64,000 nt of DNA from Sphingomonas sp. (GTDB lineage Bacteria > Pseudomonadota > Alphaproteobacteria > Sphingomonadales > Sphingomonadaceae). Location of the stretch: positions 117,136 to 181,135 of the forward strand of contig JAFKLY010000009.1 of NCBI GenBank assembly GCA_017304655.1, in the 5' to 3' direction. Below, one piece after another: positions 1 to 64,000 of this stretch (positions are counted from its first letter, which is position 1; each line of letters begins with the position of its first letter). The position numbers and the translations under genes were made by a program. The notes under the pieces were generated by a model. The model saw nothing but the letters and a program-made list of their open reading frames with translations. It had not been told where the DNA came from and searched no databases.

Positions 1-476
1 GCGATCGGATTGCCCTCCCGCTCCGCCGCAGCGACCGGCGCCAGCAGCGCCAGCCGGCCGACCAGATAGAAGCCAGGCAGGAAGAATAGCATCATGCCGG
101 CCATGATGCCGAAACCCTGCAGGATATTGGCCACGATGTAACCGGGCAGGATGAACAGGGCAGCGCGAAGCGATTCGCCGACCGTCAGCCGCTCCGCCCG
201 CAGCAGCAGCGATTGCAGCGCAAGGACGCCGAAGGATGTGACGATGCTGTGGGACAGCAGCACGGGCCAGTTGGCCGTGGCATAGTCGGCAAGGCGCGTC
301 AGCATCTGCTCATTGCTCGCGCCCTTGGCCAGCGCCTGGGGCATGACGATGAACTGTTCGGCCACGATGCCGGGCAGCAGCAGGAACATGCCGGCGATCG
401 CGGTCAGCAGATCGCGATTGGCACTGCCCATCGCCTTGGCGTCATCCCACACGATATTCAGATCAATCTTGCTCAC
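1..476 (-). CDS. hypothetical polytopic membrane protein (N-terminal part only; gene runs off the left edge)
   Basis: Own translation of the minus strand from GTG at 476 gives [42 protein letters not shown]... It stays open to base 1, has hydrophobic helices and GC-rich third positions. It is absent from the ORF track because no stop lies in the window. Confidence 0.4.
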
Positions 477-589
477 GCTGTGTTGTCCGCACCCTTTCGG
501 CGTGTTCGATAGGCAAAATCACGACAAAGGGCCAGTGCCACCGCCATGCTTGCCAAAATTCGCGCGGCGCCCCATCTCCCTTGCCACAT

Positions 590-1276
590 ATGATGGCCAT
601 TCCTGCCCTTCCCGACGATATCGAGTGGCGCATCGAGCCCGGCCTTCTCGATTATGCCACGGCCCTCGCTGACATGGAGGCGCGCGCCGAGGAAATCGCG
701 GCCAGCACTGCGCGGGAACGCATCTGGCTGGTCGAGCATCCGGCGCTCTACACGGCCGGCACGAGCGCGCAGGCGAGCGACCTCATCGAGGCCCGCTTCC
801 CGGTGCACACGACCGGGCGTGGCGGGCAATATACCTATCACGGCCCCGGCCAGCGCATCGTCTATCTCAACATCGACCTCGCCCGGCGCGGGCGCGACGT
901 GCGCCGGTTCGTCCAGGCGCTGGAAGGCTGGATGATCGGCGCGCTTGCAGATCTCGGCGTGCCCTGCTGGACGGCGCCCGGCCGCGTAGGCGTATGGACC
1001 CATGGTAGGGACGGCCGCGAAGCGAAGATCGGCGCCATTGGCGTGCGCGTGCGCAAATGGGTGACGTTGCATGGCCTCTCGATCAACGTCGCGCCCGATC
1101 TTTCCCATTATGGCGGCATTGTGCCCTGCGGCATTTCCGAGTTCGGCGTCACCAGCCTCGCCGATCTGGGCAAGGCCAGCGACATGCTGACGCTCGACAA
1201 CGCCCTCGCCGCGCACGCCGCGGACTTTCTGTCCGCCATCGGAACAACGCCCCACCCGGTCGCATCGACCTCTTGA
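590..1276 (+). CDS. lipB: octanoyltransferase LipB
   Basis: ORF 581..1276. Family-typical strings are [51 protein letters not shown] and PCGI. The track start 581 is TTG; the first ATG is at 590. Confidence 0.9.
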
Positions 1277-1365
1277 GGGTTGACCCTCACGTAACTAAGG
1301 TCGCCGCTTCGCGGACGGCCAACGGGTCGCAACAAGCAAGGCGGCCGACCGCGCCAACAGGGAGA

Positions 1366-1656
1366 ATGAGAGAGATGCCTCACCTGAACCTTCGCCGGAC
1401 ACCCCTCCTGCTGCTCGCTGCCTTGGCCTGCGGCGCACTCGCGGGGTGCGGCGAGAAGAAGAGCGGCAACGCCGTCGAAATGCGGGACATGGAAGTCGTC
1501 GACGGGACGGTCAACGACAGCATGACCGATCTCGATGCGGTGAAGGCAGACGGCGTCGGCACCGTCAACAATGCCGGCAGCGTCACGCGCGCGAACGCCC
1601 CCAAGCCGGAAGAGAACGCCGCCGGCGGCGATGTGGAAACCGTCGCGTCCGATTGA
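1366..1656 (+). CDS. small lipoprotein, function unknown
   Basis: Inner part of ORF 1057..1656. It has a signal peptide with lipobox LLLAALACGALAGC followed by GEKKSG. GGAG lies upstream of the alternative ATG at 1375. Confidence 0.6.
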   Translation: MREMPHLNLRRTPLLLLAALACGALAGCGEKKSGNAVEMRDMEVVDGTVNDSMTDLDAVKADGVGTVNNAGSVTRANAPKPEENAAGGDVETVASD

Positions 1657-1689
1657 AGTCCGGGCCGGGGCTTCGGTCAGACCGTTCGC

Positions 1690-2331
1690 TTATTGCAGCC
1701 CGAGTAGCTTGTGCGTCTGGAGCGTGAGCCGCCAGCGGCTGTCGCTCAACGCCAGCGCAATGGCGGCCGCCCGGCTCTTCGCATTGCCGGCCTCGGTTCC
1801 GCGATCCATCGGCTGAACGAGAAAATGCGCGAAGTCCCAGCCCTGGAGCGCATCTGGATCGATGCCCTCTTGCGGCCAGACCAGCTTGAGTTCATCGCCC
1901 TGGCGCTGCACAACCTCACTCCCTGCCTTCGGGCTGATGCACAGCCAGTCGATCCCTTCCGGCGCTGGCAGCGTGCCGTTGCTCTCGACGGCAATCTCGA
2001 AATTCTGCCCATGCAAGGCTGCGATCAGTGGCGTGTCGAGCTGCAGCATCGGTTCGCCGCCGGTGATCACGACGAAGCGCCGTCCCGGCTCGCTGCCCCA
2101 AAGGTCGGCGACGGCGGCGGCCAAAGGCTCGGCCTCGGCGAAGCGTCCGCCGTTCTCGCCATCGGTGCCGACAAAATCCGTGTCGCAGAACTGACAAACC
2201 GCCTTGGCTCGGTCGACCTCGCGCCCGGTCCAGAGATTGCAGCCGGCAAAGCGCAGGAACACCGCGCGACGCCCGGCCTGCATCCCTTCACCCTGCAAGG
2301 TGAGGAACATTTCCTTGACGGCGTAGCTCAT
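1690..2331 (-). CDS. queE: 7-carboxy-7-deazaguanine synthase QueE (radical SAM)
   Basis: EMFLTLQGEG, the Cys cluster region FLRFAGCNLW...CQFCDTDF, and ITGGEP. Confidence 0.9.
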   Translation of the reverse strand: MSYAVKEMFLTLQGEGMQAGRRAVFLRFAGCNLWTGREVDRAKAVCQFCDTDFVGTDGENGGRFAEAEPLAAAVADLWGSEPGRRFVVITGGEPMLQLDTPLIAALHGQNFEIAVESNGTLPAPEGIDWLCISPKAGSEVVQRQGDELKLVWPQEGIDPDALQGWDFAHFLVQPMDRGTEAGNAKSRAAAIALALSDSRWRLTLQTHKLLGLQ

Positions 2332-2344
2332 CGCCGGGGCCTGC

Positions 2345-3034
2345 TCAGGGCTGCACTGCGTAGCGCGTAGGGTCGGGCAAGCCCGCCTCGATGAACCCTT
2401 TCGCGCGCAGGCGGCAGCTGTCGCACAGGCCGCAATGCAGGCCCTCGGGCGTCGGATCGTAGCAGGACCAACTCATGCCAGCGTCCAGCCCCAGCCGGGC
2501 GGCTTCCGCCGCGATCTGCGCCTTGGTCAGGTTTTGCAACGGCGCCTCGATCTTCACCGGCCGCCCCTCGACGCCTCCCCGCGTCGCCAGCGCAGCCATC
2601 GCCTCGAAGGCCGCGATGAATTCGGGACGGCAATCCGGGTAGCCCGAATAATCGAGCGCATTGACGCCGATGTAGATGTGCCGCGCACCGACCACTTCGG
2701 CGAGCCCGAGAGTGAGCGACAGGAAAATCGTGTTGCGCGCCGGGACATAGGTGACCGGAATCCCCTCGCCCACGCCATCCTTGGGCACGGCGATATCGGC
2801 CGTCAGCGCAGATCCGCCAAATTGCGACAGGTCGAGCGGCAGCACGATGTGCCGCTCAACGCCGAGCGCCTGCGCGACGCGGCGAGCGGCGTCCAGCTCG
2901 ATGCGGTGACGCTGGTTATAATCGATGGTGAGCGCTGCCAGACGGAAGCCGGCTTCACGCGCGCGCGCCGCCGCGACCATGGAGTCCAATCCGCCCGAAA
3001 TGAGCGCAACGGCAATGGGAGTTTCAGAGGACAT
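2345..3034 (-). CDS. queC: 7-cyano-7-deazaguanine synthase QueC
   Basis: PP-loop [10 protein letters not shown] and C-terminal Zn-Cys cluster [16 protein letters not shown]. It lies adjacent to queE. Confidence 0.93.
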
Positions 3035-3082
3035 GGGCCGCCGCTAGCGCAAAACACGCCTCGACGCCACGGGAACGCGCCT

Positions 3083-3502
3083 TCAGCGCTCGGCAATGGC
3101 CTTGCAGGCCCCGACACGGCGACCTTCGAGGGTCATCGCAAACGGCGCGCCACCGGACACACCCTGCGAATCGATCTGCACGAGGCGGGCCGTCTCGACA
3201 CGCACAGCGGTGCGTCCCTGCCCGGCATGCGCGCAGTCATAGGTCACCGCGACCTGCTGGGCGCTGTTCTCGAGAACGAAGCGCTTGCAAGCACGGCCGA
3301 TATGATGCGGCTGGAGCAGCTGGACCGGATCGCCAATGCACAGGCGCCGGGGCTGTGCCGCGCTGTTACGCTCTTTCAGCTCCCACTCGCCGCGCTCGAG
3401 CGAGCTGAGCGCATCGAAATCAACCGACTGCGCCACGACGGCAGCGGCGGGACACGCGATCGCGAGACCGATCAGTACCGAAAAGAGGTTCTTGCTCGTC
3501 AT
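3083..3502 (-). CDS. secreted hypothetical protein
   Basis: Inner start MTSKNLFSVLIGLAIACPAAAVVAQS (signal peptide) within ORF 3083..3559. No recognisable family. Confidence 0.5.
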   Translation of the reverse strand: MTSKNLFSVLIGLAIACPAAAVVAQSVDFDALSSLERGEWELKERNSAAQPRRLCIGDPVQLLQPHHIGRACKRFVLENSAQQVAVTYDCAHAGQGRTAVRVETARLVQIDSQGVSGGAPFAMTLEGRRVGACKAIAER

Positions 3503-3662
3503 CTGCCTGCTTGCCCACCTGTTTCCATCGCCCGGTATCCCAACCCAGGACGAGGTCACGCCCCCACTCCCTGTAACATAGGCGGAAATTTCGGCGAGAA
3601 AAGGGCACGGCTCGTCGCACCGTGCCGAATTCGGTCAGCTAACAGCAATTGTCACGATTTCG

Positions 3663-4586
3663 TCAGACCCGCGAAGGGAATTCGTCCAGCCCGACGTCGA
3701 AGATCTTGGAACAAAAGGCGCAATCGACCGCGATCAGGCCGCGTTCATCGGCCATGTCGCGCCGTTCTTCCTCACCGAAACGCCCGAGAACCGTGCGAAT
3801 ATGATCGGGATCACAGCGACAGCCCTTGCTGATCGCGACGGGATCATAAGCCCGCACTTCGGGCTCCTCATGGAACAGGCGCCAGGCAATGTCGCTCAGC
3901 GGCAGAGTCGTATCGGTCAGTTCCGCGTCGGACAGGGTCCGCCCGAGGATCATGACATGCTCCCAGTCGGGATGATCATGGCGCACGTGCAGCCGCTCGC
4001 GGCCCACCTCGCCTTCGGGCAGATGCTGGAGCAACATGCCGGCGCCCACGCATCCCTCGCCCGGATCGTGCCGCACGGCGATGTGGACGATACTGGGAAT
4101 CTGCTCGGATTGCGCGAAGTAATGCTCCGCCGCCGCGCCAAGGCCGATGCCTTCCAGCGGCACGATGCCCTGATAACGCTCGCCGGAAACCGCCTGATCG
4201 AAAGTGATGGCGAGGAAGCCCTTGCCGAACAGGCCGAACAGCGTCGGCTCCTCGCCCAGCTCGGCCAGGCGATCGGCATCGAACTTCGCGTAGCCGCGCA
4301 CCGCGCCGTCCTTATAGTCCGCCACCAGCAGCGAAACGACGCCATGCTCGGTCTGTGCCTGCAAGGTCAGCTGGCCGCCCTCGTCCTTGAGCATGGCGCC
4401 GAGCAGGCTGGCGAGCACCAGCGCTTCAGCTACCAGCTTTTCGATGACCGGCGGATAGCGGTGTGCCGAGAGCACATCGTCCAGCGCAGCGCCCACCCGG
4501 ACGAGGCGTCCGCGCACATGGCGCGCGGGAATGGTGAAGCCGAGCGCTTCGTCGGCAAAGGAGCGGGTGGAAGAGATGTCGGTCAC
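3663..4586 (-). CDS. hslO: redox-regulated chaperone Hsp33
   Basis: C-terminal zinc redox-switch motif CRCDPD...CAFCSKIF, with length and layout typical of Hsp33. Confidence 0.9.
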   Translation of the reverse strand: MTDISSTRSFADEALGFTIPARHVRGRLVRVGAALDDVLSAHRYPPVIEKLVAEALVLASLLGAMLKDEGGQLTLQAQTEHGVVSLLVADYKDGAVRGYAKFDADRLAELGEEPTLFGLFGKGFLAITFDQAVSGERYQGIVPLEGIGLGAAAEHYFAQSEQIPSIVHIAVRHDPGEGCVGAGMLLQHLPEGEVGRERLHVRHDHPDWEHVMILGRTLSDAELTDTTLPLSDIAWRLFHEEPEVRAYDPVAISKGCRCDPDHIRTVLGRFGEEERRDMADERGLIAVDCAFCSKIFDVGLDEFPSRV

Positions 4587-4663
4587 GGGCGCCTAGATAG
4601 GGATGCGGTAGCGAATGTCCAAGCGACCTGCGCCTCTCCCGTGCAGGAGAGACGCGCGACCGC

Positions 4664-5602
4664 TCAGCCAAGCAGTCCGAAGGCCCAGAGCAGCACCGAT
4701 TTCTGAGCATGAAGGCGATTTTCCGCCTCGTCCCAGATGACCGACTGCGGCCCGTCGATGACCTCTGCGGTAACTTCTTCCTCGCGATGCGCCGGAAGGC
4801 AATGGAGGAACTTCGCCGTCGGCTTCGCCTGTGCCATCAGCGACGCCGTCACCTGATAGGGCATCATCGCCTTGAGCTTTTCCTCTCCGCCGGCCTGCCC
4901 CATGGAAATCCAGGTGTCGGTTACCACGACATCCGCGCCGGCCGCTGCCTGCGCCGCGTCGCGCATGAGCGTGATCGTCGCGCCGCGCGCACTGGCCTGC
5001 GCTCCGAAGCGTGGATCCGGCTCGTACCCTTCGGGCACGCCGACGCGCACGTCGAACTTGAAGAGCCCGGCGGCCTCGATGATCGAGTGCAGCACATTGT
5101 TGCCGTCGCCCAGCCAGGCCCACTGACTGCCCGGCAGGGCCACGCCATGCTCGATGACGGTCAGCAGATCGGCGACGATCTGGCAGGGATGCGAATCGTC
5201 GGTCAGGCCATTGATGACCGGCACGGTCGCGTGGCGCGCCATTTCCTCGATCTTGGCGTGATCGTCCGTGCGGATCATGATCGCGTCGACCATGCGCGAG
5301 AGCACCCGCGCGGTGTCGGCAATCGTCTCGCCACGACCCAGCTGGCTCGTGCTGCCGTCAAGAATGAGCGACGTACCTCCGAGCTGGCGGATCGCCATGT
5401 CGAACGAGACGCGCGTGCGGGTCGAGTTCTTCTCGAAGATCATGGCAAGCGTTCGCCCGGCCAGCGGCGCGTCCTTGTCCGCCGCGCCCCTGGGCAGGCC
5501 AGCCGCCAGGCGCGCCGCCTTGCGGTCGATCGCATCGGAAATCATCGCGGCGATCGCATCGCCACCAGCATCGGACAGATTGAGGAAATGCCTCGTCATC
5601 AT
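4664..5602 (-). CDS. argF: ornithine carbamoyltransferase
   Basis: STRTRVSFD carbamoyl-phosphate motif, SHPCQ and [10 protein letters not shown]. Confidence 0.93.
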
Positions 5603-5690
5603 CTGTTTCCCTGCGAAGGCAGGAACCCGGAACGGCGTGGCGCCGTCCCCGAGCCCTGGGCGCCCGTTATCGGGGGCGCGCTAGTTGGTC

Positions 5691-6890
5691 TTATGTGGCC
5701 GCCTCCGGCACCTTGTAGCTTGCTGCGCCGGCAGAGAGCTTTTCGATGGCTTCGGCGATGTGGCTGTCCTCGATCACCAGCGGCGGCAGGATGCGCACAA
5801 CATTCTCGCCCGCCGAGACGGTGAGCAAGCCGTGCTTGTCGCGCAGATGCGCCACGAAATTGCGCGCTTCCACTTCCGGCTTCAGCTTGAGGCCGAGCAT
5901 CAGACCGAGCCCGCGCACTTCCTCGAACACGCCGTCATGATTGGGGATCAACTGCTGCAGCGCGCCCCGCAAACGCTCGCCCTTGCGCGCCACTTCATCG
6001 AAGAAGCCCGGCTCCAGCATGACGTCGAGGATTGCCATGCCCGCCGCCATGGCCAGCGGATTGCCGCCATAGGTCGAGCCGTGCGTGCCGAATACCATGC
6101 CCTTGGCCGCTTCCTCTGTCGCAAGGCAGGCGCCGAGCGGAAAGCCGCCACCAATGCCCTTGGCCACCGCCATGATGTCCGGACGGACCCCATAATGCTC
6201 ATGCGCGAAGAACTTGCCCGTGCGCCCATAGCCGCACTGCACTTCATCGAGCACCAGCAGCAGGCCGTGCTCGTCGCAGGCCTTTCGCAGGCCCTTGATG
6301 AATTCGGGCGTGCCGGCGGTGAGGCCACCTTCACCCTGCACCGTCTCGACGAGGAAACCGGCGGTTTCGCCATCGATCTTGGCAAGAGCCGTCTCGAGAT
6401 CGTTGAACTTCACATAGTCGAAGCCAGGCAGCAGCGGCTCGAACCCATCCCGCATCTTGGGCTGGTCCGTCGCGCTGATCGCGCCCAGCGTCCGCCCATG
6501 GAAGGCGTTCTTGAAGGTGATCAGCTTGTGCCGCTGCGGATTGCCATTGGCATAATGATAGCGACGCGCCGTCTTGATCGCGCACTCCACCGCTTCCGCA
6601 CCGCTGTTCGTAAAGAACACGGTGTCGGCAAAGCAGTTGTCGACAATGCGCTGCGCAAACGCCTCACCCTGCGGAGACCCGTAGAGATTGGAGACGTGCA
6701 TCAGCGTAGCCGCCTGCTCGGCGATCGCCTTGACGAGATGCGGATGGCCATGGCCAAGCGCATTCACTGCGATGCCCGCCGCGAAATCGAGATAGCGCTC
6801 GCCTCGCTCGCCGATCAGATAGCAGCCCTCGCCGCGCACCGGACGCACCTCACACCGGGGATAAACGGGCATGAGTGGGGTGATCGACAT
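5691..6890 (-). CDS. argD: acetylornithine aminotransferase (class III PLP aminotransferase)
   Basis: LMPVYPR..RGEG N-terminus, LVLDEVQCGYGRTGK, and MAVAKGIGGGFPLG (PLP lysine). AAGGAG sits 7 nt upstream of the ATG at 6890. Operon with argF. Confidence 0.9.
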   Translation of the reverse strand: MSITPLMPVYPRCEVRPVRGEGCYLIGERGERYLDFAAGIAVNALGHGHPHLVKAIAEQAATLMHVSNLYGSPQGEAFAQRIVDNCFADTVFFTNSGAEAVECAIKTARRYHYANGNPQRHKLITFKNAFHGRTLGAISATDQPKMRDGFEPLLPGFDYVKFNDLETALAKIDGETAGFLVETVQGEGGLTAGTPEFIKGLRKACDEHGLLLVLDEVQCGYGRTGKFFAHEHYGVRPDIMAVAKGIGGGFPLGACLATEEAAKGMVFGTHGSTYGGNPLAMAAGMAILDVMLEPGFFDEVARKGERLRGALQQLIPNHDGVFEEVRGLGLMLGLKLKPEVEARNFVAHLRDKHGLLTVSAGENVVRILPPLVIEDSHIAEAIEKLSAGAASYKVPEAAT

Positions 6891-7029
6891 TGGACTGCTC
6901 CTTTCTCGCACGGGTTTCAGAAACGGAAAAAGGCGGCCCGTGCGAGGCCGCCATCGTCAGGGCGCCGCTATAGACGCGGTTGGTAAACGAATCAAATATT
7001 CCCTGCCTAGCCCGGGGAGGGCCGGACGA

Positions 7030-7551
7030 TCAGGGCTGGCGCCGCTTCACAACGGCCGGCACGCCGACCGCGAGCGCACCCGCCGGCACGTCCTGCATCA
7101 CCACCGCGTTGGCGCCGATCGCCGCATCGTCGCCGACCGTCACCCTGCCGAGGATTACGGCTCCGGCGCCGATGTTGACTCGCTTGCCGATGATCGGCGC
7201 CTCATCCAGCCGGTCGAGCGACCGGATGCCGAGCGTGCAGTTCTGGCGAATGATCGACCCGTCACCGATGACGCTCGCGCCATGGACCACAATGCCGCCC
7301 TGATGCTCGACGATGACGCCACGACCGATGACCGCAGTATAGGGAATCTCGATGCCATAGACGTTGCGGCAATGGCGGTAGCCCCAGCGATAGAGGAGGC
7401 TCAGCGGCGCGCGCAGAAGCTTGGGGCGCACGCTCATCCGCCAGTTGCCGAAGCGGTGCCAGAAGAGGGTGCGGAAGCCCGGACGCGTCCAGTCCCGCCC
7501 ATGGGCCTCGAAGTCCTCCGCGAGGAGCGCGCGCATTTGCCGGAAGCTCAT
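7030..7551 (-). CDS. hexapeptide-repeat O-acetyltransferase (serine acetyltransferase-like)
   Basis: Left-handed beta-helix repeats IGRGVIVEH, VHGASVIGDGSII, IGKRVNIGAGAVILGRVTVGDDAAIGANAVV. The stop/start overlaps the upstream GT2 gene. Confidence 0.75.
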   Translation of the reverse strand: MSFRQMRALLAEDFEAHGRDWTRPGFRTLFWHRFGNWRMSVRPKLLRAPLSLLYRWGYRHCRNVYGIEIPYTAVIGRGVIVEHQGGIVVHGASVIGDGSIIRQNCTLGIRSLDRLDEAPIIGKRVNIGAGAVILGRVTVGDDAAIGANAVVMQDVPAGALAVGVPAVVKRRQP

Positions 7552-8582
7552 GATCTGCCGCCCTCGCCCTTATATTCGATCAGCCGGTGCGGACCGCCGC
7601 GCCAACGCTTCCCCCAATAGCGCAGCACGCCGCCGAATTGGGCGAATTTTCCGAGCATCATCCACAGGCCATAACCTAGCGCGAAGCCGGCCGGGGCGCC
7701 GCTGCGCCATTTGCGCAGGGCGATGCGGGCGACCTGCGCGGGATAAAGCGCCGCCAGCGCCAGTGCGAGCACACCCGCGAAGGCAGAGGGAACCAGCAAC
7801 GCAACAAGGGCCAGCAGCAGGATAATCGCCGGGATAATCCCGCCCCACAGCACGATGCTGCGCACCTGGCGCCGCCAGTCGGCAAAGGCATGGTCGCCAT
7901 GGCGCGCGACATGCTCGGCAAAGGCATGGCCAGCGCGGCGCGCGCGCAACCATTGCTGGCGAGCGTGATGCATGTCGGCATCGTGCAGCGTCATCTCCGC
8001 GTCGATACGCCGGACCTGCCACCCCTTGAGGCCAAGCCGCAGGCAGAGGTCGGGCTCCTCCCCCGCGATCAGATCGTCGCTATAGCCATCGACCGCGCGC
8101 AAGGCCTCGACCCGGAACAGCACGTCGCCACCGCAGGCCTGCACAAGGCCGACCGGCACGTTCCACTCGTCATCGCACAGCGCATTGTAGAAGCTCGCCT
8201 GCGGGAAGCGCTCGCGGCGGCGGCCGAACACGGCGCAAAGCGCCGACTCGGCGTCCAGCGTCGCCTCAGCCTGCGCCAGCCAGTGCGGATCGAGCTCGCA
8301 ATCGCCATCCACGAACTGGATGTAGCTGAGCCCCGGATGCTCCGTGAGCAGGCGCCGCCAGCCGGCGTTGCGAGCGCGCGCTGCGGTAAAGCCATGCTCG
8401 GTCGACAGGCGCTCGACGCTCATGCCGAGACCAAGCGCAAAGTCGACGCTGCCGTCGGTCGATCCTGAATCCACATAGACCACCGGACAGCCGGGCGGCA
8501 CGCTGCGCAGGCAGCGCTGCAACCGCTCGCCTTCGTTCCGCCCGATCGCGACCAGGCCGATGCGCGAGGGCGCCTGAGTCAT
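7548..8582 (-). CDS. family 2 glycosyltransferase with C-terminal membrane helices
   Basis: GT-A signatures VAIGRNEGERL, YVDSGSTDGS and FVDGDCEL (DxD), plus a hydrophobic C-terminus IVLWGGIIPAIILLLALVALLV. Confidence 0.8.
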   Translation of the reverse strand: MTQAPSRIGLVAIGRNEGERLQRCLRSVPPGCPVVYVDSGSTDGSVDFALGLGMSVERLSTEHGFTAARARNAGWRRLLTEHPGLSYIQFVDGDCELDPHWLAQAEATLDAESALCAVFGRRRERFPQASFYNALCDDEWNVPVGLVQACGGDVLFRVEALRAVDGYSDDLIAGEEPDLCLRLGLKGWQVRRIDAEMTLHDADMHHARQQWLRARRAGHAFAEHVARHGDHAFADWRRQVRSIVLWGGIIPAIILLLALVALLVPSAFAGVLALALAALYPAQVARIALRKWRSGAPAGFALGYGLWMMLGKFAQFGGVLRYWGKRWRGGPHRLIEYKGEGGRS

Positions 8583-9619
8583 TCGCCGATCCAGGCAGGC
8601 GCGCGGCCCGGTGGTTCGTCCCAGGGCGCAATCGACCGACTGCTGTCCCGCTTCGATGGCCAGAAGCTATGACGCAGCGTCATCGCGAATTCGCGCGGAA
8701 TGGCATCGCGCCGCTTGCCGCGCACCGGTCGCAATGCCAAGGCGATCATGCGCCCGGCGAGCCAGCCGAGATTGGCCGCCATCAGCCCCGCCCAGCCCCC
8801 GGTCAGCATGAAGTAGCGGCGCCGCGCTTCATAGCGATAGACCGGCTGGGGGCGCACGGCGACCTGCCCGCCGCTGGCCACACCCGTCGCCGCACCGGCG
8901 ATGTGGACGATCCGGCTCGCAGGCACGAACCACAACGCCCAGCCGGCCCGGCCCATCCGGTGCATCAGTTCCACTTCCTCGAAGTAGAGGAAGAAGCCAT
9001 CGTCGAAGAGGCCAGTCTGGCGCAGGGCCTCGGCACGAAACATCACGCTCGCGCCGGTCAGCCAGTCGGCCGGCCCGGGATCAGAGCGTTCAACGAGCGT
9101 GGGCGTCACGCCCAGCAGTGCTCCCAGCTTGGCCATGCCGCAACCACGCACGAACTCGCGGCCGGGGCTCGGGAAGCGAAAGGCCGATCCGGCCAGTTCC
9201 CCGTCCGGCTCCAGCAGACGGCTGCAGACGCCGCCAAGATCGGGATGAGCCGCGATCACATCGAGCAGCGCCTTGATCGCGCCCGGTTCCACCACGGTGT
9301 CAGGATTGAGAAGATGGATGAATTCGGGCGGTTGCGGGCGCTGGAGGAGGCGCAGCATCGCCTGATTGTTCGCCCAGCCAAAGCCGCCATTGATCTCCAG
9401 CGGCAGCAGGCTGACCCAATCGCGCCAGGGCTGCGCAGAAAAATGATCGGCAAGGCGCTGCGCGGAGCCATCGCCGCTGCCTCCATCGACCACGATGACC
9501 TCGAACGGACCGGCCGTGTCGCGCTCGCTCGCCAGCGAGTCCACGCAGCGGATGACATAGTCCGCCGTCCGATAGTTCACGATCACGATCGCGAGAGGGG
9601 GGGCTGACATCTGCGGCAT
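8579..9619 (-). CDS. family 2 glycosyltransferase
   Basis: LAIVIVNYRTADYV, VVDGGSGDGS and LLNPDTVV. The inner ATG at 9619 is preferred over track start 9691. Confidence 0.8.
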   Translation of the reverse strand: MPQMSAPPLAIVIVNYRTADYVIRCVDSLASERDTAGPFEVIVVDGGSGDGSAQRLADHFSAQPWRDWVSLLPLEINGGFGWANNQAMLRLLQRPQPPEFIHLLNPDTVVEPGAIKALLDVIAAHPDLGGVCSRLLEPDGELAGSAFRFPSPGREFVRGCGMAKLGALLGVTPTLVERSDPGPADWLTGASVMFRAEALRQTGLFDDGFFLYFEEVELMHRMGRAGWALWFVPASRIVHIAGAATGVASGGQVAVRPQPVYRYEARRRYFMLTGGWAGLMAANLGWLAGRMIALALRPVRGKRRDAIPREFAMTLRHSFWPSKRDSSRSIAPWDEPPGRAPAWIGE

Positions 9620-9753
9620 GGCGGTTCCGGATAAGGGATCGATCGAACTGGGGTCAACGCTGCTGACCCAGCCCAGCCCTTTAGCCGCCAAATCCTAAAA
9701 AAAGCCGGTTCTCAAAACCGGTCGCGCAGCATCATCCGCCAGAGCCGATGAAA

Positions 9754-10893
9754 TCAGCGTCGATGCAGCGCAGCGACGGAGCGTGCCACCGACTGCATGA
9801 GGGCCCAGCGCTCGGGGATCGACACGGTCGTCTCACCGATCATGATGGCGATCGCATAGCTCGTCCCGTCCGGCGCCGTCATGATGCCGACGTCGTTATA
9901 CCCGGTCGAGCGCGGCGCGAGTTCCTGGCCGGTTCCGGTCTTGTGCACGTATGTCCAGCCTTCCGGCACTCCCGCCTTCACACGCTGCGGTCCGGTCTTG
10001 GCACCTTCCATGATGCTGAGCAGCGTCTGCGTCGATGTCGGAGAGAGCATGGCGCCCTTCTTCAACTTGGCGAGCGCATGGACGATCGCCAGCGGCGAAG
10101 CACCGTCAATCGGATTGGCCAGATAGGCATCGAGCGCCTTCTCGCGCGCCGAGCGAGGCAGATTGGCCCGGGCCGCGTAGAAGCGGCGCCCCATGGCAAG
10201 ATCCTGCGACCAGGTGAGGCCGGCCGTCTGGCTCTGCAACATCCGCTCACCGGGGCCGAAGCGGATCGCATCCTGCGAGAAGAAGCGCCGCGCCAGATAA
10301 CCACGCACCGCTTCCGGCCCGCCGACGGTGCGCAGGATCGAATCATTGGCGGTATTGTCGCTCTGCTGCATCGCGCGGGCGAGCAGATCGCGCAGTGTCG
10401 TCGTGTAGCCCGAGTCGCCCTTCACCATCGCCGCGATGGGCTGGTGAAACAGGGTGAGATCGCTCTGCTTGATCGTCACTTGCCGGTCGAGCGCGAGCTT
10501 ACCGCGATCGATCGCATCGAACATCGTCATCGCGACCCACAGCTTGGACACGCTCTGCTGCGGGAAAAGCTTGTTGCCGTTGTGCGCCACGGTCCAGCCA
10601 GCGTCGACCCGTTCCACGGCGATGCCGACAGTCCCGTTGAACTGCTGGCCGAGCGTCTGGATCGTACTGACCAGCGCCGGGGATGGGCGGGAGGTTGGGA
10701 CGGCGACCACATTGGGCGTCGCCGGCGGCGGCAAGGGCGCAGTCACACGGGGCGCCGGGGCCGCTTGCACCATGGGCTGAACGGCAGGGATCGCCGTGCA
10801 GGCGCCCGCCAGAGCCAGCACGCCAAGACCCGCCATGCGCGGTCCCAGCCACTTTCTGCCTCGCGAGGTGCGCCGTCTCAGAATCATGCTCAT
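9754..10893 (-). CDS. class A beta-lactamase-family serine hydrolase with Pro/Ala-rich N-terminal linker
   Basis: SxxK (QQSVSKLW), SDN (QQSDNTAND) and KTG (HKTGTG) motifs in the correct order. It has a signal-like N-terminus. The start is uncertain (10893 or 10887). Confidence 0.75.
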   Translation of the reverse strand: MSMILRRRTSRGRKWLGPRMAGLGVLALAGACTAIPAVQPMVQAAPAPRVTAPLPPPATPNVVAVPTSRPSPALVSTIQTLGQQFNGTVGIAVERVDAGWTVAHNGNKLFPQQSVSKLWVAMTMFDAIDRGKLALDRQVTIKQSDLTLFHQPIAAMVKGDSGYTTTLRDLLARAMQQSDNTANDSILRTVGGPEAVRGYLARRFFSQDAIRFGPGERMLQSQTAGLTWSQDLAMGRRFYAARANLPRSAREKALDAYLANPIDGASPLAIVHALAKLKKGAMLSPTSTQTLLSIMEGAKTGPQRVKAGVPEGWTYVHKTGTGQELAPRSTGYNDVGIMTAPDGTSYAIAIMIGETTVSIPERWALMQSVARSVAALHRR

Positions 10894-11172
10894 AGTCTTG
10901 CACAGCAGACTTAACATGGCGCGAACGGGTTCAACCCGGCTGCGACGTGACGACTCCATTCTGCGGCAGATTGCATCGATCTCGGGAACTTATGACGGCG
11001 CGCGGCGTTGCCCGGCCGATTTGATGCGTTTCAAAGGTCGGGCTGTTCGGAATCGGTTTGATCGGAATCAATGTGCGGCGGCATTGGCCTGGCTAGAGAC
11101 AGGACGACGCCACGATCCGCAGTCGTCGCGTTGGAAGCAGCCTCGCTGTTTTCCCTCCTAGTCAGACCTTAA

Positions 11173-11209
11173 AGGGCGCGACGGCTTGACCTTCGCGCCC
11201 TCTTTTTTT
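11173..11209. terminator. bidirectional intrinsic terminator (stronger U-tract on the plus strand)
   Basis: Stem AGGGCGCGA (11173-11181) pairs with TCGCGCCCT (11193-11201) around an 11-nt loop. It is followed by CTTTTTTT on the plus strand and preceded by AAA, so the minus strand reads stem then UUUAAGG. It lies 9 nt below the nadB stop. Confidence 0.55.
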
Positions 11210-11217
11210 GCCCGGTC

Positions 11218-12822
11218 TTACGGGACCAGGACCGTGTCGACCGCCTGCGGCAGCATCTCGGGGTAATCGAGCGTATAATGCAGGCCGCGGCTCTCCTTGC
11301 GCTTCAGGGCGCAGCGAATGATGAGTCGCGCCACTTCCAGCAGGTTGCGCAGCTCGATGAGATCGGCGGTCACGCGGAAATTGCCGTAATATTCGTCCAC
11401 TTCCTGCGCGAGCAGATCGGCGCGGTGCTGCGCGCGCTCCAGCCGTTTGGTTGTCCGCACGATGCCGACATAGTCCCACATGAAGCGGCGGATTTCCTTC
11501 CAGTTATGCTGGACAATCACTTCCTCGTCACTGTCCGTCACGCGGCTTTCATCCCACGGCCGGACCGGCGGCGGGGCCGGCAGGTCTGCCCAGTTGGCGC
11601 GGATGTGATTCGCCGCCGCCTCGCCAAAAACGAAGCATTCCAGCAACGAGTTGGACGCAAGGCGATTGGCGCCGTGCAGGCCGCTCTCGGTAACTTCACC
11701 GGCCGCATAGAGACCGGGCAGGTCCGTCTTTCCGTCCAGATCGATGACGACGCCGCCGCAGGTATAATGCTGCGCGGGCACGACCGGGATCGGCTCCTTG
11801 GTGATGTCGATGTCCAGATCCAGCAAACGAGCGTAGATCGTCGGGAAGTGCTCCTTGATGAACTCGGGCGGCTTGTGGCTGATGTCGAGATGCACATAGT
11901 CGAGCCCGAGGCGTTTGATCTCATGGTCGATCGCCCGGGCAACCACATCGCGCGGGGCCAATTCGCCGCGCTTGTCGAACCGGTCCATGAAGCGCTTGCC
12001 GCCGCCGGGCACGCCGGGCGGCAGCTTGAGCTTGCCGCCCTCGCCCCGCATCGCCTCCGTGATCAGGAAGTTCTTGACCTCCAGATTGTAGAGGCAGGTG
12101 GGGTGAAACTGCATCATCTCCATGTTGGAGACGCGGCAACCCGCGCGCCAGGCCATGGCGATTCCGTCGCCGGTCGCGCCCCTGGGCGCGGTGGAGAAGA
12201 GATAGGTCCGCCCCGCGCCGCCCGTCGCCAGCACGGTCGCGCGCGCAACGAAGGCGTCGACCCGGTTGGTCTTGCGGTCGAGCGCATAGACACCCCAGAC
12301 ATGCCCGTCGCCCGAATAACGCTCGCCATGGCGGGAGGTGATGAGGTCGATGGCGACCATATCCTCCATCAGCGTGATGTTGGGATTGGCCTTCGCTGCG
12401 GCGACGAGCGCCTTCTGCACGGCTGCGCCGGTCGCGTCATCGACATGCACGATGCGCCGGTGCGAATGCCCGCCCTCGCGCGTCAGGTGCCAGCGCTCGC
12501 CAAATTCCTCGCCATCGTTGAACGGCACGCCCAGCGCCGCCAGCCGCTCGATCGCAGCCGGCGCTTCCGAGACGACGAACTCCACCGTCTCGCGGTTGTT
12601 GAGCCCCGCGCCAGCGACCATCGTGTCCTCGACATGCGCCGCGAAGCTGTCACCCGCGTCCAGGACGGCCGCGATGCCGCCCTGCGCCCAATTCGTCGAG
12701 CCGGAGTCCAGCGCGCCCTTTGCGAGCACCAGCACCTTGCGGTCCTGCGCGAGATTGATCGCAGCGGTCAGCCCGGCGGCGCCGGAACCGATGATGACGA
12801 CGTCGTGGAAGGAGATGGTCAT
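11218..12822 (-). CDS. nadB: L-aspartate oxidase
   Basis: FAD motif VVIIGSGAAGLTAA and WAQGGIAAV, with the succinate dehydrogenase/fumarate reductase flavoprotein-like layout. The ATG at 12822 (MTISFHD) is preferred over 12870. Confidence 0.93.
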   Translation of the reverse strand: MTISFHDVVIIGSGAAGLTAAINLAQDRKVLVLAKGALDSGSTNWAQGGIAAVLDAGDSFAAHVEDTMVAGAGLNNRETVEFVVSEAPAAIERLAALGVPFNDGEEFGERWHLTREGGHSHRRIVHVDDATGAAVQKALVAAAKANPNITLMEDMVAIDLITSRHGERYSGDGHVWGVYALDRKTNRVDAFVARATVLATGGAGRTYLFSTAPRGATGDGIAMAWRAGCRVSNMEMMQFHPTCLYNLEVKNFLITEAMRGEGGKLKLPPGVPGGGKRFMDRFDKRGELAPRDVVARAIDHEIKRLGLDYVHLDISHKPPEFIKEHFPTIYARLLDLDIDITKEPIPVVPAQHYTCGGVVIDLDGKTDLPGLYAAGEVTESGLHGANRLASNSLLECFVFGEAAANHIRANWADLPAPPPVRPWDESRVTDSDEEVIVQHNWKEIRRFMWDYVGIVRTTKRLERAQHRADLLAQEVDEYYGNFRVTADLIELRNLLEVARLIIRCALKRKESRGLHYTLDYPEMLPQAVDTVLVP

Positions 12823-12955
12823 TGAAATCCTCTCACCCGGCCCCTTGAACCGATCGGCCGGAGCCCGCACAGGTGCCTTTGACGTTTCTTAGGAAGAAGA
12901 AACGGGCTTCGACAAGCGCGGCTGGCCCGCTTTGTGAAACGCCTGTGACAATCCC

Positions 12956-13879
12956 TCAAGCCGTTTCGCGTGTCAGCTTCAGGAAAACGTCCTCCAGATC
13001 GGGGTCGCGCGTGCTCACATCGACGATGGCGAAACCCTGCCCCTGAATGAGGCTCAGGACTTCGCCCGCCGTGGCGCAGTCCTTGGAGTAGGTCACGGTC
13101 AGGCTGCGCTCGCCGCTCTGCTCCACTTTCTCGAAGCGATCATGATATGGTAGCACCCCGTCGAGATCGCGGTCGACTGTCACCTGCACCACCTTCTCCG
13201 TCGCCATGTTCACCAGCTCGCGCGTCGGCTTGTCGGTGATCACCTTGCCGTGGTTGATGATCGCGATGCGATCGCACAGTTCCTCGGCTTCCTCCAGATA
13301 ATGGGTGGTGAGTACGATGGTGACGCCGCGCTCGTTAAGCGAGCGGACATAGGACCAGAGCTGCTGACGCAACTGGATGTCGACACCGGCGGTCGGCTCG
13401 TCCAGCACAAGGATGGGCGGCGAATGGACCATGGCTTTGGCGACCATCAACCGGCGCTTCATGCCGCCCGATAGCGTACGCGAATAAGCGTGGGCCTTGT
13501 CCTCCAGATGCACGGCGCGCAGCAGCTCCATGGACTGTCGCTCGGCCTTGGGCACGCCATAATAGCCGGCCTGGATTTCCAGCGTCTCGACGGGCGTGAA
13601 GAAAGGATCGAACAGGATCTCCTGATTGACGATGCCGATCGAGTTCTTCGCGTTGCGCGGTTGCTCGTCGATATCGAACCCCCAGATGCGGGCAGTGCCG
13701 GAGGTCTTGTTGACCAGCCCGGCGAGGATATTGATGATCGTCGACTTGCCCGCGCCATTGGGACCGAGCAGCCCGAAGATGGACCCGCGCGGGACCGTAA
13801 GGTTGACATGGTCGAGCGCGCGCTTGCCGCCCGCATAGGTCTTGGAAAGGTCGATGATCTCGATGGCCGCGTCCGTCAT
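12956..13879 (-). CDS. ABC transporter ATP-binding protein (ABC-2 type)
   Basis: Walker A GPNGAGKST, signature LSGGMKRR and Walker B ILVLDEPTAGVD. No permease gene is adjacent. Confidence 0.9.
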   Translation of the reverse strand: MTDAAIEIIDLSKTYAGGKRALDHVNLTVPRGSIFGLLGPNGAGKSTIINILAGLVNKTSGTARIWGFDIDEQPRNAKNSIGIVNQEILFDPFFTPVETLEIQAGYYGVPKAERQSMELLRAVHLEDKAHAYSRTLSGGMKRRLMVAKAMVHSPPILVLDEPTAGVDIQLRQQLWSYVRSLNERGVTIVLTTHYLEEAEELCDRIAIINHGKVITDKPTRELVNMATEKVVQVTVDRDLDGVLPYHDRFEKVEQSGERSLTVTYSKDCATAGEVLSLIQGQGFAIVDVSTRDPDLEDVFLKLTRETA

Positions 13880-13931
13880 GCGGCAGGTCTTAGAACAACC
13901 GGTTCTGAATGAAAACGGGTTGTGGAGACGA

Positions 13932-14630
13932 TTAGCCCGCAGCCGCTAGTGCGCAATAGCGCGCGGCGTTCAAGAAATCGGTGCGGCGGGCCGCAAGGCG
14001 TTCTGCCGCTTCCCAGTCCTCGCCCCATTGCTCGATCTGCCACAGCTCATCGAGGCTCACGACGTCGAACAATGCCTCTGCGGGCAAGACCCCCGCAAGA
14101 TGCGCGAGCATGCCGACCAGACTGCCGCCGATCTGCGTGATCGTCGCCGCGCCGGCGAGCAGCCAGGGGTCAATGGCCTCGACCGCGCCACGCAAGGCGG
14201 CCAGTGTCCGCGCCGGCTGGTCCACCGGCACGATGCCCGCCGTCACCGCAAAGCGGACGCCGTAATGCGCTGCCGCCCAGTCAAGCAGCGGCTCCCATTG
14301 CGCCTGCTGCCGCGCCACCAGTTCCTCCGGCTCGTCAGCCCGGTAGCAAAGCAGGTCACTGGCGGCATAGGCCGCGACCTGCCCGCGAAAGTCGCCCGGA
14401 GCCGGCAGCACACGATCGATCGTGGCATTGGCGAAGCCGGTCATCGGCATGAGGCGCGGATCAACCTCGGCCCCCTGCGCGTCCCACTCCGCCGCGATCG
14501 TGCGGGCGAGCGTCGCCCCCGGCACGACCAGCGCCACGCGCGAGGGCGTGCGTACCGGCCGGCCATCCAGCCGGATCGCCCAGCCGCCATCTTCGGCGAC
14601 GGCCTCGGCGGTTTTCCAGAAGCGCTTCAT
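13932..14630 (-). CDS. ATP12-family F1-ATPase assembly chaperone
   Basis: N-terminus KRFWKTAEAV..GWAIRLDGRPVRTP and the overall pattern typical of alphaproteobacterial ATP12. Confidence 0.8.
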   Translation of the reverse strand: MKRFWKTAEAVAEDGGWAIRLDGRPVRTPSRVALVVPGATLARTIAAEWDAQGAEVDPRLMPMTGFANATIDRVLPAPGDFRGQVAAYAASDLLCYRADEPEELVARQQAQWEPLLDWAAAHYGVRFAVTAGIVPVDQPARTLAALRGAVEAIDPWLLAGAATITQIGGSLVGMLAHLAGVLPAEALFDVVSLDELWQIEQWGEDWEAAERLAARRTDFLNAARYCALAAAG

Positions 14631-14643
14631 GAGCCGCGCGGCC

Positions 14644-14907
14644 TCACTTGCGGTCGCGCGGCGTCGCGAAGGCGCGTGCCAGCAACCGGGGAACGAGAAT
14701 GAACTGGATGAACCCCACCGTCGAAACGATCACGCCCATCCACTTGGCCTTGTCGCCTTGCACCCAGGAGAAACGCTGCATCGAGATAGCCATGCCGAAC
14801 AGCAGGATGATCGCGCCCGAGAGGCGGAAGAGGCTGATAGCGAAGAAGCGCTGCCTTGCAGCGGCCGCGCGCCGGGCCGCCTCGTCTGCGGGGAGAGGAT
14901 CGTTCAT
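14644..14907 (-). CDS. small two-helix membrane protein, unknown function
   Basis: 87-aa ORF with two hydrophobic segments (FAISLFRLSGAIILLFGMAI, MGVIVSTVGFIQFILV). Its start overlaps the stop of the upstream HAD gene. Confidence 0.5.
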   Translation of the reverse strand: MNDPLPADEAARRAAAARQRFFAISLFRLSGAIILLFGMAISMQRFSWVQGDKAKWMGVIVSTVGFIQFILVPRLLARAFATPRDRK

Positions 14908-15587
14908 GAGAGGCGGATATGGCGAGCGAGCTCGACCGTGTCCATCGCGACGCTCTGTGCGCCGGCCTCCAGCAATTCCTCGGGCGTGTGATAGCCCCAG
15001 CCGACGCCGAGCGCGCGCACACCGGCGGCCTGCGCCATCATCATGTCGAAGCTCGTATCGCCGATCATCACTGCCTGATCGGGCGCGACGCCGGTTTCGG
15101 TCAGCGCCGCCTCGATCATCGAAGGATGCGGCTTGGACGGATGGTGGTCGGCCGTTTGCAGGGTGACGAACCGCTCGGTCAGGCCATGGACCTGCAGCAC
15201 ATGGCGCAGGCCGCGCATCGCCTTGCCGGTGGCAATGCCGAGCAGCCAGCCCTCTGCGGACAGCGCCGGGATCAATTCCGCAATGCCGTCATAGAGCGGA
15301 TCGAACGCCTGGCCGCTTTCCCGCAAGCGGGTGTTGAACGCCCGATAGTGCTGGCAGAGTGCCGCCACCTGGTCCGACGACGCTTCCGGCGCCAGACGCG
15401 CCATCGCCCCTTCGAGCGAAAGGCCGACGATGGACAGGATGGTCGGACGGGGCGGTGACGGCAGGTCCGTGGCCGTGAAGGCCGCCGTCATGGCCGTGAC
15501 GATGGCGTGCTGGCTGTCGACCAGCGTTCCATCACAATCAAAGATAGCAAGACGAAGCGTCATGGGCAGCGGCAACTTGTCGGTCAA
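14904..15587 (-). CDS. HAD-family hydrolase (phosphoglycolate phosphatase-like)
   Basis: Motif I AIFDCDGTLVDS, with GIATGK and GDTSFDMMMA. Confidence 0.85.
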   Translation of the reverse strand: MTDKLPLPMTLRLAIFDCDGTLVDSQHAIVTAMTAAFTATDLPSPPRPTILSIVGLSLEGAMARLAPEASSDQVAALCQHYRAFNTRLRESGQAFDPLYDGIAELIPALSAEGWLLGIATGKAMRGLRHVLQVHGLTERFVTLQTADHHPSKPHPSMIEAALTETGVAPDQAVMIGDTSFDMMMAQAAGVRALGVGWGYHTPEELLEAGAQSVAMDTVELARHIRLS

Positions 15588-16075
15588 ACGGGAGAGGACG
15601 AGCCCGGCTCATAGGGATTGGGCACCGGAATGCCACCCCCGTGATAGACGCTATCGCAACTTTGCCGCTTGGGCCTGGTGCGGCGGCGCGACGAGGCGAC
15701 TTTCATCAGGCGCCGAAACGTCGGGCATTCCATATGGCTGGGCGCGGGACAATCGGCCGCGTGCCGCAATCCGTCCCGCAATGCGCTCAAGCGTCGAATC
15801 GTGCGATCCAGATCATCGGCCTTGGCGGCCAGATAATCCCTGTCGATCCGCGCGCCGCCTTCAGGACCGATCATGCGCGCAATCTCGTCAAGCGAGAAGC
15901 CGGCTGCCTGGCCCAGCGAAATAAACGCCAGACGCCGCACGACCCCCGCATCGAAAACCCGCCGCAAGCCCCGCCGGCCAATGGCGGCGATCAGCCCGCG
16001 CTCTTCATAATAGCGCAATGCCGAGGCCGGGATGCCGGACTGCTTCGCCACGTCGGAAATATCGAGACTGCGCAC
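15584..16075 (-). CDS. MerR-family transcriptional regulator
   Basis: HTH LDISDVAKQSGIPASALRYYEERGLI. A GTG at 16075 is in frame inside track ORF 15584..16132. The longer form would run through its own operator. Confidence 0.8.
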   Translation of the reverse strand: MRSLDISDVAKQSGIPASALRYYEERGLIAAIGRRGLRRVFDAGVVRRLAFISLGQAAGFSLDEIARMIGPEGGARIDRDYLAAKADDLDRTIRRLSALRDGLRHAADCPAPSHMECPTFRRLMKVASSRRRTRPKRQSCDSVYHGGGIPVPNPYEPGSSSPV

Positions 16076-16108
16076 ACTTGACCTCAAGTTGACTTGAAGT
16101 GGCAGACT
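16076..16108 (+). promoter_or_regulatory. MerR-type operator/promoter for the divergent methyltransferase gene
   Basis: ACTTGA-CC-TCAAGT-TG-ACTTGA overlapping dyads span 16076-16097. TTGACC (16079-16084) is followed by an 18-nt spacer and CAGACT (16103-16108), close to the long 19-bp spacer characteristic of MerR-activated promoters. Confidence 0.5.
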
Positions 16109-16153
16109 GCCTGCGACGACTCGGAAACGCAAATCAAATGGAAGGACCGGAGC

Positions 16154-16993
16154 ATGGCATCAGGCACGATCAACGCGGGGCAACGCGCCCTCTGGAACGG
16201 TGCGTCCGGACGCAATTGGGTGGAAACCCAAAGGGTGCTCGACGAGATGTTCGCGCCTTTCGAGCGGTTGCTGATCGAATCGCTCTCTGGTCGTGAAGGC
16301 GGCGCTTTACTTGACGTTGGCTGCGGCACTGGCGCCACCACGCTCGCCGCTGCCCGCGCCGGCGTCTCTGGCTGGCACTGCACCGGCCTCGACATTTCCG
16401 CGCCGATGCTCGCGCTGGCGCGGGAGCGGGCAACTCAAGCCGGGCTGGATGTGACCTTTCTGGAAGCCGACGCACAGGATTGCACCTTTGCCCCGCAAAG
16501 CACCGACCTCATCATCTCCCGCTTCGGCGTGATGTTCTTCGCCGATCCGGTCGCAGCGTTCGCCAATCTCCACCGCGCCGCGCGACGGGACGGGCAGCTG
16601 CGGGTTATCGCCTGGCGCAGCGCGGCGGACAATCCCTTCATGACCGCTGCGGAGCGCGCCGTCGCGCCACTCCTGCCGCAGGCGCCGGTGCGCGATCCGA
16701 GCGGACCGGGCCAGTTCGCGTTCGCCGACGCCAGCAACGTGCGGAGCATTCTGGAGCGTGGCGGCTGGTCGGATGTCGATATCCGCCCGATCGATGTCGA
16801 ATGCTCAATCGCCCTGGCAGACCTCGACCTCTATGCGACGCGCCTCGGCCCCATCGGGCTGATCCTGCCAACGCTCGACCCCACCCTGCGCGTCGAGGTG
16901 GCGGAGGCAGCCCGCGCCGCCTTCGCTCCCTTCATACAGGGCGAACAGGTGCGCCTCACTGCCGCATGCTGGCAAATCGACGCGCGTGCCTGA
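16154..16993 (+). CDS. class I SAM-dependent methyltransferase
   Basis: SAM motif I LLDVGCGTGATT, with DLIISRFGVMFF. The ATG at 16154 lies inside track ORF 16094..16993. Confidence 0.85.
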   Translation: MASGTINAGQRALWNGASGRNWVETQRVLDEMFAPFERLLIESLSGREGGALLDVGCGTGATTLAAARAGVSGWHCTGLDISAPMLALARERATQAGLDVTFLEADAQDCTFAPQSTDLIISRFGVMFFADPVAAFANLHRAARRDGQLRVIAWRSAADNPFMTAAERAVAPLLPQAPVRDPSGPGQFAFADASNVRSILERGGWSDVDIRPIDVECSIALADLDLYATRLGPIGLILPTLDPTLRVEVAEAARAAFAPFIQGEQVRLTAACWQIDARA

Positions 16994-17011
16994 CGGCTTA
17001 GGAGTTTGACC

Positions 17012-18281
<1,270 letters not shown>

Positions 18282-18437
18282 GGCCTGACCTTTCGACCGG
18301 ACAGAAAGCAATAATAATGGAGGCGGCAGGCCGTTTCCAGTGGGCGGCTGCCCATTGTCATTGTGCACCTGCGAAATCAAGAGCCAGTTTTGCGGTTCCC
18401 GGCCAGCCGAGCGCGCTGCAAGTGCGAACGGCCGCGA

Positions 18438-19040
18438 TCAATCCGGTATCGACCGCATGAGACCGGCCAGCGCCGCGTTGCCCGTGGCCTCGGCCTTGTC
18501 CGCCGCACGCAGGCGCACCTCAGCCGTCTTGTTCTGCCCGAGCTTGCGCGTGCCGCGCCAGTGCTCGATCTCCAGCGTGTAGCCGATGATCGCCAGCGCC
18601 ATCTTTTCAGCCAGCCCAGGCGTCATCTTCTCCCGCGTCCAGACCGGCTTGGGGGCAAGGCGCCTCTCATGCGCATCCGACAGCGCATCGACGATCGCGA
18701 GCAGACCGGCTTCGTCGGTTTGCCGGACGACCCCTTCCAGCTCGACGGTCACATAGCTCCAGGTCGGCACCTGATCGTCGATGCCATACCAGTCCGGGCT
18801 CATATAACCATGCGGCCCCTGCGCGACGAACAGGGCGCGCGCACCTTCCAGGTGTGCGGCGAGCGCATTGGCGCGCGAGAGATGGAAGCCGACATGCGCG
18901 TCATCCAGGAACACGACCGGCGCATGAGCGACGCGCGGCCCGTCCGGCGTGGCAAGAAACACCGTGCCAAAGGCCTGCTCCGCAACGAAGGCGCGCATCG
19001 CCGCTTCCTCCTGCCAGTGGAACAGCCGGTTGGGATGCAT
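18438..19040 (-). CDS. FMN-binding negative transcriptional regulator (PaiB family)
   Basis: The N-terminal pattern HPNRLFHW..MRAFV..FGTV and GYMSPDWY are typical of PaiB-like proteins. Confidence 0.8.
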   Translation of the reverse strand: MHPNRLFHWQEEAAMRAFVAEQAFGTVFLATPDGPRVAHAPVVFLDDAHVGFHLSRANALAAHLEGARALFVAQGPHGYMSPDWYGIDDQVPTWSYVTVELEGVVRQTDEAGLLAIVDALSDAHERRLAPKPVWTREKMTPGLAEKMALAIIGYTLEIEHWRGTRKLGQNKTAEVRLRAADKAEATGNAALAGLMRSIPD

Positions 19041-20305
19041 CAGTCGCGCCGAGGCTTGCCGGCGCCGGGCTTGGGCCCGCCGGAGCGCGCAGGCGCGGAT
19101 TTCCCGCCGGCTGTCCGCTGAGAGCCGGCGGCAGGCTTGCCGGACTTGCGCGCCGGAGCCTTACCCCGTGGCGGTGGCGGCGGCGCGGTTCTCGACCGTC
19201 GCTCGCCCCGCCGCGCCTTGCGCAAATCCTTGGCATGAGCACTGGATGCACGCTTCTCGGCCGCCTTCTTCTCGGCAACGCTGGGCTTGACGTCATTCTC
19301 CAGCGGCAGATCGCCCTCGGCCTCGTCAAAACCCAGACTGGCGAGCGTGTCGGAGAAATGCGTCGGCAAATCCGCGCGCACGTCCAGCGGCGATCCGTCC
19401 GGATGGTCGATGCGGATGCGCCGGGCGTGAAGATGCATCTTGCGGCTTATCGAGCCGGACAGGAACGCGTCCTTCCCGCCATATTTGCCGTCGCCCACGA
19501 TCGGGTGGCCAATGGCCGCCATGTGGACGCGCAGCTGATGTGTGCGCCCTGTGTGCGGCTGCAGTTCCACCCAGGCGGCGCGATTGCCGGCGCGCTCGAT
19601 CACGCGATACCGCGTGCGGGCTGGCAGGCCGTCCGCCTCGTCGACGTGCATTTTCTCGCCACCGGTGCCCGGCTGCTTGGCCAGCGGCAGGTCGATGAAG
19701 CCATCCGATACGGACGGCACGCCGATCACGATCGCCCAATAGACCTTGCGCGCCGTGCGGGAGGAAAAGCTCTTGGCGAAGTGCGCGGCACTGCGGGAGG
19801 TACGCGCAAGCAGCAATGCGCCGCTCGTGTCCTTGTCCAGCCGGTGGACGAGGCGCGGGCGATCATCCCGCTCGAACATCAGCGCGTCGAGCAGCCCGTC
19901 GACATGCTCGTGCGTCTTGGTGCCGCCCTGGGTCGCAAGGCCCGGCGGCTTGTTGATTACCAGCGCCTGCGCGTCGCGATGGATGACCAGCGCTTCCGCA
20001 AATGTGATCTGGTCTTCGGTCAACACCGGGCGCGGCCGCGCGGTCTTGGCAGACGTCGCAACCGGTTCGAGCGGCGGCACGCGCAGCACCTGCCCCTCGG
20101 TGATGCGATCACCCGGCGTTGCGCGGGCGCCATCCACCCGCAATTGCCCGGTCCGCGCCCAGCGCGACACGATGGCAAACGAGGCATCCGGCATGTGCCG
20201 CTTGAACCAGCGATCGAGGCGGATACCGTCATCATCGCTAGCGACGGTGAACTGGCGCACCCCGGCGGGATCGCCCGCTCGCGACATGTCCTTGCCCTTG
20301 TTCAT
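19040..20305 (-). CDS. RluA/RluC-family pseudouridine synthase with long basic C-terminal tail
   Basis: S4-like N-terminus GIRLDRWFKRHMP and catalytic HRLDKDTSGALLLA. The ATG at 20305 forms an ATGA overlap with the crcB stop. The upstream 75 codons of the track ORF run through crcB. Confidence 0.85.
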   Translation of the reverse strand: MNKGKDMSRAGDPAGVRQFTVASDDDGIRLDRWFKRHMPDASFAIVSRWARTGQLRVDGARATPGDRITEGQVLRVPPLEPVATSAKTARPRPVLTEDQITFAEALVIHRDAQALVINKPPGLATQGGTKTHEHVDGLLDALMFERDDRPRLVHRLDKDTSGALLLARTSRSAAHFAKSFSSRTARKVYWAIVIGVPSVSDGFIDLPLAKQPGTGGEKMHVDEADGLPARTRYRVIERAGNRAAWVELQPHTGRTHQLRVHMAAIGHPIVGDGKYGGKDAFLSGSISRKMHLHARRIRIDHPDGSPLDVRADLPTHFSDTLASLGFDEAEGDLPLENDVKPSVAEKKAAEKRASSAHAKDLRKARRGERRSRTAPPPPPRGKAPARKSGKPAAGSQRTAGGKSAPARSGGPKPGAGKPRRD

Positions 20306-20688
20306 GCCGTCGCTCCGCGTATCAGCGCCAGGCCCAGCGCCAGCGCGCCGACCGAACCGAGAACCGAGAGGAGCACATAGCCGAACGCGCCAAGCACTTC
20401 GCCCCGCTCGATCATCACCATGGTCTCCAGACTGAAGGCCGAGAAGGTGGTGAAGCCACCCAGCACGCCAACCGCGACGAACAGGCGGATCTGCTCGCCC
20501 TGCCCTCCCTGATAGCGCATCGCGAGCCACCCGGCGGCCAGCCCCATGACGAAACCGCCGATCACATTGGCCGCCAGCGTCCCCCAGGGATAGCCGGGAC
20601 CGATCAGGCGCAGGCTCGCACGCCCGAGCTGATAGCGCAGCGCCGCGCCGATCGCGCCGCCAGCCATGACAAGAAATGTATTGAACAT
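20302..20688 (-). CDS. crcB: fluoride ion channel CrcB/Fluc
   Basis: MFNTFLVMAGGAIGAALRY, GTLAANVIGGF and GGFTTFSAFSLE. Confidence 0.9.
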   Translation of the reverse strand: MFNTFLVMAGGAIGAALRYQLGRASLRLIGPGYPWGTLAANVIGGFVMGLAAGWLAMRYQGGQGEQIRLFVAVGVLGGFTTFSAFSLETMVMIERGEVLGAFGYVLLSVLGSVGALALGLALIRGATA

Positions 20689-20742
20689 GGCTGACGCCCC
20701 TAGAGCATCACGGCCCAAAAGAGAACTGCCGGGACAAGGCCC

Positions 20743-21138
20743 TCAGGCGGACAGTCGTCCGGTTGCGTCCTGCCGGAGCCAGGCCAGCGCTGGCGCCATC
20801 TCATGAAACGTCGCCAGCAGGCGGACGTCGGCCGCCCGCTTGATCTGCATGGCGAGCAAGGCAGAGGCACAGAGCACGGCCGCACGATCAGAAACGCGAT
20901 AGACGCGGCCTGTCCACTCGCGCAGGACTTGCGTCGTTTGCGTGGTCTGCACCGCCGCCGCGCGTAGGTCGACAAATACCCGCGCAAATCCCTGCTCGCG
21001 GCGTATCCGCACGAGTGCCCGGTCGAGATCGCGAAAATGCTCCACGACATACTCGGGCGACCACATGCCGACGCCAACCACGTGGACGATGCCGTCCGGC
21101 TCGTCGATAGTGAAGGAAAGCTGGCCGGACATCTGCAT
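20743..21138 (-). CDS. hypothetical protein
   Basis: 131-aa ORF with coding-like composition. No family recognised. Confidence 0.4.
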   Translation of the reverse strand: MQMSGQLSFTIDEPDGIVHVVGVGMWSPEYVVEHFRDLDRALVRIRREQGFARVFVDLRAAAVQTTQTTQVLREWTGRVYRVSDRAAVLCASALLAMQIKRAADVRLLATFHEMAPALAWLRQDATGRLSA

Positions 21139-21488
21139 TGCTGGGGGAGGAGGGATACCAAGGCGCGATTTACGAATCGTAAAAGGCTGACCTGGGCGCG
21201 GACTCGCGACGCGTTGGTGACGAGATCCGTTCGCATCTCATCACCAGCTTTGCGCTTGGAAAGAGGCCGCATGGGACGGCCAGCAGGGGCGAGGTGGCGC
21301 TTCCGCAGGCCGTCCCTGCCCGCCCAATCCGGCATGACGAGGCGGACGTGTGAGGGGGCGATCACCCGCTCCCTGAGGCGATGCTAAGGGAAAGCCGGAG
21401 AGATGGTCCAATGACAAAGGCCGTCATGTCCATGACGACGAGCGGCGTGCGCGCCGAGCGAGCGCCCGAATGCGCCGGACAGTGAGGG

Positions 21489-22397
21489 TCAGCCGGCGAC
21501 CGGCATCAGCCGCCGGTCGCCTGCGATCCGCATCATCGCGCGCTGCAGCTTCTCGAACGCGCGCACCTCGATCTGGCGGACCCGCTCGCGCGACACGCCA
21601 TAGACCTGGCTCAGCTCCTCAAGCGTCTTGGGCTCCTCGGCGAGGCGGCGCTCCTGCAGGATGTGCCGCTCGCGCTCGTTGAGGTCATCCATGGCCGCGA
21701 GCAGCATGTCGTGGCGCAGGCCGCTTTCCTGCGCATCCGCGATGCGCTCGTCCTGCAGCGGATTCTCGTCCGCCAGCCAGTCCTGCCACTGCCCTTCGCC
21801 ATCCTCGTTGACCGAGACGTTGAGCGACGTGTCGCCACCCATCGCCATGCGGCGGTTCATCGAGATGACGTCCTCTTCCGACACGCCGAGATCGGTCGCG
21901 ATCTTGGTGACGTCCTCGGGGCGCAGATCGCCGTCCTCGAAAGCCTCGATCTGGTTCTTCATGCGCCGCAGGTTGAAGAACAGCTTCTTCTGCGCGGCGG
22001 TGGTGCCGATCTTCACGAGGCTCCACGAGCGCAGGATAAACTCCTGGATCGAGGCGCGAATCCACCACATGGCATAGGTCGCGAGGCGGAAGCCGCGATC
22101 CGGCTCGAACTTTTTCACGCCCTGCATCAGGCCGATATTGCCTTCGCTGATCAGCTCCGCGACCGGGAGGCCATAGCCGCGATAGCCCATGGCGATCTTC
22201 GCCACGAGACGCAGGTGGCTGGTGACCAGCCGGGCCGCCGCCTCGGGATCGCCATGTTCCTGATAGCGCTTGGCGAGCATATATTCTTCCTCGGGCTTCA
22301 GCACCGGGAACTTGCGGATTTCCGACAGATAGCGGTTCAGACTGGCATCGCCGCCAAGCGCCGGAATCGTCGCGGGGACATTGCTACCATTGCTCAC
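21489..22397 (-). CDS. rpoH: RNA polymerase sigma-32 (heat shock sigma factor)
   Basis: RpoH box QKKLFFNLRRMKN, region 2 GNIGLMQGVKKFEP..FRLATYAMWWIRA and region 4 YGVSRERVRQIE. GTG at 22397 (VSNGSNVPA) is in frame. The track ORF extends artefactually to 22820 through the rluD 3-prime end. Confidence 0.9.
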   Translation of the reverse strand: MSNGSNVPATIPALGGDASLNRYLSEIRKFPVLKPEEEYMLAKRYQEHGDPEAAARLVTSHLRLVAKIAMGYRGYGLPVAELISEGNIGLMQGVKKFEPDRGFRLATYAMWWIRASIQEFILRSWSLVKIGTTAAQKKLFFNLRRMKNQIEAFEDGDLRPEDVTKIATDLGVSEEDVISMNRRMAMGGDTSLNVSVNEDGEGQWQDWLADENPLQDERIADAQESGLRHDMLLAAMDDLNERERHILQERRLAEEPKTLEELSQVYGVSRERVRQIEVRAFEKLQRAMMRIAGDRRLMPVAG

Positions 22398-22464
22398 GAA
22401 ATTTGGCCTTTCCCAGAACACGATCGCGGGAGGGGACCGCGTCGCGTCGACTCTGTTTGATTTG

Positions 22465-23418
22465 TTATACGCAAAGATGACTGAACAGTTGCTGCATGTC
22501 ATCCGCAATCGGGCTTTCAAAGCTGAGAGCCTGGCTTGTGACGGGATGGATGAAACCCAGCTTTGCCGCGTGGAGCGCTTGCCGACGGAACCCCAGCTCC
22601 GCCAGCAAGGATTTGTGAGGACCGCCGCGCCCGTAGACGGGATCGCCGAGCAGCGGATGGCCGATATGCGCCATGTGGACGCGCACCTGATGCGTCCGCC
22701 CGGTTTCGAGGCGACACTCGACGAGCGCGGCGCGATCAAGCGGCTGGAGCGTGCGATAGTGGGTGACGGCATGTTTGCCGCGCCCCTCGCGCTGGACAGC
22801 CATTTTCTTGCGGTCTGCATCGGACCGGCCGATCCACTGGTTCACAGTGCCGGACGGGGGCGCGGGACGCCCACTCACGATGGCAAGATAGCGCCGGTCT
22901 ATGCTGTGATCCTTGAACTGCCGGGCGAGGCCCTCATGCGCCTGATCGGTCTTGGCGACCACCAGCAGACCCGAGGTGTCCTTGTCGATCCGGTGGACGA
23001 TGCCGGGTCGGGCGACCCCGCCAATGCCGGAAAGCTGCCCGGCACAATGATGCAGCAGCGCATTGACCAGCGTCCCGTCCGGATTGCCGGCGGCCGGATG
23101 CACCACCATGCCCGGCGCCTTGTCGATGACGATGAGATGATCGTCCTCATAGGGAATGACGAGATCGATGTGCTGCGCCACCGCTTCCGCCGGCGCCGCT
23201 TGCGGGATGGAGAGCGCGAAGGCGGACTGGGCCGAGACCTTGAGCGCGGGATCGTTCGCCGGCTTGCCGCCCGGCCCCAGCACATGGCCGGCCAGAATGA
23301 GCGCCTTCACCCGCTCGCGCGACAGCTCCGGCACCAGCGCCGCAAGGGCACGATCCAGCCGCACGCCGTGAAGCTCCGGCGTGATCTCCGCTGAAATACT
23401 GGCAGCCCCCGCAGTCAT
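22465..23418 (-). CDS. rluD: 23S rRNA pseudouridine synthase RluD
   Basis: S4 domain RLDRALAALVPELSRERVK and catalytic HRIDKDTSGLLVVA. Confidence 0.9.
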   Translation of the reverse strand: MTAGAASISAEITPELHGVRLDRALAALVPELSRERVKALILAGHVLGPGGKPANDPALKVSAQSAFALSIPQAAPAEAVAQHIDLVIPYEDDHLIVIDKAPGMVVHPAAGNPDGTLVNALLHHCAGQLSGIGGVARPGIVHRIDKDTSGLLVVAKTDQAHEGLARQFKDHSIDRRYLAIVSGRPAPPSGTVNQWIGRSDADRKKMAVQREGRGKHAVTHYRTLQPLDRAALVECRLETGRTHQVRVHMAHIGHPLLGDPVYGRGGPHKSLLAELGFRRQALHAAKLGFIHPVTSQALSFESPIADDMQQLFSHLCV

Positions 23419-23434
23419 TGCCTACAATTTGGGA

Positions 23435-23887
23435 ATGGTCCTGCACATTTCAACCGCGCTCACAGACGCAATCCGGGCGCAAGCGCGCGCGGCCGGGGCA
23501 CAGGAATGCTGTGGCTTGCTGCTCGGCGACGCGGCGACCGACACGGCCCTGCATCTGCTGCCCTGCGCCAATGTCGCGGCCGATCCGCTGCATCGCTTCG
23601 AGATTGACCCCGCCATGCTGCTCGCCGCGCACAAGGCGGCACGCGCAGGCGGCCCTGCCATCATCGGCCATTACCACTCCCATCCCACGGGCGAACCCGC
23701 CCCCTCCTCCGTTGACGCCGCCATGGCGCAGGGCACAGGCGAACTCTGGCTGATCGTGGGCCGCGACGGGACGCTGGCAGCGTGGCGCGCCAGCCCGACC
23801 GGTCGGCTGCACGGTCGCTTCGATCCCGTTGAAATGACCGCTTCGCCGCATCCCGATCTTGCGCCCATTGCCACGCAGGGGCATTAG
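23435..23887 (+). CDS. JAMM/MPN+ (Mov34) metallopeptidase-family protein
   Basis: ECCGLLLG and HYHSHPTGEPAPSSVD (the HxHx7Sx2D JAMM motif). ATG at 23435. Confidence 0.8.
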   Translation: MVLHISTALTDAIRAQARAAGAQECCGLLLGDAATDTALHLLPCANVAADPLHRFEIDPAMLLAAHKAARAGGPAIIGHYHSHPTGEPAPSSVDAAMAQGTGELWLIVGRDGTLAAWRASPTGRLHGRFDPVEMTASPHPDLAPIATQGH

Positions 23888-23923
23888 GGCGCCCATCCCG
23901 ACCGAAGAGAGGATGCCCCCATT

Positions 23924-24571
23924 TTGGCACAGCCCCACACGCCCGATCCCATTGATTTCGCAAGCCTGCTTTGTTCGCGCCTGTGCCATGACCTGCTCAG
24001 CCCGGTCGGCGCACTCAACAACGGCATCGAGCTTCTGGCCGACGAGACCGACCCGCAGATGCGCGAGCAATGCATGGGCCTGCTGGGCGACAGCGCCCGC
24101 ACCACGGCGGGCAAGCTCAAGTTCTTCCGCCTCGCCTTCGGCGCGGCCGGGGGTTACGGCGAAGCGATCCCGCTTCATGAAATCCGCTCCGCTACCGAGG
24201 GGATGTTCCCGCCCGGCGGCAAGCTGGCGCTGAGCTGGATGATCGACGGGGACAGCCTCGCCAAGCCTGCCGCCAAGCTGCTGCTCAATCTGGTGCTGAT
24301 TGCCGGCGAGGCGCTGCCGCGCGGCGGCACGCTCGCCATCGGCGCGGAGCAGCGCGGCAGCGTGACGGAGATTGTCGTGCGCGGCGAAGGCGCGCGGATC
24401 ACGTTCGATCCTGCGATCCGTGCGGCGATCTCCGGTGAGGGCGAGGTCACGACCCGTACCGCGGCCGCTTACATGATCCACACACTCGCCGCTCAATCCG
24501 GCGGTCAGATCATGATCTCCCCGCCCGAGGATCCATTCCTCATGTTCGGCGCGAGCCTGCCGAACCGCTGA
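23924..24571 (+). CDS. chpT: histidine phosphotransferase ChpT
   Basis: H-box LCSRLCHDLLSPVGALNNGIELL, SARTTAGKLKFFRLAFG and a degenerate ATPase-like C-terminal half, as in Caulobacter ChpT. Confidence 0.85.
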   Translation: MAQPHTPDPIDFASLLCSRLCHDLLSPVGALNNGIELLADETDPQMREQCMGLLGDSARTTAGKLKFFRLAFGAAGGYGEAIPLHEIRSATEGMFPPGGKLALSWMIDGDSLAKPAAKLLLNLVLIAGEALPRGGTLAIGAEQRGSVTEIVVRGEGARITFDPAIRAAISGEGEVTTRTAAAYMIHTLAAQSGGQIMISPPEDPFLMFGASLPNR

Positions 24572-24683
24572 GCCATCCGGCCCAGGACGGGAGCGATCCC
24601 GTCTTGGGCGCTATTCCCGTCACTTAACCCCGATTTAAGCACTCTCGGCCCAATTGGAGGCTCCTGTCATCGGGGCTGGCCGC

Positions 24684-27119
24684 ATGGACGAAATTTTCGG
24701 GGAGTTCATCGCAGAGACGCTGGAAACGCTGGAGACGCTCTCCGGCGAGGTGGTCGCGTGGGAAGCGGACCCCACGGACAGCTCGCGTCTCGATGCCTTC
24801 TTCCGCTTCTTCCACACGGTGAAGGGCAGCTGCGGTTTCCTGAATCTACCGAGATTTGAAAGGCTTGCTCATAGCGCCGAGGATGTGCTTGCCGCCGTTC
24901 GACGCGGTGAGCGTGCTGCCGATCCGGCAACGGTCAGCGCGGTGCTCGCGGTCATGGACCGCATTGGCGCGCTCGCGCGCGGGGTCGGCGAAGAAGAACA
25001 AATTCCCGAATCGGAAGACGACGCTCTGCTCGACGCACTCGCGAGCGGCGCTGGCCAGATCGAGTCTGCTGCGGCAACGCCTGCCGTCGCCGTGCCCGCG
25101 CCTGCAGCGAAGAAAGAGCCCGCTCGCAGCAACGACGAGGACGAGATCAGGCTGGAGGCAGCCTCCAGCGACGCGGTCGTGCGCAAGGCCGCCCCACGCA
25201 CGATCCGTCTGCCGCTCGCCCTGATCGATCAGCTCATGAACGGCATTTCCGACATGGTGCTCGCTCGCAACGACCTGGCGCGCAAGATGCGCGACCATGG
25301 GGTCGAGCCGGACCTGGAAAGCAGCTTCGAGCGCCTGTCGGCCAATGTGGCCGATCTGCGCGACATGATCAGCAAGACCCGGATGCAGCGGGTCGACCGG
25401 CTCTATGCCGCGATCCCCCGCATGGTGCGCGATCTCACGCGCGACCTCGGCAAGAAAGTGACGCTGGAACTCGACGGCGGCGATGTCGAGATGGATCGCG
25501 AGATGATCGAGATGGTCGTCGATCCACTCACCCATATCGTGCGCAATGCTCTCGACCACGGGCTTGAGACGCCGGCTGACCGGATCGCGGCGGGTAAGGC
25601 GGAGGCGGGCACACTGCGCGTCGTCGCGCGCCAGTCGGGCAATCAGATCGTCATCGAGATCAGCGACGATGGGCGCGGCATCAATCGCATGGCCCTGGTC
25701 GACAAGGCCATCGCCGCGGGGTTGCTCAGTCCGATGGACGCAGCCGCGCTGACCGATGCCGAAAAGCTCAACCTCATTTTCCACGCCGGCCTTTCGACCG
25801 CGGCGCGTGTCACATCCATTTCCGGTCGCGGCGTCGGCATGGACGTTGTGCGGGCCAATATCGAGCAGATCGGCGGCGTCATCGGCGTCTCCAGCGGACA
25901 GGGTCAGGGCACGACGATCACCATGCGCGTGCCGCTGACGCTCACGATCATTCCGGGCCTGATCGTGCGGTGCGACGAGCTGTTCTTCGCCATGCCGCGC
26001 GGCAATGTCATCGAGCTGCTGCACCAGAACAGCGCGATGGTCTCGATCGAAGACATTGGCGGCGCGCGCATCGCCACCATTCGCGGCGAGCGCTACTCGA
26101 TGATCGAGCTGGAGGATGTCCTTCAGGTACCGCGCGCTACCAGACATCAGGGCCCGCGCACGCTCATGGTTATCCGATCCTCGACCGGCCAGCCTTATGT
26201 GCTTGCGGTGGAAGCGGTGGAAAGCAACGAGGAACTGGTGATCAGACCCGCCTCGCCGGCGATCACAGCTGCCGGAGCCTTTGCAGGCATGACCTTGCCG
26301 GACAATGGTCAGCCAATGCTGCTTCTCGACGCAGCGGGTCTCGCCCAGATTGCCGAGTTGCCCCTGCGCGAAGGCGAGCGAGCGCGGCCTGCCGCCGCAA
26401 ATGGCGAGAGCAGCGCGCGCGCCAGCACCATCCAGGCCCTCATCTATCGCGAGCGCGACGGGACGCAGCGCCTGCTGCCGCTCGCCGTGGTCGACCGGGT
26501 CGAGGACTTGGACGCGGCACAGATCACCGCCAGCAATGGCCTGCCGTTCGTCCGTATCGACGACCGACTGCTGCCTGCGCTCAACACGGACGGGCGCGAG
26601 ACCGGCGACGTCAAGTCGCTGCGGCTGCACGACGGGCACGAGCAGATCTGCTATCTGATCGACGATGTGATCGACATCATCGAAGTGCCGGCCAAGGTCG
26701 ACGTCCGCATTGCCAAGGGGCGCCTCGCCGGCCTTGTCATGGTGGGCGAGACCCAGTTCGAAATGCTCGACCCCTTCGCGCTGTTTGCCGAAGCCGCGCA
26801 CCGCCAGTTGGATCCGGCCAGCCCGGACCGACCGGTCCAGTGCCTCATCGCCGATGCCGACGACCCATGGATGCGCAACATCCTCGCTCCTTTGCTGATC
26901 CAGGCCGGTCATGACGTGAGCTTCGGTCTTGGCGACGACGGAGAAGCGGACGTGATCCTCTGCAACGAGGCTCAGCCGATCTGCGCCACCGCCGACGTGC
27001 CGGTGCTGGCCCTGCGCGAGACTGCCGAGGCTGGCGCAGGCGATGCCGGATCGATCTACCGTTATGATCGCGACGGGCTGATGGCCGCGATCGCCCAGGC
27101 TGCGCGGAGAGCCGCATGA
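24684..27119 (+). CDS. cheA: chemotaxis histidine kinase CheA with two CheW-like domains and a degenerate C-terminal receiver
   Basis: Hpt FFRFFHTVKGSCGFL; HATPase blocks IVRNALDHGLE, DDGRGI and GRGVGMDVV. Two CheW-like segments are followed by the REC-like LIADADDPW...ADVILCNE. Confidence 0.9.
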   Translation: MDEIFGEFIAETLETLETLSGEVVAWEADPTDSSRLDAFFRFFHTVKGSCGFLNLPRFERLAHSAEDVLAAVRRGERAADPATVSAVLAVMDRIGALARGVGEEEQIPESEDDALLDALASGAGQIESAAATPAVAVPAPAAKKEPARSNDEDEIRLEAASSDAVVRKAAPRTIRLPLALIDQLMNGISDMVLARNDLARKMRDHGVEPDLESSFERLSANVADLRDMISKTRMQRVDRLYAAIPRMVRDLTRDLGKKVTLELDGGDVEMDREMIEMVVDPLTHIVRNALDHGLETPADRIAAGKAEAGTLRVVARQSGNQIVIEISDDGRGINRMALVDKAIAAGLLSPMDAAALTDAEKLNLIFHAGLSTAARVTSISGRGVGMDVVRANIEQIGGVIGVSSGQGQGTTITMRVPLTLTIIPGLIVRCDELFFAMPRGNVIELLHQNSAMVSIEDIGGARIATIRGERYSMIELEDVLQVPRATRHQGPRTLMVIRSSTGQPYVLAVEAVESNEELVIRPASPAITAAGAFAGMTLPDNGQPMLLLDAAGLAQIAELPLREGERARPAAANGESSARASTIQALIYRERDGTQRLLPLAVVDRVEDLDAAQITASNGLPFVRIDDRLLPALNTDGRETGDVKSLRLHDGHEQICYLIDDVIDIIEVPAKVDVRIAKGRLAGLVMVGETQFEMLDPFALFAEAAHRQLDPASPDRPVQCLIADADDPWMRNILAPLLIQAGHDVSFGLGDDGEADVILCNEAQPICATADVPVLALRETAEAGAGDAGSIYRYDRDGLMAAIAQAARRAA

Positions 27120-27559
27120 CCGACAATCTCTTCCTGTTCGCGTCGATCGCCGGATCGCCGATCGCCATAAGGGCCTCCGAGATCGAAGCCGTGGTGCGCC
27201 TGGGCGACGTCGTGCCGATTCCCCTCGCCCCGCCACATGTGCGCGGCCTTGCTGCATTGCGCAGCCGGGTTCTCACCATCATCGATATGCAGGCCCGCGT
27301 GTTCGGCCCGGAGAGCGGCGGCCGGCCGGCAGGTCTGGCCGTGATCGCGGATATTGCCGCGCACAGCTATGGCTTCCTTGTGGACAGCGTGAGCGACATC
27401 TGCGACGCGCCCGAGGGCATCCGCCCGATCCGCGGCCGCATCGCGCCGGATTGGGTCAATTTCGTCTCGGGCCTGGTCGAACAGGACGGTCGCAGCCACC
27501 TGCTCCTCACCCTCAGCGACTTCGTCTCGGCACCGGGCGGCAACGCCCTGGCCGCCTGA
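27116..27559 (+). CDS. cheW: chemotaxis coupling protein CheW
   Basis: CheW-like domain with ATGA overlap with cheA. Confidence 0.88.
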   Translation: MTDNLFLFASIAGSPIAIRASEIEAVVRLGDVVPIPLAPPHVRGLAALRSRVLTIIDMQARVFGPESGGRPAGLAVIADIAAHSYGFLVDSVSDICDAPEGIRPIRGRIAPDWVNFVSGLVEQDGRSHLLLTLSDFVSAPGGNALAA

Positions 27560-27629
27560 GCATTTACGGAAACATTACAGAGTGGCTGTAGGTTCGCCTG
27601 AAATAGAAGTGCCGCGAGGGTTGCCCGCC

Positions 27630-27995
27630 ATGCCGAACTGTCTCGTCGTCGATGATTCGAAGGTGATCCGAAAGGTCGCCCGCCATATTCTCGAATCGCT
27701 CAATCTTCATGTCGATGAGGCGGAAGATGGACGCGCGGCGCTCGAAATGTGCGAAACCCAGCTGCCCGACGTGGTCCTGCTCGACTGGAACATGCCGATC
27801 ATGAGCGGGCTGGATTTCCTCAAGGAACTCTCGCGCCGCAATCTGCCCCGCCTGCCCAAGGTCATCTTCTGCACCACCGAGAATGGCGTCGATCATATTC
27901 GCGCCGCCGTGGATGCCGGCGCGGACGAATATGTGATGAAGCCATTCGACCGGGACACGCTGGAAAGCAAATTGCAGATCGTCGGCGTGCTCTGA
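27630..27995 (+). CDS. cheY: single-domain response regulator CheY
   Basis: CLVVDDS, VLLDWNMP (phospho-Asp), FCTTE and MKPF. Confidence 0.9.
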   Translation: MPNCLVVDDSKVIRKVARHILESLNLHVDEAEDGRAALEMCETQLPDVVLLDWNMPIMSGLDFLKELSRRNLPRLPKVIFCTTENGVDHIRAAVDAGADEYVMKPFDRDTLESKLQIVGVL

Positions 27996-28013
27996 TCGGG
28001 GCAGTCAACGCTC

Positions 28014-29102
28014 ATGGCCAGCGCTCCCGTCGACCCCCCGGAAGGCTTCGCTCCTCCCAGACGCCCCATCGACGTGCTGATCGTCGACGACTCTGTCGTC
28101 GTGCGACGCATCATGGCCAAAGTGCTGGCGGCAGATAAGCGGTTTACCGTCACCGGCGCGGTCTCCAGCGGGGATCAAGCCATCGAATTCGTCCGCACCC
28201 AGCCTGTCGATCTGGTCCTGCTCGACATGCAGATGCCCGGCCTCGACGGGTTGCAGGTGCTGCCTCATCTGCTCGCATCGGAGCGCAGACCCCAGGTCGT
28301 CCTCCTCTCCGGCGCCTGTCGCGAAGGCAGCGAGATCGCGCTGCAGGCACTCGCCATCGGCGCCAGCGACGTCGTCGCCAAACCCAGCGCCGGCCATTTC
28401 AGTGACCAGTTCGTCGAGCATCTGCTCGATCGTCTGATTCATCTCGTCCCCGCCGCAGAGCGCAGCCGCACGCCCGAGCGCGTTGACCAGGCCAGCGCGC
28501 GACTGCGACCGGCCGGAACGCTGGTTCGCGCGGTCGGCATTGGCGGGTCGACCGGCGGCATCAGTGCCATGATCACGCTGATCACCGGCCTTGAACAGGT
28601 GACCGGCCTCCCGATTTTCATCACCCAGCATCTCCCCGCCAATTTCCAGGCGCTGTTCGCCGAGCAGCTCCGGCGTGCGACGCACCTGCCGGTCGCGATC
28701 GCCGAGGATGGCATGCCCGTGCGACCGGGCACTATCCACGTGGCGCCGGGCAGGGCCCATCTCTCGCTCGGCAAGACGGCGCGCGGGCAAGTCGTGATCC
28801 GCCTTTCCAACGAGCGCTGCCTGCATGGCAGCTTCCCGGCAGTCGACCCGATGTTCATGGCGCTCGCGCGTGTCTATGGGGCCGGCGCCTGTGGCGTCAT
28901 CCTCTCTGGCATGGGGCGCGACGGCCTGGCCGGGGCCCATGCCATCGTGGAAGCAGGGGGCTGGGTCATCGCGCAGGATCACGAGAGCAGCGCCGTCTGG
29001 GGCATGCCGGGGTCGGTCGCCAAGGCCGGCCTCGCCAGTGCCATCCTGCCGCCGGCGTCGATCGCCGGGCTGATCCTCGAGCAGAGGCGGGCTGTGGCAT
29101 GA
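28014..29102 (+). CDS. cheB: protein-glutamate methylesterase CheB
   Basis: REC VLIVDDS..VLLDMQMP plus methylesterase VGIGGSTGG and MGRDG. Confidence 0.9.
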   Translation: MASAPVDPPEGFAPPRRPIDVLIVDDSVVVRRIMAKVLAADKRFTVTGAVSSGDQAIEFVRTQPVDLVLLDMQMPGLDGLQVLPHLLASERRPQVVLLSGACREGSEIALQALAIGASDVVAKPSAGHFSDQFVEHLLDRLIHLVPAAERSRTPERVDQASARLRPAGTLVRAVGIGGSTGGISAMITLITGLEQVTGLPIFITQHLPANFQALFAEQLRRATHLPVAIAEDGMPVRPGTIHVAPGRAHLSLGKTARGQVVIRLSNERCLHGSFPAVDPMFMALARVYGAGACGVILSGMGRDGLAGAHAIVEAGGWVIAQDHESSAVWGMPGSVAKAGLASAILPPASIAGLILEQRRAVA

Positions 29103-29959
29103 TGATGGCGCCGCCTTCCCGCGCGATCCAGCGCCTGGGCGATCTGCTGGCGCACCACACCGGTCAGACCCTGTCCGAAAGTCGCCGCTGGCGTATCGAA
29201 ACATCGCTACGCCCCCTGATGCGCGAGCGGGGCCTCGTGTCGCTCGATGGCCTCGTCGCCGCAATCGAGCGCGATCCCGGCGGCACGCTGATGACCGAGA
29301 CGATCGACGCGATGCTGAATCACGAGAGCTCGTTCTACCGCGATTTTGCCGTGTTCAAGGCCATCGAGCAGACGGCACTTCCACGCCTGCAGGCGCAAGC
29401 CCGAGACAAGACGCTGCGCATCTGGTGCGCGGGCTGTTCGACGGGGCAGGAAGCCTATTCGCTGGCGATGATGCTCAAGCGCATGAAGCCGGCATGGGAT
29501 GGCTGGCGCGTCACCATCGTCGCGACGGACGTTTCCGAGCTCGCCATCGAAAAGGCCCGGCGCGGCCGTTATCCGCAGATGGACATGCAGCGCGGCCTCC
29601 AGATCAACGATCTGCTGCGCTGGTTCCGACCGGCCGGGGACGACTGGCAAATCGCCGACGAAATCCGGGACATGATCAGCTTCCAGACCGACAATATCCT
29701 TGAGCCGCGCAAGGTTTCGGGCGTGTTCGATCTGATCCTGTGCCGCAACATGCTCTTCTACTTTCCCGAGGACATGCGCCGGAAAGCCTGCGACACGCTG
29801 GCTCGTCACGCCCGGCCGGGTACCTATCTGGTGCTGGGCGCCGGCGAGATGCTGGCCGGCGGCAACAGCCCCTTCGCCAATTGCCGGGAATTGAGCTGCA
29901 TCTATGTGGCTGACAAACCGGCCACACTGCCGACCGTCATCGGCCGTCCGGCCCACTGA
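29099..29959 (+). CDS. cheR: chemotaxis protein methyltransferase CheR
   Basis: LRIWCAGCSTGQEAYSLAM, and FDLILCRNMLFYF. Confidence 0.9.
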   Translation: MMMAPPSRAIQRLGDLLAHHTGQTLSESRRWRIETSLRPLMRERGLVSLDGLVAAIERDPGGTLMTETIDAMLNHESSFYRDFAVFKAIEQTALPRLQAQARDKTLRIWCAGCSTGQEAYSLAMMLKRMKPAWDGWRVTIVATDVSELAIEKARRGRYPQMDMQRGLQINDLLRWFRPAGDDWQIADEIRDMISFQTDNILEPRKVSGVFDLILCRNMLFYFPEDMRRKACDTLARHARPGTYLVLGAGEMLAGGNSPFANCRELSCIYVADKPATLPTVIGRPAH

Positions 29960-30039
29960 CGACTCCGCTTCCGCCGCGCTCGCCGATCGGCTAGGGACGA
30001 TGGCGTCACCCGGCACCAGGAAGAGGCCACAGGCACAGC

Positions 30040-30723
30040 ATGATCGAGACGCCGTCACCCAATTTTGATGAGCGCTCGCTGCCGATCTCCGTTCTTGTGC
30101 TGCATTATACCGGCATGCCCGACGCGCCGAGCGCCATCAATTGGCTCGCCAATCCGGAAAGCAAGGTCTCCGCCCATTATGTCGTGACCGAGGATGGCAA
30201 TGTCGTCCGCATGGTCGAGGAAGAGAAGCGCGCATGGCACGCCGGGCGCTCCCGGTGGCGCGGTATCACCGATATCAATTCCGCGAGCATCGGCATCGAG
30301 ATCGTCAATCCCGGCCATGAATGGGGCTATCGCCCGTTCCCGGATGCGCAGATCGACGCGCTGATCCCGCTCGTCCACGACATCATCCAGCGCCGGCGCA
30401 TCACCCGCGGCAATGTGGTGGGACACAGCGACATTGCGCCTGCCCGCAAGCAGGATCCGGGCGAGCTGTTCCCGTGGCACAAGCTCGCCCGCCTGCGCCT
30501 GGCCCTGCCGCGCCCGACCAAGAACCTCATGGACCCGCACTGGACGGACAGCGGCTTCATGCTCGCGCTGGAGCGGTTCGGCTATGACATCAGCGACGCC
30601 CAGGCCGCCGTCGTCGCGTTCCAGCGGCGCTTCCGGCCCGAACTGATCGACGGCGTGATCGACGGTGAGTGCCGCGCCATCCTGCTCGCGCTGCTGCTGC
30701 CCCGCCCGCGCGGAGACGACTGA
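30040..30723 (+). CDS. N-acetylmuramoyl-L-alanine amidase (AmpD-like) with C-terminal peptidoglycan-binding-like domain
   Basis: LVLHYTGM, SAHYVV, AWHAG, SIGIEIVN and VGHSDIAPARKQDPG. Confidence 0.85.
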   Translation: MIETPSPNFDERSLPISVLVLHYTGMPDAPSAINWLANPESKVSAHYVVTEDGNVVRMVEEEKRAWHAGRSRWRGITDINSASIGIEIVNPGHEWGYRPFPDAQIDALIPLVHDIIQRRRITRGNVVGHSDIAPARKQDPGELFPWHKLARLRLALPRPTKNLMDPHWTDSGFMLALERFGYDISDAQAAVVAFQRRFRPELIDGVIDGECRAILLALLLPRPRGDD

Positions 30724-30815
30724 GCCGCGCCGAGCGATACGACATTTTCCCCCTGGCGGTTCGAGCGGTTTCCGCTTCTATCCGCTTGTCGGGATCAACA
30801 GGCGGGAGGCACGTG

Positions 30816-32231
30816 ATGCGGATCAGGAAGCACGCAGCGGTCGCGGCGGCAATCATCACCTTCGCGGGACAGGTTCAGGCGGCCGATGCGCCGCTCCGAC
30901 CGGATCAGGCGGCATTCCGCAGCCTCTACAAGGAGTTGGTGGAGACCGACACCAGCATCACCACCGGCAGTTGCACCGCACTGGCCGACAAGGTGGACGC
31001 CCATCTGCGCGAAGCCGGTTACACCGATGCGGACATCACCCGCTTCGCCGTGCCCGAGCACCCCAAGGAGGGCGGGCTCGTCGTCATCCTGCCCGGTACG
31101 TCGAAAACGCTGAAGCCCATCCTGCTGCTCGGCCATATCGACGTCGTGGTCGCCCGGCGCGAGGACTGGACCCGAGACCCCTATCAGCTCATCGAGGAAA
31201 ACGGCTATTTCTATGGCCGCGGCACGTCCGACATGAAGGCGATGGACGCCATCTGGATCGACATGATGATGCGCTTCAAGCGGGAGGGATACCGCCCGAA
31301 GCGCACGCTGAAGCTGGCACTCACCTGTGGCGAGGAAACCAGCACGGCGTTCAACGGTGCCCAATGGCTGGCGCAGAACAAGCGTGACCTGATCGACGCC
31401 GAATTCGCGCTGAACGAGGGCGGCGGCGGCCGGTCGGACGGGCGCGGCAATGCGGTCGAGATGCGCATCCATGTCGGCGAGAAGGCGGCCGTCAATTATC
31501 GCATCGAAGCGACCAATCCCGGCGGCCACAGCTCGGCGCCGGTGCGCGACAACGCGATCTACGAACTGGCCGACGCGCTGGCGAAAGTCCGTGACTATGA
31601 ATTCCCGCTGATGCTCAACGATACGACCCGCGCCTTCTTCGCCAAGGCTGGCGCGGGCCGGACGGACGCGATGGGCAAGGCGATGGTCGCGATCGTCGCG
31701 AACCCGGCCGACAAGGCCGCCGAAGCGACCCTCAATACCGACAAGAGCTATCACTCCATGTTGCGCACGACTTGCGTGGCGACGCTGCTGGATGGCGGTC
31801 ATGCCAACAACGCGCTGCCGCAGCGCGCCGGCGCGAACATCAATTGCCGCATTTTCCCTGGCATCTCGGCCGAGGCGGTGCGCCGCGCGCTGGAGCAGGC
31901 GATCGCCGACCCGCGCATGACGGTGAAGCTGAGCGACGACCGCGGCCCCCTCGCCAAGGCGCCGCCGCTCACGCCCGCCATCCTGAAACCCGCCGAGCAG
32001 ATGGTCGCGAAATATTATCCTGGCGTCCCGCTGATCCCCGTGATGTCGACCGGCGCGACGGACGGCATCTTCCTGCAAGCCGTCGGCATTCCCTCCTACG
32101 GCCCGCCGGGCCTCTATGGCGATGCGGACGGCAATGGCACGCACGGCCTCAACGAGCGCGCCATCGTCAAGTCCGTCTACACGGGCCGCGATCTGCTGAC
32201 CGACCTGGTGAAGCTCTACGCCTCACGCTAG
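30816..32231 (+). CDS. secreted M20-family metallopeptidase
   Basis: Signal peptide MRIRKHAAVAAAIITFAGQVQA, with LGHIDVV, GRGTSDMKA and CGEE. GGGAGG precedes the ATG at 30816. Confidence 0.85.
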   Translation: MRIRKHAAVAAAIITFAGQVQAADAPLRPDQAAFRSLYKELVETDTSITTGSCTALADKVDAHLREAGYTDADITRFAVPEHPKEGGLVVILPGTSKTLKPILLLGHIDVVVARREDWTRDPYQLIEENGYFYGRGTSDMKAMDAIWIDMMMRFKREGYRPKRTLKLALTCGEETSTAFNGAQWLAQNKRDLIDAEFALNEGGGGRSDGRGNAVEMRIHVGEKAAVNYRIEATNPGGHSSAPVRDNAIYELADALAKVRDYEFPLMLNDTTRAFFAKAGAGRTDAMGKAMVAIVANPADKAAEATLNTDKSYHSMLRTTCVATLLDGGHANNALPQRAGANINCRIFPGISAEAVRRALEQAIADPRMTVKLSDDRGPLAKAPPLTPAILKPAEQMVAKYYPGVPLIPVMSTGATDGIFLQAVGIPSYGPPGLYGDADGNGTHGLNERAIVKSVYTGRDLLTDLVKLYASR

Positions 32232-32402
32232 GCGGCGAGGACAAATTCGACTGGTGACGTTCGGTTTCAGGTCACATCCCGGCAGATCGGGACCGCTGGC
32301 TTGGGTTGGGCTCGGGCATGGGTAAAACCCGCCAGTGCAACGTCCCGCCCTCATCTCGGACATTCCCAAGCAATCTTGCGATGCCCGAAAGCCGAAATCT
32401 AT

Positions 32403-32858
32403 TCATGCAGCATTTGGACGAAACAGGAGCCGGTCGAGCGACCAGTCTCCGCCACCCCTAAAAACAAGCGGCAACAGTAACCCGGCCCAGCTCAGATGCG
32501 TGGCCCAAGCGTCTGGATAGACGAAGATCTCGATGACCGCGGTCATGCCGAGCAGGGCGAGGGCGGCCGGTCTTGTGAACAGGCCGAGCACCAGCAGGAT
32601 CGGGAAGAGATGTTCTGAATAGGTCGCGGCGTGGGCGGCGATCTCCGGCGGCACCAGCGGCAGCGCATATTCGGTGCGGAACAGCTCATAGGTGCCGTCG
32701 GTGATGTGGAGCAGGCCGTCCACCTTGGTGCGGCCGGACTGGAAGAAGACGGCCGCGATGCCGAGCCGCGCAACCAGCAGAAGCAGGGCGTCGGGCACGA
32801 GCGCGGTCAGGCGCTTAACGGCAAGAGCGCCGCGAGAAAGAAGCATGGTCATGGACAT
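32403..32858 (-). CDS. DoxX-family membrane protein (bufferin-locus accessory protein)
   Basis: Four hydrophobic helices and [18 protein letters not shown], typical of DoxX. It lies downstream of the DUF2282-type precursor. ATG at 32858 or 32852, after GAGGA. Confidence 0.8.
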
Positions 32859-32877
32859 ATCCTCGGACTGCCGGTCT

Positions 32878-32900
32878 GCCGGGAGGGCGTGCCTCCCGGC
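32878..32900 (-). promoter_or_regulatory. intercistronic GC-rich stem-loop between precursor gene and DoxX
   Basis: GCCGGGAGG (32878-32886) is perfectly complementary to CCTCCCGGC (32892-32900) around a 5-nt loop. There is no U-tract. Confidence 0.5.
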
Positions 32901-32908
32901 ATCGCGCA

Positions 32909-33184
32909 TCAGGCTTTCGGGGTCAGCGAGCCATTGCCCTTGGAGGTCTTGATGCTCGTGCAGGTGCCGGCCTTGACCAGCTTCCAGGCGTTGCCCTGAT
33001 AATTGACCTTGGACGTTCCCGCGCAGCTGGTGCCCGCGCCGGCCTTGCAGTCATTCTTGCCGGCGAGCGATACGCCATAGCATTTCTCCATCGGCGGCTT
33101 CTCCGCGGCCGGTGCGGAGGTTGCCGTGGCGGCGATAGCGAGCGCGAGCGTGGCGGCGAGGGTGGCATGGGTCTTGGTCATCAT
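32909..33184 (-). CDS. bufA: DUF2282-type 4-Cys secreted RiPP precursor (bufferin BufA1-like)
   Basis: Sec signal [26 protein letters not shown], then core [24 protein letters not shown]...GTCTS (C-x10-C-x7-C-x20-C). AAGGAG lies upstream. Confidence 0.85.
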
Positions 33185-33234
33185 CTGTCTCCTTGAATGG
33201 CTTGCCCGGGCCGATCGCCGGACATGCCGCGGAG

Positions 33235-33260
33235 TTCGCGAGGAAGAAGGCGACGGTTAC
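33235..33260 (-). promoter_or_regulatory. ECF (SigF-type) promoter for the DUF2282 precursor-DoxX operon
   Basis: The minus strand reads GTAACC (33260-33255), a 16-nt spacer and CGAA (33238-33235), about 50 nt upstream of the start codon. Confidence 0.65.
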
Positions 33261-33304
33261 GCCGGGCACCACGCAAATATTTTCGCACTGGCATCGCGCG
33301 GCGT

Positions 33305-33329
33305 GTAACCTTTCCAGCGCGGCGACGAA
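33305..33329 (+). promoter_or_regulatory. ECF (SigF-type) autoregulatory promoter for the sigma/anti-sigma operon
   Basis: GTAACC (33305-33310), a 15-nt spacer and CGAA (33326-33329), 22 nt upstream of the ATG at 33352. Confidence 0.6.
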
Positions 33330-33351
33330 TGCCCCTGTCACAGGAGCATGA

Positions 33352-33888
33352 ATGCGGGCGAACGAGGAGCAGTTGAGAGGCTGGATGGTAGGGGGACTGG
33401 ACGGCATCGCTGCCGACCATGCCTGCCTGCTGCGCGCGCTCGTGCCTATCCTGTCGGCTTTCTATGGCCGCCGCGTGTTCGCGTCGGACGATATCGAGGA
33501 TCTGGTGCAGGAGACGCTCATCGCCGTTCATACCCGCCGTGCGACCTATGACCGCGATCGGGCCTTCACGGCCTGGCTGTTCGCCATCGCGCGCTACAAG
33601 ATGATCGATCATTTCCGCCGCAGCCGCAGCACCGTGCCCATCGAGGAACTGGAAGCGATATTGATGGTCGAAGGCTTCGAGGCCAGCAGCGGCGCGCGGC
33701 TCGATGTCGAGGATCTGCTCGGCACCTTGCCCGACAAGCAGGCGCGGATGATCCGCGCGATGCATCTGGAGGGCGCCAGCGTCGCCGAGGCGGCCGCGGC
33801 GAGCGGCTATGGCGAATCCGATGTGAAAGTGTCGGTACATCGCGGCCTCAAGGCGCTGGCGGCCCGCATCCGGGGGAGCGGGTCATGA
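33352..33888 (+). CDS. sigF: ECF RNA polymerase sigma factor (SigF-like)
   Basis: Region 2 DLVQETLIAVHTRRATYDRDRAFTAWLFAIARYKMIDHFRR and region 4 QARMIRAMHLEGASVAEAAAASGYGESDVKVSVHRGLKAL. The stop overlaps the next gene. Confidence 0.85.
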   Translation: MRANEEQLRGWMVGGLDGIAADHACLLRALVPILSAFYGRRVFASDDIEDLVQETLIAVHTRRATYDRDRAFTAWLFAIARYKMIDHFRRSRSTVPIEELEAILMVEGFEASSGARLDVEDLLGTLPDKQARMIRAMHLEGASVAEAAAASGYGESDVKVSVHRGLKALAARIRGSGS

Positions 33889-34526
33889 ATACCGATCGCC
33901 TCATCGACAGACTCGCTAGCGATGTAAGGCCGGTGCGCCGGAGTGCTGTCAGTCGGCGCCTCGCGCTGGGAATAGTCATCGGCGCTCTCGTCTCTGCTGG
34001 CCTCGTGATCGCCACGCTCGGCGCGCGCCCCGATCTCATGCTCGCCATGCGCGGTTTCGGCTTCTGGATGAAGTGGTCCTACACGCTCTCGCTGTCTGCC
34101 ATCGCGATCTATGCCACGGCGCGGCTCGCGCGGCCCGATCCGGGGCGCCTTCGCGCGCTCTGGCTGATCGCCATTCCGGTGACATTGCTCGCCGGTGTCG
34201 GCGTCCTCGAGCTGATGCACACTCCACCGAGCGAATGGCTCGCCATGTGGCTGGGCCGCAGCTGGAGCAAGTGCCCTTGGCTGGTGTTCGGCCTTGCCAT
34301 GCCGATCTTCATCGGGCTGCTCTGGTCGTTCAGGCGCTTGGCGCCGACCCGTCTGCGCGCGGCCGGTGCAGCTGCAGGTCTGGCCGCGGGCGCCTTCGCA
34401 GCGACCGTCTATTGTCTGCATTGTCCGGAAGTCTCGGCGATCTTCGTGCTGACCTGGTACACCGCAGGCATTCTGCTCGCTGCCAGTCTCGGCGCTCTTG
34501 TCGGGCCGAGACTTTTGCGCTGGTGA
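33885..34526 (+). CDS. nrsF: NrsF-family (DUF1109) six-helix membrane anti-sigma factor
   Basis: N-terminus MNTDRLIDRLASDVRPVRR followed by six hydrophobic helices. ATGA-coupled to the sigma gene. Confidence 0.8.
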   Translation: MNTDRLIDRLASDVRPVRRSAVSRRLALGIVIGALVSAGLVIATLGARPDLMLAMRGFGFWMKWSYTLSLSAIAIYATARLARPDPGRLRALWLIAIPVTLLAGVGVLELMHTPPSEWLAMWLGRSWSKCPWLVFGLAMPIFIGLLWSFRRLAPTRLRAAGAAAGLAAGAFAATVYCLHCPEVSAIFVLTWYTAGILLAASLGALVGPRLLRW

Positions 34527-34527
34527 T

Positions 34528-34553
34528 GTAACCGGCTCGCGGGTCGCTCCGAA
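34528..34553 (+). promoter_or_regulatory. ECF (SigF-type) promoter for the 6-Cys precursor-MNIO-DUF2063 operon
   Basis: GTAACC (34528-34533), a 16-nt spacer and CGAA (34550-34553), 43 nt upstream of the ATG at 34596. It starts 2 nt after the nrsF stop codon. Confidence 0.65.
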
Positions 34554-34595
34554 CTAATGACGCCAACCCGGCACAACCATTTCGGAGTATCCCTC

Positions 34596-34859
34596 ATGAG
34601 CACTTTCCGCACGGGCGTCAGCTTCGCCGCATCCGCCGCCCTCGTCGCGATCAGCGCCGCCGCCGTTCCGACAGCCGCCGTCGCCAAGGGTGCCGCTAAG
34701 ATCCATTGCTACGGCATCAACACCTGCAAGGGCACGTCTGACTGCAAGACCGCCAAGAATGACTGCAAGGGCATGAACGACTGCAAGGGGCAGGGCTTCA
34801 AGGAGGTTTCGGCCAAGCAATGCTCGGCCGCTGGCGGCAGCCTGACCGAAACGAAGTAA
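34596..34859 (+). CDS. bufA: 6-Cys secreted RiPP precursor (bufferin BufA2 / BUF_6/12Cys-like)
   Basis: Signal MSTFRTGVSFAASAALVAISAAAVPTAAVA, then core KIHCYGINTCKGTSDCKTAKNDCKGMNDCKGQG..QC (C-x5-C-x5-C-x6-C-x5-C-x12-C). GGAG lies 8 nt upstream. Track start 34557 lies inside or just after the promoter. Confidence 0.8.
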   Translation: MSTFRTGVSFAASAALVAISAAAVPTAAVAKGAAKIHCYGINTCKGTSDCKTAKNDCKGMNDCKGQGFKEVSAKQCSAAGGSLTETK

Positions 34860-34866
34860 GCGCTCC

Positions 34867-34902
34867 GGCCCGGCGGTTCCCCCTGATCCCATCCGCCGGG
34901 CC
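34867..34902 (+). promoter_or_regulatory. intercistronic GC-rich stem-loop between precursor gene and MNIO gene
   Basis: GGCCCGGCGG (34867-34876) is perfectly complementary to CCGCCGGGCC (34893-34902) around a 16-nt loop. There is no U-tract. Confidence 0.5.
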
Positions 34903-34925
34903 ACCCTCTCGTCGCGAGACCTATC

Positions 34926-35756
34926 ATGATCCCATCCTTTGCCGGCTTCGGCCTTGGCCTGCGCAAGCAGCATTATCCAGACTTCCTGGAGCATCGCATC
35001 GGCGTGGATTTCGTCGAGGTCATCTCCGAGAATTTCATGATCGATGGCGGCCGGCCGAAACGCATCCTGCGCGAGGTGCGCGAGCGCTATCCGGTCGCGC
35101 TGCACGGCGTCTCGATGTCGGTCGGCTCGGCCGATGGCGTGGATCGCGCTTATCTCGCGCGGCTGCGGGCGCTGGTCGACGAGGTCGAACCGCTGTTCGT
35201 GTCCGATCACCTTTGCTGGACGCGGTTCGGCGGATTCAGCTCCCACGACCTGCTGCCGCTGCCCTATACGCAGGAGGCGCTGGACATCGTCTGCGCCAAT
35301 GTTGCGATCGCGCAGGATGCCCTGGGCCGGGCGATGCTGATCGAGAACCCGTCGAGCTACGTCGCTTTCGAGGATGACATGATGACCGAATGGGCCTTTC
35401 TGGACGCCGTCTGTGCCCGGACCAGCTGCGGACTGCTGCTCGACGTCAACAATGTCTTCGTCAGCGCCACCAATCATGGCTTCGATCCGATCGCCTATCT
35501 CGACGGCGTGCCGCATGATCGCGTCCGCCAGATCCATCTCGCCGGCCATTCGCAGCGCGACACGATGCTGATCGACACGCATGACAGCCCGGTCCCGGCC
35601 TCGGTCTGGGATCTTTATGCCCATGCCCTGCCGCGCCTCGGCCCGGTCGCGACGATGATCGAGCGCGACGATGCCATCCCGCCTCTGCACGAACTTCTCG
35701 CCGAACTGGATCAGGCGCGCGCGATCAATGCGCAGACGACGAGGCTGGCAGCATGA
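34926..35756 (+). CDS. bufB: DUF692 / MNIO (multinuclear non-heme iron oxidative) RiPP-modifying enzyme, BufB-like
   Basis: GFGLGLRKQHY, FVEVISENF, LHGVSMSVGS, VSDHLCW, LLPLPYT, LIENPSSYV, LLLDVNNVFVSATNHGFD, and IHLAGH. Confidence 0.9.
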   Translation: MIPSFAGFGLGLRKQHYPDFLEHRIGVDFVEVISENFMIDGGRPKRILREVRERYPVALHGVSMSVGSADGVDRAYLARLRALVDEVEPLFVSDHLCWTRFGGFSSHDLLPLPYTQEALDIVCANVAIAQDALGRAMLIENPSSYVAFEDDMMTEWAFLDAVCARTSCGLLLDVNNVFVSATNHGFDPIAYLDGVPHDRVRQIHLAGHSQRDTMLIDTHDSPVPASVWDLYAHALPRLGPVATMIERDDAIPPLHELLAELDQARAINAQTTRLAA

Positions 35757-36493
35757 GGCTCGCCGAGTTGCAGCGCGATTTTTGCGCTTGTCTGACGGCG
35801 GAAGGGCTGGCCTCGTTCGGCCCGTGGGCACGCACGGGCCTCGCCGTCTATCAGAACAACTACCGCGCGCAGCTTGCCGCTTGCCTGGAGGAAAGTTTCG
35901 AAAAGACCCGGCAATGGATCGGCAGCGAAGCTTTTCACGAAGCAGTGGTCACCCATGTGGAACGAATACCACCAAGCAACTGGACGCTCGACGCCTACCC
36001 ACGAGATTTCCCAGAGACGCTGGCGATGCTCTATCCGATCGATCCGGAGGTCGCCGAACTCGCAAGCCTTGAACTAGCGCTCGCCGAGGCGTTCGTCGGA
36101 CCGGATTCGGCGAAGCTGACCGCCGAGTTGATTGCGAACACGAACTGGGATCATGCGAGACTGATCTTCGCGCCAACCCTCGAAATCCTGACGCTGACGA
36201 CTAATACATTGGCCATCTGGACCGCTCTCGCGGAGGATAGCTTGCCGCCAATGAGCGCCTTGTTGCCGGCAGAAGGCGCGATGATCGTCTGGCGCGACGG
36301 CGAAGTTCCGCGTTTCCGTGCAATCGATGCCGCCGAACTTCGCGGGATCCTGACCATCAAATCCGGCACAACATTTGCCGATCTTTGCGCTGCGATGGTT
36401 GAGCATGCTGGGGAGGCGGAAGGCGTTACACAGGCTGGCGTCTGGCTTGGCGAATGGCTCAAGGACGGCATGCTCGTCGACATCATCGAATAA
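35753..36493 (+). CDS. bufC: DUF2063-type MNIO partner protein, BufC-like
   Basis: ATGA overlap with the MNIO gene. LAVYQNNYRAQLAACLEESFEKTRQWIGSEAFHEAVVTHVERIPP is typical of the DUF2063 N-terminal domain. Confidence 0.8.
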   Translation: MRLAELQRDFCACLTAEGLASFGPWARTGLAVYQNNYRAQLAACLEESFEKTRQWIGSEAFHEAVVTHVERIPPSNWTLDAYPRDFPETLAMLYPIDPEVAELASLELALAEAFVGPDSAKLTAELIANTNWDHARLIFAPTLEILTLTTNTLAIWTALAEDSLPPMSALLPAEGAMIVWRDGEVPRFRAIDAAELRGILTIKSGTTFADLCAAMVEHAGEAEGVTQAGVWLGEWLKDGMLVDIIE

Positions 36494-36502
36494 GGCTTGG
36501 CT

Positions 36503-36568
36503 GATTACGCCAACATAACCGACATTCGACCGCTCGAAACGCCTACCTAAAACCTGCCGTTCATTCAT
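36503..36568 (+). repeat. att-like bipartite direct repeat, copy A
   Basis: Block 1 is GCCAACATAACCGACATTCG (36509-36528). A 23-nt unrelated spacer follows, then block 2 ACCTGCCGTTCATTCAT (36552-36568). It matches copy B 18/20 and 16/17 with identical spacing. Confidence 0.7.
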
Positions 36569-36768
36569 CATGCTGTTGCGGCCTTGCGATCGACCAGCCT
36601 TGGACAAAGCGGGCATGAGCGACGGCTTGGGCGAATGGTCGCTTCATCCGGAAGCCGTCTTTTCATCCAAAGTTTAGCTTTGCCGTCTTGCGACGGGGGC
36701 TGCCAGGATGCGCCGGGGCCAACTGGAACACTGTGGCCATCGCCTTGGCCGGCCGCCCCGGCTGACCT

Positions 36769-37671
36769 TTAACGCCGTAGGCGACGAGCGATGTGCGTAG
36801 ACATGAAATCAACGAAGACGCGTACCTTCGGCAGTGGGTATTGGCTCGCGGGCCATAGAAGGTGAAGTGCCCCGGTTTCCTGCGCCGACCCCTCTAAGAG
36901 TTCGACGAGTCGCCCGTCATCGATGCTCGATCGCGCAGCAAAATCGGGCAAGTGCGCGATGCCCCGCCCCCGAATTGCCAGTTCAAGGAGCGGCTCCATT
37001 ATCGTCGCCGTTATGGTCGCGTTGGGTGACACTGCTTCGCCGTCAGAAATGACAGGCCAAGGTATGAGCCGCCCGGTTTCCGCAAGGCGCTGGCGCAGGC
37101 AGGCATGACTAGCCAAGTCCGACAGGGACTCTGGTCGTCCTGACCGCGCGATGTAATCAGGAGAAGCGACGAAGCTCCACCCGAACTCCCCCAGTTTTCG
37201 ATGTCGCAAGCGGCTGTCAGTCGGTTCGCCCGATCGAATTACCGCGTCGAAGCCCTCGTCTATGACGTCGACGAACCGGTCGTTGATATCGAGATCTAGC
37301 TGGATATCCGGGTAAGCTTCGTTGAACGCGGTGATCGCCGGCAGCAACAGTGTAGGCTCGACAGGAAGGCCGATCTTCAACTGGCCGTGCGGCGCAGCGC
37401 GGGCGTCGGAAACCTCCGCCTGGGCGGCTTCGATCTCGCTGAGGATACGACGGCACCGATCGAGGAACAGCGTCCCTTCCTCCGTGATCGCGATCGATCG
37501 GGTCGAGCGATGGAATAGCTGGACCGATAGCTGCTCTTCGAGCTTCTGGATCGCCTTGCCGATCGCGGAAGGCGTCAGCCCCATCGCTTGGCCCGCGAGC
37601 TTGAAGCTCCGTCTCTCAGCCGCCAGCACAAAGGCCTGGATGGCGGCAATACTCTCCACCTGAATACGCAT
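36769..37671 (-). CDS. LysR-family transcriptional regulator
   Basis: HTH FVLAAERRSFKLAGQAMGLTPSAIGKAIQKLEEQL plus a substrate-binding domain. Confidence 0.9.
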   Translation of the reverse strand: MRIQVESIAAIQAFVLAAERRSFKLAGQAMGLTPSAIGKAIQKLEEQLSVQLFHRSTRSIAITEEGTLFLDRCRRILSEIEAAQAEVSDARAAPHGQLKIGLPVEPTLLLPAITAFNEAYPDIQLDLDINDRFVDVIDEGFDAVIRSGEPTDSRLRHRKLGEFGWSFVASPDYIARSGRPESLSDLASHACLRQRLAETGRLIPWPVISDGEAVSPNATITATIMEPLLELAIRGRGIAHLPDFAARSSIDDGRLVELLEGSAQETGALHLLWPASQYPLPKVRVFVDFMSTHIARRLRR

Positions 37672-37682
37672 GGTAGAGATAT

Positions 37683-37701
37683 ATTCTTTATTGTCCGGAA
37701 T
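37683..37701. promoter_or_regulatory. candidate LysR-type (T-N11-A) binding site in the divergent promoter region
   Basis: ATTC-N11-GAAT inverted repeat (ATTCTTTATTGTCCGGAAT) lies 12 nt upstream of the LysR start and 66 nt upstream of the OYE start. Confidence 0.4.
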
Positions 37702-37766
37702 TATAGCCGTTTTTCATATCATGCGGTCGACCATAAATAGCCAGCGACACGAAACGCGAGGCTCGC

Positions 37767-38915
37767 ATGATGGACGCCCTTTTCAAACCATTCGACCTAT
37801 CTGGCTTGGAGCTGCCTAATCGCATCTTCATGGCCCCGTTGACCCGCTCGCGCGGCCCCGACGACGACGCCACGGATCTCGTTGCCCTCTAATATACGCA
37901 ACGCGCGACCGCTGGCCTGATCGTGTCGGAAGGCTCGCCGATCTCGCATGAAGGCCAAGGATATTTTTACAATCCCGGCATCTTCACCCCTGCACAAATT
38001 GCTGGATGGCGGCGGGTTACAGACTCGGTTCATGCGGTCGGCGGTCGCATGTTTATCCAACTCTGGCATGTCGGACGCATAGCCCACGCCTCGAACCAGC
38101 CTGAGGGCCGCGCCCCAGTCAGCTCGACCGATCGCGCAGCGGAAGGCGCGATGGCGTTTGGCCGCGCCGATGATGGTACAATCGGCTTTGTCCCAGCATC
38201 CCGCCCGCGCGCTCTCGATACCGAAGAAGTAGCGCGCGTCGTAGAAGACTTTGCGACTGCTGCACGCAACGCGATGTCTGCGGGCTTCGATGGTGTCGAA
38301 CTTCACGCGGCGAACGGCTACCTGTTCGACCAATTTCTGAATCCGCATATTAATGATCGGACTGACCGCTACTCGGCCGCGACGATCCAGAGGCGGATGC
38401 GCTTCACCCTTGAGGTCGTCGATGCCGTTAGTGCGGCGATCGGCCCGCATCGGGTGGGCATCCGCCTGACGCCTTACGGGGTCATCGGCTCGGTTCCGAT
38501 GTTCGATGACGCAGAGGAAACCTATGTCGCTCTAGGCAAGGCCCTAGGTGAACGTGGGATCGCCTACTTTCACGTCATGGATCAGACGGGGTTCTTCAAC
38601 ACCCCTGCCGGTCAGAAGCCAACAAGCGAACTTATCAAGGAACTGCTGATCAAGTGGCGCTCGGTCGCGCCGCATACGGCAATCCTGCTGGACGGTGGCA
38701 TGACGAAGGCGCGGGCGAACGAGCTTATCACCAATGGTGTCATCGACCTCGCCGGCTTCGGTCAGCCGTTCATCGCCAATCCCGATCTGGTCGCCCGTCT
38801 GCGCCACGACTGGCCGCTCAATCAGCCCGATCGCGCGACATACTATGAGGGCGGCGCTCATGGCTATGTCGATTACCCCCCGTACCGCCCCGCCGACGAG
38901 CCTGTTGCAGGCTGA
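37767..38915 (+). pseudogene. Old Yellow Enzyme-family NADH:flavin oxidoreductase interrupted by a single in-frame TAA
   Basis: ATG 37767 gives MMDALFKPFDLSGLELPNRIFMAPLTRSRGPDDDATDLVAL, then TAA (37890-37892). The same frame continues YTQRATAGLIVSEGSPIS... to 38915 (track ORF 37923..38915). The family consensus has Tyr at the stop position (ALYYxQRA). Confidence 0.75.
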
Positions 38916-38957
38916 CGCTAGCAACGCACCGCACCCCAAGCGAAGAAGGATAGATCC

Positions 38958-39731
38958 ATGCCCCAATATTCAGAACTGGGGGGCAAAGTTGCTCTCGTAA
39001 CCGGCGCCGGCTCCGGCATCGGCAGGTCGACCGCCATGGCGTTCGCAGGACAAGGCGCGCACGTCGTCGTCTCGGATATCAACCCCGATGCTGGCGAGGA
39101 AACTGTCAAGCTCATTCAGGAGGCTGGCGGCCAAGCGATCTTCGTCAAAACCGATGTAACCAAGGAAGGCGAGGTGCAGGCTGTGGTCGACCAGGCTGTC
39201 TCGACATTCGGGCGGCTCGATATCGCCTTCAACAACGCCGGCCTTACGCAAAACTCGGCCCCGCTCGCCGAGCAATCGTCCGACACTTACGACGAAATTT
39301 TCGACGTCTCCGTGCGCGGCGTGTGGCTTTCAATGCGCGCCGAAATCGCCCAGATGCTCAGGCAAGGGGGCGGCACGATCGTCAACATGGGGTCAATGTC
39401 GGCCGTCGTCGGCATTCCCGGTCTCACGACCTATTCAGGCTCCAAACATGCCGTCTTGGGCCTCACGCGGGGCGCTGCTCTGGACTATGCGAGGCAGGGC
39501 ATTCGCATCAACGCCGTCGGCCCGGGGACGATCGACACGCCTATGATCGACCGTTTCGTGGAGCTTGCGGGATCGGACAGCGTCATGGAGCCAATCCGCG
39601 CTGCGCATCCGATCGGCCGCACCGGCAAGCCCGAAGAAGTCGCCGAAGCGGTGCTGTGGCTGGCCTCCGACGCATCGAGCTTCGTCGTTGGCCAAATCCT
39701 CATGGTGGATGGCGGCTACTCGGTCCAGTAA
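38958..39731 (+). CDS. short-chain dehydrogenase/reductase (SDR)
   Basis: TGAGSGIGRS, NNAG and YSGSKHAV catalytic motif. Confidence 0.9.
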   Translation: MPQYSELGGKVALVTGAGSGIGRSTAMAFAGQGAHVVVSDINPDAGEETVKLIQEAGGQAIFVKTDVTKEGEVQAVVDQAVSTFGRLDIAFNNAGLTQNSAPLAEQSSDTYDEIFDVSVRGVWLSMRAEIAQMLRQGGGTIVNMGSMSAVVGIPGLTTYSGSKHAVLGLTRGAALDYARQGIRINAVGPGTIDTPMIDRFVELAGSDSVMEPIRAAHPIGRTGKPEEVAEAVLWLASDASSFVVGQILMVDGGYSVQ

Positions 39732-39791
39732 CACCACCTCGCCGGCTCGCCTTCGATAGCGTCGCCGGGGAGCCTTCAAGGGAACTCAGTA

Positions 39792-40625
39792 ATGCAGACA
39801 TGGTTCGTCACCGGCGCAAGCCGCGGCTTTGGCCTCGAAATCGCTCGCGCTGCGCTGGCCGCCGGTAACAAGGTCATCGCAACAGCTCGGGAACGCCAGC
39901 ACATAATCGACGCCCTGCAAGGCGATCATGATCGGCTATGCGCGCTGACGCTCGATGTGACGCAGCCCACCTCGGTCGACGCCGCGTTGCGCGAGGCGAT
40001 CGAGCGCTTCGGCAGGATCGACGTGCTGGTGAACAACGCCGGCTACGGTCAGCTCGGGGCTTTTGAGGAAGTGTCCCGCGACCAGCTCGCCCGCCAGTTC
40101 GACACAAATGTGTATGGCGTCTTTGACGTCACGCGCGTCGTTCTGCCGACGATGCGACGCCAGCGATCGGGCCACATCATCACCATTTCCTCCATCGCCG
40201 GGATGAGCGGGGGTGCGGGATCGTCCATCTACTGCGCGAGCAAGCACGCGGTCAGCGGATGGTCCGAAGCTCTGGCGGAGGAGTTGGCGCCGTTTGGGAT
40301 CAAGGTCACTTGCGTCTATCCTGGGCGCTTCCGCACGGACTTCCTCGATCGCAGCTCGGTCCGCTATGGCGACATTCCCATTGCGGACTACGCCGATTTT
40401 TCGGCGGCCCGCATGGAGTCGCTAGACGCCAACAATCACCAGCAGGCCGGCGATCCGCAAAAGTTCGCCCTGGCTATGGTCGATCTGGCCTCGAACGATG
40501 AACCGCCGGTTTGGCTAGCCGGTGGGTCCGAAGGCTACCGCGTATTCATGGCGAAAGCCGACGCGCTGCGCGACAACGCCGAAAGCTGGAAGGACGTATC
40601 TATCTCGCTTGATGTGGAAGACTAA
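39792..40625 (+). CDS. short-chain dehydrogenase/reductase (SDR)
   Basis: TGASRGFGLE, NNAG and YCASKHAV. Confidence 0.9.
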   Translation: MQTWFVTGASRGFGLEIARAALAAGNKVIATARERQHIIDALQGDHDRLCALTLDVTQPTSVDAALREAIERFGRIDVLVNNAGYGQLGAFEEVSRDQLARQFDTNVYGVFDVTRVVLPTMRRQRSGHIITISSIAGMSGGAGSSIYCASKHAVSGWSEALAEELAPFGIKVTCVYPGRFRTDFLDRSSVRYGDIPIADYADFSAARMESLDANNHQQAGDPQKFALAMVDLASNDEPPVWLAGGSEGYRVFMAKADALRDNAESWKDVSISLDVED

Positions 40626-40765
40626 GGTTCGCCGGCGGCGGCCGAGCACGCCGGGAGGCTGCAGCGCCAGCGGCCGCTTTCGTTTGATTCAGACGATCCA
40701 GTCAGAAGATCGAACGCCACAACCTGGGCGGGAGCCGTCGGTCGCTTGCCTCACAACTGGTGGTA

Positions 40766-40831
40766 GACTCCGCCGACATAGCCGACATTCGCGGGTTAAG
40801 AGTCACTAGTTGATACCTGCCGGTCATTCAT
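40766..40831 (+). repeat. att-like bipartite direct repeat, copy B
   Basis: Block 1 is GCCGACATAGCCGACATTCG (40772-40791, an internal tandem 9-mer GCCGACAT). A 23-nt spacer follows, then block 2 ACCTGCCGGTCATTCAT (40815-40831). It lies 43 nt from the recombinase gene stop. Confidence 0.7.
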
Positions 40832-40838
40832 ATGGTAA

Positions 40839-40869
40839 ACCGGCTTCCCGGATATCTCGGGAAGCCGGT
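40839..40869. terminator. strong stem-loop immediately downstream of the recombinase gene
   Basis: ACCGGCTTCCCG (40839-40850) pairs perfectly with CGGGAAGCCGGT (40858-40869) around a 7-nt loop. T-rich flanks occur on both strands (GGTTTCAAATTT / TTTACCATATG). Confidence 0.6.
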
Positions 40870-40873
40870 GGTT

Positions 40874-41506
40874 TCAAATTTCGGTCCGTTCGGATAGCGT
40901 CAAAGCATCATCGACATCTACGCCAAGGTATCTGACGGTATTTTCGATGTTGGTGTGCCCGAGCGGGATTTGCACAGCGCGAAGATTGCCTGTGGCTTTG
41001 TAAATCAGCGCTGCCTTGGTCCGCCGCATTGAGTGCGTACCATATTCCCGTTTGTCGAGGCCGATCGTCGTCACCCATTCGTCGACGAGGCGGGCATATT
41101 GTCGCGTGCTCAAATGACCGAGGTAATCGATCCTGCTTGGAAATACGAAATCGCAGATCGTCCCAGAGCGCCGATCTAGCCAGACTTTCAGGCTCTTGCG
41201 TGCCTCAGACATGATCTCGAATTGTACCGGGCGACCAGTCTTTTGCTGAATGACGGTCGCACGATCACGAAAGGAGCCTGCGCTGATCAGATCGCCTATC
41301 CTCATCTTCACCAGATCGCAGCCACGCAATTTGCTGTCGATCGCAAGATCGAACAAAGCTCGATCGCGCAGGCGCCTGTGTTCGTCGAGATAAAAACGGA
41401 TTGCCCAGATATCACGCGGCTTGAGCGCGCGCTTCGGTCCAACATTCTGTCCTGCATTCCAAGGACGCCGATCATGTATGGCGGGGTCAAGGTCTGAATG
41501 GCCCAT
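40874..41506 (-). CDS. tyrosine-type site-specific recombinase/integrase (short form)
   Basis: Catalytic-domain pattern DSKLRGCDLVKMRIGDL, THSMRRTKAALIY, LGHTNIENTVRYLG (R..HxxR..H..Y). ATG at 41506. Confidence 0.85.
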   Translation of the reverse strand: MGHSDLDPAIHDRRPWNAGQNVGPKRALKPRDIWAIRFYLDEHRRLRDRALFDLAIDSKLRGCDLVKMRIGDLISAGSFRDRATVIQQKTGRPVQFEIMSEARKSLKVWLDRRSGTICDFVFPSRIDYLGHLSTRQYARLVDEWVTTIGLDKREYGTHSMRRTKAALIYKATGNLRAVQIPLGHTNIENTVRYLGVDVDDALTLSERTEI

Positions 41507-41588
41507 GATAGTTCTCCGATGGCCGGAATTGGCCAGCGAGAGTATAGTCCCAATGCCCCGCAACCTTCAGACAAGTGTCGCGCGACAC

Positions 41589-41617
41589 TTGACGATTCTG
41601 CATTGCTTTGGTATATC
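41589..41617 (+). promoter_or_regulatory. candidate sigma-70 promoter of higBA
   Basis: TTGACG (41589-41594), a 17-nt spacer and TATATC (41612-41617). The ATG at 41624 follows only 6 nt later, which would give a near-leaderless mRNA. Confidence 0.4.
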
Positions 41618-41623
41618 CCAAGA

Positions 41624-41914
41624 ATGGAAATCGAGAGCATCAGGCACAAAGGCCTGCGCCGCTTCTTTGAAACGGGCAACGCTAAAGGTTTGATTGGAGA
41701 TGCTGGGCGACTGCGCAAGATGCTTGCATTCGTCGACGCTGCGGAAAACCTTGAAGAACTGTCCGTGCCACCGAACTTCGGACTGCATGAGCTGACAGGT
41801 GATCGGAAGGGAAGCTGGTCGATGACGGTTACGAGAAATTGGCGGATGACCTTCGGGGTGAATGACGAAGGTGCGCTAATCGATATGGATTTGGAGGATT
41901 ATCATGGCGCTTAA
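41624..41914 (+). CDS. higB: HigB-type (RelE/ParE superfamily) toxin
   Basis: MEIESIRHKGLRRFFETG...LHELTGDRKGSWSMTVTRNWRMTF...DLEDYH matches the plasmid-maintenance killer protein pattern. Confidence 0.85.
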   Translation: MEIESIRHKGLRRFFETGNAKGLIGDAGRLRKMLAFVDAAENLEELSVPPNFGLHELTGDRKGSWSMTVTRNWRMTFGVNDEGALIDMDLEDYHGA

Positions 41915-42236
41915 GATGCACCCTTCGCTCGCCGTCCACGTTGGCGACTGGTTGAAGACGGAAATCGTAGAGCCCGCGCAGGTCAGCGTGACGGCTTTGG
42001 CCGAGCATTTTGGCGTATCGAGGCAGGCATTGAGTACGTTGCTGAACGGCAATGCAAACCTGTCTGCCGATATGGCTATTCGGTTTGAGAAGGCTTTCGG
42101 GATCAAAGCCGACACTCTGTTGCGGATGCAGACGGCCTATGAGCTGGCCCAGGCTCGCGCGCATGAGCAGGACATTAAGGTTCAAAAGTTCGCCAGAGCG
42201 GCCCGAAACCTGCCATTTACTAATATTTTCGACTAA
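41904..42236 (+). CDS. higA: HigA-type antitoxin (XRE helix-turn-helix)
   Basis: HPSLAVHVGDWLKTEIVEP..VSVTALAEHFGVSRQALSTLLNGNANLSADMAIRFEKAFG. It overlaps higB by 11 nt. Confidence 0.85.
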   Translation: MALKMHPSLAVHVGDWLKTEIVEPAQVSVTALAEHFGVSRQALSTLLNGNANLSADMAIRFEKAFGIKADTLLRMQTAYELAQARAHEQDIKVQKFARAARNLPFTNIFD

Positions 42237-42257
42237 GCTCTGAATCGCTCTAACATT

Positions 42258-44060
42258 TCATGCGGGCTTGCTCCTGTAGTTTTCGAGCAATCTCTGCTGC
42301 CGCTCCTCGCGCACCACGAGACCTTCATTGAGCAGCAGTTCAAAGCGATGCTCATCCAACGGCGGCGCGAACAGAAAACCTTGCCCCACTGAGCAGCCCA
42401 GTTCGCGCATGATAGCGCGTTCGGCCTCCGTCTCGATCCCTTCCGCGACAACGCGAGTGTCCAGTGCAGCGCCAAGCTTCACGATGCTCTCAACGATCAC
42501 GCGCTTGACGCTGCTTTCCGCCACATCCCGAACGAAACTGCGGTCAATCTTCAGCTCGCTCAATGGAAACCGCTCCAGATAACGCAGGTTGGAATAGCCA
42601 GTCCCGAAATCATCGATCGAAATGCTCACGCCCAGGCGCCGTAAATGTTCGAACGCTCGGCGGATATCGTCCGGCTCCGGGGCCATGAGGTTCTCGGTGA
42701 GCTCCAGCGTCAACCATTCAGCCCGACAGCCCGTCTCCTCCAGCACCCGTTCAACAGAGGCGACCATATCCTGTCGTGTGAATTCCATCACCGACACGTT
42801 GAGCGCAAAGCGGAACGGCGCTCGGCGGCTCTGATTGATCCGTGCAGCATAGGCCGCCAGCGTCCGCAGGCCCCAGGCGCCGATATCCATGATCGCGCCG
42901 GTTTCCTCAGCGACGCCGATGAACCGCATGGGTTGCTGGAGGCCGAATGCACCGTGGTTCCAACGCAGCAGTGCTTCGGCGCCGATCAGGTCCCCCGAGC
43001 CGAGATCGACCTGGGGTTGATAGTGGAACAGCAGTTCCTCATTCGAAACCGCCGATTGCAATTCATTCGCCAGCCTTACGCGGTTGCGCGCGTCCCGATC
43101 GTCCGCCTCCGCAAATGGACGCGGTGTATGATCGGGCAAAGCCTTGGAGTGTTGCAATGCGGCGCCAGCCCGGCGCAGGAACTGCAGCGGGTCGCTGCCA
43201 GCGACGCCAATGGTGTAGCCAGCAGCGAACTGCACCGCGAGTGACGCACCGGGCAGGATGAAGCGCGGCCTCAACAGGTCGAGGACGTCGCTAACGATTT
43301 GCCCGGCCATGCCTACATCGACGAGCTCGAAAGCGAGCACGAAATTATTGCCGTCGATGCGGGATATCGCCACTGCTGGCAGCGTGCCGAGACGCGCGCT
43401 TGCCGAGCAAAGCAGGGCATCGCCAACATCATAACCGAAGCCATTGTTAACATCGTGAAACCGCAAAATGTCGAGCTTGATGACCAGCAGGACGGAGCCC
43501 GCCTGCATCTCGATCTGCGCCAGCCGGTCAAGCAATCCGTTGCGGTCAAGCAGACCTGTCAGGCGATCGACACCAGCCGCGTGCGTTACATCCCGGATGA
43601 TGCCAACGAAATGCGTGAGGTGACCCTGATTGTCGTGAAGCGGCTCGAGACGCAGAGCGTTGCGGAACATTGTTCCGTCCCGCCGGAAATTGCGCAGCGT
43701 GACCGAACAGGCATGCCCCTCCGCAAGGGCAGCGCGTATCTCCGCGAGCTCAGGCTGCAACCGGTCGCTTCCTTGCAGGTAACGGCAATTCTTGCCAATC
43801 GCCTCGCAAGCGGGATAGCCGGTGATCCTCTCGAACGCTGGGTTCACCTGGATGATGGGGTGCCCTCGCAAACGCATGTCGGCGACGAGGACGCCATCGC
43901 TGATATGATCGAGGGCGAGTCGGGAAATAGCGTCCTCAACCGCTGGCTTTTCCGGGCGGTCGATCAGGCTAGGCCATTGCATCACATTGAAATCGGCGCC
44001 TGCTGGCACAATGGCGCCTTCGCCTCCACCATGTATCATCGCGCAAACCTTCGCGGCCAC
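42258..44060 (-). CDS. LOV (blue-light PAS) - degenerate GGDEF - EAL signalling protein
   Basis: LOV signature NPAFERITGY..GKNCRYLQG (Cys codon at 43787-43785), LRNFRRDGTMF and FVGIIRDVT. The GGDEF site is replaced by RIDGNNF. The EAL domain is intact (GAEALLRWNH, DDFGTGYSNL, KIDRSF). Confidence 0.85.
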   Translation of the reverse strand: MAAKVCAMIHGGGEGAIVPAGADFNVMQWPSLIDRPEKPAVEDAISRLALDHISDGVLVADMRLRGHPIIQVNPAFERITGYPACEAIGKNCRYLQGSDRLQPELAEIRAALAEGHACSVTLRNFRRDGTMFRNALRLEPLHDNQGHLTHFVGIIRDVTHAAGVDRLTGLLDRNGLLDRLAQIEMQAGSVLLVIKLDILRFHDVNNGFGYDVGDALLCSASARLGTLPAVAISRIDGNNFVLAFELVDVGMAGQIVSDVLDLLRPRFILPGASLAVQFAAGYTIGVAGSDPLQFLRRAGAALQHSKALPDHTPRPFAEADDRDARNRVRLANELQSAVSNEELLFHYQPQVDLGSGDLIGAEALLRWNHGAFGLQQPMRFIGVAEETGAIMDIGAWGLRTLAAYAARINQSRRAPFRFALNVSVMEFTRQDMVASVERVLEETGCRAEWLTLELTENLMAPEPDDIRRAFEHLRRLGVSISIDDFGTGYSNLRYLERFPLSELKIDRSFVRDVAESSVKRVIVESIVKLGAALDTRVVAEGIETEAERAIMRELGCSVGQGFLFAPPLDEHRFELLLNEGLVVREERQQRLLENYRSKPA

Positions 44061-44386
44061 GATGGTGCGATGGATTTTCTGGGCTTCACCGTTATGCTCG
44101 TGTCGGAATCAGATCGCATGTCATGCCTCCAGGCATGACGATGATGCTTCGGGGTCTGGGGTTCAACGTCGGCGAGGTGACGTTTCGAGACATATAGACG
44201 CCATGTTCGTCCTGGGCATTCCCAAACTGATTAGAGCGCCCAGGCAGCCCGGTTTACGCCGATCGTCTCATCAAATCGTTCGACAGCGCAGCATCGCCAG
44301 AAGCGAGCCGATCCCGTTCGAACCTCTTGGACCGCAAGCAACCAGCCTGATGCTTTGCTGTGGAGCGGCCTACAATGATGATCCGG

Positions 44387-44707
44387 TTAGTAGTCCACAG
44401 GGGCCTCGTCACCCTCCTGAGACTCCAAGGCAATATTGCCAAGGCTGCTTTCGATCAGCCGGAGGTGCGCCAACACGGTATTTTGGAGTTCGCCGCATGC
44501 CGAGACAATCGCGGTGGCATAATCTCTCTGGGGTGCGGCAAGGTTCGTGTCGAGCTTGAGCAGTTCCGCAAATCCGCAGATGTGGGTCAGTGGCGTCCGC
44601 AGATCATGCGACAAGGTATGAAAATAGGTGTCGAACTGGCAATCCTTGCGCAGCGGGATGTTTTGCCATTGCTTGGCGACGTTATGAATCATGTGCTGAA
44701 ATCCCAC
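44387..44707 (-). CDS. HisKA (DHp) domain-only histidine-kinase fragment
   Basis: H-box FHTLSHDLRTPLTHICGFAELL. The ORF stops after about 106 aa with no HATPase_c domain, and none was recognised in the following 325 nt in any frame. Confidence 0.45.
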   Translation of the reverse strand: MGFQHMIHNVAKQWQNIPLRKDCQFDTYFHTLSHDLRTPLTHICGFAELLKLDTNLAAPQRDYATAIVSACGELQNTVLAHLRLIESSLGNIALESQEGDEAPVDY

Positions 44708-44844
44708 GTTCGCGTGGCAAAGCGACCGCCATTCTGCGTTTTTTTAGCTGATCGGTGCGCAGCGGCATTATGTTGCATGTCACGGGTTCTGCATCGAACG
44801 ATGTCTTTCAGCAGCCAGCGTGGCAACATGGATGGCGCGACGTT

Positions 44845-45843
44845 TCAGGACAAAATGGCAGCACCTTCTTCGTCGCTTGCGACTCCCGACCCGCTACTAT
44901 GAAAGCGCAGGCGATACTGGGCGGGCGTCACGCTCATCCTGCGCAGAAATGCGCGCCTGAGCGTCGTTGTAGAGCCAAACCCGGCAGCATAGGCAATCGC
45001 CTTGATCGGGGCGGAACTCTCTTCCAGCAATCGCCGCGCAATATCGATGCGGGTTAGCTCGACATAGGCAACCGGGTTCATCCCCAGCTCGGCCCGAAAC
45101 AGGCGGGAGAGATGGCGCGGGCTTACGCCAGCAATATGCGCAAGGGCTTCGAGGCTCAGCGTCTCGCGCGGATTTTCCAGAATATGCAGTCTGATGCGGT
45201 CAATCGGGCTGTTGGCTGCGGTTTGCGCCGTCAATACTGCGGAGAATTGCGATTGGCCGCCGGGCCGCTTGAGGAAAACAACCAGCCGGCGTGCCACCCA
45301 AAGTGCCAGAGCACGCCCATGATCTTCTTCGATAAGCGAGAAGGCGAGGTCTATGGCCGCAGTGACCCCGGCGGAACTGAACACGGGTCCATCACGCACA
45401 AAGATGCGGTCAGGCTCAACAAGAATGCCTGGAAAATCGGAGGAAAGACGCGCGGCATATTGCCAGTGCGTGGTTGCGCGGCGGCCCTCTAACAGTCCGG
45501 CATGGGCCAAGAGGAATGCTCCGGTGCAGGTCGACCCGTGCCGTCTCGACTGTAGTGCCTGCTCGCGCAACCACTGCTTGACGGAGGCGCTCGGAGGCGC
45601 CGGGAAGCCATATGGCCCCGCCACGATCAATGTGTCGCAGGGCTCGGTCACATCGTCGATGCCAGCATCTGGCACATAAATGATACCCGACGCGCTCCGC
45701 TCAGACGCGCCCCGTTCCGTAACCAGTTTGATGCGGTAGTGAGGACCTGATGCCATCTTGCAATTGGCTTCGAAGAGCGCGTCCTGTAAGCCGGCTATTT
45801 CAAGCAGGTGCACGTTGCTGGGAGCAAAGATTGTAATGAGCAT
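44845..45843 (-). CDS. GlxA-family (DJ-1/PfpI + AraC HTH) transcriptional regulator
   Basis: N-terminal DJ-1-like domain (STCTGAFLLAHAGLL) and C-terminal AraC HTH (LEALAHIAGVSPRHLSRLF, IKAIAYAAGFGS). Confidence 0.88.
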   Translation of the reverse strand: MLITIFAPSNVHLLEIAGLQDALFEANCKMASGPHYRIKLVTERGASERSASGIIYVPDAGIDDVTEPCDTLIVAGPYGFPAPPSASVKQWLREQALQSRRHGSTCTGAFLLAHAGLLEGRRATTHWQYAARLSSDFPGILVEPDRIFVRDGPVFSSAGVTAAIDLAFSLIEEDHGRALALWVARRLVVFLKRPGGQSQFSAVLTAQTAANSPIDRIRLHILENPRETLSLEALAHIAGVSPRHLSRLFRAELGMNPVAYVELTRIDIARRLLEESSAPIKAIAYAAGFGSTTTLRRAFLRRMSVTPAQYRLRFHSSGSGVASDEEGAAILS

Positions 45844-46124
45844 CGCCTGAACTCCCCTCTGCGGCGTAGCGGCGCCACTGATCGGAAAGACAGTAGGCCA
45901 GTAACACTCGATTACCTATTTATTGCGCAGCAGCCTGTCAGGACAGCTCCATGAACGGACGGAGGCTCAAACAGCGATCGTTCGATGAACGGATGGTCGT
46001 CTCAAGTGATTAGCACCCGAAAGCGCATTTACTCGATTGTCCCCGGACGTTGCCACTGCGACGCTTATCTGAACGGAGGGCAGCTTCACCTCACTCGCAC
46101 ATGGCAAGCGGACTTTCAGGACTG

Positions 46125-46144
46125 TCCGACAGAGCCGACGTTCA
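46125..46144 (+). repeat. partial third copy (block 1 only) of the att-like repeat
   Basis: TCCGACAGAGCCGACGTTCA matches block 1 of copy B at 16/20, including the tandem CCGAC 9-mers. No block 2 was found at the expected +23 offset. Confidence 0.4.
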
Positions 46145-46511
46145 TCGGAGCAGCGAATTTGGCCCAGCCGCCTTTGGCAGATGGAGAGATTTGACCGTGA
46201 CCGCCGTCCGCCAGGTTGCGTCACAAGCGACCTGCTGGGGTGGGGAGCCAGTTCCCCGCTTCTGCCTCTCCATCCTTCTTCCCTCCCCCCCCCCACGATG
46301 CCCCGCATGACGCGCGCGCCACTCCCCATCCGCATCGCATTTTCGGCTGTCCTACACCTTGTCCACCGTGGCAGCACGGAGGGACGCCGCCATCAACAGG
46401 CGACAGGACGGACGACGTGAGGCTCTTTCTTATTTGCGGCCCTTCAACAACCCGGCAGCGCAACGTCGCACGCGGGGCAGGCACTGACGCCCGCCTTTTC
46501 CGGCCGGCGCG

Positions 46512-46570
46512 AAAGTTGAGAGAAGCGGAAGTTCACGCCCCCGTGTCGTGAACTTTGTGAACTTCCGGCG
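46512..46570 (+). repeat. 60-bp palindromic repeat element, copy 1
   Basis: AAAGTTGAGAGAAGCGGAAGTTCACGCCCCCGTGTCGTGAACTTTGTGAACTTCCGGCG. The 5-prime arm GGAAGTTCACG can pair with either CGTGAACTT or GTGAACTTCC. It is about 88 percent identical to the reverse complement of 51126-51185. Confidence 0.7.
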
Positions 46571-46692
46571 TCCCGCGCGCTGTTGGATGGGCGACGCGCC
46601 CTTCGCTCACGACCCCGCCGGCCCCTCGCGCCGGTACAGCGCGACTCGATCCGGCCGGATTTCGTCCCTGCAGCCTGGCCACCATTGCGGGG

Positions 46693-46721
46693 GTGACGCG
46701 CAGGCGATGAGCGCCTATATC
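46693..46721 (+). promoter_or_regulatory. candidate sigma-70 promoter of rnpB
   Basis: GTGACG (46693-46698), a 17-nt spacer and TATATC (46716-46721), 9 nt before the predicted P1 5-prime strand. Confidence 0.35.
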
Positions 46722-46730
46722 GCCCGCGTG

Positions 46731-47156
46731 CCAGGCGGCCGGGCGATCGCGGCGGTTCTTCGTGAACCGGCGAGGAAAGTCCGGGCTCCACGAAACGACG
46801 GTGCCGGATAACGTCCGGCGGCCCCGGCAACGGGGTCAGGGACAGTGCAACAGAGAGCAGGTCACGTTTGTCTTCGGACTTTGGGCTTTGGCCGCGTGAA
46901 CAGTGAAAGGGTGCGGTAAGAGCGCACCGCGCCCCCGGCAACGGTGGGCGGCGAGGTAAACCCCACCGGGAGCAAGACCGAATAGGGGCGGCGCGCGGGA
47001 CTTGTCCCGCTAGGCATGTTTCGGCCGAGACCGCCCGGGTTGGTTGCTTGAGGCCATGCGAGAGCATGGTCCTAGAGGAATGGTCGCCCATCCGCCCGCG
47101 CGTCCCCTTTGGGGATACGGCGGCGGTGGACAGAACCCGGCTTACAGGCCGCCTGG
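46731..47156 (+). ncRNA. rnpB: RNase P RNA, bacterial type A
   Basis: P1 CCAGGCGGCC (46731-46740) pairs with GGCCGCCTGG (47147-47156). Universal blocks are GAGGAAAGTCCGGGCTCC, GGGTGCGGTAAGAGCGCACC, GGTAAACCCCACC, AGCAAGACCGAATAGGGG and ACAGAACCCGGCTTACAGG. Confidence 0.92.
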
Positions 47157-47246
47157 CGCACGGCTCTTCCGCCCATTCTGTCTTGCCGCCTAAACAACCG
47201 GCTGCGGCGGTCGTTCTGGTCCTCAGGTACCAGACCGAGGAAACAC

Positions 47247-47795
47247 ATGCCGGACACCATGCTTGCGTCCGACCGGGCTTGCGGCTCATGCACCGAGTGC
47301 TGCCGCACCCTGTCCGTCGATGCGACCACGCTCAGCAAACCTGCCGGCATCACTTGTCCCCATGTCGCGCGATCCGGCTGCGGCATTTACCCGGACCGGC
47401 CGGCTGACTGCCGCGAGTGGTCCTGCGGGTGGCGCCTCTCCGGCACGCTGGGTGACGAATGGCGCCCCGACCGCAGCGGCATCCTGGCGGAGATCCTCTC
47501 CGATGAGCGCGTGGAAGGCTATCACGGTCCAACCCTGCGCTTCACGCTGCTGCGCTCGCCTTCGGACGCGCTGTGGGGCCCGTTCATGGATCTGGTGGCG
47601 AAGGCCCTCGCGAAGCGACAACCGGTCTATTTGTGTCTCGCCGGCCCGCCGGGCTGTCCGTCCGCCAGCAGTTTCCTCAACGTGCCGGCTTTCGTCGCTG
47701 CCGTCGACTCGGGCGACCGGGAAGCGATCCGGCGCTGCTTGCGGCGCGCAGGCGAGTGTCTGGAGCAGCGCCATTGGGAGCGCCGCTCGGCCTGA
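47247..47795 (+). CDS. YkgJ-family Cys-cluster (CxxCxxCC) protein
   Basis: ACGSCTECCRTL...CPHV..GCGIYPDRPADCREWSC. GAGGA precedes the ATG at 47247. The 5-prime part of the track ORF overlaps rnpB. Confidence 0.7.
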   Translation: MPDTMLASDRACGSCTECCRTLSVDATTLSKPAGITCPHVARSGCGIYPDRPADCREWSCGWRLSGTLGDEWRPDRSGILAEILSDERVEGYHGPTLRFTLLRSPSDALWGPFMDLVAKALAKRQPVYLCLAGPPGCPSASSFLNVPAFVAAVDSGDREAIRRCLRRAGECLEQRHWERRSA

Positions 47796-47868
47796 CCGTG
47801 TCGTCCATGCCGGAGAAGGTGCAAGAGTGCCTTCCAGATGCCACCAAGTGCCGCTATCGTAGAGCGTT

Positions 47869-48405
47869 ATGGCACGAGCAGGCAGCAAGAACGACTGGGG
47901 TTTCCCTCGCTGGCGGGGCTATGGCTCTGCGCGCGAGGCTCAGAAGGTGCGCCTGTGCGACCGGCACGGCTGCGATCGGCCCGGCGACTGCCCCGCACCG
48001 AAGTCGCCCAACAGCCCGGATCGCTGGTATTTCTGTCAGGAGCACGCCGCCGAATATAACAAGGGCTGGGACTATTTCGCCGGACTTGACGAGGAAGAGC
48101 GCAACGCCCGCATGAAGGCCGAGCAGCGCGATGCCTCCGGCTATCGACAGAGCGCGCACAATCAGTGGGCCGGCCCGGGCGACGGCAGCCGCACGCGCGA
48201 CGAGATGCGCGCGCTCGACGTGCTGGGGCTGGAGAGCGACGCGGATTTCGAGACCGTGAAGAAGAGCTGGCGTGCGCTCGCCAAGGAATGTCACCCGGAC
48301 GTGCGACCGGGCGACGCGGAAGCCGCCGCCCGCTTCCAGGCCATTCAGGCAGCCTATGACGTGCTGCGCGCTGCCGAGGAACGCAAGAGCTGGAAGCCGG
48401 CATGA
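47869..48405 (+). CDS. J-domain (DnaJ-like) protein with N-terminal Cys-rich region
   Basis: C-terminal J domain LGLESDADFETVKKSWRALAKECHPDVRPGD..RFQAIQAAYDVL. Confidence 0.8.
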   Translation: MARAGSKNDWGFPRWRGYGSAREAQKVRLCDRHGCDRPGDCPAPKSPNSPDRWYFCQEHAAEYNKGWDYFAGLDEEERNARMKAEQRDASGYRQSAHNQWAGPGDGSRTRDEMRALDVLGLESDADFETVKKSWRALAKECHPDVRPGDAEAAARFQAIQAAYDVLRAAEERKSWKPA

Positions 48406-48707
48406 ACACGCGCCGCGCCAAGTCCCGCTGGACGAACACGATCCTCGTCTGCCGCAAATGCTCGAAAAAGCTGAAGGGCGGCTTCGGTCCGGACGGCAAG
48501 AAACCGCTCGCCAAGGCGCTGCGCAAGCATCTGCAGACCGGCAAGGGACGCATGGCGGACGCCGGCATTCTGGAGGTCGGGTGTCTCGACCTGTGCCCCA
48601 AGCGCGCGGTGACGGTAGTCGATGCCCGCCATCCCGACCAATGGCTGGTCGTGCGTCCCGGCGCCAATCTCGACGGGCTCGCCCACGAACTTGACCTGAA
48701 GGGCTGA
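48402..48707 (+). CDS. small thioredoxin-like ferredoxin-type protein, function unknown
   Basis: The Cys pattern CRKCSKK...GCLDLCPK and an ATGA-type overlap with the J-domain gene. Confidence 0.55.
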   Translation: MNTRRAKSRWTNTILVCRKCSKKLKGGFGPDGKKPLAKALRKHLQTGKGRMADAGILEVGCLDLCPKRAVTVVDARHPDQWLVVRPGANLDGLAHELDLKG

Positions 48708-48710
48708 GCG

Positions 48711-48911
48711 ATGCGCAGTACGTGGGACGGCGTCACCGTGCGCCTCTACCATCTCTCCGAGGCTGAAGGCGGCGGCGCCGACACGCTGATGTACGGCACG
48801 CTCGGCGAAGCACTGGCCCTGGCGGCGCAGCAGAGCGAGGATGTGCAGGCGGGCCTGTTCATCGCCACGGACAATGACGTGATCGCGTATCTCGACCTGA
48901 TCGAGGAATGA
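48711..48911 (+). CDS. small hypothetical protein
   Basis: 66-aa ORF starting 3 nt after the preceding stop, with coding-like composition. Confidence 0.4.
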   Translation: MRSTWDGVTVRLYHLSEAEGGGADTLMYGTLGEALALAAQQSEDVQAGLFIATDNDVIAYLDLIEE

Positions 48912-48980
48912 CCTCCCCGGACAAACAAGCCGCTCGCTGATGCGGGCCGCGTCTCGCCCTGCGGGTCTCCCTTTGTCCGA

Positions 48981-49658
48981 TCAGCCGGCGTCTTCGGCCC
49001 GCCCCTTGAAGCCCTGTGCCACCACGAACCATTCGACCGAGCCCTTGCGGCTGGAAGGTGGCTTGGCGTGCTTGACGGTCTTGAAGGCCGCTTTGAGCTG
49101 GCGGAGCAGCGCATCGTCCGTGCCGCCGGCAAACACCTTTGAGACGAAGGCCCCGCCCGGCCTGAGCGTCTGCATCGCGAACTCCGCCGCCGCCTCGACC
49201 AGCCCCATGGTGCGCAAATGGTCGGTCTGCTGATGCCCCACCGTGTTGGCGGCCATATCGGACATCACCAGATCCGGCGCTCCGCCCAGCTCCGCAATCA
49301 GCCGGTCAGGCGCCTCGTCGGCCATGAAGTCCATCTGCAGAATGGTCACGCCCGCGATCGGATCGACGGGCAGCAGGTCGATGCCCACGATCGCTGCCTT
49401 GGGCACTTTCTTGCGCACGACCTGCGACCAGCCCCCGGGCGCCAGACCGAGATCGACCACATGGCGCACGCCGTTCAGAATATGGAACTTCTCGTCGAGT
49501 TCGATGAGTTTGTAGGCGGCGCGGCTGCGATAGCCCTCGGCCTTGGCGCGCTTCACATAAGGATCGTTCAACTGACGCGCCAGCCAGCGGGTCGATTGCG
49601 CGGTCCGGTTCCGCGCGGTGCGCACGCGCGCGTCGACAGGTTTGTCTCCGCGCGCCAT
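48981..49658 (-). CDS. rlmE: 23S rRNA (uridine-2-prime-O)-methyltransferase RlmE/FtsJ
   Basis: STRWLARQLNDPYVKRAKAEGYRSRAAYKLIELDEKF, and VVDLGLAPGGWSQV. The ATG at 49658 overlaps the ppx stop. Confidence 0.9.
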   Translation of the reverse strand: MARGDKPVDARVRTARNRTAQSTRWLARQLNDPYVKRAKAEGYRSRAAYKLIELDEKFHILNGVRHVVDLGLAPGGWSQVVRKKVPKAAIVGIDLLPVDPIAGVTILQMDFMADEAPDRLIAELGGAPDLVMSDMAANTVGHQQTDHLRTMGLVEAAAEFAMQTLRPGGAFVSKVFAGGTDDALLRQLKAAFKTVKHAKPPSSRKGSVEWFVVAQGFKGRAEDAG

Positions 49659-50725
49659 CAGCCGAGCTTCCGGCTGGAGGCGCTGTCGAGCAGTGCGCGC
49701 AGAATGCCTTCGCGAATCCCGCGATCCGCCACGCCCAGCCGATCGGCGGGCCAGATGTCGAGAATGCTCTCCAGGATTGCGCAACCGGCAACCACCAGGT
49801 CCGCACGCTCGTCGCCAATGCAGGGCAGTGTCATCCGCTCGGCAAGGCTCATGCCCGAGAGGCGCCGCGCGATGTCGCGCATCGCCTCCGCCGGGACGAC
49901 GAGCCCGTCCACCGCCTGCCGGTCATAGCGCGGCAGGCCGAGATGAACGCTCGCCAGCGTTGTCACGGTGCCGGATGTGCCGAGCAACCGCACCGGCCCG
50001 CCCTTGGGCAGCCGCGCGGCGAAGGCGGCGAAGGCCGTGCGCATGCGGTGGAGCATGTCGGCATAGGCCGCCGCGCGTGCCTCCGCCCCCTCGCCATGGC
50101 CGGCCACCGTCTCGGCGAGCGAAACCACCCCAAGCGGCGCGCTCAACCAGTCGACGATACGCAGCTTGTCTCTTTCGCCTTCCAGCACCACCAGCTCCGT
50201 CGAGCCGCCGCCAATGTCGAAGATCATCGCGCGCCCCTCGCCGTCCTCAAGCAGGGACTGGCAGCCGAGTACGGCAAGGCGCGCTTCCTCACGCGCCGAG
50301 ATGATGTCCAGCATGATGCCGGTTTCGGCCTGTACGCGGGCGACGAATTCGGCGCCATTGGCAGCCTGGCGGCAGGCCTCGGTCGCGACGGAGCGGGCCA
50401 GCACGACCCGGCGCCGGCGCAGCTTTTCTGCGCAAACGGACAGAGCGGAAATAGTGCGCTCGATCGCGGCATCGGACAGGCGACCAGTCGCGGCCAGCCC
50501 TTCGCCCAGACGGACGATACGCGAGAAAGCATCAACGATCACGAAACGCTCCCCCTCGGGACGCGCGATGAGCAGCCGGCAATTGTTGGTGCCGAGGTCC
50601 AGCGCGGCGAGATTACCACGCAGGGGCGCCCGCCGCGCCACCTCTTCCCTGCTCCCGCCACCGCGCATACCGGACATGCCCGGCCTCATCGTATCGCGCG
50701 ACGCGGGCACGGCTCTGTACGCCAT
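49658..50725 (-). CDS. ppx: Ppx/GppA-family exopolyphosphatase
   Basis: LAALDLGTNNCRLLIA, RIVRLGEGL and IFDIGGGSTELV. The start is uncertain (50725, 50689 or nearby). Confidence 0.85.
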   Translation of the reverse strand: MAYRAVPASRDTMRPGMSGMRGGGSREEVARRAPLRGNLAALDLGTNNCRLLIARPEGERFVIVDAFSRIVRLGEGLAATGRLSDAAIERTISALSVCAEKLRRRRVVLARSVATEACRQAANGAEFVARVQAETGIMLDIISAREEARLAVLGCQSLLEDGEGRAMIFDIGGGSTELVVLEGERDKLRIVDWLSAPLGVVSLAETVAGHGEGAEARAAAYADMLHRMRTAFAAFAARLPKGGPVRLLGTSGTVTTLASVHLGLPRYDRQAVDGLVVPAEAMRDIARRLSGMSLAERMTLPCIGDERADLVVAGCAILESILDIWPADRLGVADRGIREGILRALLDSASSRKLG

Positions 50726-50915
50726 GACCGACTTTACCTTCCCCACCGGCACGCCAAGCGCCGGGACTTGAGCGAACGCTAGACCGGCCGGCGACCGGGT
50801 GCAAGAGACTGACGTTGCAGCCGATGACACCAGCACGGAAAGCCGATGCCGTCACAACGCACGGCAAATGCCTTGACCCCCGCCCGGCGCGGCGCTATCT
50901 GCGCGCCCTCTTCGG

Positions 50916-50989
50916 TGCCCGATCGTCTAATGGTAAGACTACGGACTCTGACTCCGTCAATCGAGGTTCGAATCCTCGTCGGGCATCCA
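50916..50989 (+). tRNA. tRNA-Gln (anticodon CUG)
   Basis: Cloverleaf folded by hand. Acceptor TGCCCGA/TCGGGCA; D arm GTCT/AGAC; anticodon stem ACGGA/TCCGT with loop CTCTGAC. T arm CGAGG/CCTCG with loop TTCGAAT, and an encoded CCA. 74 nt. Confidence 0.92.
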
Positions 50990-51125
50990 AGCTCCCCCCA
51001 TTATCGAAGAACCAACCCTGGCCGGGCGGCTGCGGGGCCGTGCACTGGCATATCGGCAGGGCCGCACACCGCCCTATCGCAGGGGGATCACCAGCCAAGT
51101 ACCACTCTGCATCCAGGACGCCGCG

Positions 51126-51185
51126 CGCTGGAAGTTCACGAAGTTCACGACACGGGGGGCATGAACTTCCGCTCCCCTCAGCTTT
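51126..51185 (-). repeat. 60-bp palindromic repeat element, copy 2 (inverted relative to copy 1)
   Basis: The reverse complement reads AAAGCTGAGGGGAGCGGAAGTTCATGCCCCCCGTGTCGTGAACTTCGTGAACTTCCAGCG. It differs from copy 1 by 6 substitutions and 1 indel. Confidence 0.7.
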
Positions 51186-51552
51186 GGTGAGACGCCGACA
51201 GGGCAGGCACCGGAGCCCGTGCCGACAAGCCTGCGCAGCCTGACCGGACGAGAGCCATGTCGTTGACCGAGAATGAGGCGCCCATTGCCTGCCACCTTTC
51301 GTTTTTGAACGGAAAAAACGCGTGCGGCAGACATGCCACGGCTGACGAGGTGTAGGACAGGGGGAAGAGAGTGCGACCTCCCTAGCCGGTGCGCAAGCGG
51401 GCGACACGAGGGGATGCGAGACGGTTGGGCTCAGCGGCTGCCAGAACCGCGACAAAATCGGGCTAGCTCACGATCTGATATCGCAGGCTTCGGCCGCCAG
51501 ATCGGGCGAGCCGCCCCCGGGATTACGCGTCGCTTCTCCCAAGAAGTCGCGC

Positions 51553-53841
51553 TCAGCGCAATTGGCCGACCAGTGCCTCCGGCCAGAACTGTTCGGCGAA
51601 GAGATCTGCCGGGACGGGCTTGCCGAAATAATAGCCCTGCCCCTTCGCGCAGCCATGATCGCGCAGAAAAACGCCGTCCTCGCGCGTTTCGATTCCCTCG
51701 GCGACGACATCAAGCCCAAGCTGCCCGGCCAGATTCAGGATCGACAGCACGATTGCGCGATCCTGTGGTGAACTGCGAACCGACTGGGTGAAGCTCTTGT
51801 CGATCTTGATCAGTGTCACCGGATAGGTGCGCAGGAGATTGAGCGACGCAAAGCCAGTGCCGAAATCATCGAAAGAGAGCTCAACACCGAGCTGTCGCAG
51901 CTCACGCAACTGATCGAGCACGACATCCTGCTGGTCGAGGATGATGTTCTCGGTGATCTCCAGTTCCAGCGCTTGTGGCGGCAGACCACTGGTGGCTAGC
52001 GCCTCCCGCACGGTCGCGACCAGAGTGTCGGCACGGAACTGCGCGCCGAACAGATTAACGCTGATCCGGAAATCCGACTGTTGGCGGCGCCAGACCGCAG
52101 CCTGGGCACAGGCGGTATTGAGCACCCATGTGCCGACCCGTGCAGCCAGCGTGCCTTGCTCAAGCGCGGGGAGAAACGCAACGGGGGAGAGCAACCCCCG
52201 CGTGGGATGTTGCCAGCGGATAAGCGCTTCTGCGCCGGTCAGCGCGCCGTCACGCAGCCGAACCTGCGGCTGATAGAACAGGCGGAACTCGGCCCGCTCC
52301 TCGGCGCGATGTAGCTCCGCTTCATACATGCGCCGGGCCACCGCCTCGGCCCGCAGCGCGGGGATGAACAGGCAGGCCCGCCCGCGCCCGCTGCTTTTGG
52401 CCTGAAACAGGGCGAGGTCGGCGCTGGTAATCAATTCTTCGACCGTATCGCCATGATCGGGTGCGATCGCCATGCCGCAGCTCGCTGTGACACGGACCTC
52501 ATGCTCATCGGCGATGATCGGTTCTGCAACTGTGGCGATGACATCCCGCGCTACGGCTGCCACGCGCAGCGGATCGCTGACGTCGGCAAGCAACGCAGCA
52601 AACTCGTCGCCTCCAACGCGGGCGAGGATGGTGGCCGGAGGCACTGCGCCCAGCAGCCGCTGGGTCATGGTCTGGAGGACAATATCACCGGCCACATGGC
52701 CAAGCGTATCGTTCACATCCTTGAACCCGTCGAGGCCGATGACCATCAGCGCCAGCGCCTGCCCCGCCGCCATCGCCTTCGCCGTATGCTCATGCAGCAG
52801 GTGGCGATTGGGCAAGCCGGTCAGGCTGTCAAAATTGGCAAGGTGGTAGAGCGCGTCACGCTCCCGCCGCTGCACGGTCATGTCGCGGATCGTCGCACCG
52901 AAGTGCATCTGATCACCTTCGTACCAGCGCGACCAGTACAGCTCCACCGGAAAGCGCGAGCCATCGCGGCGCAGCGCGGCCAGTTCGGTCGCAATATTGC
53001 CCGGCGACGCGCCGGCCAGCACCTTCTCAATGCCGGTATGAACGCGCGGACGATCCTCCTCGGCGACCAACCGATCCAGATGCGCGCCAACGATATCCGA
53101 CGCGTCATGACCGAACATGGCCGACGCGGCATCGTTCCAGGCCGAGATACAAGACTGCGGATCAAAACAGATAACGGCATTGGGCGATGTCGCGGCGCTG
53201 GCTTCGAAGCGCGATGGCTCCGCTGCCGCAGCGATTTCCAGCCGGCGCAATTCAAGCTGGTCCGAGGCAAGGCGGGCCAGTTCCTTGAGTCGCGTTCGGT
53301 CCTGCGCGCCAAACTGGGCATGTGCCGAAGAATCCAGAATGCACAGCGCGCCCAGCGCATGGCCCTCAGGCGTCCGGAGCGGTACGCCCGCGTAGAAGCG
53401 GATGAAACCATCCTGCACCAGCGGATTATCATGAAAGCGCGGATCGAGTTGTGCGTCCTCCACGACCATGACGTCGTCCTGCGTGATCGCATGAGCGCAA
53501 AAGGAAACCTCTCGCCGCGCATCATATTCCCCGATGCCCTTGCTTGAGGCGAGAAACACATGGTCACTGCCGATGATGTTCACCGCCGCTGCCGGCACAT
53601 CGAACATCCGTATGGCGATCTCGACGATCGGATCGAGCGCGGACAGACCCTGGCCTGCGCTCAACGCATAATCATCAAGCGCGGCAAGCCGGCCTTTCTC
53701 ATCCGCGATCTGGCTGGGACAGCGCACGAAAACCCTCCTTTGCGAACGGATGATGCTACAGCCTTGGTTAACAAAGCAAAAACACCTCGTCCCGGCACAG
53801 CAGGCCGCCCCAAATTGTGAGCGCGCAGCGTCAGATCCCAA
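51553..53841 (-). CDS. GAF-PAS-GGDEF-EAL signalling protein
   Basis: GAF-like N-terminus (RLAALDDYAL...FDVPAAAVNII), intact GGDEF (RVGGDEFAALL) and intact EAL (GAEALIRWQH, DDFGTGFASL, KIDKSF). The start codon is uncertain. Confidence 0.85.
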   Translation of the reverse strand: MGSDAARSQFGAACCAGTRCFCFVNQGCSIIRSQRRVFVRCPSQIADEKGRLAALDDYALSAGQGLSALDPIVEIAIRMFDVPAAAVNIIGSDHVFLASSKGIGEYDARREVSFCAHAITQDDVMVVEDAQLDPRFHDNPLVQDGFIRFYAGVPLRTPEGHALGALCILDSSAHAQFGAQDRTRLKELARLASDQLELRRLEIAAAAEPSRFEASAATSPNAVICFDPQSCISAWNDAASAMFGHDASDIVGAHLDRLVAEEDRPRVHTGIEKVLAGASPGNIATELAALRRDGSRFPVELYWSRWYEGDQMHFGATIRDMTVQRRERDALYHLANFDSLTGLPNRHLLHEHTAKAMAAGQALALMVIGLDGFKDVNDTLGHVAGDIVLQTMTQRLLGAVPPATILARVGGDEFAALLADVSDPLRVAAVARDVIATVAEPIIADEHEVRVTASCGMAIAPDHGDTVEELITSADLALFQAKSSGRGRACLFIPALRAEAVARRMYEAELHRAEERAEFRLFYQPQVRLRDGALTGAEALIRWQHPTRGLLSPVAFLPALEQGTLAARVGTWVLNTACAQAAVWRRQQSDFRISVNLFGAQFRADTLVATVREALATSGLPPQALELEITENIILDQQDVVLDQLRELRQLGVELSFDDFGTGFASLNLLRTYPVTLIKIDKSFTQSVRSSPQDRAIVLSILNLAGQLGLDVVAEGIETREDGVFLRDHGCAKGQGYYFGKPVPADLFAEQFWPEALVGQLR

Positions 53842-53926
53842 AGAGTTCCTTGATCCTGATCAATGAAGATGCGGCCGTCTCGGCCAAGACAGCACGCCAA
53901 TGACTTTGGTTTTGGAGCAGGATTTG

Positions 53927-54031
53927 ATGGAACATCTCGCACAATGGCCGGTGATCACTTTCCTCGGCATGATGGGGGCCTTCGGCCTCGTTCTGCTGGG
54001 CATCTCGATCCAGGATAATCTGAAGGCCTGA
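53927..54031 (+). CDS. 34-aa hydrophobic micro-ORF (speculative)
   Basis: Own reading gives GGAG, 9 nt, then ATG 53927, encoding MEHLAQWPVITFLGMMGAFGLVLLGISIQDNLKA with stop at 54029-54031. It is below the ORF-track length cut-off. Confidence 0.3.
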   Translation: MEHLAQWPVITFLGMMGAFGLVLLGISIQDNLKA

Positions 54032-54077
54032 CCCTGTGGGCGCTTGTCCTGCGTCATGACCGCCCTATCTGGGCGTC

Positions 54078-54569
54078 ATGGTCAACGCGCCCAGCTCCGC
54101 ATCCGATGAACCGGACGATCGCCCGCTGACCGATCCCGAGCGGGTGCTCGTTCGCGCAATGTTCGGGTCCGCAATCGACCTCGGCCCGGTGCGGATAAAA
54201 CAGCGCAAATGGTGGCCATTCCAGCCGCGCAGGACTGTCATGGCGCCGCGCGGGCACATCCATTTTCATCCTCGGGGCGAGAGTTACTGCGACTGTTTCG
54301 GTGCCGACACGCTCGCCGGGCAGGGCCTGTTCCTGCATGAGATGACGCACGTCTGGCAGCACCAGAGCGGGCTCAACCTGCTGCTGCGCCGTCACCCGTT
54401 CTGCCGCTACGATTATGAATTCGAACCCGGCAAGCCATTCGCCCGCTACGGCATAGAGCAGCAGGCCGAGATCGTCCGGCATGTGTTCCTGCTGCGCCGG
54501 GGCGTCTCGCTTCCGAACAAGCCGCCGCTCGCGGCGCTGGAAGCGATCCTGCCATTCGGCAAGGGCTGA
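54078..54569 (+). CDS. hypothetical protein with HExxH metallopeptidase-like motif
   Basis: LFLHEMTHVWQHQ. No other family features recognised. Confidence 0.55.
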   Translation: MVNAPSSASDEPDDRPLTDPERVLVRAMFGSAIDLGPVRIKQRKWWPFQPRRTVMAPRGHIHFHPRGESYCDCFGADTLAGQGLFLHEMTHVWQHQSGLNLLLRRHPFCRYDYEFEPGKPFARYGIEQQAEIVRHVFLLRRGVSLPNKPPLAALEAILPFGKG

Positions 54570-54617
54570 TAGACGGCCTCGTTCACCTGCGTCTCCCCAC
54601 GCGGCATCAAGGCTGCG

Positions 54618-55151
54618 TCAGGTCAGGGTCCCGTCGATGCCGGCCAGCATGTGATAACCGCCCCGATAGAAGATCAGCGGCGAATCGCCCGTCATCCGCT
54701 GCATCGCCCGCACTGCGCCCACGACCAGCAGATGATCGCCCAACTCGACCGTGCGCGCGATGTCGCATTCGATCCAGGCCAGCACATCATCAAGAAGCGG
54801 GAGTCCGCCGGGGCTGGTGCCATGGGAGATGCCCTCAAACTTGTCCTCATGACGCGAGGCGAAGCGCTGGCAAGTGGCAAGCTGATCGGCGCCGAGCACA
54901 TTGACGCAGAAGCGCCCGGTCTCGGCCATGCGCTCCCAGCTTCTCGAGCGCTTGTCCGGCAGGAAGCCGACGAGTGTCGGGTCGAGCGAGATCGATGTGA
55001 ACGACCCGACGGCCAGACCCCAGCGCTCGCCCTGCTCGCCCTGAGCTGTCACGACACACACACCCGTCGGATAACTGCCCATCACGTCGCGAAAATGCTT
55101 CGGATCGATCAACGCCCACTGCTCCCCTGTCATAATGGCGGCCATGGACAT
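54618..55151 (-). CDS. flavin reductase-family protein (FMN-binding split barrel)
   Basis: FRDVMGSYPTGVCVVT, GLAVGSFTSISLDP, and FYRGGYH. ATG at 55151. Confidence 0.85.
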   Translation of the reverse strand: MSMAAIMTGEQWALIDPKHFRDVMGSYPTGVCVVTAQGEQGERWGLAVGSFTSISLDPTLVGFLPDKRSRSWERMAETGRFCVNVLGADQLATCQRFASRHEDKFEGISHGTSPGGLPLLDDVLAWIECDIARTVELGDHLLVVGAVRAMQRMTGDSPLIFYRGGYHMLAGIDGTLT

Positions 55152-55279
55152 TGTGCACAATCCGCCTGCCCGATTCGACTGCCTTATAGGCATAAAATCG
55201 TTGCAGCCCTAAGTAGTTCGACGCGCCAGCACGCGCCTTCCGCCATTCAGAATGGCGAATCCGGATCGGTAGCCGGCGA

Positions 55280-56560
55280 ATGACCTTGACAGCATCGCCG
55301 TTCGGTATGATTTCGAGACCGATCTTCTTTCCGACCCCCAAAAAAGCGGAATTCAGCGCCTTGCCAGCCAGACCTGCCCGGTTCGCGATTGCCCTGACGG
55401 GCGGGGTCACGCTCCTGCTGGCGGGCTGCGGCTCGGGCGGCCAACAGGCGGGCGGGCCAGGTGGCCCAGGGGCAACCGGCCCCAAGACCGTCGGTTTCGT
55501 GGTCGTGCAGGCGCAGGACGTGCCGCTGGTGACGGAACTGCCGGGCCGGACCAGCGCCTATCAGGCATCCGACGTGCGCCCCCAGATTTCCGGTGTGATC
55601 CGCCGCCGGCTGTTCGCCGAAGGTTCGATCGTGCGCGCGGGCCAGCCGCTCTACGAGATCGAGCCATCGCCTTATCGCGCCGCCGCTGCCGAGGCAGAGG
55701 CCAATCTCGCCAGCGCGCAGGCCAATGCCGAGGCAGCCCGTGCCCTGGCAGAGCGCTACAAGCCGCTCGCCCGGATCGAGGCGATCAGCCAGCAGGATTA
55801 CACCAACGCCGTTGCCGCCGCCCGACAGGCCGAGGCCGCCGTGGCCCAGCGCCGCGCTGCGCGCGAGACGGCCCGGATCAACCTGGGCTGGACATCTGTG
55901 CCGGCGCCGATCACCGGGCGCATCGGCCGCTCGCTGGTGACAGTCGGCGGTCTGGTGACCGCCAATCAGGCGACGCCGCTCGCGCAGATCAACCAGCTCG
56001 ATCCCATCTTCGTCGATATCCAGCAAAGCGCGGCCGATCTTCTGTCGCTTCGCCGGCTGCTCGCGCGCGGCGGCGCTTCGCCGGCATCGGCGCAGGTCCG
56101 CCTCAAGCTGGAGGACGGCAGCGACTATGATGTGGTCGGCCAGGTCCGCTTCGCCGAGGCACTGGTGGACGCTTCGACCGGCACGGTGACGCTGCGCGCG
56201 CAGTTCGCCAATCCGCAGGGCTGGCTGCTGCCCGGCATGTTCGTGCGCGCGCGCTTTAGTCAGGCCGTCGACAAGGGCGCCTATCTCGTGCCGCAGGCGG
56301 CCGTGAAGCGGGATGGGACAGGCGAGGCGGAAGTGTTCGTCGCCGGCAAGGACGACAAGGCGGTCGTCCGCAAGATCGTCGCGCCGCGCACGCAGGGCGC
56401 ATTCTGGGTCGTTACCAAGGGCCTGCAACCGGGAGACCGCATCATCGTGCAGGGCACGGGCGATCTGCGACCCGGCCAGGCGCTCAAGCCAGTGCGGGCC
56501 GATACGCCGCAGACCGTCGCGCCAAAGGGACAGGCCCCCCGGCCCGGCACGGCGGGATAG
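55280..56560 (+). CDS. RND efflux periplasmic adaptor (membrane fusion) lipoprotein
   Basis: Lipobox TLLLAGCGS and PLYEIEPSPYRAA, with the coiled-coil hairpin and beta-barrel layout of AcrA/MexA. Confidence 0.88.
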   Translation: MTLTASPFGMISRPIFFPTPKKAEFSALPARPARFAIALTGGVTLLLAGCGSGGQQAGGPGGPGATGPKTVGFVVVQAQDVPLVTELPGRTSAYQASDVRPQISGVIRRRLFAEGSIVRAGQPLYEIEPSPYRAAAAEAEANLASAQANAEAARALAERYKPLARIEAISQQDYTNAVAAARQAEAAVAQRRAARETARINLGWTSVPAPITGRIGRSLVTVGGLVTANQATPLAQINQLDPIFVDIQQSAADLLSLRRLLARGGASPASAQVRLKLEDGSDYDVVGQVRFAEALVDASTGTVTLRAQFANPQGWLLPGMFVRARFSQAVDKGAYLVPQAAVKRDGTGEAEVFVAGKDDKAVVRKIVAPRTQGAFWVVTKGLQPGDRIIVQGTGDLRPGQALKPVRADTPQTVAPKGQAPRPGTAG

Positions 56561-56563
56561 GCC

Positions 56564-59500
56564 ATGCTGTCCCGCATCTTCATTGATCGCCCGATCCTCG
56601 CCTGGGTGATCGCGACGATCGTGATGCTCTCCGGCATCGGCGCCATTCAGGGCCTGCCTATCGCGCAATATCCGGACATCGCGCCGCCGCAGGTGAACAT
56701 CAGCGCCAATTACCCCGGCGCCTCGGCCGAGGCCGTGCAGAACAGTGTCACGCAGATCATCGAGCAATCGCTCAACGGCATCGACGGCCTGCTCTATTTC
56801 ACTTCTTCCTCCGACGCGCGCGGCCGCGCGAACATCACGGCGACCTTCTCCAAAGGGACCGACCCGGACATCGCGCAGGTGCAGGTGCAAAACCAGCTCC
56901 AGTCGGTCATCGCCCGCCTGCCACAGCAGGTGCAGCAGAACGGCGTGCAGGTCCGCAAGTCGAACAACGACATTCTGCTCATCACTGGCATTTACGACGC
57001 CTCGAACCGGATGAGCCCGCAGCAGGTTTCGGATTACCTCTCCTCCAATCTGCAGGATGCGCTCAGTCGCGTGCCCGGCGTCGGTCAGGTCAACGTCTTC
57101 GGCTCGCCCAATGCGATGCGCGTCTGGCTCAATCCGGATAGGCTGGCGAGCTATCAGCTGATGCCAGGCGACGTCATCAGCGCGCTCCAGGCGCAGAATA
57201 CGGAAATCGCAGCCGGCCAACTCGGCGCCGAACCCTCGGCGCCGGACCAATATCTCAACGTGCCGGTGACGGCGCAGTCACGCCTGCAGACGCCCGAGCA
57301 ATTCCGCGCCATCGTGGTCAAAACCCTCTCCAGTGGGGCCACGGTGCGGCTGGGAGATGTCGCGCGGGTCGAGATCGGCGCGGACAACTATACCGTCACC
57401 ATCCATGTCAACGGGCATCCCGGTGCCGGCGTGGCTTTCCAGCTGGCACCGGGCGCGGACGCACTGACCACCGCCGAACTCATCAAGACCAGGGTGCGCG
57501 AACTCGCCAAGACCTTCCCCGAGGGTTTCCAATATGGCTTCGCGCAGGACACGACGGCGTTCATCAAGCTCTCGATCTGGGAAGTCACCAAGACGCTGAT
57601 CGAGGCGATTATCCTCGTCGTGATCGTGATGTTCGTGTTCCTGCAGAACTGGCGGGCAACGCTGGTGCCGACCATCGCCGTGCCGGTGGTGCTGCTCGGC
57701 ACCTTCACCATCCTCTACATCGCCGGCTACACGATCAACACGCTGACGCTCTTCGGCCTCGTCCTGTCGATCGGCCTGCTGGTCGACGACGCCATCGTCG
57801 TGGTCGAGAATGTCGAACGGCTCATGGAAGAAAATCCGGGCATGACCGCGCGCGAGGCGACGATGGAGTCGATGCGCGAGATCACCATGGCCCTCATCGC
57901 CATCGCGCTCGTCCTCTCCGCCGTGTTCATGCCCATGGCCTTCTTCGGCGGCTCGACCGGCGTCATCTATCGCCAGTTCGCCATTACCATCGTCTCGGCC
58001 ATGGCGCTCTCCGTGCTGGTCGCCATCGTTCTCTCGCCCGCCCTGACCACCATCCTGCTCAAGCCGCGCCGCGAGGACGCCGCCGGTGGGGGAGCCGAGA
58101 AGAGCTGGATCGAACGGCGCCTGCCTCGGCTGGACGCAGGCCTCAAGCGCGCGCGCGATGGGTTTAACAGCCGCTTCGAGCGCGGCATCGACCGTTATCT
58201 GGTCGCCATTCGCAAGATCGTGGACCGGCGCAGCGCAGCCCTGATCGCTTATGGTCTGGTCGTCGTGCTGCTCGTCGTGCTGTTCCAGCGCCTGCCCACC
58301 GGCTTCCTGCCCAATGAAGATCAGGGCACGGGTATCGTCAGCTTCCAGCTCCCCACCGGCGCGACGATCAACCGCACCAAGGAAGTCCAGACCGCCGTCG
58401 AGCAATATTTCAAGACCTATGAGAGCGAAACGGTCGAAACCTTCTTCACCGTCGCCGGCACATCCGGGCCGGGCGGCGCGATCGGACAGAATGTCGGTCG
58501 CGGTTTCATCATGTTCAAACCGTGGGATGAGCGGCCGGGCAAACAGAACAGCGCCGAGGCCGTGACGCGCCGTGCGAGTCAGGCGCTGTCAGCCATGCGC
58601 GATGCACAGATCTTCGCGCTCACGCCACCCGCCGTGCCGGGCCTGGGGCAGTCGACCGGCTTCGAGGTGCAAATTCTCAACACCAGCGGAATGCCGCCGG
58701 AGCAATTCGCCGCAGCGCGCGACAAGGTGCTGGCCGCTGCCCGCGCCGACACGGAGCTGGCGGCGGTGCGCCTGCAGGAGATGCCGGACATCGCCTCGCT
58801 GCATATCGAGCTGGATCATCAGAAACTCGCAGCGCTGGGTTTGACGCAGGCGGATGTGAACACCACGCTCTCAGCCGCGTGGGGCGGGCGCTACATTAAT
58901 GATTTCGTCGATAATGGGCGCGTCAAGCGCGTCTATGTGCAGGGCGACATGCAGTTCCGCGCCAAGCCGGAGGACCTCGCGGCCTGGCAGGTGCGCGGCC
59001 GCGACGGCCAGATGGCGCCCTTCTCCGCCTTCTCGACCATCAGCTGGTCAATGGCACCGCCGGGGCTCTCGCGCTTCAACGGCATCCCCTCCTTCCAGAT
59101 CCTCGGCCAGTCCGCGCCCGGATACAGCTCCGGCGAGGCAATGGCCCGGATGGAAAAGCATGTAGCCGACGTGCCCGGTATCGGTCTCGCCTTCTCGGGC
59201 CTTTCCTATCAGGAGCGGCTGTCTGCGGGGCAGGGGCCGATCCTCTATGCGCTCTCGCTCCTCGTCGTGTTCCTTTTCCTCGCTGCGCTTTACGAGAGCT
59301 GGAGTATCCCTATCGCCGTGCTGCTCATCGTGCCGCTCGGCCTGATCGGTGCGGTGCTCGCCGTCTCGCTGCGCGGCCTCGTCAACGATATCTTCCTGCA
59401 GATCGGCCTGCTCACGACCATGGGCCTGGCCGCCAAGAACGCGATCCTGATGATCGAGTTCGCCGAGCAGGCGGAGAAGAGCGGCATGCGCATCATCGAT

Positions 59501-59779
59501 GCGGCGCTGCAGGCCGCGCGACTGCGCCTGCGACCGATCCTGATGACCAGCCTCGCCTTCATCTTCGGCGTGTTGCCGCTCGCCCTCTCCACCGGCGCCG
59601 GCGCCAATGGCCGCATCGCCATCGGCACCGCCGTGATCGGCGGGATGCTGACCGCGACAGTGCTCGCGCTGTTCTACATCCCGCTCTTCTTCATCATCGT
59701 GCGGCGCACGACCCGCGACACGCTGCAGAAGATCAGCGCTCGCATCGTCGCGCGCCGGGCGAGGTCATCGGATCAATGA
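56564..59779 (+). CDS. RND multidrug efflux permease (AcrB/MexB-type, HAE1)
   Basis: [17 protein letters not shown], with 1071 aa, 12-TM architecture and the typical [14 protein letters not shown]. Confidence 0.95.
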
Positions 59780-61179
59780 CGGTGCGCCGCCGCCTTTCCG
59801 CTGCCGCCTGCCTGCTGCTGGCCGGCTGCACGCTCGCGCCCCGATATGAGCGCCCCGCCGCGCCTGTAGCGACAAGCTGGCCGACCGGCGCGGCTTATGC
59901 CGCCGATTATGCCGGCCTGCCCAGCGCCAGCTATCGCGATCTCTTTGGCGACGACCGCCTGCAAAAGCTGATCGCGCTGGCGCTGGAGAATAATCGCGAC
60001 CTGCGCCAGGCCGCAGCCAATATCGAGCGTGCCCGCGCGCAATATCGCGTCCAGCGCGCTGCGCTACCTCCGCAGGTCAATGCCGGCGCCGATGTCTCGA
60101 CAGGCTCAGCATCCGGCGCACCCGTCGCCAACAATGCGTCGGCGGATATCTCCGTGACGGCTTATGAGCTCGATCTGTTTGGGCGGTTGCGCTCACTCAG
60201 CGACGCTGCTCGCAATAGCTATCTTGCCAGCGAGGCCGATGCCCAGACCGTCCGCCTGTCGCTGATCGGCACGCTTGCCCAGGCCTGGCTTGGCTATGCG
60301 GCAGACAAGAGCCTGCTCGATCTCAGCGTGGCGACCGCACAAACGGCGGGGCGGAGCGTGGAGCTGACGCAGGCGCGACTCTCAGGTGGTGTCGCTCCGC
60401 GCACGGATCTGCGTCAGGCGCAGACGATCCTCGCCACGGCCCAATCTGATACCGCCCGTTACACGACAGCGATCGCGCAAGATCGCAATCTGATTGAGCT
60501 ACTGGTCGGCGCGCCGGTCGATGCCGCCCTGCTACCGGAAGCTATTGAGACCGCCGGGGAGCGGATCGCGGTACCTGCAAACAGTACCGGTACGGACGTG
60601 CTGCTGCGCCGGCCGGACGTGATGGCCGCAGAATACAATCTGCGCGCTGCCAATGCGCAGATCGGCGCAGCGCGCGCCGCCCTGTTTCCGCGCATCACGT
60701 TAGGCGCGTTGATCGGCCTTGTCGGTCCATCACTTGAGCGGCTGTTCGGCGATGCCGGCCGCGAAGTCAGCCAAGGCTCCGCTGGCGCAAGCTATTCCGT
60801 CTTCCAGGGTGGCGCGGCGCGGGCGAACCTCGCGGCCAGCAAGGCCCAGCGCGATGCGCTGCTCGCCGCATATGAAAAGGCGATCCAGACCGCCTATCGC
60901 GAAACCGCCGATGCGCTGGCCCGGCTGGGGACGATAGATAAGCAGACCGCTGCTGACCGGCTGCGCACCGAGGCCGCCAAAGATGCGTGGGAGCTGGCCG
61001 AGGCGCGCTATCGCGGCGGTATCGACAGTTTCCTGCAAGCGCTCGACGCCCAGCGGAGCTATTATGCCGCACAGCGCACGCTCGTCGCGACCCAGCTCGA
61101 GGCTGCGAGCAACCGCGTCACGCTCTATCGTGCACTGGGCGGCGAGGCAGCGGCGGGAACGCCGGCTCCGGCGAACTAG
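59776..61179 (+). CDS. RND efflux outer-membrane factor lipoprotein (NodT/OprM family)
   Basis: Lipobox CLLLAGCTL and LENNRDLRQAAANIERA, with duplicated OEP repeats. The start overlaps the permease stop. Confidence 0.9.
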   Translation: MTVRRRLSAAACLLLAGCTLAPRYERPAAPVATSWPTGAAYAADYAGLPSASYRDLFGDDRLQKLIALALENNRDLRQAAANIERARAQYRVQRAALPPQVNAGADVSTGSASGAPVANNASADISVTAYELDLFGRLRSLSDAARNSYLASEADAQTVRLSLIGTLAQAWLGYAADKSLLDLSVATAQTAGRSVELTQARLSGGVAPRTDLRQAQTILATAQSDTARYTTAIAQDRNLIELLVGAPVDAALLPEAIETAGERIAVPANSTGTDVLLRRPDVMAAEYNLRAANAQIGAARAALFPRITLGALIGLVGPSLERLFGDAGREVSQGSAGASYSVFQGGAARANLAASKAQRDALLAAYEKAIQTAYRETADALARLGTIDKQTAADRLRTEAAKDAWELAEARYRGGIDSFLQALDAQRSYYAAQRTLVATQLEAASNRVTLYRALGGEAAAGTPAPAN

Positions 61180-61182
61180 GGC

Positions 61183-61593
61183 TTATTCGGACGCCAGTCT
61201 GGCCGCCGTCTCGCGAATCAGCGCGATCATGTTGGGCAGTCCCTGCGTCCGGTTCGAGGACAATTGCCGCTTGAGATCGAAAGGTCCCAGCGCGCCCTCG
61301 ATATCAAAGACGGCGACATCCGCCGGCTTGCGGTCCTGCACCGTCAGCAGGACCAGCGCGATGATACCTTTGGTGATCGCGGCATTGCTGTCCGCCAGAA
61401 AGTGCAGCGCGCCATCTTCGCGGCGGGTGGGATAGACCCAAACAGAGGCCGAACATCCCCGCACAAGCGTGGCGTCCGTTTTCAACGCGTCTGGCATGGG
61501 TTCGAGGGATTTGCCCAGGTCGATGAGCAGCCGGTAGCGCTCGTCCCCTTCGAGCAGTTCGTAGTCGTCCTGGATTTGCTGGAGCGTCGTCAT
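61183..61593 (-). CDS. sufE: SufE-family sulfur acceptor protein
   Basis: YRLLIDLGKSL and VRGCSASVWV (active-site Cys). ATG at 61593. Confidence 0.85.
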   Translation of the reverse strand: MTTLQQIQDDYELLEGDERYRLLIDLGKSLEPMPDALKTDATLVRGCSASVWVYPTRREDGALHFLADSNAAITKGIIALVLLTVQDRKPADVAVFDIEGALGPFDLKRQLSSNRTQGLPNMIALIRETAARLASE

Positions 61594-61653
61594 GCGCCCC
61601 ATATAGGCCGCGCGGCCCGCCAGGCCAGCAAAACCCGGCGGACCCTTGGCCGT

Positions 61654-61911
61654 CTAGAGGTCGATCCCGGCGGCAATCGCCTCAAGCTTGCGGATACGCT
61701 CCTTGAGGTCGGCAACGTCGATGCGCGTCGCAGCGGAGGGCGTGCTCGCCGGCTCCACATAGCCGCGCTGCCCGGCGACAAGCTCCAGCTCGGCGCGCTT
61801 GAGCGCCAGCCAGCCATTCCATCCCCGGAGGACGGCCATGGTGAGGATGCCGAGCCAGAGGGTCAGGGTGAGCGCCGCTGCGCCATATTGCAGGATGGTC
61901 AGGTCGGTCAT
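61654..61911 (-). CDS. small single-pass membrane protein, Psp-cluster paralogue 5 (most divergent)
   Basis: TM LTLTLWLGILTMAVL, then C-terminal LKERIRKLEAIAAGIDL. GGAAGGA RBS. Confidence 0.5.
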   Translation of the reverse strand: MTDLTILQYGAAALTLTLWLGILTMAVLRGWNGWLALKRAELELVAGQRGYVEPASTPSAATRIDVADLKERIRKLEAIAAGIDL

Positions 61912-61951
61912 GATAGCGTCCTTCCCGTCAAAAACCGAGCCTCTTGCAGGC

Positions 61952-62218
61952 TTACGGTCTGTCGATTTGCTTGAGTTTCTCGAATTCCCGATCGAGCGCG
62001 CTGGTGCTGTCGGTCGCCAGACGCTCCAGCACTGCGACGCGCTCCTTGAGCTGCTTCACCTCGTCGCGCAGACGATCGGCCTCTGCGTCATTGGCGCCCG
62101 CCCCGCCGCCGACGAATCGCTCGCCGCGGTGACGGTGGCCGACGCCCAGCTTTGCGCGAACGATGCCGCCGATCGTGACGATCAGTACGATGCCTATGAC
62201 CATTTCATAAGAATTCAT
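61952..62218 (-). CDS. small single-pass membrane protein with PspC-tail-like motif, paralogue 4
   Basis: TM MVIGIVLIVTIGGIV, then KERVAVLERLATDSTSALDREFEKL. AGGAGG RBS. Confidence 0.6.
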   Translation of the reverse strand: MNSYEMVIGIVLIVTIGGIVRAKLGVGHRHRGERFVGGGAGANDAEADRLRDEVKQLKERVAVLERLATDSTSALDREFEKLKQIDRP

Positions 62219-62249
62219 AATGAGCCCTCCTGCTCAAACCTGCTTCGTT

Positions 62250-62540
62250 TCAGTGCTCAATCCGACGCGGCGTGTCGTCCTGGCCCAGCTGGTCGATCTC
62301 CCTTGCGAGGTCGGCACCCCGATCGGTCACGATCCGCTCCAGCACCCGCACCCGCTGCTCCAGACGCTCGGTCTGCGCTGCATATTGCGCCGCCTTCTCT
62401 GCCGTTTGCGATCCCATGATCTCCAGCTCGCGCTCGCGCAGCGCGATGTTGCGCTTGTGGATCTTGTTCAGCATGTCCGCAATCACCGGGATGCCGACCA
62501 CGATCAGGAAGAAGCCGAGAACCAATATTGCCTTTTCCAT
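62250..62540 (-). CDS. small single-pass membrane protein with PspC-tail-like motif, paralogue 3
   Basis: TM ILVLGFFLIVVGIPVI, then EQRVRVLERIVTDRGADLAREIDQL. GAGGGGG RBS. Confidence 0.6.
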   Translation of the reverse strand: MEKAILVLGFFLIVVGIPVIADMLNKIHKRNIALRERELEIMGSQTAEKAAQYAAQTERLEQRVRVLERIVTDRGADLAREIDQLGQDDTPRRIEH

Positions 62541-62550
62541 GGCGTCCCCC

Positions 62551-62889
62551 TCAATTGCGCGTGCCGCGCAGGCTCTCGATTTCGTGCGTAAGGCTGAGCG
62601 AACTGTCGGTCACGATCCGCTCGACATTGGCGAGCCGATCCTTGACCGCGCCCAGCTCGGCGCGAAGCTGCGCATTCTCCTGACTGAGCAGCTTGATGCG
62701 CTCGACGGTTTCCTCATTCTTCATCGGATAGACCGCCTTGCCCCAGCTGTTCTCCAGCGGATACCCGTTGCGCACGCGCAACCAGGTGGTGAAGATCCAG
62801 CCCACAATGCCGAGGAGGCCCAGCAGCATTCCGCCGCCGATGATCCAGGGCAGATTTGGGACGAGCATGTCCGCAGCGTCTTGTTTCAT
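62551..62889 (-). CDS. small single-pass membrane protein with PspC-tail-like motif, paralogue 2
   Basis: TM WIIGGGMLLGLLGIVGWIF, then KDRLANVERIVTDSSLSLTHEIESL. Confidence 0.6.
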   Translation of the reverse strand: MKQDAADMLVPNLPWIIGGGMLLGLLGIVGWIFTTWLRVRNGYPLENSWGKAVYPMKNEETVERIKLLSQENAQLRAELGAVKDRLANVERIVTDSSLSLTHEIESLRGTRN

Positions 62890-62974
62890 TGGTCGATAAT
62901 CCCTGTTGGCAGGGAGGCGTGGCCGATCCCGTTTGCCGATCTGACCCGCTCTCCCCCGTATCTATTCTGAGCGC

Positions 62975-63220
62975 TTACGCTTGGCGCAGCTGCTCGATTT
63001 CCTGCTCCAGCCGGCGCGGCTGCTCCGTGACGATCCGCTCCAGCACTTCCACGCGCCGGCGCATCTCGCCCACTTCCTGCCGGTTCGCGACCGGCTCGCT
63101 GTGCATCGCCGGTTGAGCGGCCAGCGCCTTGCGCACCTTGCGGCGGCCATAAGCCTGGATCGTCAGCAGGGTTGCCACGGCGCTCAGTGCTCCGAGAATG
63201 AATGCCGATATCGGGTCCAT
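62975..63220 (-). CDS. small single-pass membrane protein with PspC-tail-like motif, paralogue 1
   Basis: TM ISAFILGALSAVATLLTI, then RRRVEVLERIVTEQPRRLEQEIEQL. GGGGGAA RBS. Confidence 0.6.
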   Translation of the reverse strand: MDPISAFILGALSAVATLLTIQAYGRRKVRKALAAQPAMHSEPVANRQEVGEMRRRVEVLERIVTEQPRRLEQEIEQLRQA

Positions 63221-63249
63221 CGTCTTTCCCCCTTCTCGCCGCCAGCCGC

Positions 63250-63630
63250 TCAGCGCAGGCTGTCGATCTCGTCCGCCAGGCGCGTGTTGCGGCTGGTATA
63301 GAAGGCCTCGATGTCACCGAGGCGGCGGTCGATGTCGCGAAACTTGCTGCGCACGTCCCGGGTCGAGCGCGCCGGATTGGTCCGCACGCCTTGCCAGAAC
63401 CTCTCATCGTCACGGTCGGCGTAAAGGCCCGAAGGCTTCGGTTCGGCCATCCAGGCGGCGAGGAAATAGGCGATCAGCGTCCAGGGAAAGGCCCCCATGA
63501 GCGTCACCAGCACGGCGCCGATGCGAACCCAGAGCACGTCGATCCCGGTATAGTCGGCGATGCCGGCGCAGACGCCCATCCATTTGGCATTCTGCTTGTC
63601 GAGATAGAATTTGGTGCGACGAGCGGACAT
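63250..63630 (-). CDS. pspC: envelope stress response membrane protein PspC
   Basis: PspC domain FYLDKQNAKWMGVCAGIADYTGIDVLWVRIG and C-terminal DRRLGDIEAFYTSRNTRLADEIDSL. Confidence 0.85.
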   Translation of the reverse strand: MSARRTKFYLDKQNAKWMGVCAGIADYTGIDVLWVRIGAVLVTLMGAFPWTLIAYFLAAWMAEPKPSGLYADRDDERFWQGVRTNPARSTRDVRSKFRDIDRRLGDIEAFYTSRNTRLADEIDSLR

Positions 63631-63632
63631 GG

Positions 63633-63899
63633 TCAGTTCCTCCGGTCGAATGTGTAGTCCTCGGCCTCGATCGGGCGGGCCGGACGGAAATCGGGGTTGT
63701 CGGCGGCGATGATGCGCTCGACGGTCTGCAGCCTTTCCTCCAGGCGGCGGGCGAGAATGTGCATCTCGTCGAGCAGGCGCTCATCCTCGTCAGTGATCTT
63801 CGGCGCCTGCTTCCACTTGGTCACATAATGGAAGATCAGCCAGGGCATGCCGATGAAGAGCATGCCGCAGATGACGATGGGCAAAAGGACCTCTTCCAT
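63633..63899 (-). CDS. pspB: envelope stress response membrane protein PspB
   Basis: N-terminal TM LLPIVICGMLFIGMPWLIFHY, then ERLLDEMHILARRLEERLQTVERIIAADNPDF, as in PspB. Confidence 0.8.
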   Translation of the reverse strand: MEEVLLPIVICGMLFIGMPWLIFHYVTKWKQAPKITDEDERLLDEMHILARRLEERLQTVERIIAADNPDFRPARPIEAEDYTFDRRN

Positions 63900-63902
63900 G
63901 GC

Positions 63903-64000
63903 TCAGTCCTTCTTCTGCGCGGCCTTGAGCGCCGCAAGTTCGGCCTCGACCTTGTCGTTGGACTGCAGCTCGGCAATCTCCTGCTCCAGCGTCTTGGGCT
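63903..64000 (-). CDS. pspA: phage shock protein A (PspA/IM30), C-terminal end only
   Basis: Own translation gives ...PKTLEQEIAELQSNDKVEAELAALKAAQKKD, with stop at 63905-63903. It has coiled-coil character and the position expected for pspA. Confidence 0.6.
   Translation of the reverse strand, partial: PKTLEQEIAELQSNDKVEAELAALKAAQKKD

Follow-up and report, generated by a model that had tools for sequence, protein, structure and literature searches.

A Bufferin-Type Gene Cluster with Its Own SigF/NrsF Switch in Sphingomonas sp.: Two Precursor Peptides beside a Single Enzyme Pair

Introduction

A 4-kb block of genes (32403–36493) in Sphingomonas sp. raises the question of what system it encodes and of how two different Cys-rich precursors can lie beside only one modifying enzyme pair. 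The block is part of a 64-kb stretch of contig JAFKLY010000009.1, referred to here as the window. It is a bufferin-type gene cluster, that is, one for making secreted, Cys-modified copper-binding peptides, and it includes a stress sigma factor of its own; its control by SigF is very probable. As a whole, it is best explained as a sphingomonad bufferin (captophorin) cluster connected to a dedicated SigF/NrsF stress switch, a reading to which a probability of about 0.8 can be given. A previous sequence-only reading had called the system poorly described; this is outdated, because bufferins were characterized experimentally between 2024 and 2026 (PMC11626156, PMC12452194, PMC13097082), NCBIfam equivalog models exist, and orthologues are already named "MNIO family bufferin maturase" and "HvfC/BufC" in NCBI/UniRef. 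The kind of cluster is well described, and the sole unusual point is that two different precursors seem to share one enzyme pair.

Gene Content of the Cluster

The seven ORFs assigned by the sequence-only reading were all found in place, and each of them matched its expected family in HMM searches (Table 1). The DUF692/MNIO protein is matched by both NF050167, above the cut-off, and PF05114, and it resembles PDB 3BWW (E=5e-46). Its motif E246-R-D248-D249 has Asp after the catalytic Asp (ERDD), whereas 3BWW has Phe (ERDF), and Asp249 agrees with the determinant reported for "Cys-Lys MNIO" enzymes (PMC13097082). Identity to the window enzyme is 60–100% for MNIOs that follow BufA2 (n=98) vs 42–51% for those that follow DUF2282 (n=31), and the partner proteins of the two groups are 24–31% identical. 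As had been claimed, the MNIO and DUF2063 genes are coupled by an ATGA overlap. The DUF2063 assignment is backed by fold as well, the AlphaFold (AF2) model (pLDDT 88.9) being closest to NGO1945 (PDB 3DEE, TMt 0.71) and TglI (8HI7_A).

Table 1. Features of the bufferin-type block, in window coordinates.
Feature	Position	Strand	Basis
doxX (bufD-like) membrane protein, second gene of DUF2282–doxX unit	32403..32858 (ORF to 32909)	-	PF07681 68 bits
Hairpin, perfect 10-bp GC-rich stem, 5-nt loop; DUF2282 stop codon to doxX ribosome-binding site	32877..32901	-	
bufA1-like precursor, DUF2282, 91 aa	32909..33184	-	PF10048 84 bits
Sigma-F-type promoter GTAACC-N16-CGAA, DUF2282–doxX unit	33235..33260	-	motif match; position conserved in relatives
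Sigma-F-type promoter GTAACC-N15-CGAA, sigF–nrsF; divergent from DUF2282 promoter	33305..33329	+	motif match; conserved
ECF sigma factor, SigF-like	33352..33888	+	Sigma70_r2 and r4_2; NF009191 172 bits vs cut-off 171
NrsF anti-sigma, polytopic membrane protein	33885..34526	+	PF06532 252 bits
Internal sigma-F-type promoter GTAACC-N16-CGAA, bufA2–MNIO–DUF2063	34528..34553	+	motif match; conserved
bufA2-type precursor, 87 aa	34596..34859	+	NF050166 BufA2 104 bits vs cut-off 60
Hairpin, perfect 10-bp GC stem, 16-nt loop; between precursor and MNIO genes	34867..34902	+	
MNIO (DUF692) bufferin maturase, BufA2-linked (BufB2, "Cys-Lys") clade	34926..35756	+	NF050167 MNIO_BufB 382 bits vs 310; PF05114 370 bits
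DUF2063/RRE-type partner (BufC/HvfC, PME-type 1)	35753..36493	+	PF09836 63 bits

Both precursors carry a Sec-type signal, judged by eye from a basic n-region, an Ala-rich h-region and an A-x-A site, which in the BufA2-type peptide lies between …PTAAVA and KG. The core of this peptide has four Cys-Lys sites and six Cys (38/44/50/57/63/76), whose previously noted spacing, C-x5-C-x5-C-x6-C-x5-C-x12-C, was reproduced on the translation and is invariant in 79/79 relatives. A mechanically called bufA2 ORF starting at 34557 (100 aa) was rejected; since the sigma-F-type promoter runs to 34553 and the starts of orthologues correspond to 34596, the 87-aa version proposed earlier is the right one. The other precursor is indeed a DUF2282 peptide with a 4-Cys core (C35, C46, C54, and C75; C-x10-C-x7-C-x20-C), as shown by its PF10048 match and its Cys positions. 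The x10/x7/x20 spacing is invariant among relatives and identical to that of Cys12/23/31/52 in Caulobacter BufA1, and no other protein of the locus is as conserved as this core. The CYG(V/I) and (N/S)DCK motifs said to be common to both cores are present, and the cores resemble each other weakly (hhalign probability 26%). Immediately after the DUF2282 gene comes doxX, as in 104 related loci; the DoxX protein scores 51 bits against the NCBIfam HvfX-family model, below its cut-off of 80. Among the candidate ATG starts of doxX (32852, 32858, and 32909), the true one is probably 32852 or 32858, past the hairpin and a GAGGA Shine-Dalgarno sequence, rather than 32909. In Caulobacter, DoxX is dispensable.

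SigF/NrsF Regulation

The sigF and nrsF genes are also coupled by an ATGA overlap. Although the NCBIfam NrsF model scores below its equivalog cut-off, NrsF has three invariant residues, C130, H179, and C180, of which the two Cys are invariant across 64 orthologues and correspond to C131/C181 of the Caulobacter protein. In that bacterium, both the NrsF Cys pair and the sigma-F motif GTAACC-N16-CGAA have been validated experimentally (PMC3511200). When this published motif was searched as GTAACC-N15/16-CGAA, exactly three occurrences were found in the 64-kb window vs 0.08 expected, one before each transcription unit, and the internal one begins 2 nt past the nrsF stop codon. Most of about 60 related sphingomonad loci have the motif at the same three positions, so that the proposal of a self-regulated module has strong in silico support. 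In related sphingomonad loci, the same motif drives genes for periplasmic MsrA/MsrB, thioredoxin-like, and CcdA-like proteins. In the circuit proposed, NrsF would sense periplasmic stress (copper, other thiol-reactive metals, or oxidants) through Cys130/His179/Cys180 and release SigF, which would then fire the promoters of sigF–nrsF, of bufA2–MNIO–DUF2063 and of the divergent DUF2282–doxX unit; the weak autoregulation of sigF in Caulobacter counts against this circuit.

Relationship to Known Systems

The cluster combines traits of two separate loci of Caulobacter vibrioides. Like buf1 (bufA1B1C1D1, CCNA_03363–03366), it has a 4-Cys DUF2282 precursor with identical Cys spacing, a doxX gene, and a sigF–nrsF pair divergent from the DUF2282 gene, with the GTAACC-N16-CGAA promoter and the conserved NrsF Cys pair. 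Unlike buf1, it has no bufB1 and bufC1 between precursor and doxX; its MNIO/DUF2063 genes lie downstream of nrsF, behind the bufA2 gene, and the MNIO is of the other clade. This second unit is like buf2 (bufA2B2C2, CCNA_02999–03001), in which a 6-Cys Sec precursor scoring above the BufA2 cut-off is followed by MNIO and then DUF2063, under a SigF-type promoter and with Asp at the Cys-Lys specificity site, although the span from CysI to CysVI is 38 residues in the window vs 26 in Caulobacter. In addition, buf2 lies by itself in Caulobacter, far from sigF, whereas here sigF–nrsF lies directly upstream; in a published survey, sigma/NrsF genes were found in Buf1 clusters and were absent from Buf2 clusters. 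Also related are the complete back-to-back buf1/buf2 superclusters of Asticcacaulis and of metagenomic loci L088, L115, L119, L120, and L146, where divergent neighboring DUF2282 and BufA2 units are made of the same protein families; these, however, keep a second MNIO after DUF2282, 44–51% identical to the window enzyme.

Comparable as well are the oxazolin, fontiphorin and gonophorin clusters (HvfABC, FonABC, NgoABC; EGKCG "Lys-Cys" captophorins), which likewise join MNIO and DUF2063 proteins to a Sec-exported Cys-rich precursor, often with DoxX and an ECF sigma factor, and share the 5-thiooxazole chemistry that is presumed for the window. Their precursor family, on the other hand, consists of EGKCG repeats, and the window proteins do not reach the cut-offs of the HvfB and HvfC models. 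In methanobactin biosynthesis (MbnABC), an MNIO-superfamily enzyme also turns Cys of a ribosomal peptide into a copper ligand, and MbnB matches the window enzyme with E ~1e-13; it differs in its MbnC partner instead of DUF2063, a leader peptide instead of a Sec signal, oxazolone-thioamide products, and a role in copper acquisition rather than the sequestration of the bufferin type.

Maturation of the Two Precursors

By analogy with Caulobacter, from which both the modification chemistry and the copper role are taken (PMC11626156), the four central Cys of BufA2 would be oxidized to 5-thiooxazoles in the cytoplasm by the MNIO iron enzyme and its DUF2063/RRE partner, and the outer two would form a disulfide; the Sec signal would export the modified peptide and be cleaved, yielding a periplasmic Cu-chelating peptide. 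Masses calculated for the unmodified cores are about 5870.74 Da (BufA2) and 6562.25 Da (DUF2282), and the mature forms are predicted at about 5852.60 Da (-18.14) and 6552.18 Da (-10.08), respectively. For this branch, the earlier description of the module as complete holds; it does not for the DUF2282 peptide, which has no cognate BufB1/C1. The cluster is a hybrid, with a DUF2282 gene followed directly by doxX and a sole MNIO of the BufA2-linked clade. The same architecture is found in about 60 Sphingomonadales genomes and, in a sigma-less form, in Pseudomonas, Dyella, and Oxalobacteraceae; complete genomes that carry the locus include those of Sphingomonas sp. MMS24-J13 (NZ_CP173258) and ASY06-1R (NZ_CP197464). 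The linkage of the DUF2282–DoxX unit to the BufA2–MNIO–DUF2063 unit extends across Alpha-, Beta-, and Gammaproteobacteria despite changed gene order and regulators. No second MNIO was found within 6 kb of the linked loci or in the whole 64-kb window. Since complete back-to-back buf1/buf2 loci exist, loss of bufB1C1 from such an ancestor offers a simple and most likely route to the hybrid.

We infer that the DUF2282 peptide, whose cognate enzymes are missing from the block, most likely owes its maturation at CysII/CysIII to the BufB2/C2-type pair that would also modify BufA2, although the odds that one pair serves both precursor families are about even. The separation of the MNIO clades, split cleanly by the neighboring precursor, and the low identity of their partners favor specificity over promiscuity; moreover, the Asp249-Lys contact does not explain recognition of the DUF2282 peptide, because Ala replaces Lys after CysIII and, in many hybrid loci, after CysII. 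These differences would suit an arrangement in which the local pair matures BufA2 only and a BufB1/BufC1 pair outside the window modifies the DUF2282 peptide, and it is common for a genome to have two MNIO pairs (e.g., Pf-5 and Caulobacter). Such an arrangement is nevertheless unlikely, as bufB1C1 would have had to move alone, repeatedly or anciently, while bufA1–doxX stayed; no orphan bufB1C1 was seen among 160 loci, DUF2282–doxX is linked to BufA2-type enzyme genes in three proteobacterial classes, and the complete genome of Piscirickettsia salmonis has two DUF2282 genes and one Buf2 gene with a single, BufA2-adjacent MNIO/DUF2063 pair. Alternatively, the DUF2282 peptide of hybrid loci might escape MNIO modification altogether and act as a plain Cys peptide of the periplasm in thiol/disulfide chemistry, possibly with DoxX as oxidoreductase, forming a second, independent SigF arm. 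Leprevost et al. allow for orphan precursors that "are not modified", DoxX homologues have been tied to thiol and oxidative stress, and DUF2282–doxX is a transcription unit with its own promoter. This is the least probable of the three possibilities: loss of modification should relax or shift constraints, whereas orphan and classical peptides share one consensus that includes all four Cys and the residues flanking the two modified in Caulobacter, so that by sequence the orphan is indistinguishable from classical, modified BufA1, and among the long loci sampled, the DUF2282–doxX unit is always accompanied by an MNIO pair.

Nature of the Inducing Signal

A copper function under SigF control would fit the bufferin type, and a different signal or function, namely oxidative, hypochlorite, or chlorite stress or another metal (Cr, Cd, or Au), is possible but rather doubtful. 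Chromate and cadmium elicit a SigF response in Caulobacter, DUF692/DUF2063 mutants of three bacteria are sensitive to chlorite, a phenotype of chlorite rather than copper, and the methionine sulfoxide reductase, thioredoxin-like, and CcdA-like genes mentioned above share the promoter motif. Nevertheless, in the only experiments that addressed this directly, Cu induced bufferin reporters whereas Fe, Zn, and Mn did not, and bufferins bound Cu and gave protection against it.

Intercistronic Hairpins

Finally, a GC-rich hairpin lies 3' of each precursor gene. Stems of at least 8 bp occur in the bufA2/MNIO gap of 84% of 79 loci, with 62 different arm sequences, vs 1.4% of shuffles, and in the DUF2282/doxX gap of 47% of 76 related loci vs 2.6% of shuffles. 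The bufA2/MNIO hairpin is likely to be an attenuator or mRNA stabilizer that sets the precursor:enzyme ratio, and the two structures would probably keep precursor mRNA more abundant than the mRNA for the enzyme and for DoxX.

Gene Content and Hybrid Organization

The bufferin-type cluster joins elements that belong to two different loci in the characterised system of Caulobacter. In that bacterium, the buf1 operon, bufA1 (DUF2282)–bufB1–bufC1–bufD1 (doxX), is divergent from sigF–nrsF, and buf2 (bufA2B2C2) forms a separate locus (PMC11626156, PMC3511200). In the window, on the other hand, doxX directly follows the DUF2282 gene, and the sole enzyme pair is located behind bufA2, downstream of nrsF. 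The seven genes listed by the sequence-only reading are all present in 32403–36493, and each has been confirmed by HMM scan; recomputed positions also bear out the Cys patterns that it gave for both peptides. Its boundaries proved right because the adjoining genes, for an M20 peptidase and a LysR regulator, are not conserved neighbours in relatives and were rejected as cluster members.

Genes, promoter motifs and hairpins of the cluster (window coordinates; scores in bits)
Feature	Position	Strand	Evidence or remark
DoxX	32403-32909	(-)	PF07681, 68
Hairpin after DUF2282 gene	32877-32901		perfect 10-bp GC-rich stem
DUF2282 peptide, 91 aa	32909-33184	(-)	PF10048, 84
Sigma-F-type motif	33235-33260	(-)	44-50 nt upstream of DUF2282 start codon
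Sigma-F-type motif, N15 spacer	33305-33329	(+)	upstream of sigF
ECF sigma	33352-33888	(+)	Sigma70 r2 and r4_2; NF009191, 172 (cut-off 171)
NrsF	33885-34526	(+)	PF06532, 252
Sigma-F-type motif	34528-34553	(+)	starts 2 nt past nrsF stop, 42 nt before bufA2 ATG at 34596
BufA2-type peptide, 87 aa	34596-34859	(+)	NF050166, 104 (cut-off 60)
Hairpin after bufA2	34867-34902		perfect 10-bp GC-rich stem
MNIO	34926-35756	(+)	NF050167 MNIO_BufB 'MNIO family bufferin maturase', 382 (cut-off 310); PF05114, 370
DUF2063 protein	35753-36493	(+)	PF09836, 63

Several NCBIfam models stayed under their cut-offs, among them the HvfX equivalog for the DoxX protein (51, cut-off 80), the NrsF equivalog for NrsF (162, cut-off 300) and, by far, the HvfC model for the DUF2063 protein. 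Of the Buf1-type features, the cluster has a DoxX gene in the operon and a DUF2282 precursor whose four conserved Cys are spaced C-x10-C-x7-C-x20-C, the spacing of Caulobacter BufA1; the DUF2282 gene is not directly followed by an MNIO and a DUF2063 gene of its own. The Buf2-type features comprise the MNIO recognised by the maturase model, a BufA2-family precursor and a DUF2063/RRE partner (PME-type 1) adjoining the MNIO gene. The six Cys of the BufA2-type peptide keep their spacing unchanged across 79 relatives, and Cys spacing is likewise constant in the DUF2282 peptide. The putative Sec signal of the BufA2-type precursor has conserved n, h and c regions and an AVA|K site visible by eye. A presumably ECF16-like SigF/NrsF regulon is represented by a sigma gene co-transcribed with the gene of a polytopic NrsF (DUF1109) anti-sigma factor that carries the Cys pair, together with target promoters. 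Both the sigF/nrsF and the MNIO/DUF2063 gene pairs overlap by ATGA. No further MNIO, DUF2063 or precursor genes were found within the 64-kb window. The genes at 29099–32231 and 36769–39731 (CheR-like methyltransferase, AmpD-like amidase, secreted M20 peptidase, LysR regulator, OYE-type flavin oxidoreductase and SDR) show no apparent connection with the cluster, and relatives do not keep them next to it.

Bufferins/captophorins make up one of the largest classes of RiPPs, and their part in the defence of bacteria against copper has been recognised recently. In Caulobacter and heterologous work, the central Cys residues have been shown to be converted to 5-thiooxazoles by four-electron oxidation while the outer Cys form a disulfide, and the products are exported by Sec and chelate Cu(I)/Cu(II) in the periplasm, protecting against Cu (PMC11626156). 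By analogy with these published systems, the products of the window cluster would undergo the same chemistry, Sec export and Cu chelation. The predicted mass would then change from 5870.74 to about 5852.60 Da for the BufA2 core (KGAAK…TETK) and, if the single enzyme pair also matures it, from 6562.25 to about 6552.18 Da for the DUF2282 core (AEKPP…TPKA). The locus therefore cannot be called poorly described, as had been suggested: the family is well characterised, and the names 'MNIO family bufferin maturase' and 'HvfC/BufC' are already in use for its proteins in public sources. The locus brings neither new chemistry nor a new family. Its mixed Buf1 and Buf2, single-enzyme, SigF-embedded architecture and the wide conservation of this architecture are another matter, and we found no description of them in the accessible literature. 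A 2025 survey reported sigma/NrsF genes in Buf1 but not in Buf2 clusters, and noted tandem and orphan precursors while describing no mixed cluster (Leprevost, PMC12452194). The architecture would call for a correction of the published rule that sigma and anti-sigma genes go with Buf1 clusters only.

Distribution of the Architecture

The closest genomes belong to Sphingomonadales. In the top-ranking GTDB locus the MNIO shows 84% identity, and the nearest named orthologue, at 89%, is that of Sphingobium xanthum. The complete genomes of Sphingomonas sp. MMS24-J13 (NZ_CP173258) and ASY06-1R (NZ_CP197464) also carry the locus. Among 80 genomic loci, the full layout doxX<-DUF2282 / sigF->nrsF->bufA2->MNIO->DUF2063 occurs in about 60 from sphingomonads and in two Steroidobacteraceae MAGs; another three are devoid of sigF–nrsF and still keep both divergent precursor units with their promoters. 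A one-strand form, DUF2282->doxX->(about 1 kb)->bufA2->MNIO->DUF2063, lacking both SigF/NrsF and the sigma-F motif, is found in the Pseudomonas fluorescens group, Dyella, Noviherbaspirillum and Undibacterium, so that regulation of the gammaproteobacterial version must differ from the SigF/NrsF switch. In one such locus (L068, P. fluorescens CFBP13716, CP185740), a secreted alpha/beta-hydrolase-like gene (253 aa; 4782–5543) lies between doxX and bufA2, and a 973-aa winged-helix/ATPase/TPR-type regulator is encoded divergently upstream.

A metagenome scan with DUF2282 peptides as queries yielded three architectures: the hybrid, the classical buf1 with divergent sigF–nrsF, and complete buf2 and buf1 clusters placed back-to-back (L088, L115, L119, L120 and L146). 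The last arrangement also exists in Asticcacaulis (GCF_000175215.2), judging from consecutive accession numbers in the supplementary genome table of PMC12452194. The same table lists for the published complete genome of Piscirickettsia salmonis (GCF_000300295.4) two DUF2282 genes, one Buf2 gene, and a single MNIO and a single DUF2063 gene, both adjoining Buf2; neither arrangement is discussed in that paper's text. The simplest history of the hybrid would be the loss of bufB1C1 from such a back-to-back supercluster. In one MAG (L045:3869–4051), the reading frame of the DUF2282 gene is interrupted by a stop codon immediately behind CysII (NDC*AG), whereas the gene is intact in the near-identical locus of Sphingobium cupriresistens (L052); this is the only case among about 100 hybrid loci, and it may be a rare pseudogene or else come from a sequencing error.

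Enzyme Class and Possible Maturation of the DUF2282 Peptide

Among solved structures, the one nearest to the MNIO is that of the DUF692 protein 3BWW (E = 5e-46), with TglH and MbnB coming next. The DUF2063 protein gave no meaningful match to the PDB by sequence; an AlphaFold2 model built from 45 homologues (pLDDT 88.9) and searched with Foldseek had its best fold match in NGO1945 (3DEE), the DUF2063 prototype (TM 0.71), and the next in the MNIO partner TglI. MNIOs encoded directly downstream of a BufA2 gene share 60–100% identity with the window enzyme (n = 98), and those directly downstream of a DUF2282 gene share 42–51% (n = 31), with no overlap between the two ranges. The window enzyme has the motif E246-R-D248-D249, in which Asp249 is shared by 92 of the 98 BufA2-linked MNIOs. 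Among DUF2282-linked enzymes the residue at this site varies, and the EGKCG-type 3BWW has a Phe there. An Asp at the position equivalent to FonB-Phe250/BufB2-Asp251 has been proposed as the determinant of 'Cys-Lys' MNIOs (Gadgil et al., 2026; PMC13097082), and the window enzyme has the Asp of this captophorin class. Membership of the BufA2-linked clade, together with Asp249, identifies the MNIO/DUF2063 pair by sequence as BufB2/BufC2-type.

The preferred reading of the hybrid, to which we give a probability of roughly 0.45–0.5, is that the remaining BufB2/BufC2-type pair matures both precursors. In favour of it, the two units have stayed together in three proteobacterial classes even though the genes were rearranged, a common promoter type co-regulates them, and P. 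salmonis, as tabulated, has two DUF2282 genes but a single, Buf2-adjacent MNIO/DUF2063 pair. The two precursor cores also share a colinear similarity (CYG…DCK…C.G…[WF]K…C…GSLT), and the Caulobacter precursor pair has been reported to be 36% identical (PMC3511200). Profile–profile comparison of the cores found weak similarity (probability 26%, E = 7e-4), which suggests distant homology, in agreement with the Caulobacter figure, and does not establish shared recognition. Against a shared pair stand the clean separation of the MNIO clades, the high divergence of the partner proteins between them, and the DUF2282 peptide itself, which has no Lys after CysIII and often none after CysII.

Modification by a distal BufB1C1 pair, encoded elsewhere, is a less probable alternative. 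Loss of any modification of the DUF2282 peptide seems more doubtful still. Orphan and classical DUF2282 peptides agree in their consensus, also around CysII and CysIII, which are the two Cys that undergo modification in Caulobacter BufA1 (PMC11626156). No other product of the locus is as conserved as the DUF2282 core. Maturation of both precursors by one pair can be placed in a broader proposal, which we hold tentatively and at somewhat less than even odds: one MNIO–RRE pair would natively mature the 4-Cys DUF2282 and the 6-Cys BufA2 peptides, BufB1/BufC1 having been lost from the ancestral supercluster, and the design would be SigF-embedded as the standard in Sphingomonadales and sigma-less in Pseudomonas, Dyella and Oxalobacteraceae. 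With two co-regulated precursor families and one pair visibly encoded, the locus is a clean natural test of MNIO/RRE substrate choice. If the pair is shared, it would represent a natural case of a thiooxazole-forming MNIO that tolerates substrates from different families, and a starting point to engineer thiooxazole installation on unrelated scaffolds.

Promoters and Intercistronic Hairpins

The sigma-F binding sequence of Caulobacter, GTAACC-N16-CGAA, has been established experimentally (PMC3511200). Allowing a spacer of 15 or 16 nt, exactly three matches exist in the 64-kb window against 0.08 expected, each before a unit of the cluster, and most sphingomonad loci have the three promoters in equivalent places. 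A longer bufA2 ORF of 100 aa starting at 34557 was rejected, since the promoter spans 34528–34553 and this ATG is only 3 nt after the -10 element. In NrsF, C130, H179 and C180 are kept in 64/64 orthologues examined; C130 and C180 correspond to C131 and C181 of Caulobacter NrsF, both needed to keep SigF inactive (PMC3511200). The placed motifs and the invariant Cys pair therefore give good in silico support to the earlier view that the cluster is self-regulated. A sigma-70 promoter scan of the region returned zero matches, which fits ECF-only control but is uninformative. The 15-nt spacer of the sigF promoter is common to the window and one related locus (L006), the spacer being 16 nt in nearly all orthologous loci and in the other two promoters; by analogy with Caulobacter sigF, it may reflect weaker autoregulation.

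A hairpin separates each precursor gene from the gene that comes next. Perfect stems of at least 8 bp occur after bufA2 in 84% of 79 loci (1.4% of shuffled controls) and after the DUF2282 gene in 47% of 76 loci (2.6% of shuffled controls). The bufA2 stems have 62 different arm sequences; it is therefore the structure that is conserved and not the sequence. An Rfam scan of 32000–37000 matched no RNA family. In other RiPP operons, hairpins act as partial terminators or mRNA stabilisers, and by analogy those of the cluster probably set the precursor:enzyme ratio in one of these ways. The three promoters and the conserved post-precursor hairpins make a compact model for the setting of precursor and enzyme levels in a stress-induced RiPP operon.

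Possible Inducing Stresses

Published experiments bear on a response to Cu, Cd or chromate that is relayed by NrsF (PMC3511200, PMC11626156). It is possible that stresses other than Cu act on the window cluster. In Caulobacter, chromate and cadmium elicit a SigF response (PMC3511200), published work describes chlorite sensitivity of DUF692/DUF2063 mutants, and in some relatives periplasmic msrA/msrB genes stand beside the cluster under the same promoter motif. For example, directly downstream of the buf cluster of Novosphingobium hassiacum (L073:8285–10800), two divergent GTAACC-N16-CGAA motifs (8826-, 8846+) drive secreted msrB-like and msrA-like genes, which are followed by thioredoxin-like and CcdA/DsbD-like genes; periplasmic methionine-sulfoxide repair thus seems to be part of the same SigF-type regulon in some sphingomonads. 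Finally, in a Sphingomonas MAG (L008:2617–5667), a 3-kb insert between nrsF and bufA2 encodes a glycosyltransferase, an MsrB-like protein and a membrane protein resembling DoxX, and contains a further pair of sigma-F-type motifs (3329-, 5014-); a similar gap is present in another related locus (L015).

Follow-up and report, generated by a model that had tools for sequence, protein, structure and literature searches.

The window analysed here, a stretch of 64 kb, carries at 32403-36493 the genes of two bufferin precursors beside a single enzyme pair. We interpret this region as one sigma-F-controlled composite bufferin (copper-stress RiPP metallophore) cluster that was left after the loss of bufB1C1, in which the class-1 precursor BufA1 would be matured in trans by the class-2 enzymes BufB2/BufC2; we consider this interpretation about evenly balanced between right and wrong. 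Put in general terms, and with the same even chance of being correct, one BufB2/BufC2 pair would naturally mature two bufferin classes, the 6-Cys BufA2 and the 4-Cys BufA1, in a sigma-F regulon that has persisted in dozens of species of Sphingomonadales and of the Xanthomonadales type. BufA1 might then end up in a different modification state (for example, only Cys-II might be modified), and DoxX would be specific to BufA1 and independent of the chemistry.

Genes and predicted promoters of the split locus

An earlier sequence-only reading of this DNA had described a split two-gene unit, composed of a DUF2282-type precursor and DoxX, at 32403-33184. We confirm this unit: both open reading frames are found at exactly these coordinates and match PF10048 and PF07681, respectively. 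The gene bufA1 (32909-33184, minus strand) encodes a bufferin-1 precursor of 91 aa, which scores 84.1 bits against PF10048 (gathering cut-off 22.4; E = 6e-24). As read from the sequence, its N-terminal MMTK is followed by a hydrophobic, signal-like run rich in Ala and Leu and then by TSA/PAAEK. The core contains four cysteines (CYG ... NDCK ... TSCAG ... GTCT) at core positions 2, 13, 21 and 42, and both their identity and their spacing are retained in 82/82 aligned sequences of relatives.

The longest open reading frame of doxX, the bufD1 orthologue, occupies 32403-32909 on the minus strand (168 aa; PF07681, E = 9e-19). The true start is probably 32858 or 32852, which would give a protein of about 150 aa: on an identical metagenome contig of 2 kb (L001), the only other place at which the BufA1 of the window was encountered, the JGI annotation begins the gene at 32858, and a GAGG lies closely upstream. 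Depending on the start, the distance from the bufA1 stop to the doxX start is 0-50 nt, with about 50 nt for the shorter protein. DoxX is 67-78% identical to the DoxX proteins of canonical or double bufferin loci (the latter described below), and its score against NCBIfam HvfX (NF050144, 'Cu-binding RiPP maturation protein') is 51.3 bits, under the cut-off of 80. Judged by these matches, it is a PF07681 orthologue of the bufD1 of canonical loci and not an HvfX equivalog. The canonical arrangement named in the sequence-only reading, with precursor, DUF692, DUF2063 and DoxX genes in one operon, is correct for Caulobacter buf1ABCD (PMC11626156); on the minus strand of the window no MNIO or DUF2063 gene stands between bufA1 and doxX.

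The remaining genes of the locus are on the plus strand. The gene sigF (33352-33888) encodes an ECF sigma factor with Sigma70_r2 (PF04542) and r4_2 (PF08281) domains (NF009191, 172 bits against a cut-off of 171), and overlaps by 4 nt with nrsF (33885-34526), the product of which is an anti-sigma-F membrane protein matching PF06532 (NrsF) over its full length (E = 5e-75). They are followed by bufA2 (34557-34859), encoding a 6-Cys (Cys-Lys type) bufferin-2 precursor (NF050166, 104 bits against 60). Its true start is probably 34596, with GGAG 8 nt upstream, and the resulting length of 87 aa is that at which the Sphingobium xanthum orthologue is called; the ATG at 34557 is unlikely, because a promoter motif ends only 3 nt before it. 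The MNIO (DUF692) maturase gene bufB (34926-35756; PF05114, E = 5e-111; NF050167, 382 bits against 310) is of the BufB2 type and overlaps by 4 nt with bufC (35753-36493), encoding the DUF2063 partner (PME-type 1/RRE-like; PF09836, E = 4e-17, 62.8 bits against 27.2). An NF050166 precursor, an NF050167 maturase and a DUF2063 partner in this order constitute a buf2 cluster. A six-frame tblastn search of the 64-kb window with the seven proteins of the locus revealed no further MNIO, DUF2063, DoxX or DUF2282 copy (best other matches at E > 0.1), so that the pair behind the 6-Cys precursor is indeed, as had been noted from the sequence, the sole DUF692/DUF2063 pair in the window.

In Caulobacter, sigma-F drives both bufferin operons from GTAACC-N16-CGAA promoters mapped by 5'-RACE (PMC3511200). 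We searched the window for this Caulobacter-derived motif with a variable spacer (GTAACC-N14-18-CGAA) and found three exact matches, against 0.09 expected, all located at operon starts. The predicted sigma-F-type promoter of bufA1-doxX (33235-33260, minus strand, N16) has its 3' end 50 nt before the ATG; that of sigF-nrsF (33305-33329, plus strand, N15) lies 22 nt before sigF; and that of bufA2-bufB-bufC (34528-34553, plus strand, N16) begins 2 nt past the nrsF stop. Among the 47 relatives with the same divergent layout, the motif with no more than one mismatch precedes bufA1 in 45, sigF in all 47 and bufA2 in at least 37, against a background rate of 3% per comparable stretch. By sequence, the locus has the components of a Caulobacter-type sigma-F/NrsF regulon—an ECF sigma factor paired with NrsF and the motif before each target operon—and we infer that sigma-F drives these promoters in the window organism. 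Since the motif stands before both bufA1 and bufA2, induction of bufA1-doxX is predicted to coincide with that of the sole enzyme pair of the window. Searches for classical sigma-70 promoters and intrinsic terminators gave nothing informative.

Two GC-rich stem-loops with 10-bp stems are predicted between genes. One is in the bufA1-doxX spacer (32877-32901, minus strand; -28.4 kcal/mol, z = -1.8) and is not followed by a U-tract, the other is between bufA2 and bufB (34867-34902, plus strand; -28.3 kcal/mol, z = -2.5). Both recur in the 57 split loci of the relatives described below: a hairpin comparable to the first is present in most of them (median longest stem 10 bp versus 5 bp in the control after nrsF), and a stem of 7 bp or longer is found at the bufA2-bufB junction in 96%. 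Canonical bufA1-bufB1 junctions measure merely 27-37 nt and display weak structure.

Split layout and enzyme lineage in relatives

To place the locus among its relatives, we scanned one genome per bacterial species for BufA1, extracted the best 80 loci with flanks of at most 10 kb per side, added Sphingobium xanthum and annotated the resulting 81 loci by tblastn with the seven proteins of the window. This sampling favours BufA1 sequences similar to that of the window, for which the best scan match has 94% identity over a partial alignment and 87% over the full length. The exact divergent layout of the window is present in 47/81 loci, and in 10 others BufA1-DoxX stands beside BufA2-MNIO-DUF2063 in another arrangement. 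The latter include Dyella and Luteibacter, where all genes are on one strand and an alpha/beta-hydrolase gene is located between doxX and bufA2. The split layout hence totals 57/81, and no BufB1-type MNIO is found in the flanks of these 57 loci, examined up to 10 kb on each side. A full BufA1-MNIO-DUF2063-DoxX cluster together with BufA2-MNIO-DUF2063, both within 20 kb, is found in nine loci, which we call 'double'; seven loci have the canonical cluster only, seven have BufA1-DoxX and, within a flank that is often short, no MNIO, and one is a tandem-precursor variant.

The split form is the rule within the clade of window-like BufA1, and not a quirk of the window genome; the conservation of synteny that the sequence-only reading had proposed to look for is borne out. 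Its hosts include Sphingomonas, Sphingobium, Novosphingobium, Rhizorhabdus and Sphingopyxis, as well as the gammaproteobacterial Lysobacter, Dyella, Luteibacter and Steroidobacteraceae. Of the named relatives, Sphingobium xanthum is the closest; it has the same seven-gene layout, with 82-93% protein identity to the window for six of the seven genes (93% for BufA1) and 67% for DUF2063. The genes flanking the locus differ between the two, suggesting that the module travels as a unit. The linkage within the module is not obligatory, as indicated by the seven BufA1-DoxX loci with no MNIO in the flank, in one case (L032) despite full 10-kb flanks, and by three loci with 3-7 kb inserted between nrsF and bufA2.

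Which of the two enzyme pairs was kept was examined in an alignment of 84 MNIOs from the analysed loci. BufA2-linked and BufA1-linked MNIOs are separated by 24 alignment positions, and the window enzyme is B2-like at 24/24. The median identity of split-locus MNIOs is 65% when they are compared with the BufA2-linked enzymes of double loci, and 44% against the BufA1-linked ones. A neighbour-joining tree, calculated without support values, places 56/57 of the split-locus MNIOs in one clade, with the Dyella group nested within; its sister clade is formed by the BufA2-linked enzymes from double loci. The partner protein follows the same pattern: the window bufC product is 37-59% identical to the DUF2063 proteins behind BufA2-linked MNIOs and 26-31% identical to those in BufA1 operons. 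By these comparisons the retained enzyme is clearly of the BufB2 type (Cys-Lys class). Cys-Lys-acting MNIOs, the type that serves BufA2, are proposed to have, after the catalytic Asp, a second Asp in contact with the Lys (preprint 10.1101/2025.11.18.689057). The window enzyme has the motif E246-R247-D248-D249, and D249 is conserved in 55/57 split-locus enzymes and 9/18 BufB1-type enzymes; it would be the equivalent of the published BufB2 D251, as placed by the position of the ERDD motif rather than by an alignment to FonB or BufB2. The BufB2 enzymes of split loci are set apart from those of double loci by positions 81, 91 and 100 alone, which may be no more than markers of the clade.

The simplest history that would produce this distribution is a single old deletion of bufB1C1 from a 'double' ancestor, similar to the present-day loci L044 or L075, with subsequent spread. 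The bufA1-doxX unit would then be the residue of a canonical bufA1-bufB1-bufC1-doxX operon after a clean and ancient loss of its enzyme genes; we take deletion to be the probable direction of evolution.

Maturation of BufA1

BufA1 is under strong purifying selection in the split loci. The pairwise dN/dS of its core (Nei-Gojobori) has a median of 0.13 over 2066 pairs with a median dS of 0.87, and the corresponding median for canonical or double loci is 0.23. Split and canonical loci have one and the same core consensus, which includes the 17-residue stretch bearing the two modification sites of Caulobacter Buf1, and a comparison of the two types of locus revealed no BufA1 features peculiar to split loci, such as convergence toward BufA2. 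The possibility that bufA1-doxX is merely the decaying residue of a disrupted buf1 operon, without current function, which the sequence-only reading had set against its own proposal, is suggested by the missing bufB1 and bufC1. It is effectively refuted, and retains a negligible probability, given the intact reading frame, the retained promoter motif, the dN/dS of 0.13 and the conservation of all cysteines. The layout has moreover persisted in two bacterial classes, while synonymous sites have come close to saturation, and no fragments of bufB1 or bufC1 remain in the bufA1-doxX spacer, which is at most about 175 nt long in all loci.

The two precursors are homologous, as judged by a profile-profile alignment of their cores (E = 2.6e-4, 36% identity), in which Cys I, II, III and IV of BufA1 align with Cys I, III, IV and VI of BufA2. 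The two BufA1 cysteines subject to modification in Caulobacter are matched by two of the four central cysteines that become modified in Caulobacter Buf2. In both Caulobacter peptides the outer cysteines form a disulphide and the inner ones are modified; the signal peptide can be dispensed with, and the core takes part in recognition (PMC11626156). The CYG and (N/S)DCK motifs, in which a logic of common recognition had been suspected from the sequence, are real in both cores; they are family-wide and also present in the BufA1 of canonical operons, and therefore neither mark this copy as specially adapted nor point to a recognition logic particular to this genome. Cys-II of BufA1, in NDCK, has the same Cys-Lys context as in BufA2. 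Cys-III is followed by Ala instead of Lys (TSCAG), and Cys-II is also followed by Ala in 12/65 split loci. An enzyme that strictly reads Cys-Lys might therefore modify one cysteine of BufA1 or none, and full double modification by BufB2/BufC2 is, on the sequence, not assured. A sequence search of the PDB returned no solved structure of a bufferin or of a BufB/BufC complex, the best match of the MNIO being 3BWW.

Maturation of BufA1 in trans by enzymes of the other class is, in our view, the most likely mechanism, which we credit with about half of the total probability. The locus would consist of three transcription units: bufA1-doxX on the minus strand, and sigF-nrsF and bufA2-bufB-bufC on the plus strand. 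Under copper or other metal stress NrsF would release sigma-F, which would fire the three promoters and lead to co-production of BufA1, BufA2, the single MNIO and its DUF2063 partner. BufB2/BufC2 would convert the four central cysteines of BufA2 and, in trans, the two central cysteines of BufA1 to thiooxazoles, and both peptides would reach the periplasm through Sec and chelate copper there. DoxX would act as a BufA1-associated membrane partner, dispensable for the modification chemistry. The sequence-only reading had raised service by the neighbouring pair as one possibility; the layout in 57/81 loci, the shared promoter motif, the selection on BufA1 and the aligned cysteines favour it, short of proof. 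Maturation in trans at a distance seems to be common in the bufferin family: Sphingomonas CP046252.1 and S. mali have a small divergent BufA2-like gene several kb from a separate nrsF-MNIO-DUF2063 unit (the evidence includes locus L077).

Two other explanations have to be weighed against maturation by the neighbouring pair. BufA1 might be matured by a second pair of the BufB1/BufC1 type located elsewhere in the genome, outside the 64 kb, with the neighbouring BufB2/BufC2 serving BufA2 only. Genomes can hold several bufferin clusters, and in Legionella pneumophila subsp. fraseri there are as many as seven MNIO genes (PMC12452194). MNIOs of the BufB1 type are frequent in Sphingomonas, and the nine double loci show that relatives can carry both types within 20 kb; the proposal of class-specific active-site residues (preprint 10.1101/2025.11.18.689057) also agrees with a division of labour between the enzymes. 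However, in the inspected Sphingomonadaceae BufB1-type MNIOs always reside inside their own bufA1-bufB1-bufC1-doxX operon, and a hidden pair would thus normally be accompanied by another BufA1 and DoxX. Each of the 64 genomes with BufA1-DoxX is represented by one BufA1 locus only among the best 80, although 16 canonical or double loci of similar identity are listed there. The named species with close BufB1 homologues likewise do not overlap with the species of split layout, most of the matches being metagenome proteins. These observations count mildly against a second pair, and together with the points in its favour they lead us to regard it as rather unlikely.

We judge it equally doubtful that BufA1 is exported unmodified and forms with DoxX an autonomous periplasmic or membrane module, for instance an MNIO-independent Cys-thiolate copper-binding or redox protein. 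This would agree with the persistence of BufA1-DoxX as a tight pair, with no MNIO seen within 10 kb at two loci (L032 and L029), and with the finding that DoxX is not needed for modification in Caulobacter (PMC11626156). A CX7C pair of free thiols could conceivably bind Cu(I), purifying selection is equally expected for an unmodified Cys-based copper binder, and the literature leaves open that orphan precursors are not modified (PMC12452194). By contrast, Caulobacter is not protected from copper by BufA1 when BufB1 or BufC1 is missing (PMC11626156), and DUF2282 almost never occurs in genomes devoid of MNIOs: only 21/4072 complete genomes with DUF2282 lack any MNIO (PMC12452194, Table 3). The residues around the two target cysteines are as invariant in split loci as in canonical operons, and the gene is tied to, and by motif prediction co-regulated with, the enzyme pair in 57 loci. 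An unmodified peptide is disfavoured by the published data.

Relation to known bufferin systems

The minus-strand unit of the window resembles the buf1ABCD operon of Caulobacter vibrioides (CCNA_03363-03366; PMC11626156, PMC3511200) in the BufA1 family of its precursor, with four cysteines and a putative signal peptide, in the DoxX family, in the position of sigF-nrsF adjoining bufA1, and in the sigma-F promoter motif upstream of the precursor gene. It differs in the lack of bufB1 and bufC1 between bufA1 and doxX, where a GC-rich hairpin is found at the junction instead. The plus-strand unit corresponds to buf2ABC of the same species (CCNA_02999-03001): a BufA2 6-Cys precursor, MNIO and DUF2063 in an operon without doxX, with a sigma-F promoter, predicted in the window, immediately upstream and a very short leader. 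In Caulobacter, however, buf2 is separate from sigF-nrsF and buf1, whereas in the window it lies directly downstream of nrsF and is the sole enzyme-bearing unit. The gig (gold-induced genes) operons of Cupriavidus metallidurans and Legionella pneumophila (PMC10304878, PMC5413113) share the DUF2282, DUF692, DUF2063 and DoxX families and are metal-induced, but are complete four-gene operons with one precursor.

Orphan precursor genes, which do not adjoin an MNIO, and tandem-precursor clusters have been described in a survey of the MNIO landscape, for example in Legionella pneumophila subsp. fraseri (PMC12452194). Its authors propose that orphans are modified by an MNIO at another locus or remain unmodified, and take the tandem precursor genes to suggest more than one substrate for some MNIOs. 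That proposal is general and has no defined architecture, whereas the window presents a specific, widely conserved and, by promoter motif, co-regulated combination of a class-1 precursor with a class-2 enzyme pair. The novelty claimed for promiscuity in the sequence-only reading is reduced accordingly: the general idea is already published (PMC12452194), and what stands is the conserved cross-class cluster, since our literature search found no paper on the composite architecture and none in which BufA1 was combined with BufB2/C2; the deletions in Caulobacter had been introduced into a strain devoid of buf2.

Bufferins, recognised only recently, are a bacterial defence against copper with a very wide distribution. 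The choice of substrate by MNIOs is an open question, because the precursors, which have no classical leader peptide, are recognised by way of their core. A stable system of one enzyme pair and two precursors would offer RiPP enzymology a natural test of cross-class substrate tolerance, without overturning anything known, and, if true, would also explain many of the 'orphan' DUF2282 genes in genome surveys.

The split layout also bears on how such surveys classify clusters. Sigma factor and NrsF genes have been reported in Buf1 and not in Buf2 clusters (PMC12452194), which misfits the window, where sigF-nrsF directly precedes bufA2; the likely cause is a rule that assigned clusters on the strength of any precursor located up to five genes from the MNIO. 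Among the early assemblies in the per-genome counts of that survey, the Sphingomonadales genomes have either no bufferin genes or a canonical cluster. In genome mining, the five-gene rule would file the split layout as an ordinary Buf1 cluster, and thereby hide both the Buf2-lineage enzyme and the position of sigma-F/NrsF directly before bufA2.

Separation of precursor and enzyme genes

A canonical buf1 operon is present in the genomes of Sphingomonas silueang (L077), CP046252.1 and S. mali (L083-L086). The same genomes also carry a BufA2-like gene, small and divergent, that lacks an adjoining enzyme and, several kilobases away, a separate nrsF-MNIO-DUF2063 unit. L077 holds three MNIOs and 11 sigma-F motifs within 20 kb. 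Unlinking of precursor and enzyme seems to be frequent in this family. The clearest example of BufA1-DoxX without an enzyme nearby is L032, a contig labelled 'Actinobacteria bacterium 21-64-8' and probably mis-binned: its sigF-nrsF/bufA1-doxX locus is Sphingomonas-like (71-76% identity), and the 10 kb flanking it on each side contain neither BufA2 nor an MNIO.

In Gammaproteobacteria the cluster takes the form of a co-directional single array, which reads bufA1-doxX-(secreted alpha/beta hydrolase)-bufA2-MNIO-DUF2063, as in Dyella japonica (L027, 10001-13553); this array is also found at L018, L025, L040, L051, L056 and L073. Since sigF-nrsF is not adjacent to any of these arrays and the GTAACC-N16-CGAA motif is missing from most of them, the gammaproteobacterial array is probably under different regulation.

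Residues distinguishing split-locus MNIOs

MNIOs of split loci, where BufA1-DoxX lies beside BufA2-MNIO-DUF2063 with no BufB1-type enzyme, have R81, F91 and R100, whereas the BufA2-linked MNIOs of double loci, which possess both enzyme pairs, have K, W and G. No other positions consistently divide the two groups; the numbering is that of the window MNIO (34926-35756). The split-locus residue is frequent among BufB1-type enzymes at positions 81 (R) and 100 (R/K); at position 91, a few residues before the start of the SDH motif, BufB1 enzymes have small aliphatics (A/L/V), not F or W. These differences could reflect a broadened specificity, or they could merely be a clade marker.

Start of bufA2 and hairpins after the precursor genes

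The longest bufA2 ORF starts at 34557, whereas the sigma-F motif ends at 34553. Because the motif extends this far and a GGAG lies upstream of the ATG at 34596, the true BufA2 product probably starts at 34596 and comprises 87 aa. BufA2 of Sphingobium xanthum is 87 aa as called.

GC-rich 10-bp stem-loops without a U-tract are located 3' of bufA1 (32877-32901, minus strand) and 3' of bufA2 (34867-34902, plus strand). The structure after precursor genes, though not its sequence, is seen again in the majority of the 57 split loci. No such stem-loop is found 3' of nrsF, and canonical bufA1-bufB1 junctions are without it. The stem-loops may keep expression of the precursor high relative to that of the downstream gene.

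Surroundings of the buf module

The neighbours of the buf module are not the same genes in the window and in Sphingobium xanthum. The latter has an additional, divergent sigF/nrsF-like pair (L002, 3334-4505; 40% and 30% identity) at a distance of some 5 kb from its bufferin module, and the equivalent stretch of the window lacks this pair. On the doxX side, the plus strand of the window encodes a CheB methylesterase, a CheR methyltransferase and an AmpD-like N-acetylmuramoyl-L-alanine amidase (28014-30723), followed by an M20 peptidase (30669-32231) convergent with doxX; these genes have no relation to the bufferin genes. Directly downstream of bufC, the G+C content drops from ~0.65 to 0.575-0.62 (36001-46000). 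This region, which may be an acquired segment, contains a LysR regulator, an SDR and an NADH:flavin oxidoreductase gene of the Old-Yellow-Enzyme type (37767-38915, plus strand; PF00724). The last has a stop codon within its reading frame (37890-37892; ...DLVAL*YTQRATAGL...), and is either a pseudogene or the product of a sequencing error.

Follow-up and report, generated by a model that had tools for sequence, protein, structure and literature searches.

Tandem accretion of accessory DNA is known from the ICE/CIME arrays of Streptococcus thermophilus, the SCCmec/psiSCC composites at rlmH and the tycheposon arrays of Prochlorococcus. On a smaller scale, pdif and IMEX modules are accessory modules, often carrying toxin-antitoxin genes, that are bounded by short tyrosine-recombinase sites and occur in varied contexts (PMC12907356, PMC7399989), much as at the locus described here. 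Integrons are reported to be missing from Alphaproteobacteria, the clade of the present host (PMC4889954). We analyzed a 64-kb stretch of DNA (the window) in which direct repeats adjoin a 210-aa tyrosine recombinase. We consider it likely that these repeats are the double-stranded recombination sites of this recombinase and the joints of a tandem array of circularizable modules; catalysis by this recombinase is inferred.

The repeat has two conserved blocks. Block 1 (GCCRACATARCCGACATTCG) lies at 36509-36528 and 40772-40791, and these were its only matches on either strand of the window with up to 3 mismatches allowed, against an expected count of 0.02 from shuffles. Block 2 (ACCTGCCGKTCATTCAT), at 36552-36568 and 40815-40831, also occurs twice versus 0.24 expected. 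The two copies, A and B, agree at 18/20 positions in block 1 and 16/17 in block 2 and keep the blocks in the same 43-nt register, separated by 23 unrelated nucleotides. They were the only strong matches in the window to the site family described below, in identical register and both on the recombinase strand (Table 1). In site A, the right (crossover) box spans 36508-36528 and the left (accessory) box 36547-36568, with the crossover on the plus strand at CGCCAAC^ATAACC, between 36514 and 36515; in site B, the boxes lie at 40770-40791 and 40810-40831 and the crossover, CGCCGAC^ATAGCC, between 40777 and 40778. The stop codon of bufC precedes the start of site A by 14 nt. A gap of 42 nt separates the end of copy B from the stop codon of the recombinase gene (40874-40876, minus strand), and the terminator-like hairpin in this gap has a counterpart at the equivalent place in other loci, where the stem sequence is altered on both sides. 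A third copy, at 46125-46144, matches block 1 at 16/20 positions and was missed by the 3-mismatch search. A profile of 140 copies from other genomes recovered it as a right box only (site C), with GTCCGAC^AGAGCCGACGTTC on the plus strand and the crossover between 46130 and 46131. Site C coincides with the GC shift that ends the low-GC array, ~590 nt before rnpB. In 1.4 Mb of control loci there were 2 right-box matches, and other arrays often have boundaries with a right box only.

The original prediction, made from sequence alone, had described the two-block repeats, and its blocks, identities and 23-nt spacing held, as did its short tyrosine recombinase adjoining copy B. The repeat starts that it gave (36503 and 40766) fall a few nucleotides outside the conserved part, and its third partial copy held only as a right-half site, by way of the profile. 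Its suggestion that block 1 is an arm-type site failed; we infer that block 1 is the crossover (core) box and block 2 the accessory box.

The recombinase scored 69.6 bits against PF00589 (cut-off, 27.1) over residues 62 to 215. Its R, HxxR, H and Y residues align to XerD (5dcf), with KLRGCDL, HSMRR, LGHTN and VRYL pairing with the XerD motifs, and the catalytic motifs are invariant across 33 homologs. The protein has more than 8000 homologs, and three contigs carry an exact match. The top 120 are 82 to 94% identical across Sphingomonadales genera, above the identities of the flanking core proteins (50 to 67% for bufC and 72 to 88% for a J-domain protein). No curated NCBIfam model reached its cut-off: the XerC and XerD models gave 50 and 39 bits (cut-offs, 335 and 330), the integron-integrase model TIGR02249 gave 19 bits (cut-off, 265), and the invertase models NF007370 and NF007371 gave a weak 17 to 20 bits (cut-offs, ~220). 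Divergent from the recombinase are higB and higA, which overlap at 41904-41914. With a HigB-like toxin followed by an HTH antitoxin, the pair meets the criteria for a type II HigBA toxin-antitoxin system, its toxicity being inferred from the sequence. The 117-nt region between higBA and the recombinase contains a conserved palindrome, GTCAAGTGTCGCGCGACACTTGTC. The whole unit (42207-40769) is 76 to 89% identical to 17 other contigs, and we conclude that higBA-recombinase is a site-bounded module of ~1.4 kb to which the left part of site B belongs.

Across Sphingomonadales, the family site is ~62 bp long and reads aTGAACGaAcGGCaG..TTTC-N20-GAAyGnCnGCTwT^GTyGGCG on the recombinase strand. It contains direct 8- to 9-bp repeats (AYGNCNGC) and not the clear inverted arms of a simple tyrosine-recombinase core. 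Of the unique homologous recombinase genes, 75 had sufficient DNA downstream for the comparison. A site followed the stop codon by no more than 200 nt (median, 45 nt) in 68 of them, and 7 had none nearby; for some recombinase genes the site is a lone one. Sites share the orientation of the recombinase in 184 of 190 cases (6 opposite). They occur at 246 per Mb in 0.94 Mb of recombinase loci versus 2.1 per Mb in 1.4 Mb of bufC control loci, an enrichment of ~100-fold, and backbone relatives had 0 sites. Arrays contain up to 8 sites per locus at a median spacing of 1.6 kb, with modules of up to 9.7 kb, and run to both sides of the recombinase and toxin-antitoxin pair, which the sites flank. Cargo is diverse (101 Pfam families among 126 ORFs, with a few anti-phage genes) and lies on both strands (136 plus and 107 minus by naive ORF calls). 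In other genomes, arrays occupy many loci with unrelated contexts; a tRNA gene lies within 10 kb in 5 of 41 loci, and none overlaps a site. These results show site conservation, linkage to the recombinase, common orientation and array structure.

Another reading is that Xer or another host recombinase uses the sites, as in pdif modules/IMEX, the 210-aa protein being a passenger or accessory factor. In its favor, the recombinase is closest to Xer catalytic domains in both structure and sequence, the protein has no core-binding domain, and none of the three sites of S. xanthum has a recombinase gene less than 10 kb away. The right box also contains TATGT, as does the XerD arm of dif. We nevertheless regard this reading as unlikely. 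A site lies at the fixed 45-nt distance from 91% of the recombinase genes and its orientation follows the recombinase; the site is bipartite with direct subrepeats, not a 28-bp site with 11-bp inverted arms and a 6-bp spacer; and relatives that lack the recombinase also lack the sites, though they surely have Xer.

The joints themselves support recombination at the sites. Dozens of contig pairs that have one common flank (≥91% identity) switch between ...GCTAT and GTYGGCG, and site positions 57 to 59 go with the downstream flank. The order in one metagenome contig, L150, is S1-M1-S2-(toxin-antitoxin + recombinase)-S3, and in another, L156, it is recombinase-S-M1-S. The DNA of the two is 99.6 to 100% identical, M1 lies on opposite sides of the recombinase module, and the L156 joint combines the left side of S3 with the right side of S1 around the TGTCGGCG common to both. 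Elsewhere, a single recombinase module (94 to 99% identical) has five different next neighbors, and the start of one toxin-antitoxin-recombinase module follows three different neighbors. Beyond a common recombinase site, L090 and L091 continue into unrelated DNA; after another 8.3 kb, L091 has a second site, whose right part is 75% identical over 96 nt to that of the L090 site. In a further pair, the module after the recombinase site has been replaced. Chimeric joints and permutation between near-identical contigs are therefore shown, the permutation evidence coming from metagenome contigs only. No excised circle or empty joint was seen. The A/B joint was absent from the public-run assembled contigs that hold this sequence, and depth was even (~14 to 16×) over the array and flanks. 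Within the species no polymorphism was seen, and all contigs with the exact bufC protein also hold module 1.

These joints bear on two further explanations. The unit could be a plasmid-derived multimer-resolution (stability) cassette, like Cre/loxP or ResD/rfsF, with the extra sites as cointegrate scars. Homologs at 50 to 64% identity do lie on plasmids of Alphaproteobacteria and Enterobacteriaceae, sometimes near toxin-antitoxin genes; at least 21 of 55 unique loci have a toxin gene immediately before the recombinase; and some replicons have one recombinase and one site. However, the arrays are chromosomal, same-direction and multicopy, their sites delimit cargo of many kinds, their order is permuted from one near-identical contig to another, pure resolution would delete arrays and not build them, and the distant plasmid homologs are without this site family, so we think this explanation improbable. 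The least credible alternative is a nonrecombinational intergenic element (a REP-like repeat, small RNA, terminator or operator) that travels with genes. The repeat is ~60 nt, intergenic and dispersed, and left-box-like motifs occur upstream of the GlxA-like regulator. Against this, the element has no Rfam match, RNAalifold on 140 copies found no consensus structure and no complementary covariation on either strand, the copies in the window, folded as single-stranded DNA, gave z-scores of -1.06, 0.62, -0.13 and 0.65, the flanks switch exactly inside the element, and it has a fixed position after the recombinase gene.

Returning to the recombination-site reading, the family-wide sites, the switch points and the permuted module together indicate that the window holds such an array (Table 1). 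Its layout is half-site C, a signaling module, relic site E, higBA-recombinase, site B, the LysR/OYE/SDR module (module 1, which has no recombinase of its own), site A and perhaps the bufferin block up to weak site D. The GC content falls from ~0.65 to 0.55 to 0.63 between 36 and 46 kb. Site E lies at the exact end of the homology of the higBA-recombinase module to other contigs (alignment with three of them). We conclude that a ~50-nt deletion at E took the original stop codon of higA along with the spacer and crossover box and fused two modules. Site D is directly 3' of the DoxX stop codon and coincides with the left edge of a block common to 18 relatives. If D is real, the DoxX-DUF2282-sigF-nrsF-bufABC block (32403-36493) may also be site bounded; at one other locus, a bufferin cluster and a recombinase lie within one site-bounded module. 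Taken singly, the matches at C, D and E are weak (E = 0.035, 0.004 and 0.33, respectively); C falls at the GC boundary, E at the module-homology boundary and D at the synteny-block boundary. Left-box-like motifs are repeated upstream of the GlxA-like regulator, at 45944-46086. Five relatives (L187 to L191) align to the window at 24001-30720 and from 46688 on. Between amiD and rnpB the window has 16 kb versus 1.0 to 3.6 kb of unrelated genes in these relatives, in whose interval no family sites were found. We conclude that this interval is a hotspot that houses the array.

Table 1. Sites, modules and genes of the array and its surroundings (positions in the window)
Feature	Position	Strand	Basis
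Non-backbone interval, amiD (Amidase_2) to rnpB, containing the array	30721-46687		Alignment to L187-L191
Site D, probable degenerate full-length site	32346-32408	-	Profile E=0.004, 12.6 bits
Site A, full	36508-36568	-	Family profile 51.9 bits, E=2e-15; block matches; separate box scans
Module 1, 4263 bp	36515-40777		Bounded by A and B crossover points; site-to-site distance 4263 nt
LysR (module 1)	36769-37671	-	
OYE, N-terminally truncated (module 1)	38049-38915	+	
SDR (module 1)	38958-39731	+	
Second SDR (module 1)	39792-40625	+	
Site B, full	40771-40832	-	Profile 56.8 bits, E=6e-17; block matches; family-wide position after recombinase stop
G+C-rich terminator-like hairpin, 29 nt	40840-40868	-	Between recombinase stop codon and site B
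Tyrosine recombinase, 210 aa (start MGHSD...), catalytic domain only	40874-41506	-	PF00589
higB	41624-41914	+	PF05015 HigB-like_toxin, 52.6 bits vs 27
higA	41904-42236	+	PF01381 HTH_3, 31.2 bits vs 23
Relic site E, left box only (TAGTAAATGGCAGGTTTC on recombinase strand)	42203-42226	-	Fourth-best left-box match in window
Module(s) 3, low GC, decayed genes	42227-46130		GC, Pfam matches, gene calls
PAS-GGDEF-EAL (module(s) 3)	42258-44039	-	
HisKA fragment (module(s) 3)	44387-44692	-	
GlxA-like AraC regulator (module(s) 3)	44845-45843	-	
Site C, right box only	46124-46144	-	Profile E=0.035 at 46126-46151; third-best right box in window, 11.5 bits
rnpB	46731-47160		

Read as a classical genomic island, the segment would be one integrative element that has a terminal integrase and entered one chromosomal attB; A and C would then be attL and attR and B the remnant of an extra tandem integration, with no general cassette system at work. 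This reading is supported by an integrase gene that adjoins a direct repeat (as it does family-wide), by the low GC over 36.5 to 46.1 kb, by the resemblance of terminal half-site C to an attB-derived joint and by the absence of the segment from relatives. It is unlikely on several grounds. The array surrounds the recombinase, which has full sites 3' of it and a relic site 5'; arrays of up to 8 copies of the same site family occur at many chromosomal loci; higBA-recombinase, at 1.4 kb, is mobile as a module in its own right; there is neither an arm-binding domain in the recombinase nor an Xis gene; and no consistent target gene, the defined host target of such an island, was found.

The original prediction had read the segment as att-like sites with tandem accretion, which is supported and generalizes across Sphingomonadales. 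Its gene content for both modules also held, and the AT-richer spacers that it noted agree with the fall in GC. Accretion at a single attachment site is refined to a cassette-type array, because the modules carry most of their own site, which argues against repeated use of one chromosomal attB. What it took as one second module is split by relic site E, its 9.6-kb segment becomes a non-backbone stretch of 16 kb with the bufferin block as possible cargo, and its neighbor rnpB is not the target. Two outcomes had been set beforehand as refuting it: the same gene order with the same repeats in all relatives, and a dispersed intergenic repeat unrelated to the recombinase. Neither was met, since the amiD-rnpB interval holds unrelated genes and the repeat is dispersed only in company of the recombinase. 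Insertion polymorphism was found against related genomes and not within the species.

In the mechanism that we propose, a site would comprise an accessory left box (TGAAYGAAYGGCAG..TTTC), ~20 variable bp and a core right box (GAAYGNCNGCTWT^GTYGGCG), with strand exchange at or just past T^G. A module would start with GTYGGCG, carry 1 to 10 cargo genes and end with the left box, spacer and GAAYGNCNGCTWT that belong to it. When two sites in the same direction recombine, the intervening module is predicted to be released as a circle with one rebuilt site, and the circle could reenter at any resident site, so that arrays would grow, shrink and reorder. The recombinase unit, often with a divergent toxin-antitoxin pair, would be one such module and therefore an autonomous mini-element, and recombinase-less modules would be moved in trans. 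Host factors or Xer proteins may take part, given that no core-binding domain is present in the recombinase. The recombinase as catalyst, the circular intermediate, the two box roles and the stabilization of the element by the toxin-antitoxin pair are all inferred, and there is no direct evidence of catalysis. Sites A and B and the recombinase look intact and E is dead; whether the array is active at present is not established.

Like the tandem-accretion arrays, this system has autonomous and recombinase-less elements in tandem at genomic hotspots with direct att repeats between them, and movement of the recombinase-less ones in trans is presumed. Those arrays use one defined host site (a gene 3' end or tRNA gene), whereas none is common here, and larger integrases (arm-binding tyrosine or large serine recombinases), often with Xis; the autonomous unit here is only ~1.4 kb, and the modules are much smaller and far more numerous. 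The pdif modules of Acinetobacter plasmids depend on host XerC/XerD and 28-bp sites, typically in alternating orientation, whereas here a dedicated recombinase, which is not an XerC/D equivalog, has a fixed adjacent site and the 62-bp bipartite sites are direct. FimB/FimE-type invertases are likewise ~200 aa without a separate core-binding domain, but they invert DNA between inverted repeats; the sites here are direct and would give insertion, deletion or reordering.

We rejected identity with integrons, as there is no IntI and no attC hairpin. The likenesses are a tyrosine recombinase linked to a same-direction array of variable modules, most of the recombination site carried by each module at one end, a fixed crossover in a conserved core (G^TT in integrons and T^GTYGGCG here), toxin-antitoxin genes in or near the array and diverse cargo. 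The attI1 site consists of a simple site plus DR1 and DR2, and the sites here resemble attI in being bipartite and double-stranded, with direct repeats upstream. In contrast, attC sites are imperfect palindromes that act as folded single strands, conserved in structure and variable in sequence; the sites here are conserved in sequence without a hairpin or covariation and are therefore not attC-like. The recombinase here is a catalytic domain only, whereas IntI has ~320 aa, and it lies inside a site-bounded module with the array on both sides, whereas in integrons the integrase is not within a cassette and diverges from an array that lies on one side only and is fed by the Pc promoter. Modules here are also larger, with several genes on both strands and their own regulators. 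A bolder reading, toward which we lean without firm commitment, is that Sphingomonadales have an unrecognized, integron-analogous gene-capture system in which a minimal recombinase, itself a mobile cassette that is often guarded by a toxin-antitoxin pair, shuffles multigene modules via ~62-bp double-stranded sites. If so, this system plays the part that falls to integrons in Beta- and Gammaproteobacteria, and it contributes to the noted genome plasticity of sphingomonads. The system has the look of an undescribed, integron-like form of gene capture in a class reported to be without integrons.

A search of both strands of the window confirmed that the two bipartite direct-repeat copies in the original prediction (here, sites A and B) are real. 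Blocks 1 and 2 have no other matches with three or fewer mismatches on either strand (shuffled sequence is expected to give 0.02 and 0.24 matches, respectively), and the 23 unrelated nucleotides between the blocks keep the same register in both copies. The predicted gene list for the segment was correct, its low GC content was confirmed (about 0.65, falling to 0.55 to 0.63 over 36 to 46 kb), and the recombinase does lie beside copy B, with 42 nt separating it from the stop codon of this minus-strand gene (PF00589). A proposed third copy of block 1 (46125-46144, 16/20 matches) was missed by the three-mismatch search and was accepted only on the basis of the family data described below.

We found a fixed order 3' of the recombinase stop codon in every context first fetched: a hairpin, a box like block 2 (the left, or accessory, box), about 20 variable nucleotides, and a box like block 1 (the right, or crossover, box). 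The stem sequence of the hairpin varies among loci with its complementarity kept, and the right box is the point where otherwise identical contigs part. A site profile built from 19 copies, and afterwards from 140 unique copies, gave the consensus aTGAACGaAcGGCaGsTtTCrr-N~20-GAAyGnCnGCTwTGTyGGCG on the recombinase strand. Among 83 unique recombinase loci, 184 sites had the same orientation as the recombinase and 6 had the opposite one, and in 68 of the 75 loci with enough downstream DNA, a site lay no more than 200 nt past the recombinase stop codon (median, 45 nt). Each locus had up to 8 sites, with a median spacing of 1.6 kb (range, 0.16 to 9.7 kb); the loci of Caenibius sp. WL (L084) and Stakelama marina (L089) have 5 to 8. 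The density of sites was 246/Mb in recombinase loci versus 2.1/Mb in bufC control loci (1.4 Mb in total), where all three matches fell in one S. xanthum locus, and a profile scan found no sites in five backbone relatives. These linkage counts and control densities show that the element is dispersed, but only alongside the recombinase, and the repeat is most likely the recombinase's own flanking site. The site was not present with distant recombinase homologs on plasmids of Klebsiella, Sulfitobacter, and Gluconobacter. In Sphingobium xanthum NL9 (L001:15355-18614), three same-direction sites about 1.6 kb apart lie 4.6 to 7.9 kb downstream of bufC in the relative orientation seen in the window; this 20-kb locus has no recombinase homolog and carries a tRNA-Phe gene at 20428.

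Comparisons between contigs located the joints within the sites. Contig pairs with a common upstream flank were identical through ...GCTAT and diverged from the next base, and pairs with a common downstream flank became identical at GTYGGCG. One recombinase module had five different downstream neighbors among contigs, and the start of one toxin-antitoxin-recombinase module had three different upstream neighbors. Contigs L090 and L091 carried unrelated DNA past a common recombinase site, with a second L091 site 8.3 kb further, and between L084 and L087 one module was replaced. The clearest case of mobility was provided by contig L150, with sites S1 to S3 and module M1 in the order S1-M1-S2-(toxin-antitoxin plus recombinase)-S3, and contig L156, where the recombinase module (100% identical to that of L150 over 1303 nt) is directly followed by M1 (99.6 to 99.7% identical). 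The L156 joint consists of the left part of S3, the common TGTCGGCG, and the right part of S1, and this arrangement is what would be expected from a module that left one site and reentered at another. The flank switches and permuted modules define a module as DNA that opens with GTYGGCG and closes with a left box of its own, a spacer, and GAAYGNCNGCTWT; the cutting of integron cassettes follows the same pattern.

Excision of module 1 would produce a circle joint reading ...CGCCGAC^ATAACCGACATTCG... on the plus strand and a chromosomal scar, from bufC to the recombinase, reading ...CGCCAAC^ATAGCCGACATTCG.... Four metagenome runs over 30 to 48 kb, searched as assembled contigs only, contained no A/B joint, and the joints that did appear rested on 21- to 24-nt sides derived from other organisms, which makes this absence uninformative and not evidence against excision. 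Contig depth was even across the array, with no ongoing excision visible in these assembled contigs. The evidence for mobility comes from metagenome contigs, and both catalysis by the recombinase and the existence of circular intermediates are inferred.

Sites, modules, and genes of the array and its right flank (window coordinates)
Feature	Position	Strand	Description	Context
Site D	32346-32408		Weak full-length candidate, E=0.004	Directly after DoxX stop codon
Site A	36508-36568	minus	Block 1, 36509-36528; block 2, 36552-36568	Crossover 36514|36515
Module 1	36515-40777		LysR, N-terminally truncated OYE, two SDR genes; no recombinase of its own	Bounded by A and B crossovers
Site B	40771-40832	minus	Block 1, 40772-40791; block 2, 40815-40831	Crossover 40777|40778
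Recombinase	40874-41506	minus	210 aa by true start	Adjoins site B
Relic site E	~42203-42226		Left box only; fourth-best left-box match in window	Where higBA-recombinase homology ends
Site C	46126-46144	minus	Third-best right box in window, GAACGTCGGCTCT^GTCGGAC	Far end of low-GC DNA
rnpB	46731-47160

The family profile identified A and B as the only strong sites in the window, and their crossover points enclose a 4263-bp module. The unit from 42207 to 40769 (higBA, recombinase, hairpin, and site B) matches 17 other contigs as one block at 76 to 89% identity. Alignment with L098, L089, and L120 showed that a deletion of about 50 nt at E took out the original stop codon of higA as well as the crossover box; at this dead joint, the recombinase module runs directly into the PAS-GGDEF-EAL, HisKA-fragment, and GlxA-like segment. 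At the end of higA (42207-42236), the last ~10 codons are replaced by relic-site sequence after the deletion. Profile and box scans found no left box at C; we consider C the terminal joint because of the rank of its right box, the frequency of right-box-only boundaries in other arrays, and the rarity of right-box matches in controls (2 per 1.4 Mb). Taken singly, sites C, D, and E are all weak. An array with joints A and B still intact and E dead probably explains the 9.6-kb low-GC segment.

Several other features of this segment were observed. Two cargo genes are decayed: the OYE gene (38049-38915) lacks about 54 residues of its N-terminal domain, and a 101-aa HisKA fragment stands alone at 44387-44692. 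Three left-box-like motifs (TGAACGGA.GG...) lie on the plus strand at 45944-46086, ahead of the gene for the GlxA-like regulator and opposite in orientation to the array. The best of these reversed boxes (46070-46086) is the third-best left-box match in the window and lies 40 nt inside half-site C; convergent left and right boxes like those near C were seen in no other locus.

An attC-like site, recognized as a hairpin, was considered and ruled out by the lack of fold and covariation: the 140 site copies showed no complementary covariation and no consensus fold, and the copies in the window fold no better than shuffled sequence. The repeat also had no Rfam match, and these negative results together indicate a sequence-defined, double-stranded site. 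The conserved letters of this double-stranded site form three direct AYGNCNGC copies, one in the left box and two in tandem in the right box; these two tandem copies make up the "tandem 9-mer" previously likened to recombinase binding sites. The AYGNCNGC copies may be recombinase-binding repeats, a role inferred from sequence alone.

The recombinase is essentially a catalytic domain only. Its homologs numbered >8000 in the first search and came from soil, rhizosphere, freshwater, and wastewater metagenomes. The best 120 are 82 to 94% identical across Caenibius, Stakelama, Novosphingobium, Altererythrobacter/Tsuneonella, and Allopontixanthobacter, exceeding the conservation of the neighboring core proteins (bufC, 50 to 67%; J-domain protein, 72 to 88%). 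The protein meets no curated NCBIfam model, with Xer models scoring 39 to 55 bits (cutoffs, 220 to 335) and the integron integrase model scoring 19 (cutoff, 265). Among solved structures, the protein comes closest to Xer catalytic domains (E=5e-5), and its R, HxxR, H, and Y residues align with theirs. An AlphaFold model (mean pLDDT, 55; pTM, 0.48), based on a shallow alignment of sequences all ≥82% identical, was too poor for a fold search; with low confidence, it predicts a secondary-structure order that fits the catalytic domain and a disordered N-terminal 25 residues. A homolog that is 53% identical, on Sulfitobacter pTHAF37_f (L193:4001-8219), lies directly upstream of Mu-transposase-C/TniB/TniQ genes, and from this context relatives of the small recombinase may serve other mobile elements, perhaps as a resolvase substitute.

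We rejected the idea that a toxin-antitoxin pair always precedes the recombinase, since a recognized type II toxin gene lies directly 5' of it in 21 of 55 unique loci (Fic, 8; HigB, 7; ParE, 6), which is common and not universal. The higB-recombinase intergenic region (41507-41623) contains a perfect palindrome, GTCAAGTGTCGCGCGACACTTGTC, that is kept in all HigBA-type modules (76 to 89% identical overall), and where the partner is HigBA, ParDE, or Fic, the motif GGCCA-N4-6-GGCCATCGGAGAA occurs just 5' of the ATG of the recombinase gene. It is possible that the palindrome and the GGCCA motif are operators coupling toxin-antitoxin and recombinase expression.

An empty site in the bufC-rnpB interval could not be sought from the bufC side. 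The bufC relatives are at most 67% identical and have only the sigF-buf block (32.4 to 36.3 kb) in common with the window, never its flanks, and are therefore uninformative, so we made the comparison from the rnpB side. Five relatives (L187 to L191, including Sphingobium sp. SYK-6) align with the window across the che operon and amiD (24001-30720), and their alignment resumes at rnpB (46688 onward). Their amiD-rnpB intervals span 1.0 to 3.6 kb, hold mutually unrelated genes, and contain no sites. The short, unrelated intervals indicate that the 16 kb between 30.7 and 46.7 kb is a hotspot insert. Lookups of the exact bufC and recombinase proteins yielded this one arrangement only, and within the species module 1 was present on every contig with the same bufC. 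Related Sphingobium-like genomes thus differ greatly in the hypervariable amiD-rnpB interval (30721-46687). These relatives also lack the M20 peptidase gene (30669-32231), and in SYK-6 additional DNA is inserted between rnpB and the J-domain gene. Both rnpB and tRNA genes were rejected as the integration target; tRNA genes are not generally near arrays.

The DoxX-DUF2282-sigF-nrsF-bufABC block (32346-36505, including D) behaves as a unit that is carried by eighteen other sphingomonads, with different surroundings in most pairs compared. In the window, site A and weak site D lie on either side of it, and D coincides with its edge. In another locus (L146:441-5830), a DoxX-DUF2282-bufB-bufC cluster and a recombinase share one site-bounded module. 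The position of D, the varied surroundings of the block, and this locus suggest, tentatively, that bufferin operons might also travel as array cargo.

Across arrays, 126 open reading frames from 90 nonredundant modules matched 101 Pfam families, none more than three times. The cargo includes response regulators, HWE kinases, EAL proteins, SDRs, FAD oxidoreductases, transporters, toxin-antitoxin genes, and a few defense genes (Shedu SduA, bSEFIR, and an OLD/Gabija-like ATPase). Genes in the modules occupy either strand, and modules frequently carry regulators of their own. In Stakelama marina (L089:7693-8931), the Shedu (SduA) gene is a single-gene module between two sites; this array is flanked by rpmA and obg, and near it a degraded integrase of the P4 type adjoins tRNA-Ser. 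Elsewhere in the window (62283-63040), a 57-nt segment that ends in GTCACGATCCGCTC occurs in three diverged copies (61 to 70% identical) at spacings of 283 and 418 nt and is likely an internal repeat of coding sequence.

The best-supported model, which we consider likely, is a site-specific cassette array, where the catalyst would be the adjacent minimal tyrosine recombinase, itself a cassette. We found no description of this recombinase-site system in the literature searched. A study of the S. herbicidovorans mobilome noted Xer-like recombinase genes with raised circular-DNA coverage, not identified (PMC5737581), which is a lead only. If the model is true, the site profile combined with the recombinase could give a simple rule for delimiting accessory regions in sphingomonads, a group of important xenobiotic degraders; the intergenus movement of signaling, redox, defense, and possibly bufferin operons would be explained; and the recombinase, compact at 210 aa and paired with a defined 62-bp site, would be a possible tool.

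The original prediction of tandem accretion of integrative elements at a single attachment site held in its central idea of accretion, and the single fixed attachment site was not supported. The array resembles such accretion, and also pdif modules, but differs from those systems in lacking a fixed host target and an arm-binding integrase and in making no use of XerCD. Capture and reordering of gene cassettes is the textbook role of integrons, and Cury et al. found zero integrons in 243 alphaproteobacterial genomes, an absence they termed "extremely puzzling" (PMC4889954). If our model is true, the Sphingomonadales have an independent solution to the problem that integrons solve, one that pairs another enzyme architecture with a double-stranded site defined by its sequence. 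Membership in the integron family is excluded, as this array has neither IntI nor attC and carries its recombinase inside the array; the likeness to integrons is one of outcome.
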